This document shows, piece by piece, positions 1 through 18,682 of a stretch of DNA of 18,682 bases; positions within the stretch are counted from its first letter, which is position 1; each line of letters starts with the position of its first letter. The notes under the pieces are model-generated. The model saw nothing but the letters and a program-made list of their open reading frames with translations, searched no databases and had not been told where the DNA came from. The translations under genes were made by a program, and so were the position numbers. The stretch comes from a virus (taxonomy: Duplodnaviria > Heunggongvirae > Uroviricota > Caudoviricetes), in the IMG/VR virus record IMGVR_UViG_2778261570_000014; one strand, given 5' to 3'.

Positions 1-1124
1 GTGGGCCACGGAACAGGCACACCAACGGGTAGCGCCGAGCCTTCTCCTAAACCAAGGTAATTGAGGACATCTTTTATACTGCCCTTAGCGATAATAGCGC
101 GACCAATAGCTGTAAGGGTTGTCAGCGCTGCGCGGTCTGCTCCGGTAAAATAAGGCAACCGATCTGCTGCAGTGGCAAGTCCTGCCAGAGCAGTGAGCGT
201 GGCATCTGCCGGTTGTTTTCCGTTTGCCAGATCGTATGCAGCCTTGACAGCTTTCGGTGTAGCGGCCAGCACTTCAGACGTGCTGTTAGTGGCACTACTG
301 AGCTGAGTGATGCCTTTCGCTGTCAATGAAGCTGTTGGCACACCAGTGATCTGATTCCAGGGATGTATATGATTGGATGGTGCCTTTCCGGCTGCTAGAT
401 CGTATGCAGCTTTAACCGCTTTTGGAGTTGCAGCTAATGTTTCAGAAGTGCTGTTGGTGTCGCTACTGAGCTGAACTATCCCTTTTTGTGTCGTGGTTGC
501 ATCCTGGGCTGTGTACTTCCCGTTAGCCAGGTCATATGCAGCCTTGACAGCTTTCGGTGTAGCCGCTTTTCTTTCTTCTGTACTGCTTATTTCATTAGAG
601 AATTCGACACCAACAGCCCGGTTAACCCGGTATTTAAGCACAATCATTTCTTTAGTCACAGCCGTTGCGCCGCTAGGCACGATAACTCGACATAATTCAA
701 TTTGATTCTGCCCAATAGTATTGTCCGTACGCGCGTAAATTCTTGCAGCACTGACAGAAGATGCGCTATCTACCTGTGTCGTTTTTACACCATGTTCAAA
801 ATTGGCTTCCAGCACAATAATGTTGGTAGCCCCTGCCTTTACCGAGACAGTCACATCTTCTATTTGCTGAACGGATATCTGAACATTATTTACATCTACT
901 GAAGCAGCCCCTTTACCTTCTGAGTTTTCAGAAGTTATGCGGACACTCAACCCTGTGCCGGGAACCGGTTCAAATCCACAGTAAAAGCCAGGCAAAACAA
1001 TATTTTTTAGTTTTCTGTTAAGAGCCAGACTACTATAGAGTTCGAAATATTGAACATCAGCAAGCAACGACTGTGAGACACCAGAGGATAGTGTCATTAT
1101 GTTGTTCGTTTTATCAGCCCCCAT
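1..1124 (-). CDS. Tail fiber protein, P2 gpH / lambda Stf type; N-terminal 374 codons only, C-terminal part lies beyond the window start
   Basis: Minus-strand frame is open from ATG at 1124..1122 to position 1. Translation has three copies of the phage tail-fibre repeat (KGIVQLSSDTNSTSETLAATPKAVKAAYDLA and variants), then GKQPADATLTALAGLATAADRLPYFTG...LTTLTAIGR and LPVGVPVPWP, matching P2 H / lambda Stf as I recall them. GAGGG 8 nt upstream of the ATG. Confidence 0.85.
   Translation of the reverse strand, partial: MGADKTNNIMTLSSGVSQSLLADVQYFELYSSLALNRKLKNIVLPGFYCGFEPVPGTGLSVRITSENSEGKGAASVDVNNVQISVQQIEDVTVSVKAGATNIIVLEANFEHGVKTTQVDSASSVSAARIYARTDNTIGQNQIELCRVIVPSGATAVTKEMIVLKYRVNRAVGVEFSNEISSTEERKAATPKAVKAAYDLANGKYTAQDATTTQKGIVQLSSDTNSTSETLAATPKAVKAAYDLAAGKAPSNHIHPWNQITGVPTASLTAKGITQLSSATNSTSEVLAATPKAVKAAYDLANGKQPADATLTALAGLATAADRLPYFTGADRAALTTLTAIGRAIIAKGSIKDVLNYLGLGEGSALPVGVPVPWP
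225..575 (-). repeat. In-gene degenerate direct repeats (about 150 bp) encoding the tail-fibre repeat motif, one partial plus three full copies
   Basis: Recurring DNA segments (e.g. around 200-310, 380-490, 520-570) that each translate on the minus strand to ...ATPKAVKAAYDLA. Confidence 0.6.
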
Positions 1125-1126
1125 AA

Positions 1127-1573
1127 TCAACCCTCAACTTGCTCGATTGTCATGAGAATACTGTAACGTTTACCTTTATAGAGGGTATCTTGCTGGGTGC
1201 AAAGCACACCAAAAGCCTGTTCCTCAGCATCAACAAGCACAAGCGTGTTAAAGTCGTAAGGCGTGTTATCCGGCATTCTTTCTTGAGGGAAGGCTGCATT
1301 GATCGTGATAATCCCATCCACGCTGGACAATATCAGATCGGACACAGCAAACTGTTGAGCGCCACTCAATTTAAAATCGAGCGGAATGTCCGCTATATTC
1401 CAGCCTCCTGCACCATTAGCAGTTACCAGACTAGATTTGCACCAATACGCCTTAGAGATAACAAAACGCGCACCTTTGCCGATCGCCGACTCTGCGCGGC
1501 GTGAATAATAGTAGGAAAGTAATTGCGCCTTATACAGGCGGTTACCATCTCTTGCCTTTAAATTTTCAGCCAT
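1127..1573 (-). CDS. Hypothetical protein (148 aa) immediately upstream of the tail fiber gene; likely baseplate or fiber-associated
   Basis: ATG start at 1573; stop 2 nt from the tail fiber start; co-oriented in the operon. No recognisable motif. The overlapping plus-strand ORF 1139..1504 looks less protein-like. Confidence 0.5.
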   Translation of the reverse strand: MAENLKARDGNRLYKAQLLSYYYSRRAESAIGKGARFVISKAYWCKSSLVTANGAGGWNIADIPLDFKLSGAQQFAVSDLILSSVDGIITINAAFPQERMPDNTPYDFNTLVLVDAEEQAFGVLCTQQDTLYKGKRYSILMTIEQVEG

Positions 1574-1638
1574 ACGAACATAGCCCCTTCATAAGCAATG
1601 AACCAAAGGAGAGTATGCTCAGTTTGTGATTTCCGTTG

Positions 1639-1664
1639 TTCTTCCCCCAAATGCGGGGGAAGAA
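1639..1664 (-). other. Intercistronic stem-loop (10-bp stem TTCTTCCCCC / GGGGGAAGAA, 6-nt loop) directly after the stop of the 281-aa gene
   Basis: Perfect inverted repeat seen in sequence; no U-tract follows on the minus-strand transcript. Confidence 0.4.
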
Positions 1665-1667
1665 TTA

Positions 1668-2513
1668 TTAAACAGATTGAAGGTGGTAATCCAAAGGCCA
1701 CGCATCGAGTGGGGTTACATCAAGATGTAATTGCTTTTCTGCCGTTCGGTTCGGTATGGCATTAAGAGAAATATTGTCTGCCTGGCAGGAGGTATCACTA
1801 CGGGATAGCATATCAGCCATACTCTCAGTAACATAAACACCTTCAATTACCGAAACATCCGTAGACAGGTAATTTAATATTTCTGCCACTTCAGGGAATA
1901 CAGCACTAAGCCGAAACGAGACGCCATCAAAAACAATATGCAATGGCAACAAAGGGGCTATTACTGTTTCGAAGTCAGATAACAATTTCTGCACAGCGGC
2001 TTCTTTATCCTGCTCTCCATATGAGCGATATAGCTTGTTCTGATCAACAACGACCAGCCCCCTTGATGTCAGGAAGAGCTCACCGAATTGAGCCTGTGCC
2101 GTAGGTATTTCTATTTCGGTCGCAAAATATGAACCATAGGGGTGTTTTTCTATATTTACAGGTGCATACAGCGGTTCCCAACTAACAGGAATACAACCGA
2201 ATTCACGCCAGAATGTCTGCTCAATAGGCAAGATAGTACCTTTAAAGTGCACTTCATCTAAACGCTGCGCCAGAAGCATTGGCCTACGGGCATTATCTTT
2301 TTCAGTGATAACGAAAAAACGCCCGTATTCAGCAATGCGGGCATCCATATCCTCACTGTCCATAGTGAAGAAGGATTTTCTGTTACTTATTCTTGTTAAT
2401 ATTGGTTCTACTGCCTCATTCCAGACATCCTGTAAAGCGTCTATAAATGCACTCCAGAGATGTGAATCCTGTTTTACTTTAGTTAATCGTTCCTTAAGCC
2501 AATTATCTTTCAT
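1668..2513 (-). CDS. Putative baseplate protein (281 aa), positional analogue of P2 gpI
   Basis: ATG start at 2513; sits between the baseplate-J-like gene and the fiber-proximal gene. Assignment is by position only. Confidence 0.45.
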   Translation of the reverse strand: MKDNWLKERLTKVKQDSHLWSAFIDALQDVWNEAVEPILTRISNRKSFFTMDSEDMDARIAEYGRFFVITEKDNARRPMLLAQRLDEVHFKGTILPIEQTFWREFGCIPVSWEPLYAPVNIEKHPYGSYFATEIEIPTAQAQFGELFLTSRGLVVVDQNKLYRSYGEQDKEAAVQKLLSDFETVIAPLLPLHIVFDGVSFRLSAVFPEVAEILNYLSTDVSVIEGVYVTESMADMLSRSDTSCQADNISLNAIPNRTAEKQLHLDVTPLDAWPLDYHLQSV

Positions 2514-2523
2514 GCTAACCTCA

Positions 2524-3954
2524 TTACGGGTAAGAAATGCTGAACGTTGAAGATTTTACGTTAAGATAAATGAAGTCATTAAAGTAAACAGCATCTTTCA
2601 TATTTTGTATTGTTATGTCGTAAGACAGAAACATATCCAGAGACTCTATTACTCGCCAAATATCCTTAACTTTTACCTGTGCATAACATTGCTGGGAATC
2701 ATCATCACTCTGTAGTAATAAACTGAATGATGACGAATCACGGCCAAAATTATCTTCCAACGCTGCTTTAATAGCATTTTGAGCATCGTCTATCAGAACA
2801 TTTTTACGTGCAATACCTATAAAATTTATAGTAAATGGCTGTTCATTTGTATCTACATACTCGAACCGCTTGTTCAACTCATTTGGAACATTCTCTAGAG
2901 CTTTCAGTATTTCTGATTTTAGCTGAGACTGGCTTACACCCGGCTTATGTCCGCAAAAGAAAATTTTGTTGATGTTTCGAACGTCAAACCCAGTTATTTT
3001 CTCTTGTAACGCTTCGCCCCAAACGTTCAACCATGAAGTTCCATGAACAACATTCTGAATGAATTGGCGATAATCACCGCCCCATACCACTTGTTCATCG
3101 TATGCAACATAATACTGAGCACGATTTCGAGTTTCTTCTGTAGTTTCCATACCACTACCACCGGTAATGATCGAATCAGTTTTAAACTCTAGTGACTCCA
3201 CATATTGAGCGATATTTCCAGCCGGTTCTAACTTTTGTCCTTCAGCCAAAGTATAGTCGCCAAGGCTAGCCATAACATCGATTCGAACCTGACAGCCTGC
3301 TGGAGGCATCATACCCATAGAACCATCACCAAACTTGACTCCAAGTTGTTCTGTAGGTTTATATGCCAATGAATAGTGCTTACTCTTGTCTCTGGACATT
3401 CTAAATAATGGGTTATATGTCCATTTTTCTTCTACTCCATCTGTAATAACATAAACATCCAGGCTAGAGACTTCTTTTGTTAACTCTCTGGAAAGCAACA
3501 ATGTCAGAAATAAAGTTTCCTTCTCAATATCAAACGTAATGCTAACAGCTTCATGCTGTTTAGTTTCTACGCCAGAAACAGTTCCTCCAGCAGGAATTAC
3601 AACACTGTTAATAATTGCCAAAGGTGTTTGGTCATTGGCAAGCAATTCAGCCCCGGCTGGTAACGTAATATCCCGATCAGTTTTATTTGTTATAGACGTT
3701 GTTCCGTATGAAGCACTAACAAATCGCCCTACGTAGCTACGGTCTTCAGCAACCGCTAAAATACTTGAGCGGCGCGTTGCCGTTGAAATAAGTCCCTCAG
3801 TGAGGCCGCGACTTGCAAATGTACGGGCAATATAAATAAGCTGCGATCCGAATATAGCGTGCATCTGCACAAACTGACTATTTACAAATCGTGACCACCA
3901 TGTATTTTCATTTAACTTGGCGTTAAATTTGTCCAGTAATTCTGTAATCGTCAC
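2524..3954 (-). CDS. Baseplate J-like protein (476 aa)
   Basis: Directly downstream of the gp25/GPW-like gene; C-terminal region loosely resembles P2 gpJ from memory. Apparent GTG start at 3954 overlapping the upstream stop (GTGA), consistent with translational coupling. Confidence 0.5.
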   Translation of the reverse strand: MTITELLDKFNAKLNENTWWSRFVNSQFVQMHAIFGSQLIYIARTFASRGLTEGLISTATRRSSILAVAEDRSYVGRFVSASYGTTSITNKTDRDITLPAGAELLANDQTPLAIINSVVIPAGGTVSGVETKQHEAVSITFDIEKETLFLTLLLSRELTKEVSSLDVYVITDGVEEKWTYNPLFRMSRDKSKHYSLAYKPTEQLGVKFGDGSMGMMPPAGCQVRIDVMASLGDYTLAEGQKLEPAGNIAQYVESLEFKTDSIITGGSGMETTEETRNRAQYYVAYDEQVVWGGDYRQFIQNVVHGTSWLNVWGEALQEKITGFDVRNINKIFFCGHKPGVSQSQLKSEILKALENVPNELNKRFEYVDTNEQPFTINFIGIARKNVLIDDAQNAIKAALEDNFGRDSSSFSLLLQSDDDSQQCYAQVKVKDIWRVIESLDMFLSYDITIQNMKDAVYFNDFIYLNVKSSTFSISYP

Positions 3955-4325
3955 GCGCCCACCCCACTTGATTTCTGCATAACAATATCCATGCTCCCAC
4001 CTTTCGCATAAAAACTAATTAATAAAGAATCTTCAGAAATTGATGTGCAACGAATCCCTTGCACATCCAAACCTGGCAAGTCTTGTCGTAGTTTTTTCAT
4101 CATTCTCCCTTCAATAGCCACTTCAACTATGTGCGAAGTTTCAGAGCCGAATGGTTCATGCTTAAATTCTTCCATTGGACTCCCCCAAGAGGGTAAACCA
4201 TAAACACTCCCTTCAGGGGTTCGTAGCCACTCGTCAAGTCGGGCCATCCATGCTGCGGTACTTCCTTCTGCAATAATGACACCGCTCTCATTCGTTTGAA
4301 GTCTTGCGTCTATTTCGTAAAGCAT
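3951..4325 (-). CDS. Baseplate wedge protein, gp25 / GPW-like (124 aa)
   Basis: Size and motif ...RLDEWLRTPEGSVYGLPSWGS... resemble the P2 gpW motif ...ILRTPVGSRVMRRDYGS... as I recall it. ATG at 4325, 5 nt after the stop of the large upstream gene. Confidence 0.6.
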   Translation of the reverse strand: MLYEIDARLQTNESGVIIAEGSTAAWMARLDEWLRTPEGSVYGLPSWGSPMEEFKHEPFGSETSHIVEVAIEGRMMKKLRQDLPGLDVQGIRCTSISEDSLLISFYAKGGSMDIVMQKSSGVGA

Positions 4326-4330
4326 CAGTA

Positions 4331-7300
4331 TTAATCCTCAAGCAGAGCATCCAGCGACTGGTCATTAATAGTTGTGCTCGCACGTGGTCGCGGCTGCGGC
4401 TGCGATGTTTTGACAACATTATCCGGATCGCCTTTTGTATTGTTCTTGTTCACATTCAGCAGATCGTTCAGGATAGAGCAGATGTTATCCAGCGCCTTCA
4501 ACATAGCAGGATCGTTATTTATAGTGTCAGTAGTTAATGGTTGTCTTATTCCGCTTCGTGCGAGATCGGTTACAGTAGGGAGTTGTGGCGGCATAGCAAG
4601 AAAAGGTTCTTGCACAGCTGAAGCAGAGCCAAATATGGCGTTATTGGCACCAGTTGCTATTCCCCTAATGCTATTAGCGGTTTGTTGAATCCCCCCATTC
4701 AGCCAGTCTCCAACATTTCTTGTTAATGGGCTAATAGCTCGCGCAATCGCACTATTCTGCCCAGTAGACTGCATTACAAGATCGTTCAATATCCCTGTAC
4801 TATCAATCCCCCCAACAAGTCGTGAAAGGTTATCGCCAACGGCAGGAATTACTGCGGTTCCTGTCTGTTTAAGCCCTGACACCGTGGAATCAAATAGCGA
4901 ACCAAAGAAGCTCTTATCCTCACCTGTAACCACCTTGTAGCCGTTGTCATAAATCTGCACATCACTTGGTGCCGTGATAGTTCGTTTTCCAGAGGTAACT
5001 ACTGGCGCAGCTCCCGCCATAGCCTGGCTGATTGCTAGAGCCTGCTCCTGCTGTGGGGTTTTCGGTGCAGGCGCTGCAGACGAAAAGCCCGCCATAGCCT
5101 GGCTGATTGCTAGAGCCTGCTCCTGCTGTGGAGTTTTCGGTGCTGGCGCTGCAGATGAAAAGCCCGCCATAGCCTGGCTGATTGCTAGAGCCTGCTCCTG
5201 CTGTGGAGTTTTCGGTGCTGGCGCTGCAGATGAAAAGCCCGCCATAGCCTGGCTGATTGCTAGAGCCTGCTCCTGCTGTGGAGTTTTCGGTGCTGGCGCT
5301 GCAGATGAAAAGCCCGCCATAGCCTGGCTGATTGCTAGAGCCTGCTCCTGCTGTGGAGTTTTCGGAGTAGAAGGGGATACTTGATCTCCCGGAAGTAGAT
5401 CAATGATTTCTGTATCGTGATTAACAGTGCGTTTTTGTTGTATGGCTGTTGCGATATCAGCCGCTTGAGAAGCTTTTTTAAATCCAAAAGATTTACCGGT
5501 TAAGCCGGATATCTTTTCAGTAAGAGCCTGATCCATTCCTTTCGCTTTTTCGGAAAGCGAAGATATAGAACCAAACGAAGTAGCCAACGCAAAATCCTTT
5601 ACCAGGTCCAGACTTGTTCCAGCAAGGCTGGTAGCCGCGCCGCCAAATAAATTACTTGCACCACTGATTCCGCTTTCATTTATTGCGATTAACCGCTCAA
5701 GCAAACTCGATGGAGAGCCGGTATTAACATCAGCGTTCTCTGGATTAATCGGTTGTGGTTGGTTACCTGTTTTTTGTGGCTTTTTGACTGCCTGGGCATG
5801 TTGTGCAACCTCAATTGGCTGTTGTGTTGCTGTCGGAACGGCATTCAAAACTGGTTGAGCTGGAGATTTTCCATTAGCATATTTTACCTTGCGACCAACA
5901 CTATATTGCGAATCGCGGGCAATTAGCTGACCACCATTTTCTTTCTGAATTTTATTAATCCGCGCCAATGTTTCGTCAGAGAATTGTCCCTCCCATAGAC
6001 CAGTGTTTGTGTTAAATGCTCCAAGTGCGTTCTTAATGAACTCATTATTAACTGCCGGATTTCCGCCTTCTTTCGTCGCAATTGCACGAACTAATTGCGT
6101 CATAACCTCTGGTTTGCTGACATCTATTTTTTCATTAGGCGATACACCAAGATATTTACTGACGTTATCAATATATTGGTTAGTATTGTTCTCATTTGGC
6201 GGTGCCCATTTTGAAATGATGCTGGATACCGTCTGTAACTTCTGATATCCCGCTGCGGCACTGGTGCCGTTGTAATAGCTGGAAACCTGGTTTGCCAGTG
6301 CCCTGATCCCTTCTTCAGGTGTGTTAAATCGCGCAAAACGTTGTTCACCTTTTGCATTTGGCGATTCCAGCGTCGCCCCTTCCTGGTTGGCAAAAACAAG
6401 ATTGCCGAGATTATTATTTCGGTAATTGCGGTTTTTAGCGTTGCTGCCGCCAATATTCAGATCCGCTGCAATGGTGTTGTTGGCAGGTGAACTAAATTCA
6501 GTTGGAGAAGTATACCCGTGCTCACCAACTCCATCCTCGCCATTACGCCCACCTTGTAATTGTTCACCTAGAGAATGAATCGCATCGACAGTTTTTTTGG
6601 TGCCGTCTTCAACAGCTTTTTTTACTTGTTTCGTGTTTTCGTCAGTGGATAAAAATGTATCCTTAAGGCTACCAAAAACAGATTTGGTGATATCTACCGC
6701 GCCGTTAACACCACGAGCAATATCTCCGGTATCAAAATTCTGAAGTTTTTCACCTGCTCTTTCAAATCCTAGCGCAGAAATTCCTTTCCCTATCAAGTTC
6801 GTTGCGCCCGACACCAAGCCCCCCATATCGAGCACATTAGCTGTTGCGTAAGCCGTTTTTTGCTGTTCGGCTACAGCATCATCGTCACTTAATCCAAAGG
6901 CTGCCTTTTGCGCATCTGTATCAGTGTAACCATCTATAGCGTCATATCCCGCCATAGCCAGCGAACCGATGATAGGGATAGCTCTTGCAGCTGTAGAAGC
7001 AGCTGATTTAACACCTATTTTTGCAGCACTTTTGAGGGCTACGGATTCGGTTTTTTTCTTTGCAACAGTTTCACCTGTTTTAACTGTGGCCTCTTCGGCA
7101 ACAACACCTGCTGGCTTAACTGCCTTTGCTGTGTTTTTTGTTTCTTTAGCAATACCCTTAGATGCGTCGCTTGTGGTGCTGATGTCTTTGGCTTTACTAA
7201 CCTTTGTTTTAACAGTCTTTGCAGCTCCGGCACCAGCTCCAGCAGCAGCGGTTCCGGCAGCGGCTTTTTCACCAACAGTAAGGGCTTTTTTCCCCAGATT

Positions 7301-8461
7301 GCGACCTTTCCTTTTCGGTTTGTTCCGTTTATTTTTACCAGCCTGATCGCCAATATTGATTTTATTTCTTCTGCTTGCTCGATTTCTCCAGAGATCACTT
7401 AAGCCGAACTTATTCCCAGAAGATACTGATTTGCGTAGCTTAACTACTTCGTCGGAGACATTTTCCAGACCATCAATTATTTTGTTGTCATTGGTCTGAA
7501 GAATTTTTGTTTGCTCTTCTACTGCTTGTGCTGATTTTGTCTCAACAGCATTATTAAATGCTGTTGCAGAGGTTGCTTTTTGAGTATTAACCACCGCCGG
7601 ATAAGTGATAGCTGGAGATGTCGCTTTCGAAGGTGAAGCCTCACCTTTCCCCTTTTCTACCCATTCTTTAAGAGATTCTGCTTTACCTGTGATCTCTTTA
7701 GTAATGTCGTACATGCCGCGAGCAGCCATCCACAACGGACCACCAGCGCCAACACCTGCGGCATCTGTTAAAGACTCTTCACTGGAAGACTGATTGCCAT
7801 CTACCCCTATAATGGAGCCTAATTTCCGGAGGAAGCCTTCTTGTAGTTTGGCGTCGGCCTTATGTGCTTTCTGCCATTCTTTTTTTCTGGCTATATCTTC
7901 GTTGTTTTTCTGGGATACAAAGCGTCCGTTACTATCCCGAAGCGGTCCTTTTTGGCTTTGGGGGGATTGTGGTTCAAGAGGAGCAGAATTAGCGGCTAAT
8001 GGCACAGAACCTTTCAACTTTTGGGCTGACTGGCGTGATGACGCAAAATGAACGCGCTCTGATGTGTTGGTTGCAACAATGAGACGTTCTTCTCCGTTGT
8101 TGACCTGCGTCCTCCCTTTTTTCATCGGAAGGCGTTTTATATATGGGTTAGCTTGGGTATTCTTGGCATCATCAGAGACATAGGGTTCGCTTGCTATGAG
8201 TCTACGGGATAGTCTTTGACTTACTTTACCTTGATTTTCACCAAGTTGAGTTATAGACCCTCTACCAGAGAGAATGGCGTCTTTGATCTCAGCAAGAGCG
8301 TTAAGTTCGTTTGTGCTCGCCCCCTGAATAGCGTCAATTATTGCGATACGGTCTTTATTCTCTTTCAAAATAACCTCTCTTTTGCCAGCGGCGATCAACG
8401 TTTCCCGGCTTGAGCTTTGTATTTTTCTTCCAGGGCTTTTGACATATGGAGTGCTCGCCAT
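4331..8461 (-). CDS. Large virion protein (1376 aa), tape-measure-like or structural injection protein
   Basis: Long ORF immediately upstream of the baseplate genes. Contains a Lys/Ala/Gly-rich low-complexity region, a globular segment (NNLGNLVFANQEG...GIRALANQV...WAPPNENNT...) and five 25-aa tandem repeats. ATG at 8461. Confidence 0.6.
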   Translation of the reverse strand: MASTPYVKSPGRKIQSSSRETLIAAGKREVILKENKDRIAIIDAIQGASTNELNALAEIKDAILSGRGSITQLGENQGKVSQRLSRRLIASEPYVSDDAKNTQANPYIKRLPMKKGRTQVNNGEERLIVATNTSERVHFASSRQSAQKLKGSVPLAANSAPLEPQSPQSQKGPLRDSNGRFVSQKNNEDIARKKEWQKAHKADAKLQEGFLRKLGSIIGVDGNQSSSEESLTDAAGVGAGGPLWMAARGMYDITKEITGKAESLKEWVEKGKGEASPSKATSPAITYPAVVNTQKATSATAFNNAVETKSAQAVEEQTKILQTNDNKIIDGLENVSDEVVKLRKSVSSGNKFGLSDLWRNRASRRNKINIGDQAGKNKRNKPKRKGRNLGKKALTVGEKAAAGTAAAGAGAGAAKTVKTKVSKAKDISTTSDASKGIAKETKNTAKAVKPAGVVAEEATVKTGETVAKKKTESVALKSAAKIGVKSAASTAARAIPIIGSLAMAGYDAIDGYTDTDAQKAAFGLSDDDAVAEQQKTAYATANVLDMGGLVSGATNLIGKGISALGFERAGEKLQNFDTGDIARGVNGAVDITKSVFGSLKDTFLSTDENTKQVKKAVEDGTKKTVDAIHSLGEQLQGGRNGEDGVGEHGYTSPTEFSSPANNTIAADLNIGGSNAKNRNYRNNNLGNLVFANQEGATLESPNAKGEQRFARFNTPEEGIRALANQVSSYYNGTSAAAGYQKLQTVSSIISKWAPPNENNTNQYIDNVSKYLGVSPNEKIDVSKPEVMTQLVRAIATKEGGNPAVNNEFIKNALGAFNTNTGLWEGQFSDETLARINKIQKENGGQLIARDSQYSVGRKVKYANGKSPAQPVLNAVPTATQQPIEVAQHAQAVKKPQKTGNQPQPINPENADVNTGSPSSLLERLIAINESGISGASNLFGGAATSLAGTSLDLVKDFALATSFGSISSLSEKAKGMDQALTEKISGLTGKSFGFKKASQAADIATAIQQKRTVNHDTEIIDLLPGDQVSPSTPKTPQQEQALAISQAMAGFSSAAPAPKTPQQEQALAISQAMAGFSSAAPAPKTPQQEQALAISQAMAGFSSAAPAPKTPQQEQALAISQAMAGFSSAAPAPKTPQQEQALAISQAMAGAAPVVTSGKRTITAPSDVQIYDNGYKVVTGEDKSFFGSLFDSTVSGLKQTGTAVIPAVGDNLSRLVGGIDSTGILNDLVMQSTGQNSAIARAISPLTRNVGDWLNGGIQQTANSIRGIATGANNAIFGSASAVQEPFLAMPPQLPTVTDLARSGIRQPLTTDTINNDPAMLKALDNICSILNDLLNVNKNNTKGDPDNVVKTSQPQPRPRASTTINDQSLDALLED
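5010..5366 (-). repeat. Tandem direct repeat, 75-bp unit in about 4.75 copies, inside the large virion protein gene
   Basis: GCCATAGCC recurs at 5016, 5091, 5166, 5241 and 5316 (period exactly 75). The middle copies are identical and the first differs at a few positions. Encodes (APAPKTPQQEQALAISQAMAGFSSA)n in frame. Confidence 0.9.
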
Positions 8462-8515
8462 TGTGGCAATTGTTCAACGTCACTAACGGGCTGATATCCA
8501 TACAGAGTCAGGTTG

Positions 8516-9337
8516 TTAATAATGGTTAGCCATCCATTCAGATCTAATTGATGGGATAAACTCTCTATTGAGAAAGGGGACGTACAGTGTGGTTGTCACA
8601 TCTGCACCCTCCTTAGCGTTTTTGCAATGTTGCGGAGGCAGGATCAGTCGGCTTGAGCCTCTCTCAATAGACATTTTCAGGCCGTGGCGTAGGTCTTTTT
8701 GCATAAGCTGTATGCGAGCCACAAGCGGGGTAAATTCGGTTTCAAGCGCCATGCTTTCAATGATGTCAAAGCGTCGGTTAGCGGCCTGCGTGAAGTCCTC
8801 CGGATCGTCTTCAAGCGCCGTGCATAAAGCGAGTTCAGCAATTCGCATCCGTGCTACGCCAGCACTGTATTCGGGAGTTTTCATATCAGGAAGTGACGCT
8901 CGCATTCGTTCAAGGAGTTCCGCGCCTTTCCCGGTTAATGGTTTAAGTATCCAGTCAGTTGGTACTCCATTTACTGGTACGTTGGTTTTCACGTAAGGAG
9001 GTACAGTGAGTATTTCTACTGTTTGGGCCAGGTCGCTCAGGTTAATATCTGCATGATGCGTATTACCGCAGTGACTGCACTCATAGGAGTAGGTCATTAC
9101 TGCATCGGGGCGCGAATTAACAAATATCCACCAAAGAGCAGTTCTGCGGTCCTGAACTGTCCAGTTAGCACTGTCGTTAATTTCACCATCCTGCATAGAG
9201 TTAAGGTACTCTGTAGTCGTTGCCTCATCTTCTGCCGGGTTCAGGTCAGAATATTTCAGCGCATCCTTCACGGTAGGGGCGTGGAACTGAATTTCTGTCT
9301 CAGGACGGGAAGGCAATGGGAATTTTGGAATGTTCAA
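8516..9337 (-). CDS. Hypothetical protein (273 aa) with a C-x2-C...HH...N motif; divergently oriented from repA
   Basis: ORF with apparent TTG start at 9337 and a GGAGG Shine-Dalgarno 5 nt upstream; first in-frame Met is about residue 47. Contains YECSHCGNTHHADINL. Function unknown. Confidence 0.5.
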   Translation of the reverse strand: MNIPKFPLPSRPETEIQFHAPTVKDALKYSDLNPAEDEATTTEYLNSMQDGEINDSANWTVQDRRTALWWIFVNSRPDAVMTYSYECSHCGNTHHADINLSDLAQTVEILTVPPYVKTNVPVNGVPTDWILKPLTGKGAELLERMRASLPDMKTPEYSAGVARMRIAELALCTALEDDPEDFTQAANRRFDIIESMALETEFTPLVARIQLMQKDLRHGLKMSIERGSSRLILPPQHCKNAKEGADVTTTLYVPFLNREFIPSIRSEWMANHY

Positions 9338-9442
9338 TTATTCCTCCGAAAAGCAGGTATCTGTTCATTTTCCAGAGGATAGGGAGTGTGTGATTTGCGA
9401 TGGGGATTGAATGAAGATCTTTGCCGGTCGAGAAGCGATTAT

Positions 9443-9461
9443 TGAGGGTGATTTTTACACC
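9443..9461 (+). promoter_or_regulatory. Inverted iteron copy upstream of the origin, probable RepA operator
   Basis: TGAGGGTGATTTTTACACC is the reverse complement of the iteron consensus with two mismatches. Confidence 0.5.
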
Positions 9462-9479
9462 TTAAGTGACGCTACTCAC

Positions 9480-9488
9480 ATATCCACA
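9480..9488 (+). promoter_or_regulatory. DnaA-box-like site (ATATCCACA, 8/9 match to TTATNCACA)
   Basis: Seen in sequence directly next to the AT-rich tract and iterons, the usual Rep_3 origin layout. Confidence 0.45.
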
Positions 9489-9545
9489 GAGTATTTTTAT
9501 AAACCTTTTTCCATTTTTAATCCTTTTTAGATCCTTTTTAGGCGT
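9489..9545 (+). promoter_or_regulatory. AT-rich tract with short phased CCTTTTT-type repeats, candidate DNA-unwinding element
   Basis: CCTTTTTCC, ATTTTTAA and TCCTTTTTAG (twice, 11 bp apart) between the DnaA-box-like site and the iterons. Confidence 0.45.
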
Positions 9546-9583
9546 CGCTGGAGCCAGTAGTGGCGCGGGCTGTAGAGGAGGCT

Positions 9584-9701
9584 GGTGTAAGATTTGCCCT
9601 CAATTAAATACGATCGGTGTAAGATTTGCCCTCAGAAGGTGTAAGATTTGCCCTCAAAAGGTGTAGTAATTGCCCTCAAAGTGGTGTAAAAATTGCCCTC
9701 A
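9584..9701 (+). repeat. Iteron array: five direct 19-bp repeats (consensus GGTGTAAGATTTGCCCTCA) upstream of repA
   Basis: Copies at 9584-9602, 9616-9634, 9638-9656, 9660-9678 and 9683-9701. The first three are identical; copies 4 and 5 differ at 2-3 positions. Spacing 32, 22, 22, 23 bp. Confidence 0.85.
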
Positions 9702-9725
9702 CCATTTGAAGGATCACACAGGGTT

Positions 9726-10481
9726 ATGAACAGAGCGGAATTAACAGCAAAAGCCGTCAGCCTGATTGAGTCAGCGACACCTATTAGTCGTAGTCTGGCA
9801 CAAGCCAATGAGATCACGGAGGCTGCTTATCACCTGACTCGCGACCAAAAGCGACTGTTGTTTATTGTGGTGGGAAGACTTCGCTATGCTTCTAAGGATG
9901 GCGTTCTTGGTTCAGGTGCCTGTGAGTTGACGGTCAACGAATATGCAGAGATGTATAATTTGCCCTCTGCTGAAGCCAGCAAGGATATTCGTAAGGCCAT
10001 TTCAGGGCTTAGCGAGAAGAAAGTTACGATATATAACCCTGATGAATCGACCGAATCAGAAGACAGTTATGAGTCTTATCCCTGGATGATTAAGGATGCC
10101 TATTCACCACGGCGCGGGACTTACATTATTCATCTTAATCCATATCTCATGCCGTTTTTTACTCTGCTTGATAAGAGATTCACAAGGCTGAATTTTACCG
10201 AAGTATCTCGCCTTACAAATCCTTATTCTATGCGGCTTTATGAGTCCTTATGCCAGTACAGGAAGGATGATGGAAGCGGCTTTGCCATACTTGGCGTCGA
10301 ATGGATGCGGGAGCGTTATGGGTTACCAAAAAGCTATCAGCGGTATGCCGAATTTAAGAGAAGTTTTTTAACGAAGGCTGTAGCAGAGATTGAAAAAAAT
10401 ACAAAAATGAAAATAGTCTTCTCAGAGGTGACGGAAGGCGGCAAAGTTACCAGGATAAAATTTACCTATCAGCAGTCTTAA
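9726..10481 (+). CDS. repA: Replication initiator RepA, Rep_3 family (iteron-binding)
   Basis: 251 aa from ATG 9726 (the ORF track starts at an in-frame TTG at 9693 inside iteron 5). Flanked by iterons; resembles pSC101 RepA from memory (LTRDQKRLLFIVVG..., NPYSMRLYESL..., C-terminal KVTRIKFTY). Only gene on the plus strand in a minus-strand cluster. Confidence 0.85.
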   Translation: MNRAELTAKAVSLIESATPISRSLAQANEITEAAYHLTRDQKRLLFIVVGRLRYASKDGVLGSGACELTVNEYAEMYNLPSAEASKDIRKAISGLSEKKVTIYNPDESTESEDSYESYPWMIKDAYSPRRGTYIIHLNPYLMPFFTLLDKRFTRLNFTEVSRLTNPYSMRLYESLCQYRKDDGSGFAILGVEWMRERYGLPKSYQRYAEFKRSFLTKAVAEIEKNTKMKIVFSEVTEGGKVTRIKFTYQQS

Positions 10482-10772
10482 GGGCAATTTTTACACCCCT
10501 CTCAAGGTGTAGAATTTGCCCTTAACGATCGGCAATTGAGGGTAATTTTTACATCTTAATTGCATGTATCTTGTTATTAGCAAGTTGTGTTTTTATATAA
10601 CGTATTGATATGTAAGGATTATGTAAAAAACGCCCTCAACCAATATCGTGCGTATCGTGCATTCTTATTGCGCTTTTTTATTATCATTCACTGTGTTAAC
10701 TGATTGATATTATTGAAATATGTAAAGAATGCCTTCATTGCAGATGGATTGATGATGTAAAAAATGCCCTCA
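10479..10772 (+). repeat. Downstream iteron cluster: at least six iteron-like sites, mixed orientation and degenerate, in an AT-rich region
   Basis: Inverted copy 10479-10497 overlapping the repA stop, direct 10506-10524, inverted 10537-10555, and degenerate direct copies at 10621-10638, 10720-10737 and 10754-10772. No ORF in this region. Confidence 0.7.
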
Positions 10773-10862
10773 AAATTGCGCTACCTTCCCTACCCGCTAT
10801 CGTTGAGGTCGTGGGTGCTGACGGGAAATGAGCAACCCTCCAGCACACATAATTAAAGCTAT

Positions 10863-11570
10863 TCAGAATTTGATCACTCCACTCACAGCCCCCTTTAACG
10901 CGCTTGTAGCCATGCCAGCGGCACCGTTGACCAAAGCAGAAACACCTGAGCCTGCGGATGTGTATTTCTGGAAAGTGATTGGATATGACAAGAACTCTGA
11001 CACCTGGTCTCGTGAGCGGGTGATTTCCCCAAGTTGAGTGGGGAATACGCGCATTTCCTCTTCCAGTTCTTTACCGCCATCCTGAGTTACCCGGTAGAGC
11101 CGGATCTTCATTAGATATTCAGGAGGAAGGTTTATTGTTCCGTCCGGGTTTGTCACGCGGGAACGACGCTCTTTGAACCAGTTCATGATCTTGCCGTCTT
11201 CGGTATCCCTTACGGTCATCGTGACTGGTCCGGCGGTGACGTAGGTTGGCTTGCTGAACTCTACGCTACCTATCACCTTGTTTTCTGTCTCGATATTTCC
11301 GCTGCTGTAGGTGATATCCTTCACGAACATATCGAAACCGTTCAGACCGTCCACTTCAACCGTCCACTGCCATCCCTGGGCGTAACGAATACGCATAGCG
11401 GCAGCAACAATATTTTTCCCGTAGGCAATATCGCTGCTGTAGTTCCCACTTACCCCGCCGCCGGATATTGCTTTATCCAGAATGTCGCTAATGAGGTTGC
11501 TGGTGAATGATTTTGTGTTAAATGACAGTGCGGTGGTCAACGTTCTGCCAACGCTGCTGAAAATACTCAC
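10863..11570 (-). CDS. Hypothetical virion or tail protein (235 aa)
   Basis: Co-oriented with the tail genes; apparent GTG start at 11570 with GGAGG upstream. No motif recognised. Confidence 0.5.
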   Translation of the reverse strand: MSIFSSVGRTLTTALSFNTKSFTSNLISDILDKAISGGGVSGNYSSDIAYGKNIVAAAMRIRYAQGWQWTVEVDGLNGFDMFVKDITYSSGNIETENKVIGSVEFSKPTYVTAGPVTMTVRDTEDGKIMNWFKERRSRVTNPDGTINLPPEYLMKIRLYRVTQDGGKELEEEMRVFPTQLGEITRSRDQVSEFLSYPITFQKYTSAGSGVSALVNGAAGMATSALKGAVSGVIKF

Positions 11571-11585
11571 TCTGCGCCTCCAGCG

Positions 11586-12137
11586 TTAAAAAATGGTAGC
11601 CCCCGGAATAATCGCCCGGTTTGAGGACATTTTTTCTTCAATCTCCTGAACGCGGGCATATAACGTGGCTTCATCAGGTAGATCTGAGTAGTCAAATTTC
11701 CCGTCGATGGACGCTCGACGCTGGCGGGCGACATTTCTGACATTGATAAGCGCCTCCAGGTATTCTTCCAACATACCAATGATTGCAGGCGGCACTTGCC
11801 ATTCGTCCAGTTTTCTGTCGCGGAGATTAACCAGATACAGCATCCGAAAAGGCCATCGTTCTGAACCTGTCAGCTCTAATTCAATAAAGCCGGATAGTTC
11901 ATCCGAATAGACCAAAAGGCCATTGCTGTCGGTGACGTGAACAAGGGATAGATAATCTTCCGGCAATGGGATTGCGGTGCCACCAGCTTTTTCGAGTTTT
12001 AGTGTCTTCACTACCCCGGCCCTGTCCTGATACGTGGTCAGCGCTTTAATCAGGAAGGCTTTCAGCGTGTCTTCTTCACGCACAAGCAGTGGGTTAAATC
12101 GCGTTTTAACGCTTTCTAATAATTCGGTTGGTGTCAT
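11586..12137 (-). CDS. Hypothetical virion or tail protein (183 aa)
   Basis: ATG at 12137; lies between the tail tube gene and the 235-aa gene. No motif recognised. Confidence 0.5.
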   Translation of the reverse strand: MTPTELLESVKTRFNPLLVREEDTLKAFLIKALTTYQDRAGVVKTLKLEKAGGTAIPLPEDYLSLVHVTDSNGLLVYSDELSGFIELELTGSERWPFRMLYLVNLRDRKLDEWQVPPAIIGMLEEYLEALINVRNVARQRRASIDGKFDYSDLPDEATLYARVQEIEEKMSSNRAIIPGATIF

Positions 12138-12163
12138 CGTACCTACAACTCAAATACAAGGAA

Positions 12164-12184
12164 TTCCCGCCACAAGGGCGGGAA
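12164..12184 (-). other. Intercistronic stem-loop (TTCCCGCC / GGCGGGAA, 5-nt loop) directly after the tail tube stop codon
   Basis: Perfect 8-bp GC-rich inverted repeat, followed on the minus transcript by a moderately U-rich stretch before the next ATG. Confidence 0.4.
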
Positions 12185-12189
12185 AGAGA

Positions 12190-12681
12190 TCACTCTACCC
12201 AGTTGTAAACAATACGCAGGGAAGGCTTAACGACCGCTGTTACGTCTTCGGATGAGAAGTCCACGGCGTCGGAATACACTTTGCAATGAGAATATGTGCG
12301 GATCAGACCTTTATGGTTACCGCTATTCGATTCAGCCGCCGCCTGTAAGGTAATTTCCAGATATTCTTTTCCGTATACCATCTGTTTTACAGCGGCGAGA
12401 ACTGCGCCTTCGATAGTTTCCGCGCATGTGACCTGAAATTCACCAGAGTTGCGTAATGGTCCGTGCTGGTTGAATTTCATGCCACCAGGGGCGTAATCCT
12501 CCACATCTTCACGTGTCATTTCTGGTAACTGAGCTGTACGAACTAGTACAGACAGATGTTCGTAACCCTTAATGGTCATCCAATATTCAGAACCAATAAG
12601 TTTTTCGCCTGCAGCCAGGTTTTTATTAAACCGGGATTTTAGAAAGGCCATATCGGCTTTTGTATTTGCAAAACCGGACAT
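12190..12681 (-). CDS. Tail tube protein, T4 gp19-like (163 aa)
   Basis: Same length as T4 gp19 and similar landmarks from memory (RTAQLPE vs KATALPAG; C-terminal ...VYNWVE vs ...LDYWE). Strong AGGAG Shine-Dalgarno; downstream of the sheath gene. Confidence 0.55.
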   Translation of the reverse strand: MSGFANTKADMAFLKSRFNKNLAAGEKLIGSEYWMTIKGYEHLSVLVRTAQLPEMTREDVEDYAPGGMKFNQHGPLRNSGEFQVTCAETIEGAVLAAVKQMVYGKEYLEITLQAAAESNSGNHKGLIRTYSHCKVYSDAVDFSSEDVTAVVKPSLRIVYNWVE

Positions 12682-12689
12682 AAATACTC

Positions 12690-13286
12690 CTACACAAAAA
12701 CAGATGAGATATTGCTACGGTTGATCGATGTGTTACCGCTGCATTGCAGGGTTACCGTGTTATGAGTGAAATAGCCTTCCGGTGTGCGCGGGGCGTCCAG
12801 TTGGTAACTCACGCTTTTGATAACAACGCCAGTTAGCAGGACGTTTCTGCCAATATTAATTGTGACTGTTTCAGGAATCCTTCCCATTGGCGCAACGTCA
12901 TTTAACTCTGGAGAGGCCATTTTCAATAAGGTTGTAATTGCGTCATTAACTTCAATTTTTGCATTGGATGTTGCTAAGAAATCCAGCACAAGATTGAACT
13001 CTGGTGGCTGTTGTCCTTCCCAGATTAACGTGGAATTGAATCGGCTTTTGCTTGTCAGTCCACTTAAATTTTGAACTATGCTGGCAAATGATGACGCTGC
13101 TTCACTAATTGAGCCTAACAAACTTCCCATAGCTTTATCTTCAAATGGGGATTGCCATAGTGATGCTAATTCCGCCGACGAACCTTCTCCAATATAGCCG
13201 ACCACCATATCTGTATTGGACTCGTTTATAATATAAACCTTTAAAAAAGGGCTTATGCCATCAGCTAAACTTGCTCCGCAATACAC
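12690..13286 (-). CDS. Hypothetical tail-associated protein (198 aa)
   Basis: Between the sheath and tube genes; apparent GTG start at 13286 with GGGAG upstream, so the start is uncertain. No motif recognised. Confidence 0.45.
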   Translation of the reverse strand: MYCGASLADGISPFLKVYIINESNTDMVVGYIGEGSSAELASLWQSPFEDKAMGSLLGSISEAASSFASIVQNLSGLTSKSRFNSTLIWEGQQPPEFNLVLDFLATSNAKIEVNDAITTLLKMASPELNDVAPMGRIPETVTINIGRNVLLTGVVIKSVSYQLDAPRTPEGYFTHNTVTLQCSGNTSINRSNISSVFV

Positions 13287-13334
13287 AGCTATTTCTCCCA
13301 GGTAGAGGCCACCTTTGCAGGCGGCCTATGTCAC

Positions 13335-14069
13335 TTACAAACCGCGTTTTTTGCGAATGCGCATTGATTTTTTGCGGTTGATATTCGCTACGGATGTATG
13401 TGCTTTGCGGCGTGCTTTTTTCAGCGCCTGTTTTTGCAATGACGTCATGCGGCGAGGACGCGGGCGTTTACGGATGATGGTAACCTTGCCATCACGAACC
13501 ACTTTTTTACGTACCGCTTCCAGCATTGCGCTATCACCACCAGCAACGGTGTAAATGGCAATAGCTGTTTCCATCATGTCGGTGTCGCTTTCGGAAAGAG
13601 CGTCAAAAACACGTTCGGCAGCTGAGTCATCTTCATCGTCGATCATTTCGGTTACATCGTCCTGATCAGCGCCAAGCGCAACAGCTGCATCAGCAAGAGC
13701 TGCGAGAGCATCGTTATAAGCATCGATTTGTTCATCGGTGAAATCGGTGCCTTCATCGATATCAGCCAGGCCAGCCATAGTGATTGCTAATGCATCAAAT
13801 GAGTCAGCCTCCGGATCACCATCTTCAACCCAACCAGCAAGCATGGACGCTGCCAGGCTGCGCATATCACCTTGTGCACGGGATTCAACCGCTTCCATCA
13901 TCGCGGTTTCAATGTCGTCTTTGGGCTTTGGTTGAGTGTCCTTTCCTTTCTGTCCTGCACTTTCCAGCATGGCGTTATCATTATTGTCCTGAGTGGATTT
14001 ATCACCGCTTTCAAAGCAGCCAGAACCGAAAATCGCACGCATAAACGGATCAGCAGTATAATTTTTCAT
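13335..14069 (-). CDS. Bipartite acidic/basic protein (about 244 aa): strongly acidic N-terminal two thirds and a Lys/Arg-rich C-terminal tail
   Basis: ORF track starts at TTG 14075; the more likely start is ATG 14069 with GAGAGG upstream. Acidic runs (DDEDDSAAE..., EDGDPEADSFD...) then ...RKRPRPRRMTSLQKQALKKARRKAH...RKKSMRIRKKRGL. No homolog recognised. Confidence 0.5.
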   Translation of the reverse strand: MKNYTADPFMRAIFGSGCFESGDKSTQDNNDNAMLESAGQKGKDTQPKPKDDIETAMMEAVESRAQGDMRSLAASMLAGWVEDGDPEADSFDALAITMAGLADIDEGTDFTDEQIDAYNDALAALADAAVALGADQDDVTEMIDDEDDSAAERVFDALSESDTDMMETAIAIYTVAGGDSAMLEAVRKKVVRDGKVTIIRKRPRPRRMTSLQKQALKKARRKAHTSVANINRKKSMRIRKKRGL

Positions 14070-14083
14070 ATTCAAACCTCTCT

Positions 14084-14105
14084 CCCCCGCATCATTTAGC
14101 GGGGG
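14084..14105 (-). other. Intercistronic stem-loop (CCCCCGC / GCGGGGG, 8-nt loop) directly after the sheath stop codon
   Basis: Perfect 7-bp GC stem 8 nt from the sheath stop; no U-tract on the minus transcript. Confidence 0.4.
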
Positions 14106-14112
14106 TTATAAA

Positions 14113-15771
14113 TCAGCGCATCAGAATTGGCTTACCGACGATTCGGCGAGCTGTACCGGTCGGACAAACAGACCAGGCCACTTCCCACAGATCGATGTCC
14201 TTTTGGACAACCTGAACAACATATGGATCTTCACCCTGGGACTTGTCACGTGGAGTAACCAGCGCACCGGCTGCAACGTAACGGTCAAGCAATTCAGTCA
14301 TTGCTTTCATTAGCGCTTCTTTGGTAATGCCATCCGGTTCGTGCTTAATCGCCTGAGCTACTTCATAGAAATCTCTGGCGATGGCGTTCATCAAGGAAGA
14401 CACATGCTGGAATCGCAGATAGTTGTTTTTGCTGTAAGTTGTTAAAGAGTCGTCAATGTAAACGGACCCGTCAGCAGCAACTGAAACTGGATTAATGCGC
14501 GCAAGAACGAACGCTTCACGATCAACTGCACCGATATTTGGAATTCGGGCAATGTTCTGTCGATCAATAATCGCGCGTGATATACCTGCCGGTGCGTAAT
14601 GCCAACCACCAACATCCGGTACCAGCGCCACTCCTTTTGCCTTCGCTACGAATGCGTCGCAGCTAATGCCATAGACGACATTCATTCCAGTGAAAGTATC
14701 TCGGCAGGAGAGCGGGAAGTAGTAACGGCTTGGTTGATGTGAGCCGCCAAAACTATGGCTTTTCGCTTCTGAAATAGCGTTTTCAGGTGTCTGGTTGCCC
14801 TTCAGGTCATAGAACATGTCTACGCGAACATCTTCAGCCAGCTTTTTGATTGCGGCTAAGGCGGATGCGTCATAACAACCCAATGACAGCAATGCGGTGT
14901 AATTAACCTCTGAAGCTTCGAGAACCTTTAATGCTTCCAGATAGTCTGCAGCGGCAATTTCGGACAGATTTCCATCAGTACCACCTTCAAAAGCCACATC
15001 CTCAAAAATGAGTTGAGCAGCGGATGCTTCTGCATTATCTGCCAGTACGGCACCAATGCGAGTGGACTGGCTTTCAAGCAGTGTCGGAATCCATGCTGGT
15101 TGGCCCATGTCGTTGGTGCCTTCTGGATTGAAAGACACTTGGTGGCTTTCCAGCACCTCAATGGACCCATCGGTTTTTTTTTCTTTCAGCGTCAGCGTAA
15201 AGAGTTCGCTTTCTTCATCATCGCGAGTTAGTGATAACGTGCGATTTTGAGATGCATCACCATCTTTGATGAAGAATAATGCCTTCTCTCCACCTTTAAT
15301 CTGGGGCGTCTCTTTGGGTGTGAAGGTCACTGATTGAGTCGTTGCAGTTGGAGCAACACCAACGCTTAATGTGTCACCTGGATTTGCTGTGGTTTCAGTA
15401 GGTTCAACGGAAAGTTCTTTGCTCGCCTTTGCCGCTTTTGCTTTGCCCACAACGGAAACAGAAATACCCGGCACCTTCATGTCTTTAGCGCAAACTCGAA
15501 CGACATATCCAGAGCCGCCTTTTACTGCACGCTCCACGTGGCGATATGGTTCAAATGCCGCGCCCAGGCGAGGGTGAATCGGTGAACCTAATACGCTTTG
15601 ATAAGTCGTATCGTCAACTTTCAGTACCTTACCCGGTGCGCCACGACGCGATATTACAAGCCCAGCAAAGACGGATGCGCCACCGCTGGTATTGGTGAGG
15701 GTAGCGTCAGCATTTACTGACATTACAGCAACGCCAGCTGCCTGCCCTACCGAAAAACTAATCTTATTCAT
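14113..15771 (-). CDS. Tail sheath protein (552 aa)
   Basis: Size and the C-terminal domain resemble T4 gp18 from memory (WHYAPAGISRAII vs WMSPAGYNRGQI; ...INPVSVAADGSVYIDDS...). ATG with GAGGA upstream; followed by tube-like genes. Confidence 0.7.
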   Translation of the reverse strand: MNKISFSVGQAAGVAVMSVNADATLTNTSGGASVFAGLVISRRGAPGKVLKVDDTTYQSVLGSPIHPRLGAAFEPYRHVERAVKGGSGYVVRVCAKDMKVPGISVSVVGKAKAAKASKELSVEPTETTANPGDTLSVGVAPTATTQSVTFTPKETPQIKGGEKALFFIKDGDASQNRTLSLTRDDEESELFTLTLKEKKTDGSIEVLESHQVSFNPEGTNDMGQPAWIPTLLESQSTRIGAVLADNAEASAAQLIFEDVAFEGGTDGNLSEIAAADYLEALKVLEASEVNYTALLSLGCYDASALAAIKKLAEDVRVDMFYDLKGNQTPENAISEAKSHSFGGSHQPSRYYFPLSCRDTFTGMNVVYGISCDAFVAKAKGVALVPDVGGWHYAPAGISRAIIDRQNIARIPNIGAVDREAFVLARINPVSVAADGSVYIDDSLTTYSKNNYLRFQHVSSLMNAIARDFYEVAQAIKHEPDGITKEALMKAMTELLDRYVAAGALVTPRDKSQGEDPYVVQVVQKDIDLWEVAWSVCPTGTARRIVGKPILMR

Positions 15772-15838
15772 GCTGGTTCTTATCCTCTAAAGCGAGAGAA
15801 CGAGGCAAGGCTGCCCACGGTTAATGGGCAGCCTCTGA

Positions 15839-16117
15839 TCAGGATTCGCTTACCGTGAAGTTATCGCCTACAGTTACTTCTTTCGTAGTTGGTTCAACAC
15901 TGACGGTGCTTACGCTTTTATGTGCCTCCCTAACAGTGACTGTGCACTGTGCGGTTTTATTGCCGTCATTTGTTTTGATTGTCAGCACTGCCTGCCCGGC
16001 CTTAAGAGCGGTACATGTAGTGCCATCAACCTGGACAATATCAGGGTGATCTGACTCAACAGTGAAAGATTTGTCTGTTGCGTCAGGTGGCGTGATAGTT
16101 ACTTGAATGTTTGCCAT
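15839..16117 (-). CDS. Small Ig-like (Big_2-type) domain protein (92 aa), possible capsid or tail decoration
   Basis: Pattern ...FTVESDHPDIVQVDGTTCTALKAGQAVLTIKTNDGNKTAQCTVTV fits the bacterial Ig-like group 2 consensus. AAGGAG 6 nt upstream of the ATG. Confidence 0.55.
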   Translation of the reverse strand: MANIQVTITPPDATDKSFTVESDHPDIVQVDGTTCTALKAGQAVLTIKTNDGNKTAQCTVTVREAHKSVSTVSVEPTTKEVTVGDNFTVSES

Positions 16118-16130
16118 TTTTTTCTCCTTA

Positions 16131-16158
16131 ACGCCCCTTAATCAGGGGCGTGTTTTTG
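16131..16158 (+). terminator. Terminator-shaped hairpin (ACGCCCCT / AGGGGCGT, 5-nt loop) followed by GTTTTTG on the plus strand
   Basis: Canonical intrinsic-terminator geometry for plus-strand transcription, but it lies between two minus-strand genes just upstream of the Ig-like gene's ribosome-binding site. Confidence 0.4.
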
Positions 16159-16264
16159 CCTTACTTCTGCTTTGTTTTTTTCTGTGCCTTTGAAGTGTTC
16201 GCGGCGATAGTTTCACCTTCATCTACGTCAAGTGACGTTGGTGATACCGACACGTTCGCCACCA

Positions 16265-17962
16265 TCACTTTTTTTCGTTAACCTTGCCTGTCAGCATGTC
16301 GATAGCACCTTCTTTGGCACGAGTCAGACGCAGGCGGGTGAAGTAGTTTTCACCGTTGCGAGGATGTACTTCGTTGATGGCACTGCCCCAGAGAGTGGTA
16401 CGGTTAACGAGAGACGGATTGGTTTCGTGAACGTAAGGGATTGCTGGGACTGCATCACCAGCAATCAGACCGGCTTTACCGATGCCTTCGCCACGCCCAT
16501 AGAAGAAGATGTCATCCAGCCCGAAGTCATATCCCTGTGCCAGGAATTGCTCACAGACAGGTTGCGGCACTTCGTAAATACGAATCGTGCCAAACAGGGT
16601 GCCGATGTACTGTACATACGGCGACTGAACGTAACCTGGTGCGATCTGGAAGTGCTGTGGAGGCAGAGAGCGCAGGAAGTTCGCGGCGTCACTACCAGCA
16701 AAGCCGCCACGAATACCCGTTGTCAGGGTACGATTTGCCATTTCTTGAGACAGAGCGTTTACTGCGTGACGCAGGAGGCCGACCCTGGACTCATAGTTTT
16801 GAGCTTCCGGCAGAGCCACATCAAATTCACGACCATAAACGGTATGGAATACCAGGGTGCGCAGACGCATGATGTCGGTTTCATGGGAGATCCAGTTACG
16901 CATCGCGGAGAACTGAAGTGCCGCTAATTCAAGGCCGTGCTCACGGCTTAAATCGGATGCGGACATTACCGTGTGTTCGGAAGCAAGTACGTACTGGGAC
17001 GGACGAACTTCGTACTTACGCATAGCCTGGTTGATCACCGGAATCAGGCTTGGATTGCGCTCGATGTTAATTTCGACCTGAACAGCAATTTCAGTACCTA
17101 CTGGCGGAGCCTGGGTAAATGTAATGTCAATGACACCAGTGTCATAGGCAACTTTGGCAGTCGCTGAGAAAGTATTACCTTTGCTGTCTTTAGCATTGAA
17201 ATAAAGGTTGCCATCGCCGTCGTCAACTTTGGACGGTTTGCGGTTGATCAGCAGTTTGTTATAACCAGCGCGAAGCGGGCAGGATTGTCCCTCAAATTTT
17301 TGGATGTTGAACTGGAAGGTTTTGGTGCTGCCATCCCCTTTAGTGGAAAGGGCATACAGGCGCTTCATTTGAGAATAAACACCAGCTGACTGCATATTCA
17401 GTTCGTCACCTTGTTTGAAGGTGCCGAATTTTGTGCCTGCTACGTTGACCAGTTCATAAATATTTGACTCGTCACGATCACAAGGAACAAAAGTACAGGC
17501 ATCACTGGTAGCAGCGCCCAGAGAGGCAGGCAGAATTAGAGCAGCATATTGAGCAACTTTCATTACGCCGTCAGAGCTACGCATTGATTGCGCGACAGAC
17601 TCAAACATTGCCTTACCCGTGCCTTCATGGGTATCACTGGCACATTCAGTCATCAGGCGTTCAAGAGCCATGTGTGCGTTCGCCAGGATGTCACTTGCCG
17701 GGTAATGACCATGTTGATGTTTATACTCATGCAGAGACATAGCCCACCCACCAGTGATCTGACGAGCGACCTCTGGATTTACGCCTTCAAACATAGGCAC
17801 TTTCTGGATTGCTTTATCCAGGTTTTCCATCATTACTGCCTGGTCAGCAATCATGTTGCCTGCTGCATCGGTGGTCGGATCGACGGTCATAGCCATGACG
17901 CTTGCCGCCCGATTCATAATCTCGCGCTCGCGATCACGAGCTGGCTGAATGTTTTTATTCAC
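16265..17962 (-). CDS. Putative major capsid protein (up to 565 aa)
   Basis: Long ORF upstream of the Ig-like and sheath genes; function assigned by position and size only. Start is ambiguous between GTG 17962 and ATG 17917; neither has a strong Shine-Dalgarno. Confidence 0.45.
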   Translation of the reverse strand: MNKNIQPARDREREIMNRAASVMAMTVDPTTDAAGNMIADQAVMMENLDKAIQKVPMFEGVNPEVARQITGGWAMSLHEYKHQHGHYPASDILANAHMALERLMTECASDTHEGTGKAMFESVAQSMRSSDGVMKVAQYAALILPASLGAATSDACTFVPCDRDESNIYELVNVAGTKFGTFKQGDELNMQSAGVYSQMKRLYALSTKGDGSTKTFQFNIQKFEGQSCPLRAGYNKLLINRKPSKVDDGDGNLYFNAKDSKGNTFSATAKVAYDTGVIDITFTQAPPVGTEIAVQVEINIERNPSLIPVINQAMRKYEVRPSQYVLASEHTVMSASDLSREHGLELAALQFSAMRNWISHETDIMRLRTLVFHTVYGREFDVALPEAQNYESRVGLLRHAVNALSQEMANRTLTTGIRGGFAGSDAANFLRSLPPQHFQIAPGYVQSPYVQYIGTLFGTIRIYEVPQPVCEQFLAQGYDFGLDDIFFYGRGEGIGKAGLIAGDAVPAIPYVHETNPSLVNRTTLWGSAINEVHPRNGENYFTRLRLTRAKEGAIDMLTGKVNEKK

Positions 17963-18120
17963 GGTTAAGCCCTAAATTCGGGCGCGGCGTGAAGGTTCTT
18001 TTGACGGGCTAACAATACCTACTTTGTGATTTAGTCAATAGGTTTAGTAAAATAAAATCTATTAACACGCATGTTGTTATGTGATTTAATTTTAATTTTC
18101 TAACACAAATCATTAGAGTT
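17963..18120. promoter_or_regulatory. AT-rich divergent intergenic region, probable promoters for the capsid gene and the plus-strand gene
   Basis: Markedly AT-rich; TTGACG at 18001-18006; TGTGATTTA occurs twice (about 18026 and 18081). No confident -10/-35 assignment. Confidence 0.35.
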
Positions 18121-18525
18121 ATGGCGTATCGAATCTTTGTTTCGTATAAAAATGGCGCTAAGAGCCACTCTCTGAACACAACAAGTCGCTTTCTTGTTGA
18201 GGCGCAGTTGGCATCAATTCTTGCCGAAAGTGAGATACTCTCGCTCGCTGAACGGATCGTTATCCAGTTTTCTGGTAGAGATATACTCAATGTCCCCGCC
18301 CTCACCCCGGCATCCGAAGTTATGGAATCAGTTAAATGGCCTGTATGCGGATGTCCTGCCAGGGTTGAAGAGCCGGTAACTGCAACGCTCTACATGCCGA
18401 AAGCAGTAAGAGATTGGCTTGCTATGGTTGGCAATGGGAAAGTCAGTGCTGGACTTCGCAAGTTAATTGAAATGGCGGATATTCCTGAGTTAAAAAACGC
18501 ATGGCGACAGCGAACAGATTTTTAG
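18121..18525 (+). CDS. Hypothetical small protein (134 aa); C-terminal segment has a ribbon-helix-helix-like pattern
   Basis: ATG start, own AT-rich upstream region, hairpin terminator right after the stop. ...TATLYMPKAVRDWLAMVGNGKVSAGLRKLIEMA reads as strand, helix, G-x-S-type turn, helix (inference only). Preferred over the overlapping minus ORF 18009..18305. Confidence 0.45.
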   Translation: MAYRIFVSYKNGAKSHSLNTTSRFLVEAQLASILAESEILSLAERIVIQFSGRDILNVPALTPASEVMESVKWPVCGCPARVEEPVTATLYMPKAVRDWLAMVGNGKVSAGLRKLIEMADIPELKNAWRQRTDF

Positions 18526-18533
18526 TCACGAAA

Positions 18534-18552
18534 GCCCCGGACAGGCCGGGGC
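18534..18552. terminator. GC-rich hairpin (GCCCCGG / CCGGGGC, 5-nt loop) between convergent genes
   Basis: Sits 8 nt after the stop of the plus gene and 8 nt before the stop of the minus partial gene; flanking U-tracts are weak on both strands. Confidence 0.45.
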
Positions 18553-18560
18553 AACAGTAA

Positions 18561-18682
18561 TTAACTAACAATCCAGTCCGTAGCAACAATATCCTCTGGC
18601 GCTAAATCAATAGCATGGATTTTCCCGTCCCGGATAGTGCGCCAGTGCTTTCGTGATCCACCTTCGGGCCACACCCATATAC
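18561..18682 (-). CDS. Partial CDS, last 40 codons of a gene that starts beyond the window end
   Basis: Open minus-strand frame ending in TAA at 18563..18561 (...KIHAIDLAPEDIVATDWIVS*). Short, so statistical support is weak. Confidence 0.3.
   Translation of the reverse strand, partial: IWVWPEGGSRKHWRTIRDGKIHAIDLAPEDIVATDWIVS

Follow-up and report, generated by a model that had tools for sequence, protein, structure and literature searches.

The window analysed here comprises 18,682 nt and represents contig NLMT01000086.1 of the draft assembly GCA_002228995.1. It contains a tail module in which a pmgB-like gene is followed by a sit-like gene, the largest of the tail genes, and then by pmgA-like and bplA-like genes (Table 1). 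The tube and sheath genes are found in the same window, so the synteny that marks the gene of a tape measure protein (TMP) is present. In phage P1, pmgB is the proposed tape-measure chaperone, and pmgA encodes the inner baseplate wedge (PMC9024508). The initial annotation regarded the repeat-bearing gene as a tape-measure candidate, which is supported in that the gene is a Sit homologue: PHROG 7182, a family named for a transglycosylase, matches residues 32-1376 with E=0, and the gene shares 88% nucleotide and 83% amino acid identity with its orthologue orf40 of phage D6, a putative tail injection transglycosylase annotated as 'similar to P1 gene sit' and flanked by the same neighbouring genes. 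Searches of the sit-like protein against Pfam and NCBIfam gave no match, and the match to the 'tape measure' family PHROG 2276 is limited to the muralytic domain.

Table 1. Features of the sit-like gene and its neighbours, in window coordinates.
Feature	Position	Strand	Basis
bplA-like baseplate J/wedge gene	2524..3954	-	PHROG 1369, D6 annotation
pmgA-like gene, directly downstream of sit	3951..4325	-	PHROG 1896, D6 annotation 'similar to P1 gene pmgA'
Sit-type gene (1376 aa) of a D6-like phage-plasmid, 'tail injection transglycosylase' and probable tape measure of the tail	4331..8461	-	PHROG 7182, D6 orf40
C-terminal domain, last 226 aa plus stop codon	4331..5011	-	Core positions; PHROG 7182 positions 1007-1228
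75-nt tandem array, 4.7 copies: four units PKTPQQEQALAISQAMAGFSSAAPA and a fifth core PKTPQQEQALAISQAMAG	5013..5365	-	Tandem Repeats Finder (TRF), repeat search, unit listing and translation
Muralytic (lysozyme/transglycosylase-like) domain, residues about 675-815	6017..6439	-	PDB 7q47, 9vvp; PHROG 873, 2276; tblastn
Residues 474-617, a conserved region with a hydrophobic stretch	6611..7042	-	tblastn to P7 sit; PHROGs 2533, 24683, 21630
Second small in-frame repeat, 12 nt x 2.4, in the Ala/Gly-rich stretch AAAGTAAAGAGAGAAK	7221..7249	-	TRF on L030, converted to window coordinates
pmgB-like gene, directly upstream of sit	8516..9337	-	PHROG 1854, D6 annotation, PMC9024508

The sit-like protein resembles P1 Sit in its position within the tail module (pmgB-sit-pmgA-bplA), in its length of more than 1000 aa, in an internal muralytic domain and in the PHROG label 'tail injection transglycosylase', which both carry. 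However, residues 474-617 are the sole part with detectable similarity to the Sit proteins of P1 and P7 (42% identity in tblastn), and most of the remaining sequence shows none by this method. The muralytic domain matches an endolysin (PDB 7q47, E=1e-15) and Gp29 (PDB 9vvp, E=4e-13), and its tblastn matches are endolysins and internal virion proteins rather than P1/P7 Sit. By this recognisable putative domain, the sit-like protein fits a virion-associated peptidoglycan hydrolase. The array follows the muralytic domain and precedes the last 226 residues, which are presumed to form the baseplate-proximal end of the tape measure and thereby to have a role in the baseplate. This C-terminal domain occurs in two alleles with approximately 100% or 76% amino acid identity, and the 76% or D6-type allele is always found without the repeat. 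In all repeat-bearing full-length homologues the last helix core starts 240 aa before the C-terminus (243 aa in a few of them). At the second small repeat of the gene, 4 aa are missing from homologue P0046.

The array had been described as nearly five head-to-tail copies of 75 bp at 5010-5366, with middle copies identical at the DNA level and a 25-aa unit read in frame. All three statements could be reproduced. TRF located the array to 5013-5365 with a period of 75, 4.7 copies, 98% matches, no indels and a score of 685; perfect periodicity is confined to 284 nt (5082-5365). Copies 2-4 (5088-5312) and the partial copy 5 are identical, and copy 1 differs from them at three positions, all of which are synonymous. 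According to the translation of the minus-strand ORF, residues 1033-1150 consist of four identical 25-aa units and a fifth helix core. The array is far beyond chance, and it occupies the same site in many independent assemblies. On the plus strand, an ORF of 136 aa (4974-5384) was rejected as a gene; it is the mirror image of the repeat, its PHROG matches are marginal (E>=3e-4), and it contains no significant stretch. We also considered that the array lies at a mosaic junction, as suggested by BLAST matches that covered only query positions 683-4131. This was ruled out by direct alignment, in which the C-terminal DNA of L005 is nearly identical to that of the window. The partial BLAST coverage of sit results from the way in which repeated pieces are joined, and true downstream divergence exists only in the repeat-free D6-type allele.

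We read the unit PKTPQQEQALAISQAMAGFSSAAPA as a short helix with a Pro/Ala linker: about 14 residues of each unit (QQEQALAISQAMAG) would form a helix, after which comes the Pro/Ala-rich linker FSSAAPAPKTP. An AlphaFold2 model of residues 937-1376, built with 15 close homologues, is unreliable (mean pLDDT 34, pTM 0.16) and was used for helix periodicity alone; in this unreliable model, helices of 12-14 residues recur every 25 residues, and the proline-broken repeat unit has a pLDDT of about 30-50. With a single Phe and no Trp in 25 residues, the unit lacks the Trp/Phe spacing of 11 or 18 residues of the TP901-1 type. Hence, the array would act like a TMP repeat region, yet it stands outside the TP901-1 aromatic repeat family.

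The number of units was compared among 50 complete E. coli plasmids, most of which have flanks 97-99.6% identical to the window (five of them 91-95%). Every array in this census has a length of n×75+53 nt. The arrays contain 1-17 helix cores in a unimodal distribution with its mode at 5-6, and the five cores seen in the window, present in 9 of the 50 plasmids, are one of the two commonest states. The extremes are represented by MLI108K1 with 17 cores and by FDAARGOS_1059 and O111:H2 12A with one core each. Loci examined individually have 0 (D6), 1, 2, 3, 5, 8 and 17 cores, and the database proteins, including entries from Shigella, Salmonella and E. fergusonii, have 0-7. Among these proteins no offsetting length change was found elsewhere in Sit, as subtracting 25 aa per core always leaves 1251-1275 aa. 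The comparison of copy number across relatives had been set beforehand as a test, and invariance is clearly not what it yielded. In the window, four of the five cores are filled by a B-type unit with its own synonymous SNPs, one of which occurs in only one other sampled unit. The identity of the middle copies and the near absence of these SNPs elsewhere bear out the recent expansion that the initial annotation had proposed. Easy gain and loss of copies, the other part of that proposal, is likewise evident from the 1-17 cores in the census and from a series of subcultures considered below. Near-identical units vary in number between constant flanks, and the array is almost certainly a hypermutable in-frame VNTR inside a Sit-type gene. 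Moreover, the same protein in the relative L022 contains, at a different site, a second and independently arisen perfect repeat (108 nt x 3.1), which implies that the Sit family tolerates or exploits length change in general.

The time scale of such changes is indicated by five assemblies of Ec-050, which stem from serial subcultures of one strain on plain agar (PMC11039899). Their arrays comprise 10.7, 8.7, 4.7, 4.7 and 4.7 copies, and the compared gene flanks (682 and 3090 nt) show zero substitutions; in terms of cores, Ec-050-T0 has 11 and Ec-050-T20 has 5. The plasmid sizes of 90446, 90296 and 89996 nt differ by exactly 150 and 450 nt, both multiples of 75. Furthermore, the 4.7-copy array CDEH is the expected product of a crossover between identical E units of the longer arrays. 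The series points to a deletion bias; part of the differences could come from a mixed starting culture or from assembly choices.

Tandem repeats in tape measures are already known as a kind, and the sit array is a new and unusually dynamic case. As in the tape measures of TP901-1-like siphophages, internal in-frame repeats are gained or lost and alter the protein length, and in TP901-1 the tail length changes linearly with it. The TP901-1 authors propose that TMP repeats are natural facilitators of duplication and deletion (PMC5099701). However, the siphophage repeats comprise 11 or 18 aa, are marked by Trp/Phe and are degenerate at the DNA level, whereas the sit repeat comprises 25 aa of near-identical DNA, is located C-terminal to a muralytic domain and belongs to a contractile-tailed phage. 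Myovirus TMPs mostly have no tandem repeats according to a survey from 2026 (PMC13585406). For P1 Sit, compared here by description, no 25-aa repeat is mentioned in PMC9024508 or PMC12810830, and our literature searches in a limited collection found no earlier report of a 75-nt sit repeat. D6 orf40 differs by the other C-terminal allele (about 76% amino acid identity) and by the entire absence of the repeat segment, about 45 aa being replaced by EKIPVNSRG; since D6 exists without it, the segment is dispensable. Bacterial contingency loci and surface-protein VNTRs share the near-identical in-frame units and the counts that shift on the time scale of laboratory passage and differ between otherwise identical strains. 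In the sit array, in contrast, the frame is never lost, which makes on/off switching impossible, and the expected result is a graded structural change in a part of the virion rather than in a cell-surface antigen.

Regarding the function, we favour with moderate confidence a VNTR in a Sit-type protein that serves a D6-like myophage-plasmid both as tape measure and as ejected muralytic protein, with tail length following copy number. This reading leans on the tape measures of lambda, T4 and TP901-1 and on P1 Sit as a tape measure. In lambda and T4, internal in-frame changes in the length of the tape measure alter tail length. To our knowledge, every tape measure tested so far responded to internal in-frame length changes with an altered tail length. 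In TP901-1, tail length changes linearly when TMP repeats are deleted or duplicated, and such changes are for the most part tolerated (PMC5099701). Mass spectrometry shows P1 Sit to be virion-associated, and the protein was assigned as TMP on the basis of size, position and these virion data (PMC9024508, PMC12810830); it is ejected or lost on tail contraction and is unresolved in the P1 cryo-EM maps (PMC12810830). The P1 tube has 53 rings with a 40 Å rise and a 40 Å lumen (PMC10304247). The 1140 aa of P1 Sit over a tube of about 2100 Å correspond to about 1.85 Å per residue, a ratio which leaves no spare chain and suggests that the whole protein counts toward length.

From these parallels we infer that Sit acts as the ruler in D6-like phages, that the array lies extended along the lumen and that tail length tracks copy number. 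Whole units would be gained or lost when identical 75-nt units recombine or when replication slips between them, and with each event the protein would grow or shrink by 25 residues while the reading frame always stays intact. The C-terminal 226 residues are presumably anchored in the baseplate hub, and the array would then occupy the lumen at the level of the first tube rings. As the tape measure guides the polymerisation of tube and sheath, each unit would correspond to approximately 37-46 Å of tail, roughly one 40-Å ring, so that tail lengths could differ by as much as ~60-75 nm over the natural range of 1-17 cores. Steps of 25 residues in tail length are thus plausible. However, the contribution per residue could lie far below 1.5 Å if the array segment folds back or is compressed within the 40-Å lumen. 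The initial annotation had offered tape measure and injected protein as an either-or, which is a false choice, because Sit-type proteins are thought to be both, and a ruler segment and a flexible linker do not exclude each other.

The variation in copy number could also reflect drift, either neutral or slightly harmful, in a gene kept silent during plasmid life, with no adaptive role for the repeat, which we regard as possible but doubtful. Long arrays could then be neutral or even harmful, since the gene is not under selection in the plasmid prophage, and they may mark elements making poor or no virions. It fits this explanation that changes arise between plain agar subculture assemblies without phage selection, that five of the ten variable sites in the units are non-synonymous and that the frame is preserved automatically; because 75 = 3×25, the frame is kept by construction, and intact ORFs are uninformative on selection. 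Nevertheless, with synonymous and non-synonymous sites at 5:5, the latter are still fewer than expected under neutrality, and an expansion is seen in the window lineage. Moreover, the 50 plasmids are unimodal at 5-6 cores and have not collapsed to 1 despite the deletion bias in the laboratory series, hence something may maintain intermediate lengths. Drift is compatible with a tail-length effect and disputes adaptive value only. The corresponding adaptive reading, to which we give rather little credence, would make the array a fast-mutating 'tail-length dial', a contingency locus within the gene for a structural component of the virion: array recombination would keep producing lysogens whose virions vary in tail length by entire tube rings across ~60-75 nm, heritably and rapidly reversibly, and the array would be kept around 5-6 units because hosts with different envelope, capsule or O-antigen thickness favour different tail lengths or ejected-protein reaches.

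A further alternative, in our view somewhat unlikely, is that the array serves as a flexible spacer held in the tube lumen or hub and leaves the ring count unchanged. Such a spacer might matter only after ejection, for example for the reach between the C-terminal domain and the muralytic domain on peptidoglycan, or not at all; the C-terminal domain would exit first and may engage the inner membrane. The segment indeed looks like a linker in its helix and Pro/Ala-linker composition and its low-confidence model, it is absent from D6 and flanked by two conserved blocks, and it belongs to a protein that is ejected in P1 and bears a muralytic domain. Folded-back helices could also fit the 40-Å lumen according to our own estimate of its capacity. 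Nevertheless, the absence of slack in the P1 ratio of tube length to Sit length stands against a spacer, 400 additional residues in each chain could hardly go unnoticed, and among the tape measures in which internal in-frame changes altered tail length, TP901-1 responded even in regions outside the recognised repeats (PMC5099701).

An assembly artefact, in the repeat itself or in its copy number, is hardly credible: the window comes from a draft assembly, 284 nt of the array are perfectly periodic and four IMG/VR contigs (L008, L024, L026, L017) start or stop inside or beside the array, but same-site arrays occur in dozens of complete plasmids from independent laboratories, their lengths follow the exact 75-nt rule without exception, and unit variants are common to different arrays. 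The exact copy number in the window contig could depend on the assembler, and the uncertainty is limited to that count.

In short-read assemblies of this common phage-plasmid family of E. coli, Shigella and Salmonella, the array breaks or is miscounted, and between the subculture assemblies of a single strain it shifts plasmid size in 75-bp steps. Hence, it is a possible fast typing marker, and it introduces spurious "differences" when plasmids are compared. Should tail length depend on copy number, the plasmids represent a ready-made allelic series from 1 to 17 units, some with identical sit flanks. Such a series would suit tests of the tape-measure rule in an ultra-long contractile tail, and it could show which end of Sit is measured and whether tail length affects host range or infection efficiency.

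The sit-like gene carries an in-frame array of near-identical 25-aa units, whose copy number varies widely among relatives and differs even between the subculture assemblies of a single strain. Tandem Repeats Finder reported it as one strong array (period 75, 4.7 copies, 98% matches, 0 indels, score 685), and a second repeat search gave the same register. The periodicity is perfect over 5082-5365 (284 nt): copies 2 to 4 are identical to one another and to the incomplete fifth, and only three synonymous substitutions set copy 1 apart. These results and the translation agree with the coordinates and the description of the initial annotation, i.e. a 75-bp repeat encoding a 25-aa unit in frame in nearly five copies. 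The plus-strand ORF 4974-5384 was rejected as a gene, because it is merely the mirror image of the repeat.

Repeats, genes and domains in and around the sit-like gene (window positions unless residues are stated)
Feature	Position	Strand	Description
75-nt array	5013-5365	-	residues 1033-1150 of ORF 4331-8461: four identical PKTPQQEQALAISQAMAGFSSAAPA units and a fifth, PKTPQQEQALAISQAMAG
Micro-repeat, 12-nt x 2.4	7221-7249	-	encodes part of AAAGTAAAGAGAGAAK
Muralytic domain	residues ~675-815		matches PDB 7q47 endolysin, E=1e-15
bplA-like baseplate gene	2524-3954	-	neighbour of sit-like gene
pmgA-like gene	3951-4325	-	neighbour of sit-like gene
pmgB-like gene	8516-9337	-	neighbour of sit-like gene
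22-nt direct repeats, x3.9 (four)	9616-9701		GGTGTAAGAATTGCCCTCAAAA; directly upstream of, and overlapping the start of, ORF 9693-10481
262-aa ORF	9693-10481	+	matches replication initiators of the RepE/RepB family (NCBIfam PRK13742, E=1e-83, under the curated cutoff)
Sheath gene	14113-15771		same window; tube genes also near sit-like gene

The 1376-aa product of ORF 4331-8461 matched PHROG 7182 "tail injection transglycosylase" from end to end (E=0) and had no match in Pfam or NCBIfam; only residues 474-617 resemble P1/P7 Sit (42%, tblastn). Among phages, Escherichia phage D6 comes closest (88% nt identity); its orthologue bears the annotation "similar to P1 gene sit" and lies among the same neighbours. 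In addition, many non-mobilizable plasmids of approximately 90 kb from E. coli, Shigella and Salmonella match the window at 95-99%. Hence, sequence similarity assigns the window, contig NLMT01000086.1 of the draft assembly GCA_002228995.1, to a D6-like phage-plasmid. Between the pmgB-like gene and a tail tube gene lie the 22-nt repeats, which are kept in relatives, and the 262-aa ORF; they are probably the iterons and the initiator of a plasmid replicon.

The 5' end of the gene is variably annotated. In the window, the start at 8461 leaves a 54-nt gap (8462-8515) to the pmgB-like stop, and the plasmids of E. coli strain Ec-050 show the same spacing, while in other lineages such as CP135715 and D6 the annotated start lies 40 nt farther upstream and the gap is only 14 nt. 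Approximately 20 listed Sit homologues (the database proteins P0046, P0036, P0063 and others) have only 1057-1138 aa, the difference falling on window residues 1-217; the first Met of P0046 aligns with Ile218, and the protein is otherwise 94% identical. Such short homologues reflect either N-terminal truncation or gene splitting, or else a start called farther downstream. Divergence within the family is also highest in the N-terminal 460 residues (39-100% identity).

Copy number, which the initial annotation proposed to compare across relatives, is indeed variable. D6 has no unit at the array site, the segment being replaced by EKIPVNSRG, and the fetched plasmid loci have 1, 2, 3, 5, 8, 9, 11, 14 or 17 helix cores (the approximately 14-residue helical part of the unit) at the same site. 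A census of complete E. coli genomes, queried only with the two unique array flanks, found 50 plasmids with the repeat-bearing allele and from 1 to 17 cores: 1 core in 3 plasmids, 2 in 3, 3 in 2, 4 in 7, 5 in 9, 6 in 9, 7 in 5, 8 in 2, 9 in 4, 10 in 2, 11 in 1, 14 in 1 and 17 in 2. All arrays measure n×75+53 nt, save four records with 9-12 extra nt, attributed to small flank indels. Furthermore, 120 cluster representatives from the protein database have 0 to 7 cores; the distance from the start of the last core to the C-terminus is 240 aa in nearly all and 243 aa in a few, and no compensating length change was found elsewhere in these 120 proteins. Two C-terminal alleles exist and the repeat is tied to one; the D6-type allele (~76% aa identity) never occurs with it. 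One record, NZ_CP195333.1 (E. coli strain 11, 120,008 bp), exceeds the usual 90 kb, was deposited as linear and has two sites matching the sit flanks approximately 25 kb apart, one with 13.7 repeat copies and the other of equal span; rearrangement or over-assembly of a phage-plasmid may explain this record.

Five complete assemblies of Ec-050 contain the same plasmid, and from their names we read them as the subculture series mentioned in PMC11039899. T0 has 10.7 copies (plasmid 90,446 bp, sit 4581 bp, unit order CDEFDEFGEH), T5-MAC 8.7 (90,296 bp, 4431 bp, CDEFGDEH), and T5-ESBL, T20-MAC and T20-ESBL each 4.7 (89,996 bp, 4131 bp, CDEH, for the former two by the protein accession shared with T20-ESBL). 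Relative to T0, the plasmids of the other assemblies are shorter by exactly 2 or 6 units. The parts of the gene that flank the array, 682 nt on its downstream and 3090 nt on its upstream side, show no substitutions among T0, T5-MAC and T20-ESBL. The order CDEH would be the expected leftover of a crossover between the first and the last identical E units. A mixed starting culture or assembly choices may have contributed, but real variants are favoured by size steps that are exact multiples of 75 nt and by a unit order that stays consistent. The private SNP of unit G also occurs in the arrays of the unrelated strains 11 (13.7 copies) and MLI108K1 (16.7), hence long arrays are ancestral. Other sets of isolates with similar names or a common source (MLI108K1/K2, WCHEC0351xx, AR_011x and SX4/48) each have a single copy number, so the instability is not uniform and possibly greater in longer arrays.

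The units of the window lineage, in contrast to Ec-050, indicate recent expansion, since one type with its own synonymous SNPs occupies four of the five cores. Both the recent expansion and the easy gain or loss claimed in the initial annotation are thus supported. The IMG/VR contigs L008, L024, L026 and L017 end or start inside or adjoining the array, which shows that short-read assemblies of this phage-plasmid family often break there, and the count of five in the draft window may therefore not be exact; five cores is a modal state among complete plasmids. Altogether, 81 units from the fetched loci comprise 16 DNA variants with 10 variable sites, five synonymous and five with conservative replacements (Q8L, L10I, S13N, A17E, A22V). 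AlphaFold2 modelled residues 937-1376 unreliably (pLDDT 34) but placed five helices of 12-14 residues at a spacing of 25 with coil between, which fits a unit of T-P N-cap, QQEQALAISQAMAG and FSSAAPAPK.

Mass spectrometry detected P1 Sit (1140 aa) in virions, and the protein was assigned as tape measure (PMC9024508); a cryo-EM study lists it as such though unresolved, and lost on contraction (PMC12810830). With 53 rings of 40 Å rise and a 40 Å lumen in the P1 tube (PMC10304247), Sit must span ~2100 Å, i.e. ~1.85 Å per residue; since this already exceeds the extension of an alpha-helix, the chain seems to have no part to spare. In the favoured reading, Sit would be the tail ruler in the D6-like element, as proposed for P1, the array would lie in the tube lumen directly above the presumably baseplate-bound C-terminal 226 residues, and each unit would add length: 37-46 Å at 1.5-1.85 Å per residue, about one ring, so that 1-17 cores would span 60-75 nm of tail. 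In TP901-1, tail length responds linearly to tape measure deletions and duplications inside and outside repeats, and such changes are often tolerated (PMC5099701). Two points speak against the ruler reading: a unit punctuated by prolines might fold back within the lumen and contribute far less length, and D6 manages without the segment. The main rival is that the array is a spacer that would be of consequence once the protein is ejected, or of none. Copy number may also drift neutrally in a gene silent in the plasmid state, a reading compatible with ruler and spacer alike.

Length plasticity is recurrent in this protein family and not bound to one motif. The 1293-aa Sit homologue of IMGVR_UViG_2908543018_000007 (71% identity over the best aligned segment) lacks the 25-aa repeat of the C-terminal site; instead, an unrelated array, a perfect 108-nt x 3.1 repeat at positions 1702-2037 of that record, arose independently, encoding 36-aa units GKKAAAGTATVAGGGAAIKAGKDVAVKTGEEVALNT in its N-terminal Ala/Gly/Lys-rich region. 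The micro-repeat of the window gene is a second, smaller in-frame length polymorphism, P0046 being without 4 aa there; differences of 9-12 nt in the flanks also occur among some plasmids.

Tandem repeats in tape measure proteins and their link to tail length are already established (PMC5099701, PMC13585406), and the concept is not new. The array is not of the TP901-1 type, which has aromatic 11/18-aa repeats, given its 25-aa period, one Phe and no Trp, and its host phage has a contractile tail, a group in which tandem repeats in tape measures were uncommon according to a 2026 survey (PMC13585406). No earlier description was found in the limited searchable literature, and the array is unusually dynamic for its kind. 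Since nature provides an allelic series in which some variants share identical sit flanks, the ruler hypothesis for P1/D6-type tails can be tested directly.

Follow-up and report, generated by a model that had tools for sequence, protein, structure and literature searches.

A homologue of the P1 protein Sit with a predicted Enc34-type muralytic domain and a 75-bp repeat of variable copy number in a D6-like Escherichia coli phage-plasmid

Sit of phage P1 is a virion protein, described as a structural injection transglycosylase and assigned as the tape measure protein, and the sole protein long enough for a ruler (PMC9024508; PMC12810830). It has never been resolved in P1 cryo-EM, where the centre of the baseplate has unresolved density inside (PMC12810830), and variable tail length was reported for mutants of gene 6, not of sit (PMC9024508). 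The hub of P1 is gp6, the spike is formed by gp5 and UpfC, and PmgA is a gp25-like wedge protein (PMC9024508; PMC12810830); the gene 16 product is wedge protein 2 (PMC12810830), and deletion of pmgB leaves P1 with no tails (PMC9024508).

The window, i.e. the whole 18.7-kb stretch of DNA analyzed here, has 95% nucleotide identity to phage D6 and 98.3% to the E. coli plasmid p702_18_3. The longest open reading frame (ORF) and its neighbors are as follows.

8516..9337, minus strand: pmgB homologue directly upstream of sit (phrog_1854, E=1e-134; D6 annotation)
4331..8461, minus strand: sit homologue, longest ORF, 1376 aa from the first ATG, stop codon TAA at 4331-4333
3951..4325, minus strand: pmgA, gp25-like baseplate wedge protein 1, 124 aa (PmgA of PDB 9ay5/9vzk, E=4e-19)
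2524..3954, minus strand: bplA, baseplate wedge protein, T4 gp6-like (BplA of PDB 9ay5/9vzk, E=6e-111; phrog_1369)
1668..2513, minus strand: gene 16 homologue, baseplate wedge protein 2 (phrog_2015, E=2.5e-130; D6 annotation 'similar to P1 gene 16')

Judged by sequence, the ORF at 4331-8461 is the homologue of D6 orf40 and P1 Sit in a D6-like (P1-family) E. coli phage-plasmid. Over its full length it matches phrog_7182, 'tail injection transglycosylase' (E=0, 2312 bits; profile positions 1-1228 aligned to residues 32-1376). It shares 83% identity with D6 orf40 (YP_009914717, 'tail injection transglycosylase; similar to P1 gene sit') and 75-99% identity with hundreds of database proteins. Together these findings rule out a chance ORF and bear out its earlier reading as a real gene. 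The gene maps of the window, D6 and P7 share the order pmgB-sit-pmgA-bplA-16-R, and the gp25-like gene that a first-pass annotation had placed directly after the ORF is indeed there, as pmgA, 5 nt downstream of the sit stop codon. The gene is already catalogued as Sit, and the combined tape-measure and ejection functions suggested by that annotation agree with the role already published for P1 Sit (PMC9024508; PMC12810830). Operon boundaries were inferred from spacing only, as a P1-type late promoter sought by eye upstream of pmgB gave no defensible call. PmgB, in P1 a tail-assembly factor and proposed tape-measure chaperone, showed a weak, sub-threshold T4_baseplate match in Pfam and no significant match to PDB sequences.

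The probable start of translation lies within the ORF.

8368-8366, minus strand: probable true start codon TTG, with the Shine-Dalgarno sequence GAGAGG at 8379-8374, 5 nt upstream

Relative to D6 and p702_18_3, a 1-bp indel at ~8390 shifts the reading frame; both N-terminal versions are frequent among relatives, the codons upstream of the TTG being read in different frames, and the protein begun at TTG 8368 (MKENKDRIAIIDAI...) lines up with P7 Sit from its very N-terminus (MERKNANIDDVIRT...). Given the frame-shifting indel, the two N-terminal versions, the Shine-Dalgarno sequence and the P7 alignment, the first ~31 codons are probably not translated, and the product would be 1345 aa long. The PHROG profile alignment begins at residue 32 of the 1376-aa ORF, whose numbering is kept throughout. 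Annotated start codons of sit in the D6 lineage differ from record to record.

Along the protein, the following parts can be told apart.

6611..8341, minus strand: residues 41-617, N-terminal region common to P1/P7 Sit (BLASTP against P7 Sit)
7022..7411, minus strand: residues 351-480, basic, then Ala/Gly/Lys-rich low-complexity tract (50-aa block composition)
6587..7099, minus strand: residues 455-625, conserved Gly/Ala-rich hydrophobic module (PHROGs, Kyte-Doolittle, conservation)
6017..6439, minus strand: residues 675-815, predicted Enc34/PHA02564-type peptidoglycan glycosidase domain, globular and nearly invariant in the D6 lineage
6206-6208, 6173-6175 and 6068-6070, minus strand: W752, Y763 and E798, catalytic-site equivalents in the Enc34 alignment
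4991..5365, minus strand: residues 1033-1157, five tandem 25-aa units PKTPQQEQALAISQAMAGFSSAAPA, a 75-bp VNTR (TRF)
4334..4990, minus strand: residues 1158-1376, conserved C-terminal region, near-invariant in the D6 lineage

The protein is thus a mosaic, as first described, with the Lys/Arg/Ala/Gly-rich tract, the globular domain and the tandem repeats all present. The N-terminal region aligns with P7 Sit over 602 columns (residues 41-617; BLASTP E=2e-31, 26% identity). Lys and Arg make up 17 of the 50 residues at 351-400, and Ala and Gly 19 of the 50 at 401-450; this tract (residues 351-480) is the lowest-confidence part of an AlphaFold2 model of residues 177-1376, itself unreliable (mean pLDDT 30, ~39% helix) and built on a shallow 61-sequence alignment. 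The hydrophobic module, a candidate for the membrane-inserting part, contains two moderately hydrophobic segments by Kyte-Doolittle (residues 486-509, nt 6935-7006, and 548-566, nt 6764-6820), is 42% identical to P7 Sit, matches phrog_2533, 24683 and 21630, and is nearly invariant in the D6 lineage. The same module lies mid-protein in at least 143 representative clusters of mostly long phage proteins (mostly 600-2300 aa), and tape measure proteins commonly have A/G-rich low-complexity tracts and tandem repeats (PMC13585406), so that the label 'atypical' given to this protein does not hold. Residues 1158-1376 are presumed to form the hub-proximal end; the extreme C-terminus is weakly like P7 Sit (residues 1279-1357 against P7 1029-1108, BLASTP E=0.003).

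Regarding the globular segment, residues 675-807 match the Enc34 endolysin's catalytic domain (PDB 7Q47) with E=1.1e-15 and ~30% identity, and residues 675-815 have the all-helical permuted lysozyme-like fold. W752, Y763 and E798 align with Enc34 Trp79, Tyr95 and Glu131; in 121 homologous sequences E798 does not vary, and W752 and Y763 are each conserved at 90% or more. Profile search yielded at least 3786 relatives of the domain, against 16 proteins from a word-indexed search; Enc34-type domains stand at the head of T7-like phage 'internal virion proteins', of 'structural proteins' from other phages and of the 1295-aa PDB chain 9vvp, 'Gp29'. The Enc34 domain lyses permeabilised E. coli, and the domain type has been argued to be an N-acetylglucosaminidase-like glycosidase (PMC8943055). 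Homology to this active domain and the conserved catalytic residues support the earlier suggestion of a muralytic function, which is predicted here for residues 675-815. The domain might instead be a degenerate binding module, since muralytic activity has been measured on no Sit protein and confidence in the model is low for the domain's N-terminal part, around the RNNN motif; this is, however, decidedly unlikely, given that the catalytic Glu and both aromatics are kept here and in the 121 homologues and that the domain is nearly invariant in the D6 lineage. With an Enc34/PHA02564 domain in place of the P7-type SLT domain, 'transglycosylase', a product name carried over from P1, is probably a chemical misnomer in the D6 lineage.

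Regarding the hub, spike and tip, no match to hub or spike families was obtained among the window ORFs scanned, in line with the initial remark that no such gene adjoins sit, and neither Pfam, PHROGs nor PDB sequences revealed a hub or spike domain inside the 4331-8461 ORF. In D6, genes 6 (hub), 5 (spike), upfC (PAAR tip), upfB and 26 (plug) belong to other gene clusters; apart from upfB, seen in D6, each was also confirmed in p702_18_3. The hub, spike, tip and plug clusters lie 8-20 kb from sit in both genomes, with the hub and spike genes at ~20 kb, and the hub, spike and tip genes are 98-100% identical between the two. D6 gp6 and gp5 match the P1 baseplate chains Gp6 (E=8e-72) and Gp5 (E=3e-55) of PDB 9vzk; D6-type genes 5-6 were seen in 105 plasmids and the Sit core in 108. 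That neither a hub nor a spike gene adjoins sit is the normal P1-type scattering of genes, as known from the relatives, only 18.7 kb of the window's own genome being seen. The idea that the Sit homologue doubles as hub and/or spike, those genes being absent, had drawn on the 18.7-kb window without either gene; it is extremely unlikely in view of the separate genes 6, 5, upfC and 26 in D6 and p702_18_3 (with upfB in D6), the D6 gp6 and gp5 matches to P1 hub and spike chains, and the lack of a hub or spike domain match in the ORF. As counter-evidence to its own proposal, the first-pass annotation had named a plain coiled coil without an enzyme together with a hub or spike gene elsewhere in the same operon: profile searches show an enzyme domain, and hub and spike genes do exist in the genome but outside this operon. 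For routine annotation, the call is Sit of a D6-like phage-plasmid, the "missing" hub and spike having, as in P1, their genes elsewhere; some plasmid records still label gene 6, the hub, as "tail length tape measure protein".

To our knowledge, Sit has never been shown directly to be the tail ruler of P1-type phages. The gene very probably encodes the D6-lineage version of P1 Sit, an internal tail protein that would act as tail-length ruler and as an injected cell-wall-opening, channel-seeding protein; its role as ruler, the way it lies in the tube, its expulsion, its insertion in the membrane and its activity in vivo are proposed by analogy with P1 and from general tape-measure knowledge. In the gene map, sit is placed between tube/assembly genes and baseplate genes, and its product alone in the tail module has the length required; the further long proteins of D6 are the head-internal DarB homologue and the tail fibre S. 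Curated tape-measure models in Pfam and NCBIfam gave no match, nor did any family at all, with the whole protein and three pieces, and the only PHROG 'tape measure' match, phrog_2276, covers the enzyme domain alone. Alternatively, Sit might be an injected muralytic 'pilot' protein only, with tail length set by another factor. This is consistent with the lack of a sequence match to known tape-measure families, with a repeat copy number of 0-7 without apparent cost, with the variable tails historically given by P1 gene 6 mutants (PMC9024508) and with the P1 trunk, whose 53 rings of ~40 Å each (PMC10304247) need 1.86 Å per residue of the 1140-aa Sit, more than an alpha-helix provides. However, gp6 is structurally the hub (PMC12810830; D6 gp6 match), D6 has no other long-enough protein except the DarB homologue and the tail fibre, the gene is in the usual tape-measure position and density is found in the P1 baseplate lumen (PMC12810830), which makes a role as pilot alone unlikely.

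Under the preferred reading of Sit as both ruler and injected protein, Sit would be produced late, along with the wedge proteins and PmgB. The cavity of the hub (gp6, encoded elsewhere) would hold the C-terminal end of Sit, and the tube initiator and tube (Tub, PmgG, BplB) would polymerise around Sit up to its N-terminal end. On sheath contraction, the gp5-UpfC spike would pierce the outer membrane and depart, and Sit would then be expelled into the periplasm, where the putative glycosidase of residues 675-815, with E798 as general acid, may cleave glycan strands locally and the Gly/Ala-rich hydrophobic module (residues 486-566) may insert in the inner membrane and aid DNA crossing. The 25-aa repeats would serve as a variable spacer that separates the enzyme from the C-terminal anchor.

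TRF reports the array as a 75-bp repeat of 4.7 copies (5013-5365; 98% matches, score 685): units 1-3 are identical in DNA, unit 4 differs by 2 nt with the same peptide and unit 5 is partial. Copy number ranges from 0 to 7 among 120 homologues, the repeats being absent from D6, and repeat-span differences among complete E. coli plasmids are multiples of 75 bp. Three DNA-identical units are of a sequence type prone to short-read mis-assembly; an assembly artefact is very unlikely, however, as the differences by whole 75-bp units run across many independent complete plasmid assemblies and arrays also occur in protein clusters of up to 877 members. An ORF on the plus strand at 4974-5384 was rejected as a gene, being the repeat array read on the opposite strand.

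If helical, one 25-aa unit would span ~37.5 Å, against a tube-ring rise of ~40 Å in P1. As near-identical D6-like phage-plasmids carry 0-7 units, each close to one ring rise, their tails might differ by whole rings; were Sit a strict ruler, alleles with 0-7 repeats should give tails of visibly different length in phages that are near-identical. We know of no reported tail-length differences among near-identical D6-like phages. After the hydrophobic module, an Enc34-type domain is present in 32 of 143 clusters, and SLT and VgrG3-C-like domains in 14 and 8, respectively, of 48 sampled. Tentatively, the 75-bp repeat could be a natural tail-length dial and the muralytic cassette of the Sit family (Enc34-type, SLT or VgrG3-C-like) exchanged as a module, a joint proposal regarded as possible rather than probable. 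If true, tail length would be naturally polymorphic within populations of a contractile-tailed phage, by up to ~7 rings (~28 nm). The repeat polymorphism gives an inexpensive natural test of Sit as the P1-type tail ruler.

Among known systems, the closest are D6 orf40 and the 'transglycosylase' genes of D6-like E. coli, Salmonella and Shigella phage-plasmids, which are alike in gene and neighbors at 83-99% identity and have the Enc34-type domain and hydrophobic module of the window protein; D6 itself is without the 25-aa repeats, whereas the window allele has five, and its N-terminal frame differs by the 1-bp indel. Sit of P1/P7 has a like position, between pmgB/tub and pmgA-bplA-16, is homologous over ~600 N-terminal residues and, weakly, at the extreme C-terminal end, with no other alignment across the middle and the C-terminal third, and also carries a muralytic domain after the hydrophobic module. 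In P7 Sit, however, this is a Pfam SLT domain (GH23, PF01464; residues 748-857, E=6.6e-27), unrelated in sequence to the Enc34/PHA02564 domain of the window protein, in which SLT gave no match at E<=1 with the whole protein and three pieces; P7 Sit belongs to phrog_2533 and the window protein to phrog_7182.

Long internal virion proteins with a peptidoglycan hydrolase and hydrophobic segments, expelled at infection, include T7 gp16 and the Kayfunavirus 'internal virion protein with endolysin domain', which came up by enzyme-domain similarity, as well as T5 Pb2 and mycobacteriophage TM4 Tmp. All of these belong to other tail types and have different folds elsewhere, and homology beyond the enzyme domain was not detected. 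The Hafnia phage Enc34 endolysin (7Q47; PHA02564 family) and M4Lys of Salmonella phage BSPM4 share the fold and the Glu/Trp/Tyr signature at ~30% identity; both are small lysis proteins, carry a C-terminal membrane domain and work from inside when infection ends, whereas the Enc34-type domain of the window protein is embedded in what is, by analogy with P1, a virion protein of 1345-1376 aa and would act from outside at entry.

Comparison of the window by megablast revealed 95% identity to Escherichia phage D6, a P1-family phage-plasmid, across 93% of its length and 98.3% identity to the E. coli plasmid p702_18_3, its closest relative, across 99%. A total of 49 plasmids reach a coverage of the window of 80% or more. 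On this similarity the window belongs to the D6 group of P1-family phage-plasmids. The 1376-aa ORF at 4331-8461 is the homologue of P1 sit, and 5 nt separate its stop codon from pmgA, the gene for a gp25-like wedge protein, which it directly precedes as the first-pass annotation had stated. The order of the minus-strand genes was derived from PHROG matches and the D6 annotation.

Gene map of the window (PHROG/D6 annotation; tail-fibre gene S by synteny with D6)
16265-17962, minus strand, capsid gene 23
15839-16117, minus strand, Ig-like ORF
14113-15771, minus strand, sheath gene 22
13335-14075, minus strand, gene 21
12690-13286, minus strand, pmgG
12190-12681, minus strand, bplB (tube)
11586-12137, minus strand, pmgC
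10863-11570, minus strand, tub
9693-10481, plus strand, gene of the Rep3 plasmid initiator, with its iterons
8516-9337, minus strand, pmgB
4331-8461, minus strand, Sit homologue
3951-4325, minus strand, pmgA
2524-3954, minus strand, bplA
1668-2513, minus strand, gene 16
1127-1573, minus strand, R
beyond R, start of tail-fibre gene S

In the solved P1 baseplate (PDB 9ay5/9vzk), matches to the corresponding chains were obtained for Tub, PmgG, PmgA and BplA (E=4e-19 to 6e-111). PmgB (8516-9337, minus strand) scores 23.8 bits with the Pfam model T4_baseplate (PF12322), just under the cutoff of 24.5, has a weak match also to phrog_150 'baseplate hub' and contains the CxxC-bearing stretch YECSHCGNTHH. 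A sequence search of the PDB found no relatives. The role of PmgB may be that of an assembly factor for the hub or tape measure, not of a classical gpG-type chaperone. A G+C content of 0.38-0.39 was observed at 2000-3500 (bplA, gene 16), compared to 0.44-0.51 elsewhere in the window. Bases ~1-566 are presumably part of gene S, which runs off the window; by megablast they have 80-88% identity to tail-fibre genes of otherwise unrelated Escherichia and Yersinia phages, and the D6 match starts only at base 544, a pattern that looks like tail-fibre mosaicism.

A plasmid replication origin separates tub from pmgB midway through the tail gene cluster; it has the Rep3-family initiator (9693-10481, plus strand; Pfam Rep3_N, E=3e-29), five 20-nt iterons at 9584-9702 (GGTGTAAGATTTGCCCTCAA, spacing 22-32 nt) and, at ~9480-9545, an AT-rich stretch and a DnaA-box-like site, TGTGGATAT. 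In P7, the annotated tub genes (tubA-tubC) and sit form an uninterrupted stretch under a single late promoter.

Regarding the identity of the ORF, its product gives an end-to-end match to phrog_7182 ('tail injection transglycosylase', E=0), is 83% identical to D6 orf40, annotated 'similar to P1 gene sit', and has hundreds of database relatives at 75-99% identity; by these matches the ORF is a genuine gene. One extra C at ~8390/8391 (window 8385-8395) relative to D6 and p702_18_3 shifts the first ~25 codons of sit to another frame, which opens with a different ATG. Both frame versions are widespread in relatives, and public start calls for sit are inconsistent (MDISP in 74 clusters, MASTP in 20 and the shorter MKENK in eight). 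The true start is probably the TTG at 8368-8366, giving a product of 1345 aa, since GAGAGG, a Shine-Dalgarno sequence, lies 5 nt upstream (the site spanning 8366-8379), the protein read from this TTG (MKENKDRIAIIDAI...) aligns to the very N-terminus of P7 Sit (MERKNANIDDVIRT...), and the PHROG profile match starts at the same point; residue numbers used here count from the first ATG (8461). About 15 of 120 homologue clusters (P0036, P0046, P0049, P0058 and others) begin with MGVDG or MGMDG, corresponding to residue ~218 here, and are ~220 aa shorter, which suggests that in some D6-like plasmids a frameshift or stop codon interrupts sit; such plasmids may be defective prophages.

None of the window ORFs scanned against Pfam and PHROGs matches a hub or spike family; the first-pass annotation had noted that no such gene lies between this ORF and the gp25-like gene and had called the protein atypical. 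This description does not stand, because the missing neighbours reflect the layout of P1-type phages, whose tail genes are scattered around the genome, with genes 5, 6 and upfC elsewhere in D6 and p702_18_3. Cryo-EM of P1 identified gp6 as the hub, gp5 and UpfC as the spike, UpfB as the tripod, gp26 as the plug and Sit as the tape measure, the latter having no resolved structure in the maps (PMC12810830); a P1 proteome and knock-out study made the same assignments via HHpred, and noted that gp5 is without a lysozyme domain and that this activity is 'likely supplied' by Sit (PMC9024508). Extending the search for a spike gene beyond the locus, as had been proposed, located gp5 and gp6 in both relatives, away from sit.

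Location of sit, hub, spike and tip genes in D6
40.8-44.6 kb, sit
55.8-56.9 kb, upfB and upfC (PAAR)
64.2-67.4 kb, genes 5, 6, 24 and 7
69.5-71.0 kb, genes 26 and 25

The D6 proteins gp6 and gp5 match their P1 chains in 9vzk (E=7.6e-72 and E=2.9e-55, respectively), the p702_18_3 copies of genes 5, 6, 24, 7, 26, 25 and upfC are 98-100% identical to those of D6, and 105 plasmid records contain D6-type gene 5-6 DNA, while the D6-type Sit core was detected in 108. As D6 and p702_18_3 have separate hub and spike genes, nothing in these close relatives suggests that the window protein replaces either. Several plasmid records (e.g. CP082672.1, CP123682.1, CP088573.1) label D6-type gene 6 or 5 'tail length tape measure protein'; the mislabelled gene is presumably gene 6, which structural work on P1 has proven to be the hub, and the label seems to survive from the former assignment of P1 gene 6.

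The conserved globular segment that had been noticed, and thought possibly muralytic, comprises residues ~675-815 and is nearly invariant. Its best match among PDB sequences is 7Q47, the catalytic domain of the Hafnia phage Enc34 endolysin (E=1.1e-15, residues 675-807), followed by the N-terminus of the 1295-aa chain 9vvp 'Gp29'; at least 3786 relatives emerged from a profile search, none with a Pfam domain on record, and AlphaFold2, using an alignment of 120 relatives, models residues ~704-819 at pLDDT 80-96. The Enc34 domain lyses permeabilised E. coli, has the catalytic signature Glu131, Trp79 and Tyr95, and has been argued to use a GH73-like N-acetylglucosaminidase mechanism (PMC8943055). 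The equivalent residues in the window protein are E798, W752 and Y763, the first invariant and the other two at least 90% conserved in an alignment of 121 sequences. P7 Sit has a clear Pfam SLT domain (residues 748-857, E=6.6e-27), while the Pfam scan gave no SLT signal in any part of the window protein. Judged by these residues and matches, the segment is a predicted muralytic domain of another type than the database name 'transglycosylase' implies.

The remaining features ascribed to the protein were also found, namely a low-complexity region, basic and then Ala/Gly/Lys-rich (351-480), and tandem repeats, a 75-bp repeat of 4.7 copies encoding five 25-aa units (residues 1033-1157), of which units 1-3 are identical in DNA. 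Repeats and Ala/Gly tracts of this kind are common in tape measure proteins (PMC13585406). D6 has no unit, and the window and p702_18_3 have five each; among 120 homologue clusters, 0-7 units occur and protein length changes in steps of 25 aa. The sit region was detected in 78 of 5426 complete E. coli genomes, always plasmid-borne, with matched spans differing by multiples of 75 bp. Thus, the array is a genuine VNTR and did not arise by misassembly. A 136-aa plus-strand ORF at 4974-5384 was rejected as a gene, being the array read on the opposite strand and stop-free through repetition. In P1, the tail trunk consists of 53 rings, with a rise of ~40 Å along the axis (PMC10304247). At 1.5 Å per residue a helical 25-aa unit would measure 37.5 Å, so that a Sit acting as a strict ruler would be expected to lengthen the tail by approximately one ring per unit; the 0-7-copy polymorphism in a presumed ruler may be a small, new finding.

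The analysis shows a homologue of Sit in syntenic position, with a domain of Enc34-type fold whose catalytic residues are intact and a conserved hydrophobic module, and close relatives that carry separate hub, spike and tip genes. By analogy with P1 and tape-measure biology, the protein would be incorporated in the lumen of the tube, its C-terminal end lying in the cavity of the gp6 hub, and would determine tail length; upon contraction and loss of the gp5-UpfC spike it would be expelled into the periplasm, where the glycosidase domain would open peptidoglycan and the hydrophobic module would insert in the inner membrane, helping DNA to pass. This mechanism is weakened by the lack of a match to any curated tape-measure model in Pfam or NCBIfam, whole or in pieces, by the full-length structure model, whose mean pLDDT of 30 is too low to use, and by Sit not being resolved in the P1 maps. 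The proposal that the protein combines tape-measure and ejection functions was the right idea; together with the muralytic reading it is already the view taken of P1 Sit in the literature, and the D6 gene is annotated accordingly.

Compared to P7 Sit (11-523), residues 41-617 of the window protein align at 26% identity (BLASTP, E=2e-31), with strong conservation at 490-617, and the extreme C-termini align weakly (E=0.003). The two proteins belong to different PHROGs (7182 and 2533 for P7 Sit), which cross-match in the conserved middle module only (455-625), a Gly/Ala-rich region with moderately hydrophobic stretches at 486-509 and 548-566. When 1.84 billion representative proteins were scanned in full with HMMER, this module was detected in 143 clusters, nearly all of 600-2300 aa and nearly always mid-protein, with an Enc34-type domain slightly downstream in 32. 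Among 48 of the other clusters sampled for Pfam domains, 14 have SLT, eight the muralytic C-terminal domain of T6SS VgrG3-like proteins and 26 nothing that Pfam recognises. Tandem repeats of any kind occur in only eight of the 143 family representatives. P0275, a distant Sit-like protein with an Enc34-type domain, has a proline-rich one at 765-938 (period 50 in the scan, its two halves alike), located just after the enzyme domain like the array of the window protein. The variety of domains downstream of the module indicates that the family keeps the N-terminal part and hydrophobic module and swaps the muralytic cassette, so that by sequence the D6 lineage represents a common design in its Enc34-type form and is no oddity. 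The replacement of the SLT domain of P7 Sit by an Enc34-type cassette in the D6 lineage, as one case of this family-wide exchange, may be a small, new observation.

Follow-up and report, generated by a model that had tools for sequence, protein, structure and literature searches.

The open reading frame at positions 8516-9337 of an 18,682-nucleotide stretch of caudovirus DNA (the window, by which we mean the whole of the stretch analysed) is almost certainly the ortholog of phage P1 PmgB. It is an ordinary gene for tail assembly in a D6/P1-type phage-plasmid, one that had been annotated before, and the explanation that best accommodates our results as a whole, which we hold to be probable, is that its product is made late, stays out of the virion and acts as a zinc-stabilised chaperone when the central hub and the tape measure protein, Sit, are assembled.

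By its sequence, the window comes from a D6-like phage-plasmid of the P1 family. Over positions 8400-9700 it shares 98.9% identity with Escherichia phage D6, and this block recurs in 121 plasmid records from E. coli, Salmonella and Shigella, which are about 90 kb in size and nearly all typed as non-mobilizable. Gene order in the window is that of the P1 tail/baseplate region, reading R, 16, bplA, pmgA, sit, pmgB, the replicon, tub, pmgC, bplB, pmgG, 21, 22 and 23 (Table 1). The earlier note, which was made from the letters of the window, had described a 273-aa frame opening at TTG behind a GGAGG, and this description is confirmed: the D6 GenBank annotation uses an identical 822-nt CDS (orf41, "PmgB-like"). 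An in-frame TAA directly abuts the TTG on its 5' side, and the frame therefore cannot open any earlier or be longer. Codon 48 is the first in-frame ATG after it, and a start there would drop the N-terminal MxIPxFPLPS, which is kept among PmgB homologs down to 33% identity. The pmgB gene of an E. cloacae relative also begins with TTG, and a similar GGAG-TTG arrangement is seen in relatives. Directly upstream of sit is where pmgB is found in D6, in P1 and in five other lineages, and wherever the downstream gene is recorded, a long gene of tape measure size (1140 to 1556 aa where complete or measured) comes after pmgB.

Table 1. Positions of pmgB, its candidate control elements and the adjoining genes and replicon parts in the window.
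Feature	Position	Strand	Remarks
Late-promoter motif before R	1631-1612	-	39 nt 5' of start; position of P1 LPs
sit	4331..8461	-	Tape-measure / transglycosylase gene; next gene of the operon, 54 nt downstream of pmgB
pmgB CDS	8516..9337	-	273 aa, TTG start, TAA stop; ortholog (almost certain) of P1 PmgB and D6 orf41
Codon C238	8624..8626	-	Distal cysteine; kept or lost together with CxxC
Putative zinc knuckle, codons 87-94	9056..9079	-	C-S-H-C-G-N-T-H; hairpin turn, strands 80-86 / 93-99 in model
pmgB start codon	9337-9335	-	TTG
In-frame stop before pmgB	9340-9338	-	TAA
Shine-Dalgarno	9343..9347	-	GGAGG, 5 nt 5' of TTG start; read directly from sequence
Candidate D6-type late (Lpa-dependent) promoter of pmgB	9376..9395	-	AATCACACACT 9395-9385, N3, -10-like TATCCT 9381-9376; 39 nt 5' of start
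Inverted iteron, one	9442-9461		Replicon part
DnaA-box-like TGTGGATAT	9488-9480	-	Replicon part
Direct iterons, five	9581-9700		Replicon part
repA	9693-10481	+	Rep_3 initiator; Rep3_N and Rep3_C, WH1 and WH2 domains
Second iteron cluster	10478-10773		Both orientations; downstream of repA
AT-rich stretch			Within replicon
Late-promoter motif before gene 23	18031-18012	-	50 nt 5' of gene; 2 mismatches

The protein matches phrog_1854 ("PmgB-like") from end to end (E 1.2e-134; residues 1-273, 276 profile positions), and by BLASTP it is 40% identical to P1 PmgB (P1_gp038) over the full length (E 1e-70). The two proteins have the same conserved C-x2-C-x3-H...C residues, and both genes lie directly upstream of sit in a tail/baseplate operon. 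They differ in that the P1 protein is 20 aa longer at its C-terminus, and in that P1 pmgB sits 14 nt after tub and is transcribed from LPsit, a promoter upstream of pmgC that drives pmgC-tub-pmgB-sit, whereas in the window a Rep_3 replicon separates tub from pmgB and the gene has a late-promoter motif of its own with a different box. We found 87 homologs of the protein. The family is narrow, with 168 clusters at E <= 1e-3 in a profile search of 1.84 billion representatives, and its named members come from elements of Enterobacterales, Aeromonas and Vibrionaceae; NCBIfam has no model for PmgB, for P1 PmgB or even for T4 gp51. The earlier note had wavered between a replicon accessory factor and a tail-assembly protein, and the second of these was correct. 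It had also named confident homology to a known assembly protein as evidence against its own reading, and the full-length match to the PmgB tail-assembly family is such homology.

What PmgB does has to be approached through P1, where Sit is the tape measure (PMC9024508; PMC12810830). When pmgB is knocked out in P1, polytube and polysheath structures are all that forms, and neither complete tails nor infectious virions are made (PMC9024508); a CRISPRi screen also places the gene among the essential ones (PMC10695390). Mass spectrometry of P1 virions (LC-MS/MS; PMC9024508) did not reveal PmgB, nor is it ever mentioned in the 2026 P1 cryo-EM study (3.2 A-class), which names ten baseplate proteins, listed as Tub, PmgG, gp6, gp5, UpfC, UpfB, Sit, the wedge proteins PmgA, gp16 and BplA, the plug gp26 and the fibres (PMC12810830). 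Because of these knockout, CRISPRi, virion proteome and cryo-EM data, P1 PmgB is an essential, non-virion tail assembly factor. We have assumed that its essentiality and its absence from the virion carry over to the 40%-identical ortholog in the window.

We propose the following course of events. pmgB would be expressed late, transcription running from its own activator-dependent late promoter through pmgB-sit-pmgA-bplA-16, and PmgB would be a morphogenetic protein that stays out of the virion. A metal site of structural type, with zinc as the most likely metal, would stabilise its fold and would be made up of the C87-x2-C90-x3-H94 knuckle and the distant C238. PmgB would act transiently while the central hub is being built around Sit and would then be released; without it, no baseplate or tail would be initiated. 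The adjoining Rep_3 replicon would have entered the tub|pmgB junction as a module in its own right. We are fairly confident of the central element, namely that PmgB is a transient, non-virion factor in hub/tape-measure assembly, and regard Sit as its direct client with rather less assurance, at a little under an even chance. The binding of zinc, the choice of Sit or the hub as client, and dependence on Lpa are all three points that we infer; orthology to PmgB, the sequence and fold relationship to gp51/gp26, the conserved residues, the promoter motif with its spread over the genome, and the variable gene neighbourhoods are observations made here.

The 2022 P1 study reported that HHpred gave PmgB no relative, and it counted gp26 and gp51 among the "missing" T4 counterparts (PMC9024508). 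Pfam family PF12322 (T4_baseplate) covers both T4 gp26 (215 bits) and T4 gp51 (177 bits), and the window protein matches it across residues 12-104 with 23.8 bits (E 4.1e-5), which is 0.7 bits short of the gathering threshold of 24.5. Individually, 23 of 31 PmgB family members match PF12322, mostly below threshold, and no other family recurs. A PF12322 match has also been precomputed for a 174-aa fragment of the window protein. One distant member, P0199, which matches the PmgB profile at E 8.5e-21, passes the cut-off with 32.1 bits. When locally built family alignments were compared by hhalign (185 sequences for PmgB, 91 for gp51), PmgB and gp51 aligned with a probability of 95.3% (E 2e-8) over 109 columns, spanning residues 5-130 of PmgB and 6-118 of gp51, with C87/C90 placed opposite C85/C88 of gp51. 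The corresponding value for the PmgB and gp26 families was 54%, with only the 22-residue knuckle aligned; a control comparison of the gp26 and gp51 families gave 99.2%. With the single T4 gp26 sequence in place of its family, only the zinc knuckle aligned (15%), and the result improved once family alignments were used.

The AlphaFold2 model of PmgB, computed from a 31-sequence alignment, has a pLDDT of 92.5 and a pTM of 0.89. A Foldseek search of the BFVD with this model returned 40 matches at E <= 1e-3, and the best 30 of the 40 lie mostly at TM 0.5-0.64 over about 255-310 alignment columns, most of them full-length, in a comparison that has predicted structures on both sides and a family of which no structure has been solved. 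Many of the matches are named "baseplate hub subunit" or "baseplate hub assembly protein, bacteriophage T4-like". Against the PDB, Foldseek gave no match at E < 1, and sequence searches with the protein and with the family profile gave nothing meaningful (best E 0.23 and 3.9). The profile comparisons and predicted structures indicate that PmgB is the P1/D6 counterpart of T4 gp51/gp26, closer to gp51, and we think it highly probable that all three belong to one superfamily. We have good confidence that the N-terminal half of PmgB is homologous to gp51, to judge by the profiles; the C-terminal half resembles gp51/gp26 at the level of the predicted fold only.

Like gp51, PmgB has the aligned CxxC knuckle within some 125 N-terminal residues of profile homology, a second, distal Cys element and a length of about 250-270 aa, and like gp51 it is required for assembly yet absent from the particle. 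Unlike it, PmgB has a single C238 plus H94 where the distal ligands of gp51 are CC, and sequence identity between the two is about 15%. Gene order also differs, in that T4 gene 51 comes before genes 27 and 28 and then 29, which encodes the tape measure protein, while pmgB directly precedes the tape measure gene. The other T4 protein, gp26, is likewise a member of PF12322, with a CxCG...H knuckle near residue 82, and its CPECGKTH knuckle near residue 187 resembles the CSHCGNTH of PmgB; it is shorter, however, at 208 aa, and has an internal-start product, gp26'. The link between PmgB and gp51 is a modest addition, and indicates that PmgB is the counterpart that the P1 study had called missing.

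The names of the BFVD neighbours raise the question of whether PmgB could instead, as was once proposed for T4 gp26, be a structural part of the central baseplate hub, present in low copy number and missed by virion studies. A T4 review cites genetic results that may put gp26 in the hub (PMC3004832), and mass spectrometry also missed several P1 baseplate proteins that are small and of low copy number (PMC9024508). PmgB, however, is not small (31 kDa) and was negative by LC-MS/MS (PMC9024508), it is neither modelled nor named among the 10 baseplate proteins resolved by cryo-EM (PMC12810830), and by hhalign it stands nearer to gp51, a non-virion catalyst, than to gp26. A place for PmgB in the finished hub therefore seems to us quite improbable.

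The P1 authors themselves proposed that PmgB is a tape-measure chaperone, since its gene precedes sit (PMC9024508). Taken in the classical sense of lambda gpG or HK97, such a chaperone would coat Sit, keep it soluble and recruit tube subunits, and would not act on the hub; we consider this version unlikely. PmgB shows no significant sequence or fold score to lambda gpG or HK97-type TACs and no frameshift partner is apparent; it is also much larger than the TACs, which are missing its Cys cluster. It may nonetheless be, as a speculation to which we give slightly more weight, that the PmgB/gp51/gp26 superfamily represents a zinc-stabilised, enlarged TAC fold with the tape measure protein as its client. 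If true, this would unite the unexplained hub "catalysts" of T4 with the lambda-type TACs, and PmgB and Sit of P1/D6 would make a simple two-gene system for a direct test of what gp51 does, an activity long unknown.

The reading of PmgB as a hub and tape measure chaperone includes a structural metal site, and here the starting point was the motif YECSHCGNTHHADINL, which the earlier note had singled out as loosely like a zinc-binding or a degenerate HNH motif. It is present at residues 84-99 and is more than a chance pattern: over 185 family members, C87 is conserved in 97% and C90 and H94 in 96% each, together with the more distant C238 (96%) and H218 (99%). CxxC and C238 are both present in 176 of these proteins, both absent in six and discordant in three. 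The six form a Vibrio/Photobacterium subclade in which the rest of the protein is kept. Zinc-type binding is supported because C87, C90 and C238 are conserved and are lost together. In the model C238 stands at the end of strand 228-237, and split Cys clusters occur also in gp26 (C82/C84 and C187/C190) and gp51 (C85/C88 and C185/C186). We consider it likely that PmgB has a single structural zinc site tying two hairpins together, the putative ligands of which are most likely C87, C90, H94 and C238, with C238 presumed to be the third Cys ligand.

The HNH part of the suggestion fared less well. The local pattern C-x2-C-x2-HH-x4-N, the predicted beta(80-86)-beta(93-99)-alpha(100-106) topology and weak matches to Pfam families of the zinc-ribbon type (E 0.02-0.08) would all be in keeping with a degenerate HNH (beta-beta-alpha-metal) nuclease or with a zinc finger that binds nucleic acid. 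The would-be catalytic His, H93, is nevertheless variable (E/T/K/S/D) across the 185 members, the aligned segment of gp51 has no His, and none of the 31 PmgB family members searched matches an HNH Pfam family (E <= 5). Loss of the whole Cys cluster in the Vibrio/Photobacterium subclade is also easier to reconcile with a structural role than with catalysis. On these four grounds we rejected the HNH nuclease, and in either form this interpretation has hardly any probability left.

As to expression, the region upstream of pmgB was aligned with that of the E. cloacae relative, whose origin is unrelated, and a single conserved island emerged, AAATCACACACT-N3-TATnCTC. The candidate promoter that it marks has no -35 element. 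The pattern AATCACAnAnT-N3-nAT.CT occurs at three sites in the window, all on the late-gene strand (Table 1). Across the complete D6 genome there are seven exact boxes and six full sites (box, N3, nAnnnT), against 1.27 boxes and 0.08 full sites expected from a first-order Markov simulation of D6; two of the six served to define the motif, leaving four that are independent. The full sites precede orf16 (hub/lysozyme-like), prt (portal), R, pmgB, gene 23 and mat, and sites with one mismatch precede lydA (the position of P1 LPdar), ddrB, upfC and gene 7. Upstream of pmgB the box is kept in the E. cloacae relative, in a K. variicola relative and in the P0010 lineage, which has no replicon there; it has one mismatch in the P0015 lineage, and it is absent where tub abuts pmgB. 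The late promoters of P1 (LPs, LPdar) consist of a 9-bp box (AAGTTACTT), about 4 nt and a -10 hexamer, and the D6-type box AATCACAnAnT is a different sequence. When the P1 box was searched for in the window as AAGTNACTT, matches were at chance level and none lay upstream of pmgB. A sigma-70 scan of 8300-10900 gave no minus-strand promoter. We also considered CACTTAAGGTG, near the inverted iteron, as an inverted repeat of the Lpa type, and rejected it, since it belongs to a replicon repeat of 28 nt that recurs downstream of repA.

It thus appears from the distribution of the motif that pmgB-sit-pmgA-bplA-16 forms a late operon with an activator-dependent promoter of its own, presumably served by the Lpa homolog of D6 (orf4). 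The D6-type box (AATCACAnAnT-N3-nAnnnT) is a modest addition, and with its help late operons can be located in some 120 D6-like plasmids from E. coli, Salmonella and Shigella. The expectation of the earlier note that a promoter would be found in 9338-9480 was right as far as position goes, with the motif at 9395-9376, but its attribution to the origin did not hold: the motif is of the phage late-promoter type, is shared with late operons and lies outside the origin, 46 nt from the last (inverted) iteron. That it is kept in a relative without any replicon counts against control by the origin or RepA.

The replicon itself is a self-contained iteron replicon, and the divergent layout of pmgB and repA with an inverted iteron, as first described, is real. 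The neighbours of pmgB vary among relatives. In P1, Serratia (PmgB 59% identical to the window protein) and Xenorhabdus (50%), the gene upstream is tub, at 14, 11 and 11 nt, respectively; in the P0010 lineage (66%) it is again tub, 77 nt away and with no replicon, and in the P0015 lineage (61%) it is an unrelated divergent gene of 229 aa. The K. variicola relative (86%) has an RHH-ParA-Rep_3 module in this position and the E. cloacae relative (82%) a ParB-ParA-Rep_3 module with different iterons, whose Rep showed no significant similarity to RepA of the window in BLASTP (E 0.026). PmgB is thus inherited together with no one replicon in particular, and the comparison shows the replicon at tub|pmgB to be a lineage-specific insertion.

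These neighbourhoods bear on the remaining alternative, in which PmgB would be a replicon accessory factor, or its operon would be under RepA control by way of the inverted iteron. pmgB and repA do diverge across a 355-bp region that bears the origin, the inverted iteron is 46 nt upstream of the promoter box, and the arrangement is kept in 121 plasmid records. Yet the orthologs of P1, Serratia, Xenorhabdus and P0010 have tub and not a replicon upstream, and the K. variicola and E. cloacae relatives combine other Rep_3/Par modules with the same promoter box, which recurs before unrelated late operons. The lack of a sigma-70-like promoter on the minus strand of 8300-10900 and the tail defect of the P1 pmgB mutant (PMC9024508) point the same way. 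We accordingly give this alternative very little credence: the accessory role put forward in the earlier note is contradicted by orthologs that have no adjacent replicon and by close relatives with unrelated Rep_3 modules, and an influence of RepA through the inverted iteron is disfavoured, as nothing calls for such control. Independence from RepA, which that note had paired with homology, is suggested by the same comparison among relatives. The adjacency of pmgB and repA is an accident of position, a product of modular phage-plasmid evolution and not of regulation.

The promoter-bearing tub|pmgB junction seems to be a permissive site at which plasmid modules can dock. It has taken up unrelated replication/partition modules as well as an IS200/IS605 element, which makes it a concrete, if incremental, case of part exchange among phage-plasmids. 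In some E. coli plasmids, the IS200/IS605 element lies between the replicon and tub.

The junction between tub and pmgB is a hot spot. When loci L005, L012, L013, L014 and L015 of relatives were compared with window 9338-10862, the tail genes on both flanks remained collinear, and in close relatives the junction was found to hold ParB-ParA-Rep_3, RHH-ParA-Rep_3, a 229-aa gene that returned no Pfam match, nothing, or an added IS200/IS605 element (tnpA + tnpB). In the window the junction is occupied by a complete iteron replicon spanning 9442-10773, in which repA, encoding Rep3_N and Rep3_C domains, is accompanied by an inverted iteron, a DnaA-box-like sequence, an AT-rich region, five direct iterons and a second cluster of iterons (see table). 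The second iteron cluster, with repeats in both orientations, resembles a copy-control (incA-like) locus. No partition genes adjoin the window replicon, and those of D6 sit at another place in the D6 genome.

Features of the window and of the D6 records L010/L011
Feature	Coordinates	Strand	Remark
Tandem repeat	5013-5365		within sit; 75-nt (25-aa) unit
sit	4331-8461	-	
Inverted iteron	9442-9461		
DnaA-box-like TGTGGATAT	9488-9480	-	
Direct iterons	9581-9700		five
Second iteron cluster	10478-10773		both orientations
tub	10863-11570	-	
bplB	12190-12681	-	
Candidate D6-type late-promoter sites, window	1612-1631, 9376-9395, 18012-18031	-	
Candidate D6-type late-promoter site, D6	19216	+	L010/L011
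Candidate D6-type late-promoter sites, D6	25240, 38134, 45510, 54143, 72119	-	L010/L011

A candidate D6-type late-promoter motif, AATCACAnAnT-N3-nAnnnT, was recognized in both the window and D6. Full motif sites number six in D6 against 0.08 expected, and the motif precedes the first gene by 36-50 nt in those late operons where the distance was measured. The D6-type box AATCACAnAnT is unlike the P1 late-promoter box, AAGTTACTT; before the late gene R, and also in the replicon-free P0010 lineage, the motif is placed downstream of a terminator-like hairpin, as is the P1 late promoter LPs.

Both Tub and BplB are labelled "tail tube protein" in D6/RefSeq, while a cryo-EM study of P1 identified BplB as the protein of the tail tube and gave Tub the role of tube initiator (2026; PMC12810830). 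The name given by PHROG, "PmgB-like head morphogenesis", is likewise misleading, because in P1 it is the tail that is defective in the mutant (PMC9024508); PGAP names the pmgB gene "hypothetical protein". The start of sit also varies with the annotation: in D6 it is placed 14 nt past the pmgB stop (D6 record L001, 10102-10117), whereas the longest sit ORF in the window begins at ATG 8461, 54 nt past the stop (intervening stretch 8462-8515), the D6-annotated Sit being 13 N-terminal residues longer than this ORF.

Near-identical elements differ in the length of the tape measure's C-terminal portion, since Sit, the product of the tape-measure/transglycosylase gene, comprises 1376 aa in the window, 1260 aa in D6 and 1676 aa in plasmid p92_MLI108-1. 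Window and D6 Sit are 85% identical, with an additional segment past about residue 1030, and the tandem repeat inside the window gene amounts to 4.7 copies at 98% identity.

Follow-up and report, generated by a model that had tools for sequence, protein, structure and literature searches.

The window analysed here is a stretch of 18,682 nucleotides (18.7 kb) in which a Rep_3-type replicon is neighboured by a series of P1-type genes for tail, baseplate, sheath and capsid. The replicon lies on the plus strand between two minus-strand genes, the pmgB homologue, with which the downstream late operon pmgB-sit-pmgA-bplA-16 begins, and tub, with which the upstream string of late genes ends. The features of this junction are as follows (positions are those of the window):

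8516–9337, minus strand: pmgB homologue, left flank of the junction; D6 orf41, “similar to P1 gene pmgB”; weak Pfam T4_baseplate match
9376–9396, minus strand: candidate Lpa-type late promoter for pmgB, AAATCACACACTCCCTATCCT, with the box AAATCACA at 9396–9389 and a -10-like TATCCT at 9381–9376
9443–9461, minus strand: inverted iteron, separated from the origin iterons by the DnaA box (21.3 bits with the position-weight matrix); kept in NZ_CP104667
9480–9488, plus strand: DnaA box ATATCCACA, an 8/9 match to TTATNCACA
9489–9543, plus strand: AT-rich tract, presumed unwinding element; 55 bp, 75% A+T, with CCTTTTT repeats and one GATC site
9544–9583, plus strand: G+C-rich spacer, 67.5% G+C
9584–9701, plus strand: 19-bp origin iterons, five direct copies of GGTGTAAGATTTGCCCTCA or its variants, with first positions 9584, 9616, 9638, 9660 and 9683, spacing 32/22/22/23 bp
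9726–10481, plus strand: repA; its product of 251 aa is a Rep_3 initiator (Pfam Rep3_N and Rep3_C) and a relative of mini-F RepE
9950–9968, plus strand: iteron-like site inside repA (17.5 bits); kept in D6 and NZ_CP104667
10479–10772, both orientations: downstream control cluster of six iterons from the iteron scan, including a head-to-head pair
10833–10851, minus strand: solitary P1/IncY-type iteron TATGTGTGCTGGAGGGTTG, its 15-nt core identical to the P1 incC iterons
10863–11570, minus strand: tub, tail tube gene, right flank of the junction; D6 orf43, “similar to P1 gene tub”; 50% identical to P1 Tub

Phage D6 matches the window co-linearly with 95% identity over 93% of the window length, and the gene order, structural genes included, is that of D6 orf35-52, which places the window among the D6-like elements, a recognised subgroup (P1g2) of the P1-family phage-plasmids (PMC10879196; PMC11165635). 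Their hosts are E. coli, Shigella and Salmonella. The replicon segment has 99.0% DNA identity to positions 45455–46974 of D6 (NC_050154 / MF356679), where the flanking genes pmgB and tub and the orientation are alike, and the two RepA proteins are 100% identical; the few point changes include GGTG in iteron 5 of the window versus GATG in D6. Outside the replicon, the window diverges from D6 in sit, at the tail-fibre end and at the right end. Because the segment is 99% identical to D6 orf42, already labelled in the GenBank record as a putative plasmid replication initiator, the replicon is not new but belongs to the annotated features of phage D6 and of its many E. coli, Shigella and Salmonella relatives. 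The repB gene of D6-like elements is already in use as a screening marker (10.1101/2025.09.12.675607).

The sequence-only reading had described a complete Rep_3-type replicon on the plus strand between minus-strand tail genes and had taken the element for a phage-plasmid. Each component that it listed (DnaA-box-like site, AT-rich tract, five phased iterons, repA, second iteron cluster) is present at the place given, and the phage-plasmid nature agrees both with the identity to phage D6 and with the exclusive location of the E. coli matches on plasmids, described below.

Initiator, origin and plasmid maintenance

The repA start codon, ATG at 9726, is the start annotated in relatives, and the stop is at 10481. 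Both winged-helix domains of the Rep_3 initiators (PF01051 and PF21205) exceed their gathering cut-offs in RepA, Rep3_N at 3.4e-29 (102.5 bits, cut-off 22.4) and Rep3_C at 9.8e-16 (58.2 bits, cut-off 21.1), and the family proposed from the letters alone was thus confirmed. The solved structures of mini-F RepE (PDB 1REP) match RepA at E 1.4e-73, the identity of the two proteins is about 51% over 228 aa, and the nearest relatives of RepA outside its own group are thousands of IncF-type repE genes. At the same time, the RepE equivalog model NF010305 of NCBIfam gives RepA 280.6 bits, under its curated cut-off of 342. Because of the 51% identity and the score beneath the equivalog cut-off, RepA is classed by sequence as a RepE-related subfamily and not as a RepE equivalog.

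A position-weight scan of the whole window located thirteen iteron sites of at least 14 bits, all within 9443–10772 and none in the rest of the 18.7 kb; this pattern is not due to chance. The last origin iteron ends at 9701, leaving only 24 bp before the repA ATG, so that the repA promoter would have to fall inside the iterons, presumably in copies 4–5. The candidate extended -10 elements for repA, TGT-AAAAAT and TGT-AGTAAT, are weak, and a consensus promoter scan of 9200–11000 gave no good sigma-70 candidate upstream of the gene. An Rfam scan of the same interval returned a single chance-level hit and nothing else.

By analogy with F and P1, RepA monomers would bind the five phased iterons and, jointly with host DnaA on the neighbouring box, would melt the AT-rich tract; theta replication would then begin, as it does at F ori2 and P1 oriR. 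With the repA promoter within the iterons, binding of RepA would repress its own gene, which is the autorepression known for P1. The downstream and outlying iterons may limit the copy number by titration and by origin pairing (handcuffing).

The absence of a strong repA promoter, together with the odd position of the replicon inside late genes and far from par genes, would also fit a decayed or silent plasmid remnant, the element being kept by another replicon or by integration. This explanation is exceedingly improbable in view of the conservation and distribution of the segment. A diverged allele, NZ_CP104667, in which the whole slot region between pmgB and tub is 85% identical to the window, was used for the selection test. 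The two repA genes differ at 63 nucleotides (92% identity), with 55 synonymous and 4 non-synonymous codon changes and a dN/dS of 0.018. In the same allele, all thirteen iteron positions and the DnaA box are kept and the AT-rich tract is almost invariant, with changes at few positions; the spacers between the iterons do vary. These values indicate that repA is intact and under purifying selection. Moreover, besides the perfect identity to D6 RepA, the identical protein belongs to a 90% identity cluster with 222 member sequences.

About 100 plasmids from E. coli, Shigella and Salmonella, circular, non-mobilizable and about 90 kb in size, carry the segment with at least 95% identity and in the same context. 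The window itself is an 18.7-kb fragment, and its near-identical relatives are all circular plasmids of this size, none of them chromosomal. Among 5,426 complete E. coli genomes the segment occurs in 104, and all of its 116 places are on plasmids, with 0 on the chromosome. Because of this, a chromosomal prophage with a decayed plasmid remnant, the outcome named beforehand as refuting the replicon reading, is excluded. Application of MOB-suite to plasmids carrying the cassette gave rep_cluster_1704 as the only typed replicon, and the sole other rep gene of D6 is the lytic repL at 21.3 kb. In the literature accessible to us, which did not include the D6 genome paper, no experimental test of the replicon was found. 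Replicon function is nevertheless strongly implied by the sequence comparisons, and the segment 9340–10860 very probably works as the low-copy replicon by which a D6-like (P1-family) phage-plasmid is maintained as a plasmid.

No par genes are present within the window, in agreement with the lack of adjacent partition genes noted from the sequence, and the suggestion to look for them elsewhere on the element proved fruitful: D6 carries a ParM/StbA pair and a ParA-like pair at 57.1–59.7 kb, about 10.5 kb off, adjoining upfB/upfC, which is the position occupied by oriR-repA-parAB in P1. Since these genes lie far from the replicon, replication and partition are uncoupled in D6-like elements.

Comparison with the F, P1 and p0111 replicons

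The replicon resembles the mini-F ori2/repE/incC region (RepFIA) in most of its structural features. The initiators have 251 aa in both systems, the DnaA box and the AT-rich tract align with the corresponding elements of F ori2, and the 19-bp iterons of both end in TTGCCCTCA (3' half) and are spaced by about 22 and 32 bp. The arrangement characteristic of F ori2, that is, DnaA box(es), an AT-rich tract and phased 19-bp iterons upstream of rep, is therefore that of the window origin, and in both cases a second iteron cluster lies behind the rep gene. However, the window has five origin iterons instead of four and one DnaA box instead of two; its downstream iterons are in mixed orientation, unlike those of F, and no partition operon of the sopABC type adjoins it. 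At 24 bp, the gap between the last iteron and the start codon is too short for a separate inverted-repeat operator like the one in F, where the gap is about 98 bp and contains the inverted repeat, and no such operator for autorepression by dimers was found in the window.

The P1 oriR/repA/incA replicon (IncY) has the same general plan, with a DnaA box, an AT-rich region with GATC sites, five iterons, the rep gene and an array of control iterons, and its biological role, maintenance of a plasmid prophage, is likewise the one expected here. The rep promoter of P1 (PrepA) is annotated within the iterons, and the window promoter would be placed in the same way, unlike that of F. The iteron sequence of P1 is different, though, and the P1 replicon adjoins parAB near upfB and not the tail cluster, whereas a P1-type cassette does fill the pmgB/tub junction in at least nine D6-like plasmids. 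Identity with P1 RepA was rejected, BLASTP giving E 0.3, that is, no detectable similarity; accordingly, of the two marks of an IncY replicon, ATGTGTGCTGGAGGG-type iterons and a homologue of P1 RepA, only the single P1-type iteron at 10833–10851 was found.

The p0111 type, a Rep_3 iteron replicon found in P1-family phage-plasmids, was considered as well. The Rep labelled p0111 in the JL22 record was used as a stand-in for the pO111_2 reference, and this protein, which is 85% identical to the Rep of NZ_CP085065, showed 28% identity to the window RepA over 64 aa (E 0.14), so the PlasmidFinder p0111 identity was rejected. Note that pO111_2 is a P1-type element in which tub and pmgB are contiguous.

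The RepE-like type of the window is thus distinct from both IncY and p0111. Standard plasmid typing tools are reported to lack it (10.1101/2025.09.12.675607), and D6-like phage-plasmids can therefore be missed or mislabelled.

Late transcription across the junction

In P1, the late promoter LPsit drives pmgC-tub-pmgB-sit-pmgA-bplA-16 as one operon. The synteny comparison called for by the sequence-only reading showed tub and pmgB contiguous, 14–15 bp apart, in P1 (14 bp), Cronobacter phage JK004, pO111_2 and E. albertii pEA22_2, so the replicon of the window splits what P1 keeps as a single operon. From this placement it had been concluded that late transcripts would have to pass through the origin and the repA promoter. 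Such a situation would be expected after a recent accidental insertion that split the late operon at a cost, expression of the tail genes then depending on transcription through the origin, and the P1 operon and the lack of a clear terminator after tub in the window are compatible with it. The features described below make an accidental insertion quite improbable.

The P1 late-promoter consensus, AAGTNACTT-N4-TANNNT, gave nothing above chance in the window and was abandoned, and the D6-specific box AAATCACA was found by comparison of intergenic regions. The D6 box resembles the annotated -22 box of P1, which is AAGTTACTT at LPs and AAATGACTA at LPsit. In the D6 genome, the motif AAATCACA-N7-NANNNT was observed 8 times versus 0.32 expected (first-order Markov simulations, 200 runs, maximum 3). 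All eight copies are intergenic, and each precedes a late gene in that gene's own direction (R, pmgB, 23, prt, ddrB, 7, mat and the lysozyme-like orf16). The motif is retained in the relatives L013, L014, L016 and L008, carriers of other replicons among them, even though the adjacent sequence differs entirely. The copy in the window precedes pmgB by 39 nt and is directed away from the origin, which makes it a candidate for the late promoter of the pmgB-sit operon. With a conserved and enriched late motif facing away from the replicon at this distance from pmgB, the concern over late transcription is probably unfounded. Moreover, a Citrobacter relative that lacks a rep gene at this junction still has a 432-bp gap with the same motif between the two genes, so the operon split is independent of the window replicon, and the arrangement is stable over more than 100 plasmids from three genera.

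Additionally, a comparable arrangement exists in P1 itself, where the immunity region and the lytic replicon (kilA-repL-oriL) interrupt this gene cluster between bplB and pmgC, and LPsit restores expression downstream of the interruption. A non-structural module within the tail genes, followed by a late promoter, thus looks like a habit of the family and not an anomaly.

On the other side of the replicon, no late motif was found between gene 23 and tub, so that genes 23 through tub would form one long unit. Canonical terminators are absent between tub and the replicon on the minus strand and between repA and tub on the plus strand, which makes read-through possible in both directions. The hairpin after tub (10816–10847) is not significant and has no U-run, and the two terminator-like plus-strand sites at 10648–10673 fold no better than shuffled sequence. 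Late transcription could enter the replicon only as read-through from tub and only during lytic growth. The Lpa protein of P1 is controlled by C1, and the lpa homologue of D6 is orf4; by analogy, the late promoters would be off in the lysogen and no conflict would arise. The following course can then be proposed. In the lysogen, silent late promoters would leave the replicon undisturbed inside the tail-gene cluster, while in lytic growth replication would be handed to repL, located elsewhere on the element, and pmgB-sit-bplA would be expressed from a late promoter of their own, situated at the replicon's left border.

The downstream cluster may be of interest in this connection. Its head-to-head iteron pair at 10479–10524 overlaps the repA stop codon and can fold, on either strand, into a hairpin of -31.5 kcal/mol (z = -5.3). 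Conceivably, the RepA-bound iteron arrays double as a transcriptional roadblock or insulator between repA transcription and late read-through, the palindrome at the repA stop serving as a two-way barrier; the iterons flanking repA on both sides and the missing canonical terminators would suit such a role. The idea is purely inferential, however, and downstream iteron clusters are the standard copy-control element in F and P1 (incA in P1), which makes an extra role unneeded. We regard a barrier function as unlikely and copy control as the presumed role of the cluster.

The pmgB/tub junction as a replicon slot

The exchangeable nature of the replicon, suggested earlier from its placement, was borne out by comparison with other D6-like elements, in which unrelated Rep_3 replicons occupy the same pmgB/tub junction. 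The following contents were found there:

NZ_CP066033 and at least eight others: P1-type replicon, with a RepA 84% identical to P1 RepA and P1-type iterons
NZ_CP085065, perhaps also CP042620: p0111-like Rep, then leftover window-type iterons
CP055626: window-type replicon and an icd/rha insert
NZ_CP116996: window-type replicon and an IS200/IS605 insertion
Citrobacter NZ_CP099371: 432-bp repeat-rich spacer and late-promoter motif, without a rep gene

The alternative cassettes share the orientation of the window replicon. The NZ_CP066033-type cassette has 71% nucleotide identity to P1 oriR-repA-incA, and in Citrobacter NZ_CP099371 a RepB gene is located near upfB/PAAR/ParA instead, as in P1. The window and NZ_CP066033 are homologous up to 9393 and again from 10836, so the exchanged unit begins just past the late-promoter box and ends about 27 bp before tub. 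The solitary P1-type iteron of the window lies at this right border, 11 bp from the tub stop, exactly where the IncY-type cassette of NZ_CP066033 has its last iteron; most simply, it is presumed to be a relic of a replaced P1-type replicon.

These comparisons show the pmgB/tub junction to be a slot in which replicon cassettes were replaced during evolution. With moderate confidence we favour a more specific picture, that of a dedicated slot between the backbone late promoter and the end of tub, where at least three Rep_3 types (F-RepE-like, P1-RepA-like and p0111-like) would have been swapped whole as ori-rep-inc units, in the same orientation and with relic iterons left behind. If true, incompatibility would be changed without touching the partition or structural genes, and the late promoter would make the downstream tail genes independent of the slot content. 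A compact ori-rep-inc cassette exchanged at a fixed place offers a testable picture of how phage-plasmids change their incompatibility group. No description of such a slot was found in the accessible literature, and the D6 genome paper, which was outside this coverage, may already report part of it; within these bounds, what is added to existing descriptions is modest and consists of the slot, the relic iteron and the candidate D6 late-promoter motif.

Exchange of the RepE-like cassette type extends beyond this junction. RepE-type relatives with 78% and 71% identity are located in other P1-like contigs at different positions, and one with 57% identity is carried by an ordinary Nissabacter plasmid, so that this type of cassette moves between backbones.

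Iterons, other repeats and cargo at the pmgB–tub junction

A solitary iteron of the P1/IncY type, one of the Rep_3 replicon kinds found at this junction among relatives, is present in the window and adjoins the unrelated RepE-type replicon:

10833-10851, minus strand, single P1/IncY-type iteron, TATGTGTGCTGGAGGGTTG

Its 15-nt core is identical to P1 incC copies, the tub stop lies 11 bp from it, and the same single iteron occurs in Escherichia phage D6 at 46948-46966.

The slot of NZ_CP085065 carries a p0111-like Rep cassette followed, in the last ~250 bp before tub, by RepE-type iterons like those of the window. These iterons are homologous to window 10457-10553 and 10717-10773, and their cognate initiator is no longer on this element. 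The tub–pmgB gap of Citrobacter portucalensis NZ_CP099371 (5703-6134 of the extracted locus L008) comprises 432 bp of non-coding DNA that contains no rep gene and is dense in repeats, namely a 24-bp unit (3.4 copies), CTCATATA (10.8 copies), TCGTATTG (3.2 copies) and TGTCAT-rich palindromes; possible roles for this gap include centromere, origin and relic. Additional cargo occupies the slot in some D6-like plasmids:

CP055626 (extracted locus L015), 3467-5413, icd paired with a Rha-family antirepressor, flanked by the replicon and tub
NZ_CP116996, 74379-79182, IS200/IS605 tnpA-tnpB element, in the tub–pmgB slot

Candidate late-promoter motif and intergenic stem-loops

The motif AAATCACA-N7-NANNNT was found at three positions in the window:

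1612-1632, minus strand, upstream of R
9376-9396, minus strand, upstream of pmgB
18012-18032, minus strand, upstream of gene 23

Throughout the D6 genome, it was observed eight times against 0.32 expected, upstream of eight late genes, and is a candidate D6-specific late promoter differing from the P1 consensus.

Most intergenic gaps of the late gene string from 23 to tub contain G+C-rich stem-loops, exemplified by GGCTGCCCATTAACCGTGGGCAGCC upstream of gene 22, which may be attenuators or RNA-stability elements:

12138-12189, 13287-13334, 14076-14112, 15772-15838 and 16118-16160, minus strand, G+C-rich stem-loops

Divergence from D6 in sit and at the window ends

The tape-measure/transglycosylase gene sit contains a tandem repeat:

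4331-8461, minus strand, sit
5013-5365, minus strand, 75-bp tandem repeat, 4.7 copies, 98% identity

The repeat lies within a 58% G+C patch and codes for 25-aa repeats in Sit. No alignment to D6 was obtained for 4847-5471 within sit, and the ORF encodes 1376 aa in the window against 1260 aa in D6.

Both window ends (1-543 and 18510-18682) also diverge from D6. The left one is the tail-fibre end, with an 86–88% match to fibre genes of other phages. At the right end, the sequence indicates a putative rearrangement beside the capsid gene, because 18531-18679 aligns to the non-adjacent D6 segment 73992-74140 and not to neighbouring D6 sequence.

Follow-up and report, generated by a model that had tools for sequence, protein, structure and literature searches.

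A probable plasmid replication origin related to mini-F ori2, with an additional inverted iteron, in a D6-like phage-plasmid of Escherichia coli

The closest known system to the replicon described here is, judging from its sequence, mini-F ori2/repE/incC (IncFIA) and not pSC101. The AT-rich region of F contains 8-mers with the consensus TTTTTA(G/T)A (PMC4081077), and residues N22, F146 and Y172 of its initiator RepE are required to bind single-stranded origin DNA (PMC10602881). Between the iterons and rep, F possesses a promoter-operator (F sequence L003 8402-8431) in which an 8-bp half-iteron inverted repeat overlaps the rep promoter and is bound by initiator dimers. P1 oriR/repA/incA (IncY) is likewise the replicon of a P1-family phage-plasmid, and consists of DnaA boxes, an AT-rich region, a GC spacer and five iterons, with rep close behind and an iteron cluster downstream; annotation places its repA promoter within the iterons of the origin. 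pSC101 has three iterons, followed before repA by two operator inverted repeats (IR1, IR2) that overlap the repA promoter; it requires an IHF site between its AT-rich region and its iterons. Lastly, in RK2 oriV a single inverted iteron is separated from the main iteron cluster by an AT-rich/GC-rich region. E. coli, Salmonella and Shigella commonly carry D6-like phage-plasmids. Their rep gene has a putative annotation, and the presence of "iteron sequences" is all that one paper notes (PMC6799933). We found no experimental dissection of a D6-like prophage replicon, although the phage D6 genome paper may already describe the repeats.

The DNA analysed, hereafter called the window, is a stretch of 18,682 nucleotides (IMG/VR record IMGVR_UViG_2778261570_000014). 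It shares 100% identity with non-mobilizable E. coli plasmids of about 90 kb and 99.6% identity with phage D6; the element is a D6-like, P1-family phage-plasmid of E. coli. Positions 9441-9725 are probably its plasmid-state (prophage) replication origin, a diverged relative of mini-F ori2. The adjoining initiator gene, rep (9726-10481, plus strand), specifies a protein of 251 amino acids, the same length as its F homolog and with the same two winged-helix domains (Pfam Rep3_N and Rep3_C; E 3e-29 and 1e-15). Rep shares 50% identity with F RepE across 228 amino acids (E 2e-86) and is matched by the RepE structures 1rep and 2z9o (E about 1e-73). Its N28, F152 and Y178 are the invariant counterparts of RepE N22, F146 and Y172, the residues required to bind single-stranded DNA. 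By comparison, the identity to pSC101 RepA is merely 27% over 154 amino acids, and a pairwise BLASTP revealed no significant similarity to P1 RepA (E 0.057). The initial annotation is supported in recognizing an iteron-type plasmid origin with an adjacent initiator gene. An initiator of at least 95% identity is encoded in 108 plasmid records. Equating the replicon with the "p0111" type was considered and dropped, p0111 being placed in the literature at the P1 repA position, where it is described as substituting for repA (PMC9603915). Two ORFs (9466-9666, plus strand; 9632-9817, minus strand) which cross the repeats were disregarded as spurious.

All of the elements that the initial annotation had described within 9443-9701, namely five iterons, an inverted copy, a DnaA box and five T5 tracts, are present. 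The origin core is made up as follows.

9472-9488, plus strand: tandem DnaA boxes, a degenerate CTACTCACA (9472-9480) followed by ATATCCACA (9480-9488)
9489-9542, plus strand: AT-rich DNA unwinding element with five T-rich 8-mers and one GATC, at 9530
9494, 9506, 9514, 9524 and 9535, top strand: the T-rich 8-mers TTTTTATA, TTTTTCCA, TTTTTAAT, TTTTTAGA and TTTTTAGG, respectively
9543-9583: GC-rich variable spacer
9584-9602, plus strand: iteron 1, identical to copies 2 and 3
9616-9634, plus strand: iteron 2, identical to copies 1 and 3
9638-9656, plus strand: iteron 3, identical to copies 1 and 2
9660-9678, plus strand: iteron 4, three mismatches
9683-9701, plus strand: iteron 5, two mismatches; contains TGTAAAAAT (9685-9693)

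The first three iterons have the 19-bp sequence GGTGTAAGATTTGCCCTCA, and seven matches to it with no more than three mismatches occur in the window where 0.01 would be expected. Start-to-start distances are 32 bp between iterons 1 and 2, then 22, 22 and 23 bp, the phasing reported for them originally. The DnaA box ATATCCACA matches at eight of nine positions, as do five sites in the window against 4.5 expected, i.e. chance level; the 8-mers, likewise, are not enriched over the whole window. The support for both lies in position and conservation and not in frequency. The box lies at -246 relative to rep, those of relatives at -243 to -305, and it aligns with the second of the two tandem boxes of F. 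Two of the 8-mers match the F consensus exactly and three nearly, all on the top strand, and their T5 tracts, which begin at the five positions given above, are spaced at 12, 8, 10 and 11 bp. The GC content drops to 28% in this AT-rich region and climbs to 62% in the spacer which follows. An Rfam scan returned a chance-level miRNA match alone.

In an alignment with F ori2 and with relatives from Pantoea and Erwinia the origin core is collinear, and it is this shared order of DnaA boxes, AT-rich element, GC spacer and iterons which identifies mini-F, not pSC101, as the closest system. Both F and the D6-type origin have tandem DnaA boxes, T-rich 8-mers accompanied by GATC, a GC spacer and 19-bp iterons ending in ATTGCCCTCA, spaced at about 22 bp with one gap of 32-33 bp. 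The D6-type origin has five iterons to the four of F, and the long gap falls between iterons 1 and 2 where in F it falls between 2 and 3. The iterons differ in their left half as well (GGTGTAAG in D6-type, TGTGACAA in F), which suggests an incompatibility specificity separate from that of IncFIA. With P1 the general layout is shared, but the iteron sequences are unrelated, the AT-rich region of P1 contains five GATC sites rather than one, and the P1 replicon is located beside parAB after gene 23, that of D6-type elements between tub and pmgB. The architecture is that of an F-type core and a P1-type regulatory layout, with an extra inverted initiator site, and is mildly instructive. It does not overturn current understanding, being an ordinary iteron origin with lineage-specific twists. 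Kinship with mini-F does provide a testable model for the replication, copy control and incompatibility of D6-like elements, and predicts sequences which could displace or cure them.

The locus had originally been described as of the pSC101 type. Both origins do follow the generic succession of DnaA box, AT-rich region, iterons and rep, and both initiators belong to Pfam Rep3, but a strict pSC101-type origin, working through IHF bending and RepA dimer operators, is extremely improbable here. Apart from the lower similarity of RepA (27% over 154 amino acids as against 50% over 228 for RepE), the pSC101 iterons are unrelated and none shares ATTGCCCTCA. The IHF consensus WATCAANNNNTTR is absent from 9440-9725 at up to one mismatch, including the interval between the AT-rich region and the iterons. 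Neither sequence inspection nor alignment with F revealed inverted repeats between the iterons and rep, where IR1 and IR2 would have their counterparts.

Conservation was assessed in 18 distinct D6-type sequences by counting the variable positions in each element. None of the 9 positions of the DnaA box varies; the AT-rich region has 4 variable positions among 53, the iterons 10 among 113 and the spacers between elements 40 among 93. Against the spacers the Fisher p values are 2e-7 for the DnaA box and AT-rich region jointly, 1e-8 for the iterons and 2e-5 for the inverted iteron described below, under the assumption of independent positions and sequences, neither of which holds here. By homology with F, from which the binding of Rep and DnaA, the melting and the copy control are carried over onto the homology and layout observed here, initiation would begin with host DnaA at the tandem boxes (9472-9488) and RepE-like initiator monomers, the product of 9726-10481, filling the five iterons, where the 22- and 32-bp spacing would align them approximately on a single helical face. 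Melting would follow in the neighbouring T-rich unwinding element (9489-9542), and the iteron-bound initiator would hold the top-strand 8-mers, compare the "loop-back" complex of F, with host helicase loaded next.

To the left of the DnaA boxes is an element for which F has no equivalent.

9443-9461, minus strand: isolated iteron in inverted orientation (minus strand GGTGTAAAAATCACCCTCA), with the GGTGTA end towards the DnaA boxes and unwinding element
9462-9471: invariant extension TTAAGTGACG, adjoining the inverted iteron

Complementarity to the iterons amounts to 79-89% for the top strand of the inverted copy (TGAGGGTGATTTTTACACC). With an iteron matrix the copy reaches 23.6 bits, where the best scores in 100 shuffles had a mean of 6.7 and a maximum of 18.3. 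Its ...ATCACCCTCA variant recurs among genuine origin iterons, both in F and in a Pantoea relative. The rep start codon is 265 bp downstream of the copy, on the other side of the DnaA boxes and the unwinding element, and no convincing sigma-70 promoter overlaps the copy. On both counts the label of operator, which it had been given, was set aside. We consider it most likely that this copy is a putative auxiliary Rep-binding site of the replicon, which would close the left side of the DnaA-box/unwinding region and present inwards the same end as does the main array. It may act there as positive architecture, in negative pairing or as a roadblock. Among the 17 other RepE-family loci mapped it has no characterised counterpart. 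A comparable case of a lone inverted initiator site flanking an unwinding element would be RK2 oriV, although its initiator TrfA and its iterons are unrelated to those described here.

The inverted copy might instead be a functionless relic, for instance the last member of an ancestral downstream array captured with the cassette. Those 17 loci, comprising F, 14 from genomes and 2 from metagenomes, all lack it, relatives bear long inverted-repeat arrays after rep, and the D6-type sequences form a tight, recent clade. Over about 63%-98% identity no initiators intermediate between the D6 and Pantoea types were found in the genome, viral, plasmid and metagenome collections, so the age of the inverted iteron is not traceable. 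A relic is nevertheless a very unlikely reading, as none of the 23 positions of the inverted iteron varies where, in the same sequences, the GC spacer varies at 13 of 40 positions and the adjacent 9397-9440 spacer, which is more variable than any other part of the region, at 20 of 44. All 40 of 40 D6-type loci, moreover, have the 32-nt block 9441-9472 exactly.

Iteron-like sequences also occur within and after rep.

9950-9968, plus strand: conserved iteron-like site inside rep, at +224
10479-10772, mixed orientation: six conserved iteron-like repeats in a cluster that resembles F incC
10479-10497, minus strand: post-rep repeat
10506-10524, plus strand: post-rep repeat
10537-10555, minus strand: post-rep repeat
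10620-10638, plus strand: post-rep repeat
10719-10737, plus strand: post-rep repeat
10754-10772, plus strand: post-rep repeat
10598-10610 and 10697-10709, both minus strand: IHF consensus sites in the post-rep cluster

As in F, the cluster begins at the rep stop codon, and the offsets are nearly equal (+753, +780, +811, +894 and +993, as against +758, +780, +813, +904 and +987 in F incC); the repeats of F are all inverted, those of D6-type are mixed in orientation. These repeats are likewise conserved while the spacers diverge. Three or four of the D6-type repeats persist in plasmids of the CP042620 type. The site inside rep is, with the inverted iteron, an addition relative to F, and in three lineages it has stayed unchanged at synonymous sites. 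By analogy, copy number is probably limited through titration and pairing involving such extra iterons, in which the six post-rep repeats, the site in rep and the inverted copy would all take part.

How rep is transcribed is less evident from the sequence. Sigma-70 scans of both strands of 9250-10950 gave no credible promoter for either rep or pmgB, the divergent gene; the best rep candidate is a weak extended -10, the TGTAAAAAT of iteron 5. The gap between iteron 5 and the rep ATG is just 24 nt and contains no inverted half-site and no promoter-like site. Since there is neither room nor an inverted repeat for a dimer operator of the F type, which D6-type elements lack, autorepression of rep is probably exerted through the iterons. 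This is a guess by analogy with P1, in which the initiator would repress rep by occupying the iterons, and a rep promoter inside the iterons, as annotated for P1 repA, is the arrangement we infer here. It is unlikely that the inverted iteron forms part of a rightward rep promoter-operator further upstream, with transcription starting in the AT-rich region under the control of Rep at 9443-9461 and of DnaA. CTCACA (9475-9480) and TATAAA (9498-9503), separated by a 17-bp spacer, match the consensus at 9 of 12 positions (10 of 12 in diverged variants, where the -35 is TTCACA), the end of the inverted iteron is 12-14 bp upstream of this -35, and we found no superior promoter for rep. However, the -10 is without the conserved final T, such hexamers arise by chance in AT-rich unwinding elements, the leader of about 215 nt would run across five initiator-bound iterons, and neither F nor the relatives from Pantoea and Erwinia retain the motif.

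The replicon differs from that of F in having no sopABC after it and in lying within a phage late operon, the relevant parts of which are the following.

8516-9337, minus strand: pmgB-like late morphogenesis gene (273 amino acids) with a TTG start and a GGAGG ribosome-binding site
9374-9396, minus strand: candidate D6-type late promoter of pmgB, AAATCACACACT-CCC-TATCCT, with the -10 at 9381-9376
9397-9440: variable spacer, the left junction of the replicon cassette
10863-11570, minus strand: tub-like tail tube gene

A comparison of the regions upstream of R, pmgB and gene 23 yielded the motif AAATCACAnAsT-N3-yATnnT, which occurs in phage D6 in six exact copies and two with two mismatches, as against 0.72 expected. 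Every copy is closely upstream of a late operon and in the same orientation as it. The P1 late-promoter pattern (AAGTTACTT-N4-TAnAAT, from P1 promoter LPs as annotated), from which the D6-type motif differs, gave nothing meaningful in the window. The pmgB copy of the motif predicts a transcript start near 9369, relative to which the inverted iteron occupies roughly -74 to -92, beyond the core promoter.

It had been suggested that the inverted copy lies where the promoter of the divergent gene would be expected, and that the initiator may regulate this gene as well. The position of the site in the pmgB-rep intergenic region, its strict conservation and its restriction to the lineage in which the replicon is beside pmgB are all compatible with an operator through which the initiator also controls a phage late gene. 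We regard this as a very improbable reading, and neither suggestion was upheld: pmgB has its own late-promoter motif, common to seven other D6 late operons and 47 bp closer to the gene than is the inverted iteron, and the 44 bp between the two are the variable 9397-9440 spacer noted above. The best leftward sigma-70-like candidate over the site matches at only 8 of 12 positions. A sister plasmid with another replicon in the same slot keeps the promoter segment and is without the inverted iteron. We assign the inverted copy to the replicon and not to the pmgB promoter. There is also a small chance that the inverted iteron and the mixed-orientation repeats act as initiator-bound boundaries, which would insulate the origin from late transcription or couple initiator occupancy to the tail-gene late promoter; either would link plasmid maintenance directly to phage morphogenesis.

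In P1, tub directly abuts pmgB; about 9397-10862 is therefore taken to be a replicon cassette inserted in the late operon. Homology with the sister plasmid stops near 9393, and the exchange of the cassette in that plasmid lies at about 9394. The cassette divides the late operon, and a different replicon can take its place at this junction.

The 1.2 kb surrounding the origin region (9443-9701) is 100% identical to DNA of ~90-kb non-mobilizable E. coli plasmids, has matches in 119 Escherichia, Salmonella and Shigella plasmid records, and shares 99.6% identity with Escherichia phage D6, a member of the P1 family whose prophage state is a plasmid. The origin elements are located in the 388 bp gap between pmgB and the initiator gene rep; further iteron-like sites lie within and after rep.

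Features of the D6-type replicon and its left neighbour
8516-9337, minus strand: pmgB-like late morphogenesis gene
9443-9461, inverted: upstream copy of the iteron
9480-9488: DnaA box ATATCCACA
9494, 9506, 9514, 9524, 9535 (starts): five T5 tracts, about one helical turn apart
9584, 9616, 9638, 9660, 9683 (starts): five direct 19-bp iterons, spacing 32, 22, 22 and 23 bp
9726-10481, plus strand: rep, 251 aa, "putative plasmid replication initiation" in the D6 annotation
9950-9968, plus strand: intragenic iteron-like 19-mer GATGTATAATTTGCCCTCT, at +224 of rep
10479-10772, orientations -,+,-,+,+,+: six iteron-like sites, the first overlapping the rep stop codon
10598-10610 and 10697-10709, minus strand: IHF consensus matches in AT-rich spacers of the downstream cluster

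Every origin element listed in the initial annotation was recovered in its place. With up to three mismatches allowed, the iteron consensus is matched seven times across the window versus 0.01 expected, and the inverted iteron scores 23.6 bits on the iteron matrix (best scores in 100 shuffled controls: mean 6.7 bits, maximum 18.3). Counted over the whole window, the DnaA box and the T-rich 8-mers occur only at chance frequency; where they lie and how well they are conserved is what supports them. A degenerate first DnaA box, CTACTCACA (CTATTCACA in diverged D6-type variants), adjoins the listed one, and the G+C content is 28% across the T5 tracts and 62% over the next 40 bp. The 11 nt that link the inverted iteron to the DnaA boxes (9462-9472, TTAAGTGACGC) show no variation in any D6-type sequence; CCTTAAGTG is also found upstream of the DnaA boxes of a Pantoea plasmid.

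The initiator possesses winged-helix Rep3_N and Rep3_C domains and shows 50% identity over 228 aa to F-plasmid RepE (E 2e-86), with E values of about 1e-73 to the RepE structures 1rep and 2z9o. Its identity to pSC101 RepA is 27% over 154 aa, and it has no significant similarity to P1 RepA (E 0.057). As read from its sequence, F ori2 is composed of tandem DnaA boxes (TTATCCACTTATCCAC), a T-rich stretch that includes tatttttataa and tttttagatct, a GC-richer spacer, four iterons (TGTGACAAATTGCCCTCAG; spacing 21, 33 and 22 bp), a repE promoter carrying an inverted-repeat operator, repE itself and, after it, incC with five inverted repeats. The window aligns collinearly with this arrangement from the DnaA boxes through the last iteron, its listed DnaA box falling on the second of F's two. 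The replicons of the Pantoea plasmid and an Erwinia contig are intermediates (60-63% Rep identity) and are likewise collinear with F ori2. In F the 8-mers of the unwinding element follow the consensus TTTTTA(G/T)A, and iteron-bound RepE binds the T-rich top strand (PMC4081077, PMC10602881); on the corresponding strand the window carries exact copies TTTTTATA and TTTTTAGA and three near copies. The RepE residues essential for single-strand binding, N22, F146 and Y172, are N28, F152 and Y178 in the window Rep. These comparisons establish homology of both initiator and origin core to mini-F, and the RepE homology, collinear core and conserved residues together make mini-F ori2/repE/incC the closest known system. 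The initial annotation matched the order of elements to pSC101-type origins; the likeness to pSC101 goes no further than that generic order, the initiator being nearer to RepE (50%) than to pSC101 RepA (27%).

By analogy with F, DnaA would occupy its boxes and initiator monomers the iterons, the T-rich element would melt, and iteron-bound initiator would capture its top strand, the helicase then being loaded. Rep residue D124 (codon 10095-10097) aligns with RepE R118, whose change to proline yields constitutive monomers (PMC10602881); it is of possible interest because the window origin has no dimer operator.

The other 17 RepE-family loci mapped (F, 14 genome and two metagenome loci) have no inverted iteron in the upstream DNA scanned, which extended to at most 800 bp in the genome loci and to about 1.2 kb in those from metagenomes; on this comparison only the D6-type lineage has the inverted copy. 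Position, phasing and selective conservation are evident for all the elements. Conservation of the inverted copy within the lineage is strict: among 18 distinct D6-type sequences 0/23 nt of the inverted iteron and 0/31 positions of 9441-9471 are variable, and the corresponding values are 20/44 for the spacer to its left, 13/40 for the GC spacer and 7/9 for the 9-bp segment between iterons 1 and 2. A 32-nt block, ATTGAGGGTGATTTTTACACCTTAAGTGACGC, is exact in all 40 D6-type loci having upstream DNA. The inverted copy carries a variant (...ATCACCCTCA) that recurs in bona fide origin iterons, both in F (iteron 2) and in the Pantoea plasmid; initiator monomers therefore very likely bind the copy well. 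The GGTGTA end of the inverted copy points toward the DnaA boxes and unwinding element, and those of the five direct iterons face the melting region from the opposite side, so that this region is symmetrically bracketed. Our best guess is that the inverted copy serves the initiator as an auxiliary site, joining the origin complex or engaging in pairing, with an effect that may be positive or negative.

The initial annotation instead placed the inverted copy where a promoter for the divergent 273-aa gene, here identified as pmgB, would be expected. Comparison of the regions upstream of the late genes R, pmgB and gene 23 revealed a common motif, AAATCACAnAsT-N3-yATnnT, present in the window at 1610-1632, 9374-9396 and 18013-18035, all on the minus strand. 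The complete D6 genome contains six exact copies and two with two mismatches versus 0.72 expected (19215, 25221, 27727, 31511, 38115, 45491, 54124 and 72100). All are intergenic, directly upstream of and co-oriented with late operons, namely those of the lysozyme-like orf16, prt, ddrB, lydA, R, pmgB, gene 23 and mat. At two of the operons, R and gene 23, P1 has a late promoter in the corresponding place, that of R being annotated. The motif is very probably the D6-type late promoter, and probably Lpa-dependent; it is unlike the P1 late-promoter pattern AAGTTACTT-N4-TACAAT, which is absent from the window.

In the pmgB copy (9374-9396) the -10 is at 9381-9376, which places the inverted iteron at about -74 to -92, beyond a variable spacer. 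Between pmgB and tub, in the same slot, the sister plasmid CP042620.1 (2560-4250) carries a different iteron replicon, whose Rep has 294 aa and which includes a TTATCCACA box and, as in P1 oriR, GATC-rich repeats. Its homology with the window spans the promoter segment, 9339-9393, and stops there, and it lacks the inverted iteron. The inverted iteron thus belongs to the replicon cassette rather than to the pmgB promoter. CP042620.1 also still has the final three or four of the D6-type iteron-like repeats, in DNA homologous to 10533-10860; this suggests that one replicon replaced another and left incompatibility sites behind.

The cassette boundaries are also apparent against P1, in which tub and pmgB abut, 14 bp apart (11374-11389). 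In the compared region of the window (9338-10862) about 1.5 kb, roughly 9397-10862, is interposed between them, and the replicon is therefore a cassette within the phage late operon. Relative to P1, pmgB has also acquired its own, separate late promoter. On the minus strand no intrinsic terminator was evident past tub; late transcription may therefore continue into the replicon in the antisense direction.

Departures from F were mapped with a family matrix on F, 14 other RepE-family genome loci and two metagenome loci. F-like replicons have four iterons and a promoter-operator of ~75 bp ahead of repE, whereas the D6/Pantoea/Erwinia group has five iterons, 24-45 nt to the start codon and no inverted half-iteron repeat. 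Pantoea, Erwinia and two metagenome relatives have the intragenic site at exactly +224 as well, and F lacks it; among three lineages of ~60% protein identity none of the site's five synonymously changeable codons varies, versus 11/15 conserved flanking codons (Fisher p about 0.008, by hand). The downstream offsets +753, +780, +811, +894 and +993 are close to those of F incC (+758, +780, +813, +904 and +987), but the repeats are of mixed orientation in the window and all inverted in F and the Pantoea-type relatives. In D6-type sequences 35/138 positions of the six sites vary versus 143/236 in the spacers (p = 4e-11); the sites are conservation islands amid a strongly diverged background. The two IHF sites, out of three exact consensus matches in the whole window, are both retained in strongly diverged variants.

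Promoter scans found no sigma-70-like promoter of quality for rep. One weak candidate, an extended -10 (TGTAAAAAT) inside iteron 5 with a 25-nt leader, would allow repression of rep through iteron occupancy; the P1 annotation places the repA promoter inside the origin iterons. The other, CTCACA and TATAAA with a 17-bp spacer (9475-9503), overlaps the DnaA boxes and has TTCACA as its -35 in diverged variants; its -10 lacks the final T and a leader of 215 nt would be needed. The layout suggests that rep would be autoregulated via the iterons, and that the repeats after, within and upstream of rep could control copy number through titration or pairing. The replicon has an F-type core, resembles P1 in its regulatory layout and adds an inverted site peculiar to its lineage. 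The rep gene was already annotated, and that of a D6-like Salmonella plasmid has been mentioned as "associated with iteron sequences" (PMC6799933).

The initiators of D6 type cluster in a tight clade, with 108 plasmid records at at least 95% identity, one at 60-80% and 2424 RepE-type records below 60%; no intermediates turned up in viral and metagenome collections. A natural variant, NZ_CP127005.1 (1440-1838), has three of the five origin iterons, 1 and 2 being deleted; an IS5 is annotated right beside its origin on the pmgB side, and an IncY replicon is also aboard. Contig CALWLV010000256.1, with a 100% identical rep, was assigned to an uncultured Roseburia genome, probably a binning error. 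The 36.5-kb E. coli plasmid NZ_CP027382.1, also with an identical rep, may be a deletion derivative kept by the D6-type replicon alone.

Follow-up and report, generated by a model that had tools for sequence, protein, structure and literature searches.

What is the function of the AT-rich, non-coding DNA that directly follows the initiator gene repA in the 18,682-nt window analysed here (the window being the whole stretch of DNA at its full length)? A preliminary description, made from the letters alone, had recognised in this region a second cluster of iterons and had compared it with the incA copy-number-control locus. It had further suggested that a palindrome at the repA stop codon could serve as a RepA dimer site and, in the RNA, as a hairpin ending the repA transcript. 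We followed up these proposals by examining the setting of the cluster, the number and conservation of its sites, the properties of the palindrome and the relationship with the control loci of the plasmids F and P1.

The replicon and its second iteron cluster

Over about 1.6 kb around the cluster, the sequence shares 98.8% identity with Escherichia phage D6. The record of this phage places the replicon between two groups of P1-type virion genes, one made up of pmgB and sit and the other of tub, pmgC and bplB. Therefore, the window belongs to a D6-like, P1-type phage-plasmid. The replicon region matches 120 plasmid records, and 77 plasmids of E. coli, Shigella and Salmonella, mostly about 80-97 kb in size, are at least 99% identical to it; a scan of IMG/VR yielded near-identical copies only and hence added no divergence. 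In all the public records inspected (D6 and five plasmids), the D6-type replicon carries no annotation beyond the rep gene, and no description of the downstream cluster was found in the searchable literature, the D6 genome paper lying outside that search. One article says only that the rep gene is "associated with iteron sequences" (PMC6799933), while the D6 group is missing from the common plasmid typing databases according to a recent survey (bioRxiv 10.1101/2025.09.12.675607).

The features of the replicon are collected in Table 1. The product of repA contains the Pfam domains Rep3_N (E = 2.9e-29) and Rep3_C (E = 9e-16) and matches RepE, the initiator of the F plasmid, both as the PDB chain 1rep (E = 1.4e-73) and as the IncFIA protein, with which it shares 51% identity (E = 1e-87) and the length of 251 aa. 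The origin is located at the core upstream of the gene, whose ATATCCACA is the sole DnaA-box-like site (at most one mismatch) in the replicon. The five direct iterons are spaced by 22-23 bp, except for 32 bp after the first one, and it is presumably with them that the downstream cluster pairs by handcuffing or looping. The inverted iteron beyond the origin shows no variation among the six aligned D6-like sequences and is absent from the Pantoea and Erwinia relatives. As for the repA promoter, a sigma-70 scan was empty in and near the origin iterons, and manual trials gave no convincing candidate.

Table 1. Features of the replicon in the window. Scores refer to the matrix built from the five origin iterons.
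Feature	Position	Strand	Score (bits)	Remarks
Inverted iteron, far side of origin	9442-9461	-	23.1	TTGAGGGTGATTTTTACACC
Origin core	9480-9545	+		DnaA-box-like ATATCCACA at 9480-9488, then AT-rich stretch with repeated CCTTTTT
Five direct origin iterons	9584-9702	+		Starts at 9584, 9616, 9638, 9660 and 9683
repA	9726-10481	+		251 aa, Rep3-family initiator, protein expected to bind the cluster; stop codon TAA at 10479-10481
Iteron-like site within repA	9950-9969	+	17.8	GATGTATAATTTGCCCTCTG
d1	10478-10497	-	27.4	TTAAGGGCAATTTTTACACC; inverted relative to the origin iterons; includes the repA stop codon; left arm of palindrome
d2	10506-10525	+	26.0	GGTGTAGAATTTGCCCTTAA; right arm of palindrome
d3	10536-10555	-	22.7	Inverted; 28.8-33.2 bits in relatives
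Putative IHF site 1	10598-10610	-		TATCAATACGTTA, perfect match to WATCAANNNNTTR; 9 nt before d4
d4	10620-10639	+	14.4	TATGTAAAAAACGCCCTCAA; direct, degenerate; 17-22 bits in relatives
Putative IHF site 2	10697-10709	-		TATCAATCAGTTA, perfect match to WATCAANNNNTTR; 9 nt before d5
d5	10719-10738	+	6.0	TATGTAAAGAATGCCTTCAT; direct, most degenerate; 15.0 bits in pEF-4, MINF_7C and EC361
d6	10754-10773	+	23.1	Direct; last in the cluster

The cluster was delimited with a 20-nt matrix derived from the five origin iterons only, which was scanned over both strands of the whole 18.7-kb window. Six sites, d1 to d6, were found downstream of repA in the order - + - + + +. The top score outside the replicon, on either strand, is 10.9 bits, and in 1000 shuffles of positions 10482-10862 the maximum score averaged 1.2 bits and its 95th percentile was 7.3. 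A second iteron cluster 3' of repA, as claimed in the preliminary description, is thus recovered far above chance by a matrix that knows nothing of it, and its first member is indeed an inverted iteron that holds the stop codon. The near-perfect palindrome formed by d1 and d2 is likewise real: 18 of the 20 positions of its arms are complementary, and the gap between them is 8 nt, which differs only trivially from the 9 bp given earlier. All four of the further degenerate copies announced in AT-rich non-coding DNA are present. The GC content between 10500 and 10750 is 29-34%, as compared to 46% for the window; no open reading frame of more than 38 aa lies wholly within the cluster region, and the small ones found there are neither credible nor conserved. 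The spacing of the sites is irregular, the direct ones being 99 and 35 bp apart. No DnaA-box-like site (at most one mismatch) occurs in 10482-10862, and the only hits of an Rfam scan of 9000-11200 were eukaryotic ones at chance level. A single iteron core of P1 type is found at 10836-10850, outside the cluster.

One more site recognised by the matrix lies inside the initiator gene, at 9950-9969. It falls in the best-conserved 21-nt stretch of repA relative to the Pantoea and Erwinia homologues (95-100% nucleotide identity vs. a mean of 62% for the gene), and the third codon positions of this stretch are 75-88% identical, as compared to about 42%. The intragenic iteron-like site is common to Pantoea sp. 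pAPP145_3 (L009), Erwinia aeris (L010) and the metagenomic sequence L034, and was not detected in the metagenomic sequence L031.

Conservation of the sites and plasticity of the array

The conservation of the cluster was assessed in an alignment comprising D6, a relative of 96% identity and three lineages that are about 84-90% identical (E. fergusonii pEF-4, MINF_7C and EC361). Downstream of repA this alignment consists of six conserved islands, which coincide with the six sites. Compared with the three diverged lineages, the sites are 88% identical overall (d1 95%, d2 93%, d3 87%, d4 82%, d5 85% and d6 85%), whereas the spacers are only 45% identical and identity falls to 40% beyond d6 (10774-10862). 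This difference between sites and spacers indicates that the six sites are under purifying selection. Even d5, a poor match to the matrix in this window, is a conserved island in the diverged relatives. Moreover, the order, the orientation and the spacing (within 1 bp) of the sites are the same across the D6-like lineages. The six islands and their preserved arrangement argue that the cluster is functional DNA, and a product neither of chance nor of decay.

More distant relatives have RepA proteins of 78% (L031, in a different genomic context), 71% (L034) and 60-63% identity (Pantoea and Erwinia). On the origin side they are uniform: Pantoea, Erwinia, L031 and L034 have five direct iterons each, of near-identical sequence and mostly with 22-bp spacing. 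The downstream array, on the other hand, ranges from a single site to more than 20. Erwinia has 8 sites, all inverted and about 42 bp apart, and Pantoea more than 20, almost all inverted, the first one overlapping the stop codon in both cases. In L031 the array alternates (- + - + - + -), while L034 combines a lone downstream site, over the stop codon, with three inverted sites that precede the origin. Every relative examined (F, Pantoea, Erwinia, L031 and L034) has an inverted iteron located at the rep stop codon or immediately 3' of it. Judging from these comparisons, the inverted site at the stop codon is the constant element of the RepE-like clade and the number, orientation and spacing of the other sites are plastic; the tight palindrome and the order - + - + + + are specific to the D6 lineage.

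The palindrome and the putative IHF sites

The d1/d2 pair and its centre-to-centre spacing of 28-29 bp are conserved in all D6-like lineages, while the 8-9 nt of the spacer vary in sequence between them. The two arms are full-length, divergent iterons located at the 3' end of repA, with about 15 bp between their GGTGTA ends, which are innermost. Rep-dimer operators have half-iteron arms at the rep promoter, where they are recognised by the same initiator; those of pSC101 and pPS10 are inverted repeats. Like d1/d2, these operators and that of F repE are inverted repeats built of iteron sequence. It is conceivable on this ground that d1/d2 is a RepA-dimer operator regulating repA from the 3' end of the gene, all the more as the pair constitutes a good two-fold symmetric site with a conserved geometry and Rep3 initiators bind inverted repeats as dimers (PMC13028717). 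However, the repE operator of F (IncFIA), AGTGTGAAAATCTTAAAGTCTGTCACACT, overlaps the promoter and consists of convergent half-iteron arms with their TGTGA motifs outermost and about 20 bp apart, whereas the d1/d2 arms are found some 750 bp 3' of the repA start codon, are neither convergent nor halved, and individually score like origin iterons. In addition, a rigid two-fold dimer would be unable to fit both polarities. We regard such an operator as distinctly improbable, and the earlier proposal of a RepA dimer site at the palindrome does not find support.

At the RNA level, the same symmetry generates a hairpin that begins at the stop codon and has a predicted stability of -36 kcal/mol (z = -6.8), a value that none of 200 shuffles attained. 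The stability and the position of this structure, together with the lack of a strong canonical terminator elsewhere downstream, are what one would expect if it acted as a transcription terminator or as a 3'-end stabiliser of the repA mRNA. This interpretation is nevertheless rather unlikely. An intrinsic (Rho-independent) terminator combines a stem-loop with an immediate T-run, and here only the stem is present: the tail that follows it is AACGATCGG / AACGATCGGCAATTG, without a T-run, and the hairpin was not reported by the terminator scan. Furthermore, the mismatches in the arms move from lineage to lineage (positions 7 and 10; 7, 8 and 19; 8 and 10) and are not compensated, and a palindrome is missing from the corresponding place in the F, Pantoea and Erwinia relatives. 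Given the uncompensated mismatches and the free sequence of the spacer, the conservation of d1/d2 is explained by two protein sites alone. The suggestion that the hairpin ends the repA transcript is thus not borne out, although the predicted structure may cause some pausing or give some 3'-end protection. A weak stem followed by T6 at 10657-10673 exists in this lineage only and is not conserved, and no conserved canonical terminator emerged when the window and two relatives were scanned.

Both d4 and d5 are preceded by a perfect match to the IHF consensus. Site 2 and d5 constitute a 41-nt unit that repeats site 1 and d4 at a distance of 99 nt. The window contains only 3 such matches, where 1.07 are expected; when it was shuffled 200 times, at least 3 arose in 19 cases. 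The two sites are better conserved (79% for site 1 and 82% for site 2) than the spacers at 45%: MINF_7C and EC361 retain the consensus of site 1, from which pEF-4 departs by one mismatch, and that of site 2 is perfect in all three diverged lineages. On this short consensus, IHF is predicted to bind at both putative sites. More speculatively, the bends that it would introduce before d4 and d5 may help the cluster to pair with the origin.

Relationship to F incC and P1 incA and the role of the cluster

Two well-known loci offer themselves for comparison. At the IncFIA locus of F, four direct iterons (TGTGACAAATTGCCCTCA) come after DnaA boxes and an AT-rich stretch; then follow the repE promoter, which carries an inverted-repeat operator, repE itself and five iterons, all inverted, the first of which starts 2 nt past the stop codon. 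The likeness to the present replicon is extensive: in both, the DNA 5' of rep carries direct iterons beside a DnaA box and AT-rich sequence; in both, a second, non-coding cluster begins at the stop with an inverted iteron; and the iterons of both share the half TTGCCCTCA. Here too, the initiator is a Rep3 protein homologous to RepE, the repeats are of the origin-iteron class (five sites of 14-27 bits, with d5 at 6 bits), the first of them, d1, is inverted at the stop directly 3' of rep, and the cluster is not itself an origin, having neither a DnaA box nor a regular 22-bp array. There are also differences. The five repeats of F incC all oppose the origin iterons, while here there are six in mixed orientation, including a tight divergent palindrome, and three of the six are oriented as the origin iterons, so that the layout is no simple copy of that of F. 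Moreover, in F the iterons are set apart from repE by about 95 bp that hold a promoter and a dimer operator, as compared to only 23 nt between the last origin iteron and the repA ATG here, and F incC has no IHF-consensus site by eye where the present cluster has two putative ones. Because RepA is homologous to RepE, the iterons are related and a site lies at the rep stop in all relatives, the cluster at 10478-10773 is the homologue of F incC.

The control locus incA of P1 (IncY), also carried by a P1-type phage-plasmid, follows the same logic, with origin iterons (incC) 5' of repA and nine control iterons 3' of it. The repA-proximal iteron abuts the stop codon and the orientation is mixed (3 plus 6); by this analogy, mixed iteron orientation is not unusual in itself. 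However, the P1 iteron, ATGTGTGCTGGAGGG, is unrelated in sequence, and the sites of the present cluster do not resemble it; the proximal control iterons of P1 are direct and form no tight palindrome, whereas the first site is inverted here. Membership of the cluster in the P1 incA group was rejected on account of the unrelated iterons and of the initiators, P1 RepA having no significant similarity to the RepA encoded here (E = 0.057); for this latter reason P1 incA is an analogue only. The incA-like assignment of the preliminary description therefore holds as regards the type of locus, a copy-number control, which is supported by the selection on the sites, the homology to RepE and the inverted iteron at or after the stop, and fails as regards the family.

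What the homologous locus does is known. F incC negatively regulates copy number and determines incompatibility; its deletion raises copy number, an excess of it in trans blocks replication from oriS, and RepE has been proposed to mediate a loop that joins oriS to incC (PMC13028717). By homology, the cluster is most probably the negative-control iteron locus of a RepE-type (Rep3) replicon, to which RepA monomers would bind, and which would limit copy number by titration and by pairing with the origin. In such a mechanism, RepA monomers would occupy the six sites, as homology with F predicts, and the bound cluster would draw the initiator away from the origin. It would also pair with the five origin iterons, in cis by looping over about 0.8 kb and in trans by handcuffing sister plasmids. 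As the copy number rises, initiation would be blocked, and this would keep the prophage at low copy and define its incompatibility.

Three further explanations of the whole cluster were weighed. Its layout, - [AT-rich] + + +, resembles that of the origin, - [DnaA box, AT-rich] + + + + +; in addition, positions 10535-10562 share 89% identity with 9441-9468, and there is also a resemblance between 10587-10606 and 9491-9510, both at an offset of about 1095 nt. The cluster could thus be taken for a second or degenerate duplicated origin that mirrors 9442-9702. Yet the DnaA-box-like site is missing, the direct sites do not have the 22-bp spacing, and the similarity beyond the iteron is lost in the diverged relatives, while the real origin core is nearly invariant in the D6-like alignment, which makes a duplicated origin extremely unlikely. 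A decaying relic without present function is scarcely credible either. Degeneration is visible in d4 and d5, and a D6-like plasmid, L007, has kept five of the sites as an orphan copy beside a different replicon, with d4 and d5 fused by a deletion; this indicates that the presence of sites alone is no proof of their current use. However, the L007 arrangement is found in 2 records only and was therefore treated as a recent relic rather than as a sign that the sites act in the absence of their cognate RepA, and decay is at variance with sites that remain nearly twice as similar as their spacers across three lineages, in unchanged order and orientation. Finally, the genomic position deserves attention. 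In P1, tub and pmgB belong to one late operon and are separated by 14 nt, whereas in D6-like elements the replicon is inserted between them, antisense to the late operon, so that the cluster might do more than control copy number. Loaded with RepA, and with its palindromic pair at the repA stop codon and arms bent by IHF, it could be a roadblock or insulator between the convergent repA and late-operon transcription and couple plasmid maintenance to the state of lysogeny or lysis; for example, late transcription would strip RepA from the sites and shut off the plasmid mode of replication control. We consider this very improbable. The P1 late promoter pattern taken from the annotated LP23 (AAGTGACTT-N4-TANNNT) gave 16 matches against 16.9 expected, none of them near pmgB or the cluster.

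As a negative-control locus of the incC type, the cluster is an ordinary kind of element, previously unannotated, with lineage-specific details, and it leaves the current understanding of iteron control unchanged. Its assignment matters because D6-like phage-plasmids occur widely among E. coli, Shigella and Salmonella, and a RepE/incC-type replicon leads to testable predictions on their copy-number control and incompatibility. It also defines a minimal replicon, at about 9440-10775, for use in vectors or curing cassettes. The comparison shows, moreover, that within one clade of initiators the control array varies freely in number and orientation, while the single site adjacent to the stop codon stays fixed.

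Iteron-like sites in repA and around the origin

The iteron-like site inside repA coincides with the most conserved 21-nt stretch of the gene in the comparison with the Pantoea and Erwinia homologues, whose RepA proteins are 60-63% identical. Nucleotide identity at this site is 95-100%, as compared to a mean of 62%, while identity at third codon positions is 75-88% vs about 42% elsewhere. An intragenic site of this type is also found in L034, the relative with a 71% identical RepA. The high identity at this site suggests that selection acts on the DNA itself.

Beyond the DnaA box and the AT-rich core lies an inverted iteron that does not vary among the six D6-like sequences aligned. It has no counterpart in the Pantoea and Erwinia relatives, and L034 carries three inverted sites at the equivalent place. 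Upstream of pmgB, an invariant block stands out amid otherwise variable DNA and contains the half-iteron-like sequence GTGTGTGATTTGC.

Iteron-related features of the window (bits: score against the 20-nt matrix built from the five origin iterons alone)
Feature	Position	Strand	Remark
Invariant block, GAGGATAGGGAGTGTGTGATTTG	9378-9400		upstream of pmgB
Inverted iteron	9442-9461	-	far side of DnaA box and AT-rich core
Iteron-like site	9950-9969	+	inside repA, 17.8 bits
P1-type iteron core, ATGTGTGCTGGAGGG	10836-10850	-	exact copy (15/15)

A P1-type iteron core beyond the D6-type cluster

Between the cluster of D6-type iterons downstream of repA and the tub stop codon (10863) lies an exact copy of the RepA iteron core of phage P1 (IncY). 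Each of the 14 iterons annotated in P1 incA and incC differs from this 15-mer at no more than three positions, and the flank of the copy (ATAATT.AA.GC) is similar to that of P1 incA copy 3. D6 and YZ3-11 also carry the core, and E. fergusonii pEF-4 has it as a pair of inverted copies; among the D6-like sequences compared, MINF_7C, EC361 and L007 lack it. The core probably remains from a past recombination with a P1-type replicon.

Replaced and rearranged replicons

L007 (NZ_CP085065.1, 1100-2760) is a D6-like plasmid whose origin and repA have given way to another Rep3 replicon, with iterons TTGACTATGTGCGA and DNA about 77% identical to a replicon present in roughly 400 other plasmid records. 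Five D6-type downstream iterons are retained, beginning in approximately the final 14 nt of the former repA, and d4 and d5 are fused by a deletion of about 100 nt. This arrangement is seen in only two records.

In the YZ3-11 plasmid (NZ_CP127005.1, 496-950), a record additionally typed IncY, a 53-nt deletion between repeats leaves three of the five origin iterons, and an IS5 transposase gene occupies the position of pmgB upstream. An 11-kb contig (CALWLV010000256.1) labelled as a MAG of 'uncultured Roseburia sp.' encodes a RepA with 100% identity and carries the complete set of iterons in the same layout; almost certainly, this contig comes from an Enterobacteriaceae phage-plasmid and was mis-binned.

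Position of the replicon in the late operon

In the IncFIA locus L002, the two arms of a 106-nt inverted repeat (900-1005 and 2387-2492, 82% complementary) flank the ori2-repE-incC module of that F-type plasmid on both sides.

In the window, the entire plasmid replicon (9338-10862) is flanked by pmgB and tub. A search for a P1-type late promoter motif, bearing on pmgB/sit expression in D6-like phages, found none. In P1, pmgB and tub are 14 nt apart within the same late operon, whereas in the D6-like phages the replicon lies between them; the D6-like replicon is therefore an antisense insertion into the late virion operon.

Follow-up and report, generated by a model that had tools for sequence, protein, structure and literature searches.

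A P1-type RepA iteron beside tub in a D6-like phage-plasmid is probably the relic of a displaced replicon

P1-type iterons at the 3' end of tub

The 15-mer CCCTCCAGCACACAT at 10836-10850 (plus strand) of the window, the whole 18,682-nt stretch of DNA analysed here, is very probably the vestigial terminal incA iteron of a P1-type (oriR-repA-incA) replicon that was replaced by a RepE-type replicon. The window belongs to a D6-like phage-plasmid of the P1 family; it shares 96.6% identity with Escherichia phage D6, and as much as 99.7% with phage-plasmids of E. coli and Shigella. On the minus strand the 15-mer reads ATGTGTGCTGGAGGG, which the first-pass annotation had taken to be the core of the P1 incC/incA iteron, correctly so. 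The incA/incC region of the P1 genome (NC_005856) contains 14 features annotated 'RepA binding iteron', with the consensus GATGTGTGCTGGAGGGAAA, and the exact 15-mer lies within five of them (copies 1, 4, 6, 13 and 14). Scanning with a weight matrix made from the 14 iterons gave two adjacent P1-type sites:

10833-10851, minus strand: P1-type RepA iteron relic TATGTGTGCTGGAGGGTTG, with the 15-mer as its core; 23.7 bits
10810-10828, plus strand: decayed P1-type iteron CGTGGGTGCTGACGGGAAA; 18.1 bits

The score of the first site falls within the 18.5-31.3 bits of the genuine P1 iterons. Each base of the 19-mer is present at that position in at least one P1 iteron (copies 3 and 4 have T1, and copy 12 has the TTG tail), and by sequence the site agrees with the consensus within the variation of the 14 copies. 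It is non-coding, situated 11 nt past the tub stop codon (10863-10865, minus strand) and ~60 nt past the last iteron of the resident replicon (10754-10773).

The match had been described as a lone one, which it is not. The second site is convergent with the first across a gap of 4 bp, and in the 40 bp to each side of the first only ~3e-5 matches as strong as this are expected. The right half of the second site, TGACGGGAAA, is similar to P1 copy 10, and its left half has TGGG where all 14 P1 iterons have TGTG. Because this invariant motif is missing, only 10833-10851 qualifies as a P1-type iteron. Judged by sequence, one iteron of the window is competent for P1-type RepA and the other is decayed. 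No other P1-type iteron above 13.1 bits was found by the matrix scan of the D6 genome.

That the 15-mer resembles a P1 iteron by chance is so improbable that it can be set aside; the annotation, too, had called a chance match improbable. The 10836-10850 copy is the sole exact one in the window on both strands, and no exact match appeared in 200 dinucleotide-preserving shuffles. With as many as three mismatches allowed, 0.42 matches are expected in the window, a figure that a chance origin could accommodate; it does not account for the second site 4 bp away, nor for the positional homology of the site with the full incA array of sister plasmids described below.

The resident RepE-type replicon and its slot

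On the minus strand, the D6 genome has the order capsid gene 23, sheath gene 22, gene 21, pmgG, bplB, pmgC and tub; these are followed by a plasmid rep gene on the plus strand, and then by pmgB, sit, pmgA, bplA, 16 and R, again on the minus strand. In P1, pmgB (44492-45373) and tub (45388-45999) are annotated only 14 bp apart, and the ~1.5-kb replicon of the D6-like elements thus occupies that gap. The replicon of P1 itself is located elsewhere, between gene 23 and upfA, together with parAB. The possibility that the same sequence exists at the pmgB-tub junction of P1 was discarded, since the 14 bp there leave no room for it, and a 121-nt blastn query against phages matched D6 only. The features of the slot in the window are:

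8516-9337, minus strand: pmgB, left flank of the slot (D6 annotation)
9394-10835, plus strand: presumed swapped cassette, consisting of the RepE-type replicon and the decayed relic iteron; no homology to the P1-type sisters (blastn)
9442-9702, plus strand: origin side of the resident replicon (repeat families D1/D2, matrix scan, sequence reading)
9442-9461: inverted iteron of the resident origin
9480-9488: DnaA-box-like ATATCCACA
9584-9702: five direct 20-bp iterons, GGTGTAAGATTTGCCCTCAA, at ~22-bp spacing up to the start of rep
9726-10481, plus strand: rep, 251 aa, Rep_3 initiator with WH1 and WH2 (Pfam, PDB 1REP, D6 orf42)
10478-10773: downstream control array, the counterpart of F incC and P1 incA, with six iterons of the resident type in both orientations
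10478-10497, minus strand: control-array iteron
10506-10525, plus strand: control-array iteron
10536-10555, minus strand: control-array iteron
10620-10639, plus strand: control-array iteron
10719-10738, plus strand: control-array iteron
10754-10773, plus strand: control-array iteron
10863-11570, minus strand: tub (tail tube protein), right flank of the slot (D6 annotation 'similar to P1 gene tub'; ORF list)

The resident cassette has the make-up of a Rep_3/RepE-type replicon: an initiator with WH1 and WH2, direct repeats upstream of its gene and a second array downstream. The Rep protein matches the Pfam models Rep3_N (2.9e-29) and Rep3_C (9e-16) and is a close homologue of the F-plasmid RepE (PDB 1REP, E = 1.4e-73). 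Twelve resident iterons scoring 19-30 bits flank the gene, and the origin (9442-9545) combines an A+T-rich stretch with the inverted iteron and the DnaA-box-like sequence. The plan is that of mini-F ori2-repE-incC, i.e., iterons overlapping the region upstream of rep, a RepE homologue and a downstream array; the window iteron is a variant, which we take to be like the F iteron. By MOB-suite the replicon belongs to rep_cluster_1704. Its identification with the PlasmidFinder 'p0111' type proved wrong, as the Rep of pO111_2 has no similarity to that of the window. P1 RepA also matches the Rep3 Pfam models, weakly, and there is no BLAST-detectable similarity between it and the resident Rep.

Two minor observations concern the resident iterons. 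An iteron-like sequence, GATGTATAATTTGCCCTCTG, is found within rep at 9950-9969 (18.5 bits) and is kept in all the RepE-type lineages examined. In NZ_CP095127 (3817-5560, corresponding to about 10756 of the window) an IS200/IS605 element with tnpA and a second transposase gene is inserted in the control array; it splits the last resident iteron, and the P1-type relic pair beyond it is intact.

The search for further P1-type features suggested in the first-pass annotation was productive in part: it yielded the decayed iteron at 10810-10828, and neither a P1-type repA nor P1-type par genes in the window. The possibility that a P1-type repA is present elsewhere in the element was rejected, as tblastn of the window and the complete D6 genome turned up no homologue of P1 RepA. 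P1-type par genes are likewise absent from both; the partition genes of D6 are exclusively of non-P1 type and lie away from the slot.

Compared with P1 incA, the window shares the iteron core, with a 19-mer that is inside the natural variation, and its convergent sites mirror the switch from forward to reverse iterons within incA. It differs in having neither a cognate repA nor oriR, in having one intact and one decayed iteron, and in the location of the site between pmgB and tub rather than between gene 23 and upfA. The site is not part of an array flanking a cognate repA; as the homologue of a terminal incA iteron (see below), it is a former rather than a current member of such an array.

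P1-type sisters, relic lineages and layered replicons

A sensitive PLSDB search with 10440-10960 of the window as the query found four plasmids (H86-H89) in which homology to the window starts exactly where the 15-mer does, at 10836. Three of the four were analysed as sister loci (NZ_CP067430, NZ_CP035876 and NZ_CP044179; L006-L008). They have a D6-like backbone with sit, pmgB, tub and pmgC in the order of the window, and between pmgB and tub they encode a 286-aa initiator that is 83.7% identical to P1 RepA. The same P1-type replicon is present between pmgB and tub in the IMG/VR loci L025, L037 and L064. Upstream of repA, the sister plasmids carry a DnaA box, GATC-rich repeats and five P1-type iterons; downstream there are seven P1-type iterons (incA), three forward and four reverse. 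The terminal incA iteron, TTTCCCTACAGCACACATAattaaagc, directly adjoins the tub stop, in exactly the position that CAACCCTCCAGCACACATAattaaagc has in the window, and the terminal iteron of L037, CTTCCCTCCAGCACACATAattaaagc, contains the exact 15-mer. In blastn comparisons of the window with L006 and L037, homology extends up to 9393 and resumes from 10836, placing the boundaries at 9393/9394 and 10835/10836. Since homology restarts at 10836 and the placement at the tub stop is the same, the 15-mer and the terminal incA iteron are positional homologues. One of the origins proposed for the match at the outset, a scar left by replicon replacement in a P1-like backbone, is well borne out by the P1-family backbone, by sisters with a full P1-type replicon and by this restart. 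The replaced P1-type replicon sat between pmgB and tub, not at the gene 23-upfA position of P1.

A P1-type maintenance module that is complete, par genes included, occupies the slot in the IMG/VR record IMGVR_UViG_3300009011_000012 (L104, 3336-8883), a deeper relative within the D6 clade whose Tub is 80% identical. The order there is pmgB, RepA, incA, ParA, ParB and tub, with identities to P1 of 85% for RepA, 57% for ParA and 44% for ParB. The presence of repA-incA-parA-parB in the slot argues that the P1-type maintenance module is old at this location. Among 33 IMG/VR loci encoding Tub relatives, 15 have a RepE-type cassette with a P1 relic and two a RepE-type cassette without one; a full P1-type cassette is found in three, a P1-type cassette with parAB in one and a p0111-type cassette with a RepE-type relic in two, and the slot has no replicon in the remaining ten.

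The relic has been retained to different extents. RepE-type lineages other than that of the window have three, two or no P1-type relic iterons, a variation which indicates that the relic is decaying and dispensable. The most extensive relic is in NZ_CP091837 (L009), a divergent lineage with the resident-type replicon and 69% identity over the intergenic region. It consists of a forward iteron, GGTGTGCGCTGGTGGGATA, a 23-nt spacer and a reverse iteron, TATGTGTGCTGGAGGGCTA, adjoining tub; compared by eye, the spacer matches the one that separates the convergent iterons in the incA of L006. A third, more decayed copy lies upstream and is paired with 10810-10828 (plus strand) of the window in alignment A1. 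The relic of the window looks as if it had arisen from one of this kind by deletion of 49 bp. NZ_AP027688 (L011) has TATGTGTGCTGGCGGGATG as its reverse iteron, and its forward copy is down to 12.4 bits. The reverse copy of CP042620 (L065) has GGCAGG where 14 of 14 P1 iterons have GGG. The plus-strand decayed copy is also seen in L011, L065 and L009, further decayed there than in the window, and the left half of the minus-strand iteron, TATGTGTGCTG, is invariant in six lineages.

No P1-type iteron was found in NZ_CP104667 (L010), in the E. marmotae plasmid NZ_CP099353 (L012) or in the IMG/VR loci L084 and L086. L084 and L086 share the resident iterons of the window, and their Rep has 98.4% identity to the window's. 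The loss of the relic in these lineages, together with the loss of TGTG, means that the resident replicon does not need the relic, which is eroding. The window and L009 share, without a mismatch, a block of 22 nt, CCCTCCAGCACACATAATTAAA, in surroundings of non-coding DNA that are only ~60-70% identical. This conservation, which speaks to some extent against a mere vestige, may reflect constraint, linkage to tub or (recent) recombination with P1-type plasmids; as the block runs beyond the iteron into the 3' flank of tub, it gives no specific argument for RepA binding.

Two further observations bear on the mobility of the region. In contrast to the 98.4% identity of Rep, the Tub of L084 and L086 is only ~84% and the PmgB ~91% identical to the window's, which indicates that the cassette moved between diverged backbones after their split. 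In CP055626 (3915-5490, corresponding to about 10854 of the window), a ~1.6-kb insert encoding an annotated Icd-like protein and a Rha-family regulator lies right after the relic iteron and before the tub stop; the insert is present in some RepE-type plasmids.

A third replicon type also occupies the pmgB-tub slot. It belongs to MOB-suite rep_cluster_2164, and its iterons are approximately ATGTTGACTATGTGCGA. Its Rep, of 294 aa, shares 85% identity with that of pO111_2, which is the 'p0111' reference of PlasmidFinder, and 41% with P1 RepA. The p0111-type replicon was located at:

L065 (CP042620), 2500-4340
L066 (NZ_CP085065), 1530-3260
L085 and L087

These plasmids have four to five RepE-type iterons downstream of their own control array and no RepE-type rep. 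CP042620 has also kept the P1-type pair, outermost and adjoining tub; in the replicon region of pO111_2 that was examined there are no P1-type relic iterons of at least 14 bits. The order of newest replicon, RepE-type relic, P1-type relic and tub is consistent with serial replacement, which would give this layering provided that every new right-hand junction lay within the control array of the replicon before it.

The following course of events accounts best for these arrangements. A P1-type replicon would formerly have been present between pmgB and tub in the ancestor of the D6-like phage-plasmids. An F-like replicon, with a RepE-type Rep_3 initiator and its own origin and control iterons, would have displaced oriR, repA and most of incA, presumably by illegitimate recombination with the right-hand junction inside the incA array, leaving behind the incA iterons nearest to tub. 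The composite cassette, new replicon plus relic, would then have spread among D6-like backbones, presumably through homologous recombination in the flanking phage genes, and the relic would have been trimmed and mutated to differing extents in each lineage. From parsimony and layering, as opposed to a dated phylogeny, we infer that the P1-type replicon came first and the RepE-type second. The RepE-type cassette bears P1-type iterons at its edge, and a matrix scan for the reciprocal relic, RepE-type iterons inside a P1-type cassette, found none. The same order is suggested by L009, which keeps more of incA beside a RepE-type replicon, by the full P1-type module of L104, and by P1-like elements with Tub at most 65% identical, in which the slot has no replicon.

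Possible functions and relation to known systems

As neither the window nor the D6 genome encodes a P1-type RepA, the site has no cognate protein and is most likely idle in the plasmid's own replication. With one competent repeat and no cognate initiator, it does not amount to a functional control or titration locus of the incA/incC type. Most likely the relic has no function at all, given the missing cognate initiator, the single competent repeat and the lineage-specific loss. It is nonetheless predicted to be able to bind the P1-type RepA of a co-resident plasmid, and a titration site had been the other origin proposed for the match. The relic might then be a decoy or incompatibility determinant, which binds the RepA of a competitor and titrates or handcuffs it; the carrier, being of RepE type, would be immune and retention of the relic would be adaptive. 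Such a role appears unlikely. In its favour, the 19-mer stays inside the range of natural variation seen among functional P1 iterons, the incA of P1, with its RepA-binding iterons, is annotated as an incompatibility determinant, and the iterons of a predecessor have been retained twice, P1-type ones by the RepE-type replicon and four to five RepE-type ones by the p0111-type; the invariance of TATGTGTGCTG in six lineages would also fit. However, there is one competent iteron against the 14 of P1, an added load that would be ~7%, and in a plasmid which, like the P1-family prophages, is presumably low-copy, the effect of one extra iteron should be small. Invariant positions are missing from the second copy, CP042620 has lost the invariant GGG and whole lineages have no relic; the conserved block, moreover, is offset from the iteron and includes flanking non-iteron DNA. 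That the relic is decayed or absent in lineages with a 98% identical Rep disfavours titration in particular. As a general proposition, a change of replicon could keep the old iterons as a one-way incompatibility weapon against relatives that still use the old replicon, to which the carrier itself is immune, and this too is improbable. If it were true, the layers of p0111-type replicon, RepE-type iterons and one to two P1-type iterons would be successive rounds of this process, and the older layers would decay once their target replicon type had become rare.

The site could instead act in cis for the resident replicon or the late operon, as a dimer operator for the RepE-type protein or as a hairpin or terminator between rep and tub, its likeness to P1 iterons being incidental or derived from a distant common ancestry of the two Rep_3 systems. 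The two sites do make up an inverted repeat, though an imperfect one, the initiators both belong to the Rep_3 (WH1-WH2) class and both types of iteron begin with G-N-T-G-T. The inverted repeat has no T-run, however, and its RNA fold is no better than that of shuffled sequences (z = -0.24); a search for an intrinsic terminator, i.e., a G+C-rich hairpin followed by a T-run, found no terminator-like site at 10800-10862, and a terminator or structured RNA at the inverted pair was rejected on these grounds. The rep promoter region is on the other side of rep, within the five direct iterons; the sites of L009 are 23 bp apart, not 4; and the element is absent from L010 and L012 as well as from L084 and L086, despite the near-identical Rep and the same iterons of the latter two. 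A cis-acting role is therefore very unlikely, well below even the incompatibility role, and the vestigial incA iteron remains the preferred explanation.

Plasmids are well known to contain remnants of former replicons; in F, a multi-replicon plasmid, the truncated RepFIC is one such vestige. The window resembles it in having a non-functional fragment of a former replicon beside a working one. It differs from remnants of the RepFIC kind in that only one or two initiator-binding repeats are left and in that the complete form persists at the same locus in sister plasmids. The relic is accordingly a molecular fossil and not a new mechanism, and as biology it is modest.

Its interest lies in what it records. 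In a clinically common family of phage-plasmids it points to a direction for the swap, with the P1-type replicon followed by the RepE-type and in some elements later by the p0111-type, and it identifies the pmgB-tub gap of the D6-like elements as a slot at which whole replication cassettes are exchanged. Since one backbone can carry three replicon types, each of which may hold stray iterons of a foreign type, replicon-based typing is affected. The exchange of cassettes also bears on which P1-family elements can share one cell.

Replicon switching as such is known in this family. In two published surveys, P1-like phage-plasmids are described as having two replicon types, IncY repA and p0111 repB, with frequent switching across the phylogeny (PMC11165635, PMC9603915). 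The event in the window is of the same kind, but the swap is in the D6 subgroup, at another genomic slot, and involves a third, RepE-like type (rep_cluster_1704). A paper on D6-like plasmids says of repB only that it is 'associated with iteron sequences' (PMC6799933). Leftover P1-type iterons, a three-way exchange at pmgB-tub and layered relics are not mentioned in the passages of these three sources that were searched; the search did not extend to the D6 genome paper of Gilcrease and Casjens (2018).

A few additional observations concern the late genes around the slot. In P1, tub and pmgB are adjacent, downstream of the late promoter LPsit; in the window they are separated by the replicon region (9338-10862), in which rep is on the plus strand. 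A matrix made from ten annotated P1 late promoters gave no match near pmgB or the cassette that could serve pmgB, and the sole match of at least 14 bits in the window is at 18097-18115 (minus strand), upstream of gene 23. Late transcription of pmgB and sit could possibly proceed by read-through antisense to rep or from an unrecognised promoter. A 69-aa plus-strand ORF (10828-11037), with its ATG within the relic pair and antisense to tub, is probably spurious. The sit ORF (tape-measure/transglycosylase; 4331-8461) encodes 1376 aa, compared to 1260 aa in D6 (3783 nt) and 1140 aa in P1, and sit thus appears to be a length-variable gene.

Follow-up and report, generated by a model that had tools for sequence, protein, structure and literature searches.

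Capsid-maturation motifs in the gene 21 product of P1-type phages, a charge-segregated protein and probable substrate of the head-maturation protease Pro

What is a protein with an acidic body and a polybasic C-terminus doing amid the tail genes of a P1-type phage? The question arises from a stretch of viral DNA of 18,682 nucleotides (IMGVR_UViG_2778261570_000014), referred to here in its entirety as the window, and it concerns an open reading frame on the minus strand (13335..14069) that encodes 244 amino acids plus a stop codon. The window is closely related to Escherichia phage D6, a plasmid-prophage and kin of P1, with which it shares 94.6% nucleotide identity over positions 12000-16200. 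The encoded protein is a homologue of D6 orf47 and of the product of P1 gene 21, and is called the gp21-like protein below. P1 is both a model phage and a standard tool of bacterial genetics, and phage-plasmids of the P1/D6 type are widespread carriers of resistance genes. The label of gene 21 has been vague since the 1980s, and the recent proteomic and cryo-EM atlases of P1 leave the gene unplaced.

The gene, its neighbours and its family

The structural genes around the gp21-like gene are read from the minus strand. The capsid protein gp23 (17962-16265, minus strand) comes first, followed on the same strand by a 92-residue Ig-domain protein, encoded between the gp23 and sheath genes, and by the sheath protein gp22 (15771-14113, minus strand), whose gene is directly upstream of the gp21-like ORF. 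Directly downstream lies the gene for PmgG, the tube-to-baseplate linking protein (12690-13286, minus strand), and next after it the true tube gene, BplB (12190-12681, minus strand). PmgC and Tub follow, and then a Rep3 plasmid initiator on the plus strand, beyond which are the genes for PmgB, the tape-measure protein Sit, PmgA, BplA, gp16 and R. A sequence-only reading of this DNA had placed the gene between the sheath and tube genes; the sheath gene is indeed its upstream neighbour, but PmgG stands between it and the tube gene.

At the protein level, the gp21-like protein is 99.2% identical to D6 orf47 (YP_009914724), whose annotation reads 'putative baseplate protein' and notes a similarity to P1 gene 21. 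The window protein is approximately 40-43% identical to the gp21 proteins of P1 and P7, over most of its length in the case of P1 gp21 (YP_006524), which carries the annotation 'baseplate or tail tube'. The P1 and D6 proteins are true homologues: their genes also follow the sheath gene, and they match the window protein in the arrangement of acidic and basic parts and in the kind of motif copies described below, with no structural difference from it. The protein matches PHROG 1053 over residues 1-244 (E 2.3e-84), and its family comprises 170 relatives at E<=1e-3 in a database clustered at 90% identity and 497 representatives at 50% identity, 288 of them below 1e-10. PHROG 1053 is thus a large, known family, and it has no assigned function. 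Some relatives carry two copies of the basic module, and the only named phage found to encode a distant subfamily is Xanthomonas phage Rb1, in which the protein is annotated as hypothetical.

The position of the gene is conserved along with its sequence. Proteins of the window were compared by tblastn with P1, D6 and 16 metagenomic or viral loci, and the gene tables of three loci (L019, L024 and L029) were inspected. The order MCP, sheath, gp21-like gene, PmgG and tube was found in every locus with enough flanking sequence, so that the gene is kept between the sheath and PmgG genes in relatives, and it stays in the MCP block at loci whose MCP shares as little as 21-30% identity with the one in the window. 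Such synteny across divergent loci makes the gp21-like gene a core gene of the P1 super-group rather than an accessory one.

Charge layout and predicted fold

The sequence-only reading described an acidic protein with a polybasic C-terminal tail, and this charge split is confirmed by residue counts. Residues 1-50 are near neutral (7 K/R, 7 D/E) and predicted to be disordered; residues 51-185 contain 38 D/E against 3 K/R and have a pI of 4.05; and residues 186-244 (59 amino acids) contain 25 K/R against 1 D/E, with a pI of 12. None of 20,000 shuffles of the sequence equalled its cumulative-charge excursion. The extents first given, about 170 acidic residues followed by about 50 basic ones, are roughly right, and the layout is better described as approximately 50 neutral disordered, 135 acidic helical and 60 basic residues.

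The protein was modelled with AlphaFold2 from a 40-sequence alignment, giving a mean pLDDT of 78.5. In this model the N-terminus (residues 1-46) is disordered, with pLDDT below 50 at residues 1-7 and 17-46, and is followed by a compact helical domain at about residues 50-176, where pLDDT is mostly above 90 (within the predicted acidic fragment, at residues 60-170). A linker of low confidence (residues 177-185) then leads into the basic module, which is predicted with pLDDT values of 80-93 to form a beta-hairpin (187-200) and two helices (210-222 and 226-241). The predicted fold is therefore alpha-helical with one hairpin, and the beta-sandwich typical of tube proteins is absent from the model. 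Scans of Pfam, NCBIfam and PHROG at permissive E-values returned nothing beyond PHROG 1053, a profile search of PDB sequences with the family gave no hits at E<=10, and a Foldseek search of the model against BFVD and the PDB gave nothing at E<=1e-3. When the 60-residue basic module was searched alone, it retrieved only fragments of the same family.

Across the family, acidic and basic residues are held in proportion. The net charge of 251 members is -10 +/- 4, and the count of K+R correlates with that of D+E among them (r = 0.78, or 0.61 with the effect of length removed). Relatives with two basic modules have proportionally more acidic residues.

Several identities offered by the databases or by analogy were considered. 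The label 'tail tube protein' on some relatives is at odds with the predicted fold, which is not that of a tube, and with the cryo-EM work on P1, in which the tube, initiator and linker are BplB, Tub and PmgG, respectively (PMC10304247). Nothing here supports calling members of this family 'baseplate', 'tail tube protein' or 'tail protein', and the mis-annotations 'tail tube protein' and 'baseplate protein' that have spread within it can be corrected. Membership in a known type of capsid scaffold, such as P22 gp8, T4 gp22 or phi29 gp7, is not supported either: no homology was found, and the acidic domain is predicted to be compact, with no elongated coiled coil.

Motifs shared with the capsid maturation site

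The maturation cut of the P1 capsid protein gp23 has been mapped by Edman degradation between E120 and S121 (PMC9024508), within the sequence KAMLE|SVAAEM, where the bar marks the cut. At the homologous column the gp23 of the window reads KAMFE|SVAQSM, which gives a predicted maturation site at A118-M-F-E121|S122 (17597..17611, minus strand). The gp21-like protein contains three copies of this motif. Predicted protease site 1, A33-M-L-E36|S37 (13959..13973, minus strand), is identical to the mapped AMLE|S of the P1 capsid protein. Predicted site 2, A56-M-M-E59|A60 (13890..13904, minus strand), matches the motif, and predicted site 3, A181-M-L-E184|A185 (13515..13529, minus strand), sits at the junction of the acidic and basic parts. 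The contexts of the three are NAMLE|SAGQ, TAMME|AVES and SAMLE|AVRKK. In a 23-sequence alignment E36, S37 and E184 are invariant, and in the 40-sequence alignment E36, E59 and E184 are. The predicted sites fall at domain boundaries, they are conserved amid variable and disordered sequence, and some relatives carry extra copies.

With the looser pattern [LIMF][LIMFT]E[SA], the gp21-like protein has 3 matches against 0.14 expected, a number reached in none of 2000 shuffles, against 0-2 in each of the 14 remaining window proteins; the regular expressions were tuned after the protein had been seen, which makes these shuffle P-values optimistic. Exclusivity across a whole proteome and co-variation between proteins are less exposed to such post-hoc tuning. 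In the D6 proteome (112 CDS, 26,923 amino acids), the stricter pattern AM[LMF]E[SA] occurs 8 times against approximately 0.1 expected, the latter being a rough estimate from amino-acid composition, and it is confined to four proteins: Pro, DarA, gp23 and the gp21-like protein. The gp21-like protein accounts for three of the copies and gp23 for one, at its maturation site. Pro has three in its C-terminal half, along with an LMLE|S, and DarA has one, AMFE65|S66. DarA is known to be shortened by Pro, which removes approximately 9 kDa from its N-terminus; the P1 protein carries DLLE68|A69, and the cryo-EM map of P1 shows nothing of its DarA residues 1-69 (PMC12810830). The motif thus picks out exactly those proteins that the head protease is known to cut, or would be expected to cut, together with the gp21-like protein. 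We found no sequence link between Pro and any known protease family, and its role as the head protease rests on the literature. Both PHROG and RefSeq label Pro a 'tail fiber protein'.

The profile of site 3 over 215 family members extends this picture, with M/I/L/V at P3, L/F/M/T at P2 and A/S at P1'. The residue directly before the cut (subsite P1) is Glu in 150 members and Asp in 52, with Ser or Ala in a few, and this variation is mirrored in the capsid protein. In every lineage examined, the state of this residue, E, D or S, agrees between the capsid and gp21-like proteins. Glu is found at the capsid and gp21-like sites in P1, D6, the window and two further loci (L029 and L031), and the Pro proteins of P1, D6 and L029 also have E. 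At L029 the string SLITE is common to the Pro-like protein and the gp21-like junction, the capsid site there being SLIAE|N. Among the Asp-type lineages, L015-L018 have AILD|SAG in the capsid protein and PVFD|SAG (PVFD|AAG in L016) and LVLD|ATQ in the gp21-like protein, while L003, L007 and L009 have TLD|SA in the capsid protein (ALD|SA in L007) and PALD|G, AALD|S and PALD|AVYKK in the gp21-like protein. In the Ser-type lineages, the capsid site NLLLS|SISEA of L019 is accompanied by ELLLS|S and GMLLS|AVKK, and the capsid site SMLLS|SLS of L024 by EMILS|S and ALLLS|SKKK. The Ser-type motif occurs in no other scanned gene at either locus (20 genes at L019 and 17 at L024), and the Ser-type gp21-like members had no match in the viral contigs scanned.

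Prohead proteases act inside the assembled prohead, as is established for T4 and HK97. Because the capsid maturation motif lies at conserved domain boundaries of the gp21-like protein and co-evolves with the capsid site, the protein is most simply read as a substrate that is internal to the prohead. We conclude that it is probably a prohead component and a substrate of the head-maturation protease Pro, not a part of the tail. The motifs, their confinement to a handful of proteins and their co-variation by lineage with the capsid site are observed; cleavage, prohead location and the fate of the fragments are inferred. What would become of its fragments is a matter on which we are less confident.

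In the mechanism that we propose, the precursor would be charge-balanced and would comprise an N-terminal peptide, a linker, the acidic domain and a folded polybasic module, with A-M-(L/M/F)-E|(S/A) serving as a Pro motif common to the gp21-like protein, the capsid protein, DarA and Pro itself. Pro would cut the precursor inside the prohead after E36, E59 and E184. The first predicted fragment, the variable and putatively disordered peptide of residues 1-36 (13962..14069, minus strand; 4.0 kDa, net charge -3), ends at site 1 and is possibly a propeptide or a capsid-targeting piece, and the linker of residues 37-59 would form a fragment of 2.5 kDa with a net charge of -1. The cut after E184 would part the acidic, all-helical domain of residues 60-184 (13518..13892, minus strand; 13.0 kDa, net -31), which is without a known fold relative, from the polybasic module of residues 185-244 (13338..13517, minus strand; 7.1 kDa, net +24, pI 12), the most conserved part of the family, which would be freed as a 7,102-Da peptide, AVRKK...KKRGL. 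The acidic domain might act as a scaffold- or core-like filler, and might also mask the charge of the basic module within the same molecule and so prevent it from binding nucleic acid; the conserved charge balance of the precursor fits such masking until cleavage. Once freed, the basic module might stay on the packaged DNA, acting as a counter-ion or condensing it, after the manner of the internal proteins of T4 or of pVII and mu in adenovirus, or it might have served as an anchor to the inner capsid wall that is released at maturation, following the logic of the P22 and herpesvirus scaffolds.

A scaffold role is vacant in P1 insofar as the phage is said to lack an identified separate scaffold (PMC9024508; likewise recent P1 cryo-EM work), and the 120-residue N-terminal domain of the capsid protein of the P1 group has been proposed to act as one (PMC9024508). 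If the gp21-like protein is a Pro substrate in the prohead, it takes the place left vacant in the P1 group for a head-core or scaffold protein of its own. Its sites would also provide a practical consensus for cleavage by head proteases of the P1 type, which is relevant to P1-based protein delivery by capsid targeting. We tentatively suggest that P1-type phages make a polybasic DNA-condensing peptide of approximately 7 kDa as an acid-masked precursor, from which it would be freed in the capsid by the head-maturation protease, as a phage counterpart of adenovirus pVII/pre-mu. The same precursor would then account for the core or scaffold protein that has been 'missing' from P1 as a separate entity, the motif (A)-M/L-L/M/F-E|S/A would define the Pro substrates (the capsid protein, Pro, DarA and gp21), and, as a corollary, the 'baseplate or tail tube' assignment of gene 21, now 40 years old, would be a mis-mapping or a polarity artefact. 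A polybasic peptide that is covalently acid-masked and released at maturation is a design that we did not find described for phages. Head core and internal proteins that are processed by a protease are known; the gp21-like protein would be a variant of these with an acid-masked polybasic module, and this reading brings with it a testable re-annotation of a classical P1 gene.

Relation to known systems and the published record of P1

The nearest parallel to the proposed substrate is found in T4, where the prohead core and internal proteins gp22, gp67, gp68 and IPI-III are cut by the T4 protease gp21 after L/I-x-E. By analogy, the gp21-like protein would share with these core proteins a substrate motif held in common with the capsid maturation site, in which Glu stands before the cut and hydrophobic residues precede it. 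Its N-terminal peptide, ending in a site, likewise seems to resemble a capsid-targeting sequence, and the coexistence of acidic core pieces and basic internal proteins within the T4 head may have its counterpart here. Unlike in T4, the acidic and basic parts belong to one polypeptide with a site between them, the gene follows that of the sheath and is not part of a cluster of head genes, and processing is predicted here; no homology to the T4 core proteins was found in sequence or fold.

A second likeness is to capsid scaffolds. The P22 scaffold gp8 has a basic C-terminal helix-turn-helix that binds coat protein, and the herpesvirus scaffold has a C-terminal capsid-binding tail that is removed by the maturation protease. 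The gp21-like protein would resemble both in its acidic helical body and small basic C-terminal element of two helices, and its predicted protease site lies exactly between the two, where cleavage would uncouple the body from its partner at maturation. It differs from them in that its body is compact in the model and in the lack of homology, and its C-terminal module is larger (60 residues, with a beta-hairpin) and far more basic (+24). The sequence-only reading had raised the idea of a scaffold-like domain joined to a virion-targeting or DNA-binding tail; this is supported in spirit by the three co-varying capsid cleavage motifs, but not as scaffold homology.

As for the freeing of a cationic peptide, adenovirus pVII and pre-mu (pX) are cut within the particle by the adenoviral protease to yield polybasic, DNA-condensing peptides, and cationic defensins have anionic propieces. 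In the first case a maturation protease releases a strongly cationic peptide from its precursor inside the capsid, and in the second a covalently linked anionic part neutralizes the cationic part; the gp21-like protein may follow both by analogy only. It belongs to a lineage unrelated to that of the adenoviral cores, and the binding or retention of its basic peptide on DNA in the phage head is putative.

Against the prohead reading it can be said that the gp21-like gene sits among tail genes, that cistron 21 of P1 was classed as tail-defective, 'baseplate or tail tube', from amber mutants, and that the acidic domain is compact and globular in the model, as opposed to the elongated coiled coils typical of scaffolds. 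The first two points would be accounted for by a tail assembly factor that does not enter the virion, whose acidic domain would coat the tape-measure protein Sit and whose polybasic module would bind the lumen face of tube subunits and hand them over, in a manner analogous to lambda gpG/gpGT. Sit is indeed basic (pI 9.35, net +25), the lumen of the P1 tube is electronegative (PMC10304247), the gene keeps its place between the sheath and tube-module genes across relatives, and gp21 is missing from both the virion proteome and the cryo-EM model of P1. Such a factor would also explain the classical tail-less phenotype of the gene 21 mutants from which the annotation derives. We nevertheless consider it unlikely. 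It leaves the three conserved capsid-maturation motifs unexplained, along with their exclusivity and their E/D/S co-variation; the gene is outside the slot between the tube and tape-measure genes, Sit being preceded by PmgB; no overlapping second ORF exists on the same strand, so that a frameshift partner is lacking; no likeness in sequence or fold to any tail chaperone was found; and the 'essential' call made by CRISPRi is confounded by polarity on pmgG and bplB. A tail-assembly chaperone was the first working hypothesis for this protein, and it gave way to the prohead reading when the protease motifs were found to be present and to co-vary with the capsid site. The search for homology to a known tail chaperone or scaffold protein, a result that would have told against the sequence-only reading, returned none. 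For the prohead substrate itself, the location of the am21 alleles would be informative. If they lie in the gp21 ORF and give normal, full heads, then an essential scaffold role is excluded, although the protein could still be internal to the head and dispensable, the mutations acting by polarity on the tail genes further along; if they lie in pmgG or bplB, the objection from the tail phenotype is gone.

Two other readings turn on the charge pattern and on the motif. The sequence-only reading had proposed that the acidic part is a DNA mimic of the Ocr/ArdA type, in which case the protein might be a packaged anti-restriction protein that enters the host with the DNA, tethered to the genome by its basic tail. 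The P1-type phages do package Dar anti-restriction proteins that are processed by Pro (PMC9024508, PMC12810830), an internal protein that is packaged could well carry such protease motifs, and the charge pattern suits the idea. We judge it very improbable, given that a high density of Asp and Glu is all that the protein shares with Ocr (T7 gp0.3) and ArdA, with no match to these or other mimics found in sequence, structure or Pfam. The gp21-like gene is, moreover, a late, structural-operon core gene, syntenic across very divergent relatives, unlike the early or leading-region accessory genes of Ocr and ArdA and the accessory Dar-type genes, and its product has a polybasic module covalently attached. 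The Dar system of P1 has also been dissected genetically into six components, Ulx, DarB, DdrB, DdrA, DarA and Hdf, and gene 21 is absent from them (PMC9024508). Alternatively, the motif could be some other shared short linear motif or a coincidence, and the protein a nucleic-acid-binding regulator or a cytoplasmic factor of late development. The modelled basic module does resemble a small folded nucleic-acid-binding domain, and cleavage of the gp21-like protein is a prediction. This reading is scarcely probable when set against the coincidence of the motif with the experimentally mapped cut in the capsid protein (PMC9024508) and with the boundary of the missing N-terminus in DarA, the 8 occurrences in the D6 proteome where about 0.1 would be expected by chance, and the three-state co-variation in independent lineages.

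The published negatives on P1 gp21 are compatible with its reading as a prohead substrate. P1 gp21 was undetected in virions by LC-MS/MS (PMC9024508) and has not been built in the cryo-EM maps of P1, an absence that fits a scaffold that leaves the head and gives no positive support. Trypsin would give only four peptides of P1 gp21 in the usable size range, together 28% of its sequence; three of them would be lost to the predicted cuts, which in P1 gp21 fall before S32, A89 and A214, and the remaining one belongs to the N-terminal peptide that maturation would take off. A tryptic search requiring two peptides would consequently miss the processed protein, which makes its absence from the virion proteome uninformative, and disordered internal peptides would escape icosahedral averaging in cryo-EM. 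CRISPRi has called P1 gene 21 'essential', with a polarity caveat stated by the authors of that study, and the call is uninformative because gene 21 is upstream of the essential pmgG and bplB genes. The literature searched contained no link of P1 gp21 to a protease or to scaffolding.

Finally, the reading frame itself is sound. It opens with an ATG (14067-14069) that is preceded, 7 nucleotides upstream, by a good ribosome-binding site, GAGAGG, and closes with a TAA (13335-13337). A scan for promoters and terminators around the gene gave none above background. The 41-nucleotide spacer between the stop codon of the sheath gene and the ribosome-binding site contains a GC-rich stem-loop of 7 bp (14084..14105, minus strand), with a predicted dG of -17.2 kcal/mol (z = -4.1) that none of 200 shuffles matched. 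The stem-loop is without a T-run, and may be an attenuator or an mRNA-stability element.

Plasmid-prophage origin

The window carries a plasmid-prophage origin at 9300-10900, which consists of a Rep3-family replication initiator gene on the plus strand (9693-10481; Pfam Rep3_N, E 3e-29) and iterons on both sides of it. The iterons share the consensus GGTGTAAGATTTGCCCTC. Five are arranged in tandem at 9583-9700. Additional copies are found at 9949, 10505 and 10753; those at 9442, 10478 and 10536 are inverted. The initiator gene is embedded in the tail-gene block, with the tail gene tub on one side and pmgB on the other.

Tail genes and their neighbours

The product of pmgB (8516-9337) has been proposed in the literature to be a tape-measure chaperone. 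It harbors a CxxC motif, has a weak match to the Pfam family T4_baseplate (PF12322, E 4e-5), which falls just below the cut-off, and also weakly matches PHROG 150, 'baseplate hub'. PmgB may be a hub-assembly factor rather than a tape-measure chaperone.

The tape-measure gene, sit, contains a tandem repeat at 5013-5365 with a 75-bp unit, 4.7 copies and 98% matches, which is translated into five copies of PKTPQQEQALAISQAMAGFSSAAPA. Tail length could shift with a varying number of these repeats. The portion of the N-terminal part of Sit that was compared is only 75-81% identical to its phage D6 counterpart, whereas adjacent genes are 97-99% identical.

PmgG, the tube-to-baseplate linking protein, is encoded directly downstream of the gp21-like gene (12690-13286) and is only 74% identical to D6 PmgG. 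The flanking genes on each side are 97-99% identical to those of D6, and pmgG appears to be a patch of recombination or mosaicism. Its longest open reading frame begins with a GTG codon; the D6 annotation places the start 8 codons further 3'.

A 92-aa open reading frame (15839-16117), situated after the capsid gene and before the sheath gene, encodes a Big_2 Ig-like domain (E 2.8e-7). P1 has no gene at this position. The product may have a structural role, as a decoration or an accessory protein.

Head-maturation protease and DarA

The loci for the head-maturation protease Pro and its substrate DarA are found outside the window, in phage D6 (L025) at 22494-23492 and 28166-30103, and in P1 (L027) at 11015-12034. 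The C-terminal half of Pro contains four copies of the cleavage motif, the AM[LMF]E[SA]-type sequence of the capsid protein maturation cut, and this implies that Pro processes itself. D6 DarA has a single copy, from which its exact maturation cut is predicted at AMFE65|S66. Pro is named 'tail fiber protein' in both RefSeq and PHROG 1801, which looks like a propagated mis-annotation.

The gp21-like gene and its metagenomic relatives

Two metagenomic members of the gp21-like family (P0200 and P0251, about 410 aa each) have two copies of the basic module, with acidic sequence ahead of each, so the module behaves as a self-contained unit that can be duplicated. P0251 additionally starts with a zinc-ribbon-like CxC...CxxC segment. 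In the metagenomic contig L031, the sheath gene is cut down to a 96-aa C-terminal remnant (1943-2233), with the capsid gene on one side and the gp21-like gene on the other; this may be a prophage undergoing decay, or an artefact of the assembly.

Within the window, a GC-rich hairpin (CCCCCGC/GCGGGGG; 14084-14105) lies past the stop codon of the sheath gene and ahead of the ribosome-binding site of the gp21-like gene. It is stable (dG -17.2 kcal/mol, z -4.1), lacks a T-run, and could make the sheath mRNA more stable or reduce expression downstream of it. A second, weaker hairpin (13283-13340, z -1.75) is found 3' of the gp21-like stop codon.

What the first reader, a model, noticed from the sequence alone, without database searches (positions are those of the whole stretch)
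17963..18552. Self-contained plus-strand gene (moron-like) beside the capsid gene, with a possible ribbon-helix-helix DNA-binding segment
It is the only plus-strand gene in the structural cluster apart from repA. It has its own AT-rich upstream region carrying a duplicated TGTGATTTA motif (a candidate operator) and a hairpin terminator shared with a convergent gene. The C-terminal segment reads like a ribbon-helix-helix fold. Such insertions often encode regulators, toxin-antitoxin components or anti-defense factors. Whether the convergent downstream gene is its partner cannot be judged from 40 codons.
Basis: inference. Interest (0 to 1): 0.6.

Follow-up and report, generated by a model that had tools for sequence, protein, structure and literature searches.

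The report
Conserved early gene beside capsid gene
This is a real, uncharacterised small gene found in every D6-type (P1-like) phage-plasmid, always back-to-back with the capsid gene; it probably encodes a DNA-binding protein that is kept off in the dormant state, so it is not a randomly acquired "moron".

Summary
The window is a D6-like (P1-related) E. coli phage-plasmid. The ORF at 18121-18525 (+, 134 aa) is phage D6 orf52 (hypothetical; PHROG 7830). It is under purifying selection (dN/dS 0.06-0.18).

- **Not a moron.** Homologues down to 22% identity sit divergent from the major capsid gene in six lineages, while the downstream genes differ completely. About 140 plasmids carry it, against 136 with a D6-type capsid. 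P1 lacks it.
- **TGTGATTTA is not its operator.** Copy 1 is the -22 box of the capsid gene's P1-type late promoter; AAATCACA-N3-N4-YANNNT recurs upstream of about nine D6 late genes. Copy 2 overlaps the ORF's own conserved extended -10 promoter (TTAACA-17-TGnTTTAAT).
- **A different candidate operator.** The 17-mer ATTTTCTAACACAAATC (18095-18111) has 5 near-exact copies in D6 against 0.017 expected, at lpa, ref, icd-ant and c1. That is C1-type placement, so the gene is probably repressed in the prophage and expressed early.
- **The hairpin** belongs to an inserted c4-icd-ant module that is absent from D6.
- **The C-terminal ribbon-helix-helix** is plausible but unproven: the secondary structure and GxGxxS turn fit, and hhalign gives P 4.6e-4, but Pfam finds nothing. 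The N-terminal domain has no significant structural match.

Function remains unknown. Interest is modest.

The parts
16265..17962 (-). Major capsid protein gene (P1 gene 23 homologue), the conserved divergent neighbour of the ORF.
   Evidence: 98% identical to D6 orf51 and 44% to P1 gp23.
17958..17993 (-). Conserved structured 5'UTR of the capsid mRNA. The inner stem is GCCC/GGGC. The outer stem UUCAC/GUGAA pairs the GUG start codon.
   Evidence: Conserved across genera. RNAalifold finds 9 pairs, one of them covarying.
18012..18032 (-). P1-type late promoter of the capsid gene: box AAATCACAAAG, 4 nt, then -10 TATTGT. It contains TGTGATTTA copy 1 (18025-18033 on the + strand).
   Evidence: Same layout as P1 LP23 and LPmat as annotated in AF234172. 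The box recurs in sense upstream of R, pmgB, 23, mat, 7, ddrB, prt and orf16 in D6. It is conserved in Pantoea, Leclercia and Citrobacter.
18062..18090 (+). Probable sigma-70 promoter of the ORF: -35 TTAACA (18062-67), a 17-nt spacer, extended -10 TGa-TTTAAT (18082-90). It overlaps TGTGATTTA copy 2 (18080-18088).
   Evidence: The hexamers, the TG and the 17-nt spacing are conserved in five D6-like sequences while the spacer sequence varies. The promoter is inferred, not shown by transcript data.
18095..18111 (+). 17-bp asymmetric operator-like element ATTTTCTAACACAAATC, starting 4 nt after the -10 and covering the expected transcription start. It is probably the site of the C1-type immunity repressor.
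   Evidence: D6 has 5 copies with at most 2 mismatches against 0.017 expected. They lie at icd-ant, ref/orf88, hrdC/5 and orf52, with weaker copies at lpa, c1 and cre. There is a single copy in the window. It shares a TCTAA core with P1 Oref.
18121..18525 (+). The ORF, 134 aa (D6 orf52 family, PHROG 7830). Residues 1-72 form the N-terminal alpha/beta domain (18121-18336). Residues 73-85 are a low-confidence linker. Residues 86-119 are the RHH-like strand-helix-helix (18376-18477). Residues 122-132 are an extra helix.
18509..18510 (.). Mosaic junction. Identity to D6 ends exactly at the position of D6's stop codon. The window gains 4 codons (RTDF) and then foreign DNA.
18534..18552 (.). G/C hairpin between the convergent genes. 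It looks more like a terminator for the minus-strand ant-like gene and belongs to the inserted module.
18561..18682 (-). Last 39 codons and the stop codon of an ORF6N-domain (Ant-like) gene, the last gene of a c4-icd-ant (immI-type) operon that continues beyond the window.

Best explanation
The ORF is a lineage-defining core gene of D6-type P1-like phage-plasmids, not an accessory insertion.

Protein (shown or predicted): it has two domains. Residues 1-72 form a confidently predicted alpha/beta domain with no significant structural relative. The C-terminal segment has the pattern of a ribbon-helix-helix dimerisation and DNA-binding module, followed by one extra helix.

Regulation (inferred from sequence): the gene is transcribed from its own conserved sigma-70 extended -10 promoter. 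A 17-bp asymmetric operator begins 4 nt downstream of the -10. The same operator is dispersed over the D6 genome at the places where P1 carries C1 operators. The gene would therefore be silent in the plasmid prophage and switched on early after derepression or infection.

The repeat: the ORF sits back-to-back with the Lpa-type late promoter of the capsid gene. The two TGTGATTTA copies are (1) that late promoter's -22 box and (2) part of the ORF's own -10 region.

Role (inferred): an early lytic-cycle DNA-binding regulator, probably autoregulatory. It may act on the shared 158-bp control region next to the capsid late promoter. Its actual target is unknown.
For: Real gene: dN/dS 0.06-0.18. The exhaustive profile search found 28 relatives, nearly all 126-144 aa with the same architecture.

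Core and syntenic: it is divergent from the capsid gene, 60-176 bp away, in six lineages: D6-like E. coli/Salmonella elements (D6 itself and the window's own variant), Pantoea, Leclercia, Serratia, Citrobacter and a 99-kb IMG/VR contig (22% identity). Downstream genes are unrelated between them: orf53, umuDC, HTH + repB, a 12-gene operon, icd-ant. Homologues are in 140 plasmids against 136 with a capsid at least 60% identical; about 800 P1-type plasmids and P1/P7 lack it. GC content matches the neighbours.

Promoter: TTAACA-17-TGnTTTAAT is conserved with a variable spacer.

Operator: 5 copies with at most 2 mismatches against 0.017 expected. Positions are at icd-ant, ref/orf88, lpa and c1. The lpa promoter has the same TTTAAT-N4-operator layout. 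Pantoea's orthologue also carries that element's own dispersed 15-mer at its promoter.

Late promoter: AAATCACA occurs 4 times in the window, all on the minus strand upstream of late operons (1.15 expected). D6 has 17 copies against 5.2 expected, 10 of them 50-157 nt upstream of late genes in sense and each followed by N3-N4-YANNNT. The geometry equals P1 LP23 and LPmat.

RHH: the AF2 model has pLDDT 80, with an extended segment at 86-93, H94-103 and H108-119. G104 and G106 are invariant, with conserved S109 and G111. hhalign against Arc/Mnt/CopG/NikR/ParG/omega/MetJ gives P 4.6e-4 over 35 columns in register. There is a weak profile hit to the antitoxin MazE9, E 0.46; that MazE9 is an RHH protein is from my own knowledge, not a tool result. 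A metagenomic relative carries the motif twice in tandem.
Against: No curated RHH model matches any of 23 members (Pfam, E up to 10). The hhalign probability is only 33%. The dimeric beta-ribbon could not be modelled, and the tandem-repeat protein gave an unusable model (pLDDT 41).

Repressor binding to the 17-mer, promoter activity and timing of expression are all inferred from sequence only.

The 17-mer shares only a TCTAA core with the P1 operator.

No target site for the protein was identified. Repeats in the ORF-proximal half of the spacer are not conserved between lineages.

Conserved position next to the capsid gene could simply reflect a module boundary rather than a functional link.
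Confidence: 0.55

Rival explanations
1. Early anti-defence or antitoxin-mimic protein. The N-terminal alpha/beta domain binds and neutralises a host protein, such as a toxin or defence nuclease, in the manner of T4 Dmd. The C-terminal RHH serves only for dimerisation and autorepression, like fused Acr-Aca proteins.
Confidence: 0.2
2. Plasmid-maintenance DNA-binding protein of the ParG/CopG/omega kind (partition adaptor or copy-number repressor), taking the place that parS-parB-parA occupy next to gene 23 in P1.
For: In P1 the DNA immediately upstream of LP23 is the centromere parS followed by parB and parA. ParG also has a C-terminal RHH. RepB-type initiators lie 1-3 kb downstream in the Leclercia and Serratia elements.
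Against: D6 already has StbA/StbB and a small ParA + orf61 pair elsewhere. No adjacent ATPase partner is conserved. No iterated centromere-like repeats are conserved near the gene. A repressor-type operator on its promoter argues against expression in the plasmid state.
Confidence: 0.1
3. One reading: a moron, or toxin-antitoxin or accessory cassette, with its own operator (TGTGATTTA x2) and terminator, expressed from the prophage, possibly partnered with the convergent gene.
For: It has its own promoter region, an orientation opposite to the structural genes, and a hairpin after the stop codon in this window. It borders a recombination hot spot.
Against: The position is conserved in all D6-type lineages. 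Composition is normal. The repeat copies are explained by the late promoter and by the ORF's -10 region, and they do not co-vary in relatives. The convergent gene is ant of a c4-icd-ant module present in only 12 of 121 matching plasmids. No conserved neighbour could be a toxin.
Confidence: 0.07
4. Head-morphogenesis accessory protein, such as a capsid chaperone or assembly factor, linked to the capsid gene for functional reasons. The 'RHH' would be only a dimerisation motif.
For: Invariable linkage to the major capsid gene across about 50% capsid divergence.
Against: It is transcribed divergently from a sigma-70-type promoter carrying an early-type operator, not from a late promoter. It has no similarity to any known head protein. 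P1 assembles a homologous capsid without it.
Confidence: 0.08

Closest known systems
Ribbon-helix-helix (Arc/MetJ/CopG) DNA-binding proteins, especially those with a C-terminal RHH (ParG, HicB-type antitoxins)
   Same: Strand-helix-helix order in about 35 residues, ending the strand with Pro (YMP, compared with Arc RWP and Mnt RMP). A Gly-rich G-x-x-S turn caps helix B. It is a small phage/plasmid protein. hhalign aligns it in register with Arc/Mnt/CopG.
Phage D6 orf52 / PHROG 7830 (unknown function)
   Same: Same gene: 98% identical over 130 aa, in the same position.
   Different: In the window the last codons and everything downstream are replaced by a c4-icd-ant module. D6 has orf53 co-oriented 16 nt downstream instead.
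P1 C1-controlled early genes and the P1 C1 operator (17-bp asymmetric, dispersed, e.g. Oref, Omat)
   Same: A dispersed asymmetric 17-mer at promoters of lpa, ref, the immunity operon and c1. It is placed over or just after the -10. It shares the TCTAA core.
   Different: The sequence differs from P1 (ATTTTCTAACACAAATC against ATTGCTCTAATTGATTG). Binding by the D6-type C1 is not shown. P1 has no orf52 homologue.
P1 late promoters (Lpa-dependent; -22 box + 4 nt + -10, e.g. LP23 AAGTGACTT-TCAA-TAAAAT)
   Same: The geometry and the genomic placement upstream of 23, mat, pmgB, R, prt and others are identical.
   Different: The box sequence is AAATCACA(A/C)A(G/C) in D6-like elements and GCAAATTACAAAC in Pantoea.
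T4 Dmd antitoxin (N-terminal domain only)
   Different: The match is not significant and there is no sequence similarity. Dmd has no DNA-binding domain.

Membership tests
Ribbon-helix-helix superfamily | Beta-strand, helix A, helix B in that order within about 40-45 residues | tested here: met
   AF2 model (pLDDT 80): extended 86-93, H94-103, H108-119. The strand is unpaired, as expected for a monomer model.
Ribbon-helix-helix superfamily | G-X-S/T/N turn at the N-terminus of helix B and an alternating polar/hydrophobic strand | tested here: met
   G104 and G106 are invariant. S109 and G111 are invariant in the eight closest sequences, and G111 is at least 90% conserved across 23. The strand TATLYMP aligns with Arc QFNLRWP.
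Ribbon-helix-helix superfamily | Significant sequence or profile match to a curated RHH family | tested here: not met
   Pfam gives no RHH hit for 23 members at E up to 10. The PDB profile search gives only MazE9 at E 0.46. hhalign against a hand-made RHH alignment gives prob 33%, P 4.6e-4, which is suggestive only.
Ribbon-helix-helix superfamily | Homodimer with an intersubunit two-stranded antiparallel sheet that binds DNA | not testable with these tools
   No multimer prediction was available. The natural tandem-repeat relative P0034 gave pLDDT 41.
Moron (accessory gene inserted in a prophage) | Sporadic presence among otherwise collinear relatives | tested here: not met
   The gene is in the same position in six lineages. 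140 plasmids have the gene against 136 with a D6-type capsid.
Moron (accessory gene inserted in a prophage) | Atypical base composition | tested here: not met
   GC is 0.41-0.49 over the ORF and 0.46-0.54 over the neighbours.
Moron (accessory gene inserted in a prophage) | Own promoter and terminator, expressed from the repressed prophage | tested here: inconclusive
   A promoter is present. The hairpin exists only in this sub-lineage and lacks a U-tract on this strand. The operator over the start site argues for repression. No expression data are available.
Type II toxin-antitoxin (RHH antitoxin, including HicB) | Conserved adjacent co-transcribed toxin gene | tested here: not met
   The downstream neighbour differs in every lineage and is convergent here.
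Type II toxin-antitoxin (RHH antitoxin, including HicB) | HicB-type N-terminal fold or Pfam HicB match | tested here: not met
P1-type C1-controlled gene | Dispersed asymmetric 17-bp operator overlapping the promoter | tested here: met
   18095-18111. D6 has 5 copies with at most 2 mismatches against 0.017 expected, at the lpa, ref, icd-ant and c1 regions.
P1-type C1-controlled gene | Binding and repression by the C1 repressor | not testable with these tools
   This needs EMSA or a reporter. D6 encodes a C1 homologue.
P1-type late promoter (for TGTGATTTA copy 1) | Conserved box about 22 nt upstream of the start, 4 nt, a -10 hexamer and no -35, repeated in front of late operons | tested here: met

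The most novel reading that the evidence does not exclude
The protein is a second, so far unrecognised tier of lytic control specific to D6-type phage-plasmids. It would be an early, C1-repressed two-domain protein. Its RHH would bind the shared 158-bp control region, or the strongly conserved capsid leader DNA, to time or gate capsid-gene late transcription. Its orphan N-terminal domain would sense or sequester a host or phage partner. An equally unexcluded alternative is a fused inhibitor-autorepressor that neutralises a host toxin or defence.
Probability: 0.15. Interest if true: 0.6.

Novelty: new variant of a known kind. Interest (0 to 1): 0.33.

Why it matters
D6-type phage-plasmids are common in E. 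coli, Salmonella and related clinical and animal isolates (about 140 plasmids in PLSDB). Their regulation is inferred almost wholly from P1.

This work gives three testable additions:
- a lineage-defining early gene with a probable DNA-binding domain and an orphan N-terminal fold;
- a candidate immunity-repressor operator consensus, and a late-promoter consensus, for D6-like elements, both of which help annotate these plasmids;
- a conserved structured leader on the capsid mRNA.

It also removes a false lead: moron, toxin-antitoxin pair and duplicated operator. None of this overturns current understanding, so the value is incremental.

Tried and rejected
- **Pfam, NCBIfam, PADLOC.** No family for the window protein or for distant members.
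- **PDB sequence and profile searches.** Nothing significant.
- **Natural tandem-repeat relative P0034 as a proxy for an RHH dimer.** The single-sequence AF2 model was unusable (pLDDT 41).
- **Word-indexed search with the C-terminal profile.** Only fragments of the same family came back.
- **Paralogy with the late activator Lpa** (same length, 130 aa). Rejected: hhalign prob 0.5%.
- **P1 late-box consensus AAGTNACTT in the window.** No enrichment. The D6-type box is different and had to be derived empirically.
- **P1 C1 operator consensus in D6.** No match at 3 or fewer mismatches.
- **A conserved repeat pair in the intergenic region as the protein's own binding site.** Repeats exist in some lineages (L019, Pantoea) but at different places and with different sequences.
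- **The search for related loci.** Multi-sequence alignments A3 and A4 were too divergent. P0014 in viral contigs and P0021 in genome contigs found nothing.
- **Papers.** The D6 genome paper (Gilcrease & Casjens 2018) and the P1 genome paper (Lobocka 2004) are not in the held library. I could not check whether the D6 operator and late-promoter consensus are already published.

Full report
**What the window is.** Megablast of 17000-18682 hits Escherichia phage D6, a P1-like plasmid prophage, at 98.7% identity over window 17000-18509. It also hits 121 non-mobilisable plasmids of roughly 90 kb from E. coli, Salmonella and Shigella. The D6 annotation collinear with the window reads R, 16, bplA, pmgA, sit, pmgB, repA(+), tub, pmgC, bplB, pmgG, 21, 22, orf49, 23 (major capsid) and orf52(+). 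The finding is D6 orf52, annotated 'hypothetical protein'.

**Observation check.**
- The ORF is 18121..18525 (+), 134 aa.
- The upstream 158 bp are 34% GC.
- TGTGATTTA occurs exactly at 18025 and 18080. An exact 9-mer repeat appears in 7% of shuffles of this region.
- The hairpin at 18534-18552 is real, with z about -4.7 on both strands. It has no U-tract on the ORF's strand and was not called by the terminator scan.
- The partial convergent ORF is the C-terminus of a 332-aa ORF6N-domain protein.
- dN/dS among D6-like orthologues is 0.06-0.18, so this is a real gene under purifying selection.

**It is not a moron.** The word-indexed search found only 11 close relatives. The exhaustive profile search found 28, nearly all 126-144 aa with the same architecture.

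tblastn places homologues in 140 plasmids of Escherichia, Salmonella, Citrobacter, Shigella, Pantoea, Enterobacter, Leclercia, Serratia and others. Among phage records only D6 has one; P1 and P7 do not.

In Pantoea pPSP-26e, and in Leclercia, Serratia and Citrobacter plasmids (24-37% identity to the query P0012), the homologue is always divergent from the major capsid gene across a 60-170-bp spacer. The same holds in a 99-kb IMG/VR contig, where the protein is only about 22% identical and the capsid 46% identical. Downstream genes are unrelated in each case: a hypothetical gene, umuDC then repB, a convergent HTH gene then repB, and a 12-gene co-oriented operon.

Plasmids with a capsid at least 60% identical to the window's number 136. 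About 800 have a P1-type capsid (roughly 44% identity). The gene therefore tracks the D6-type branch almost one-to-one. Its GC content is like its neighbours'.

**What TGTGATTTA is.** On the minus strand the motif reads TAAATCACA. AAATCACA occurs four times in the window, all on the minus strand. The sites are upstream of R (1625), pmgB (9389) and the capsid gene (18025, 18080). The expected count is 1.15, and 3 of 200 shuffles reach four.

In the complete D6 genome it occurs 17 times against 5.2 expected. Ten copies lie 50-157 nt upstream, in sense, of mat, 7, 23 (twice), pmgB, R, ddrB, prt and the lysis gene orf16. Each is followed by three bases, four bases and a YANNNT hexamer.

This is the geometry of P1's Lpa-dependent late promoters as annotated in AF234172: LP23 is AAGTGACTT-TCAA-TAAAAT and LPmat is AAGTGACTT-CAGT-CAGAAT. 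D6 encodes an Lpa homologue.

The capsid-proximal half of the spacer, including copy 1, is conserved across genera. In Pantoea the equivalent box GCAAATTACAAAC-N4-TANNNT precedes five genes: those annotated capsid, maturation control, lysozyme and head processing, plus one hypothetical. Copy 1 is therefore the capsid gene's late-promoter box.

Copy 2 is not conserved as that box in close relatives, where it reads TATGGTTTA, TATGATTTA or TGTGCTTTA. It lacks a usable -10 in the capsid direction.

**The ORF's own control region.** In five D6-like sequences, a -35 TT(A/C)ACA, a 17-nt spacer of variable sequence, a TG dinucleotide and a -10 TTTAAT are conserved (18062-18090). That is the signature of an extended -10 sigma-70 promoter.

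Four bases downstream lies ATTTTCTAACACAAATC (18095-18111). It is conserved in the D6-like group.

In D6 this 17-mer has five copies with at most 2 mismatches, against 0.017 expected:
- upstream of the icd19-ant18 operon (exact copy);
- at orf52;
- as an overlapping inverted pair between hrdC and gene 5;
- between ref and the orf88 early operon.

Weaker copies lie at lpa (with the same TTTAAT-N4-operator layout), c1 and cre.

For ref, the P1 record annotates a monovalent C1 operator at the corresponding place (Oref). For lpa, the immunity operon and c1, the correspondence rests on my own knowledge of P1. The P1 and D6 elements share the TCTAA core.

I infer that this is the operator of the D6-type C1 repressor. 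The ORF would then be repressed in the plasmid prophage and derepressed early. In Pantoea, the orthologue's promoter carries that element's own dispersed 15-mer.

**The downstream side.** Identity to D6 stops exactly at D6's stop codon. The window then reads four more codons (RTDF), the hairpin and the convergent gene. In the closest complete plasmid (NZ_CP020051) that gene is preceded by an icd-like gene, a C4 antisense RNA (Rfam RF01695, 71.7 bits) and its a1b1 targets (RF03163). This is a complete immI-type module.

Only 12 of the 121 matching plasmids share this arrangement. The convergent gene is therefore not a partner of the ORF, and the 'own terminator' is imported with that module.

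**The protein.** AF2 on an 8-sequence alignment gives pLDDT 80. Residues 1-72 form a beta-beta-alpha-alpha-beta-beta-alpha domain with pLDDT about 90. A low-confidence linker follows, then an extended segment at 86-93, helices at 94-103 and 108-119, and a third helix at 122-132.

The C-terminal part has the RHH pattern: an alternating strand ending in Pro, a short helix, an invariant G-x-G-x-x-S-x-G turn and a second helix. hhalign against a hand-made alignment of Arc, Mnt, CopG, NikR, ParG, omega and MetJ aligns 35 columns in the expected register, with P 4.6e-4 and probability 33%. A PDB profile search gives only a weak hit to the antitoxin MazE9, which I know as an RHH protein.

No Pfam RHH model matches. 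The dimer could not be modelled. I rate RHH as likely, about 0.6-0.65, but not demonstrated.

**Mechanism.** The steps above that are shown or strongly supported are:
- a real, conserved gene;
- fixed synteny with the capsid gene;
- the late-promoter identity of copy 1;
- a dispersed operator-type 17-mer on the ORF's promoter;
- the mosaic junction at the stop codon.

The inferred steps are:
- C1 binds the 17-mer;
- the gene is early;
- the protein dimerises through an RHH and binds DNA;
- it acts as a regulator in lytic development, possibly in the shared control region.

Rivals are an anti-defence or antitoxin-mimic protein (0.2), a maintenance protein (0.1), a head accessory protein (0.08) and the original moron/TA reading (0.07).

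**Novelty and score.** The family is unannotated (PHROG 7830, unknown function). It combines an orphan N-terminal fold with a probable C-terminal RHH, which makes it a new variant of a known kind of small phage regulator. The regulatory re-reading is useful for annotating these plasmids but incremental. I could not check whether the D6 paper already lists these consensus sites. Interest is 0.33.

Noticed in passing
window 17958-17993 (minus strand): The capsid mRNA leader is conserved across genera far more strongly than the neighbouring small protein. It folds into a GCCC/GGGC hairpin inside an outer stem UUCAC/GUGAA. The fold buries the SD-like AGGG and the GUG start codon. One pair covaries (UA/CG, 3:3). 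This may be translational control of the major capsid protein.
   Followed up: partly
window 1612-1632 and 9376-9396 (minus strand): Two further D6-type late promoters: AAATCACAAAC-TGAG-CATACT upstream of R, and AAATCACACAC-TCCC-TATCCT upstream of pmgB.
   Followed up: yes
L002 (NZ_CP020051) 6662-8130, continuing from window 18561 onward: A complete immI-type module converges on the ORF: c4 a1b1 targets, C4 antisense RNA, an icd-like gene and an ORF6N Ant-like gene. It is additional to the two icd-ant operons annotated in D6.
   Followed up: partly
phage D6 (L030/L031): 21266, 54207, 64126/64135, 76636, 4642, 209, 89958: A dispersed 17-mer ATTTTCTAACACAAATC is the probable operator set of the D6-type C1 repressor. 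Between hrdC and gene 5 there is an overlapping inverted pair.
   Followed up: partly
protein P0034 (metagenomic, 121 aa): It carries the strand-helix-GNGxxS-helix motif twice in tandem, possibly a single-chain version of the dimer. The AF2 single-sequence model was uninformative.
   Followed up: partly
window 4331-8461 (minus strand): The sit (tail transglycosylase/tape-measure-like) ORF is 1376 aa here but 1260 aa in D6, which implies an internal length difference.
   Followed up: no
window 9693-10481 (+): A repA-like plasmid replication initiator gene sits inside the tail gene cluster, between pmgB and tub, as in D6 (orf42). I did not look at its flanking repeats or origin.
   Followed up: no
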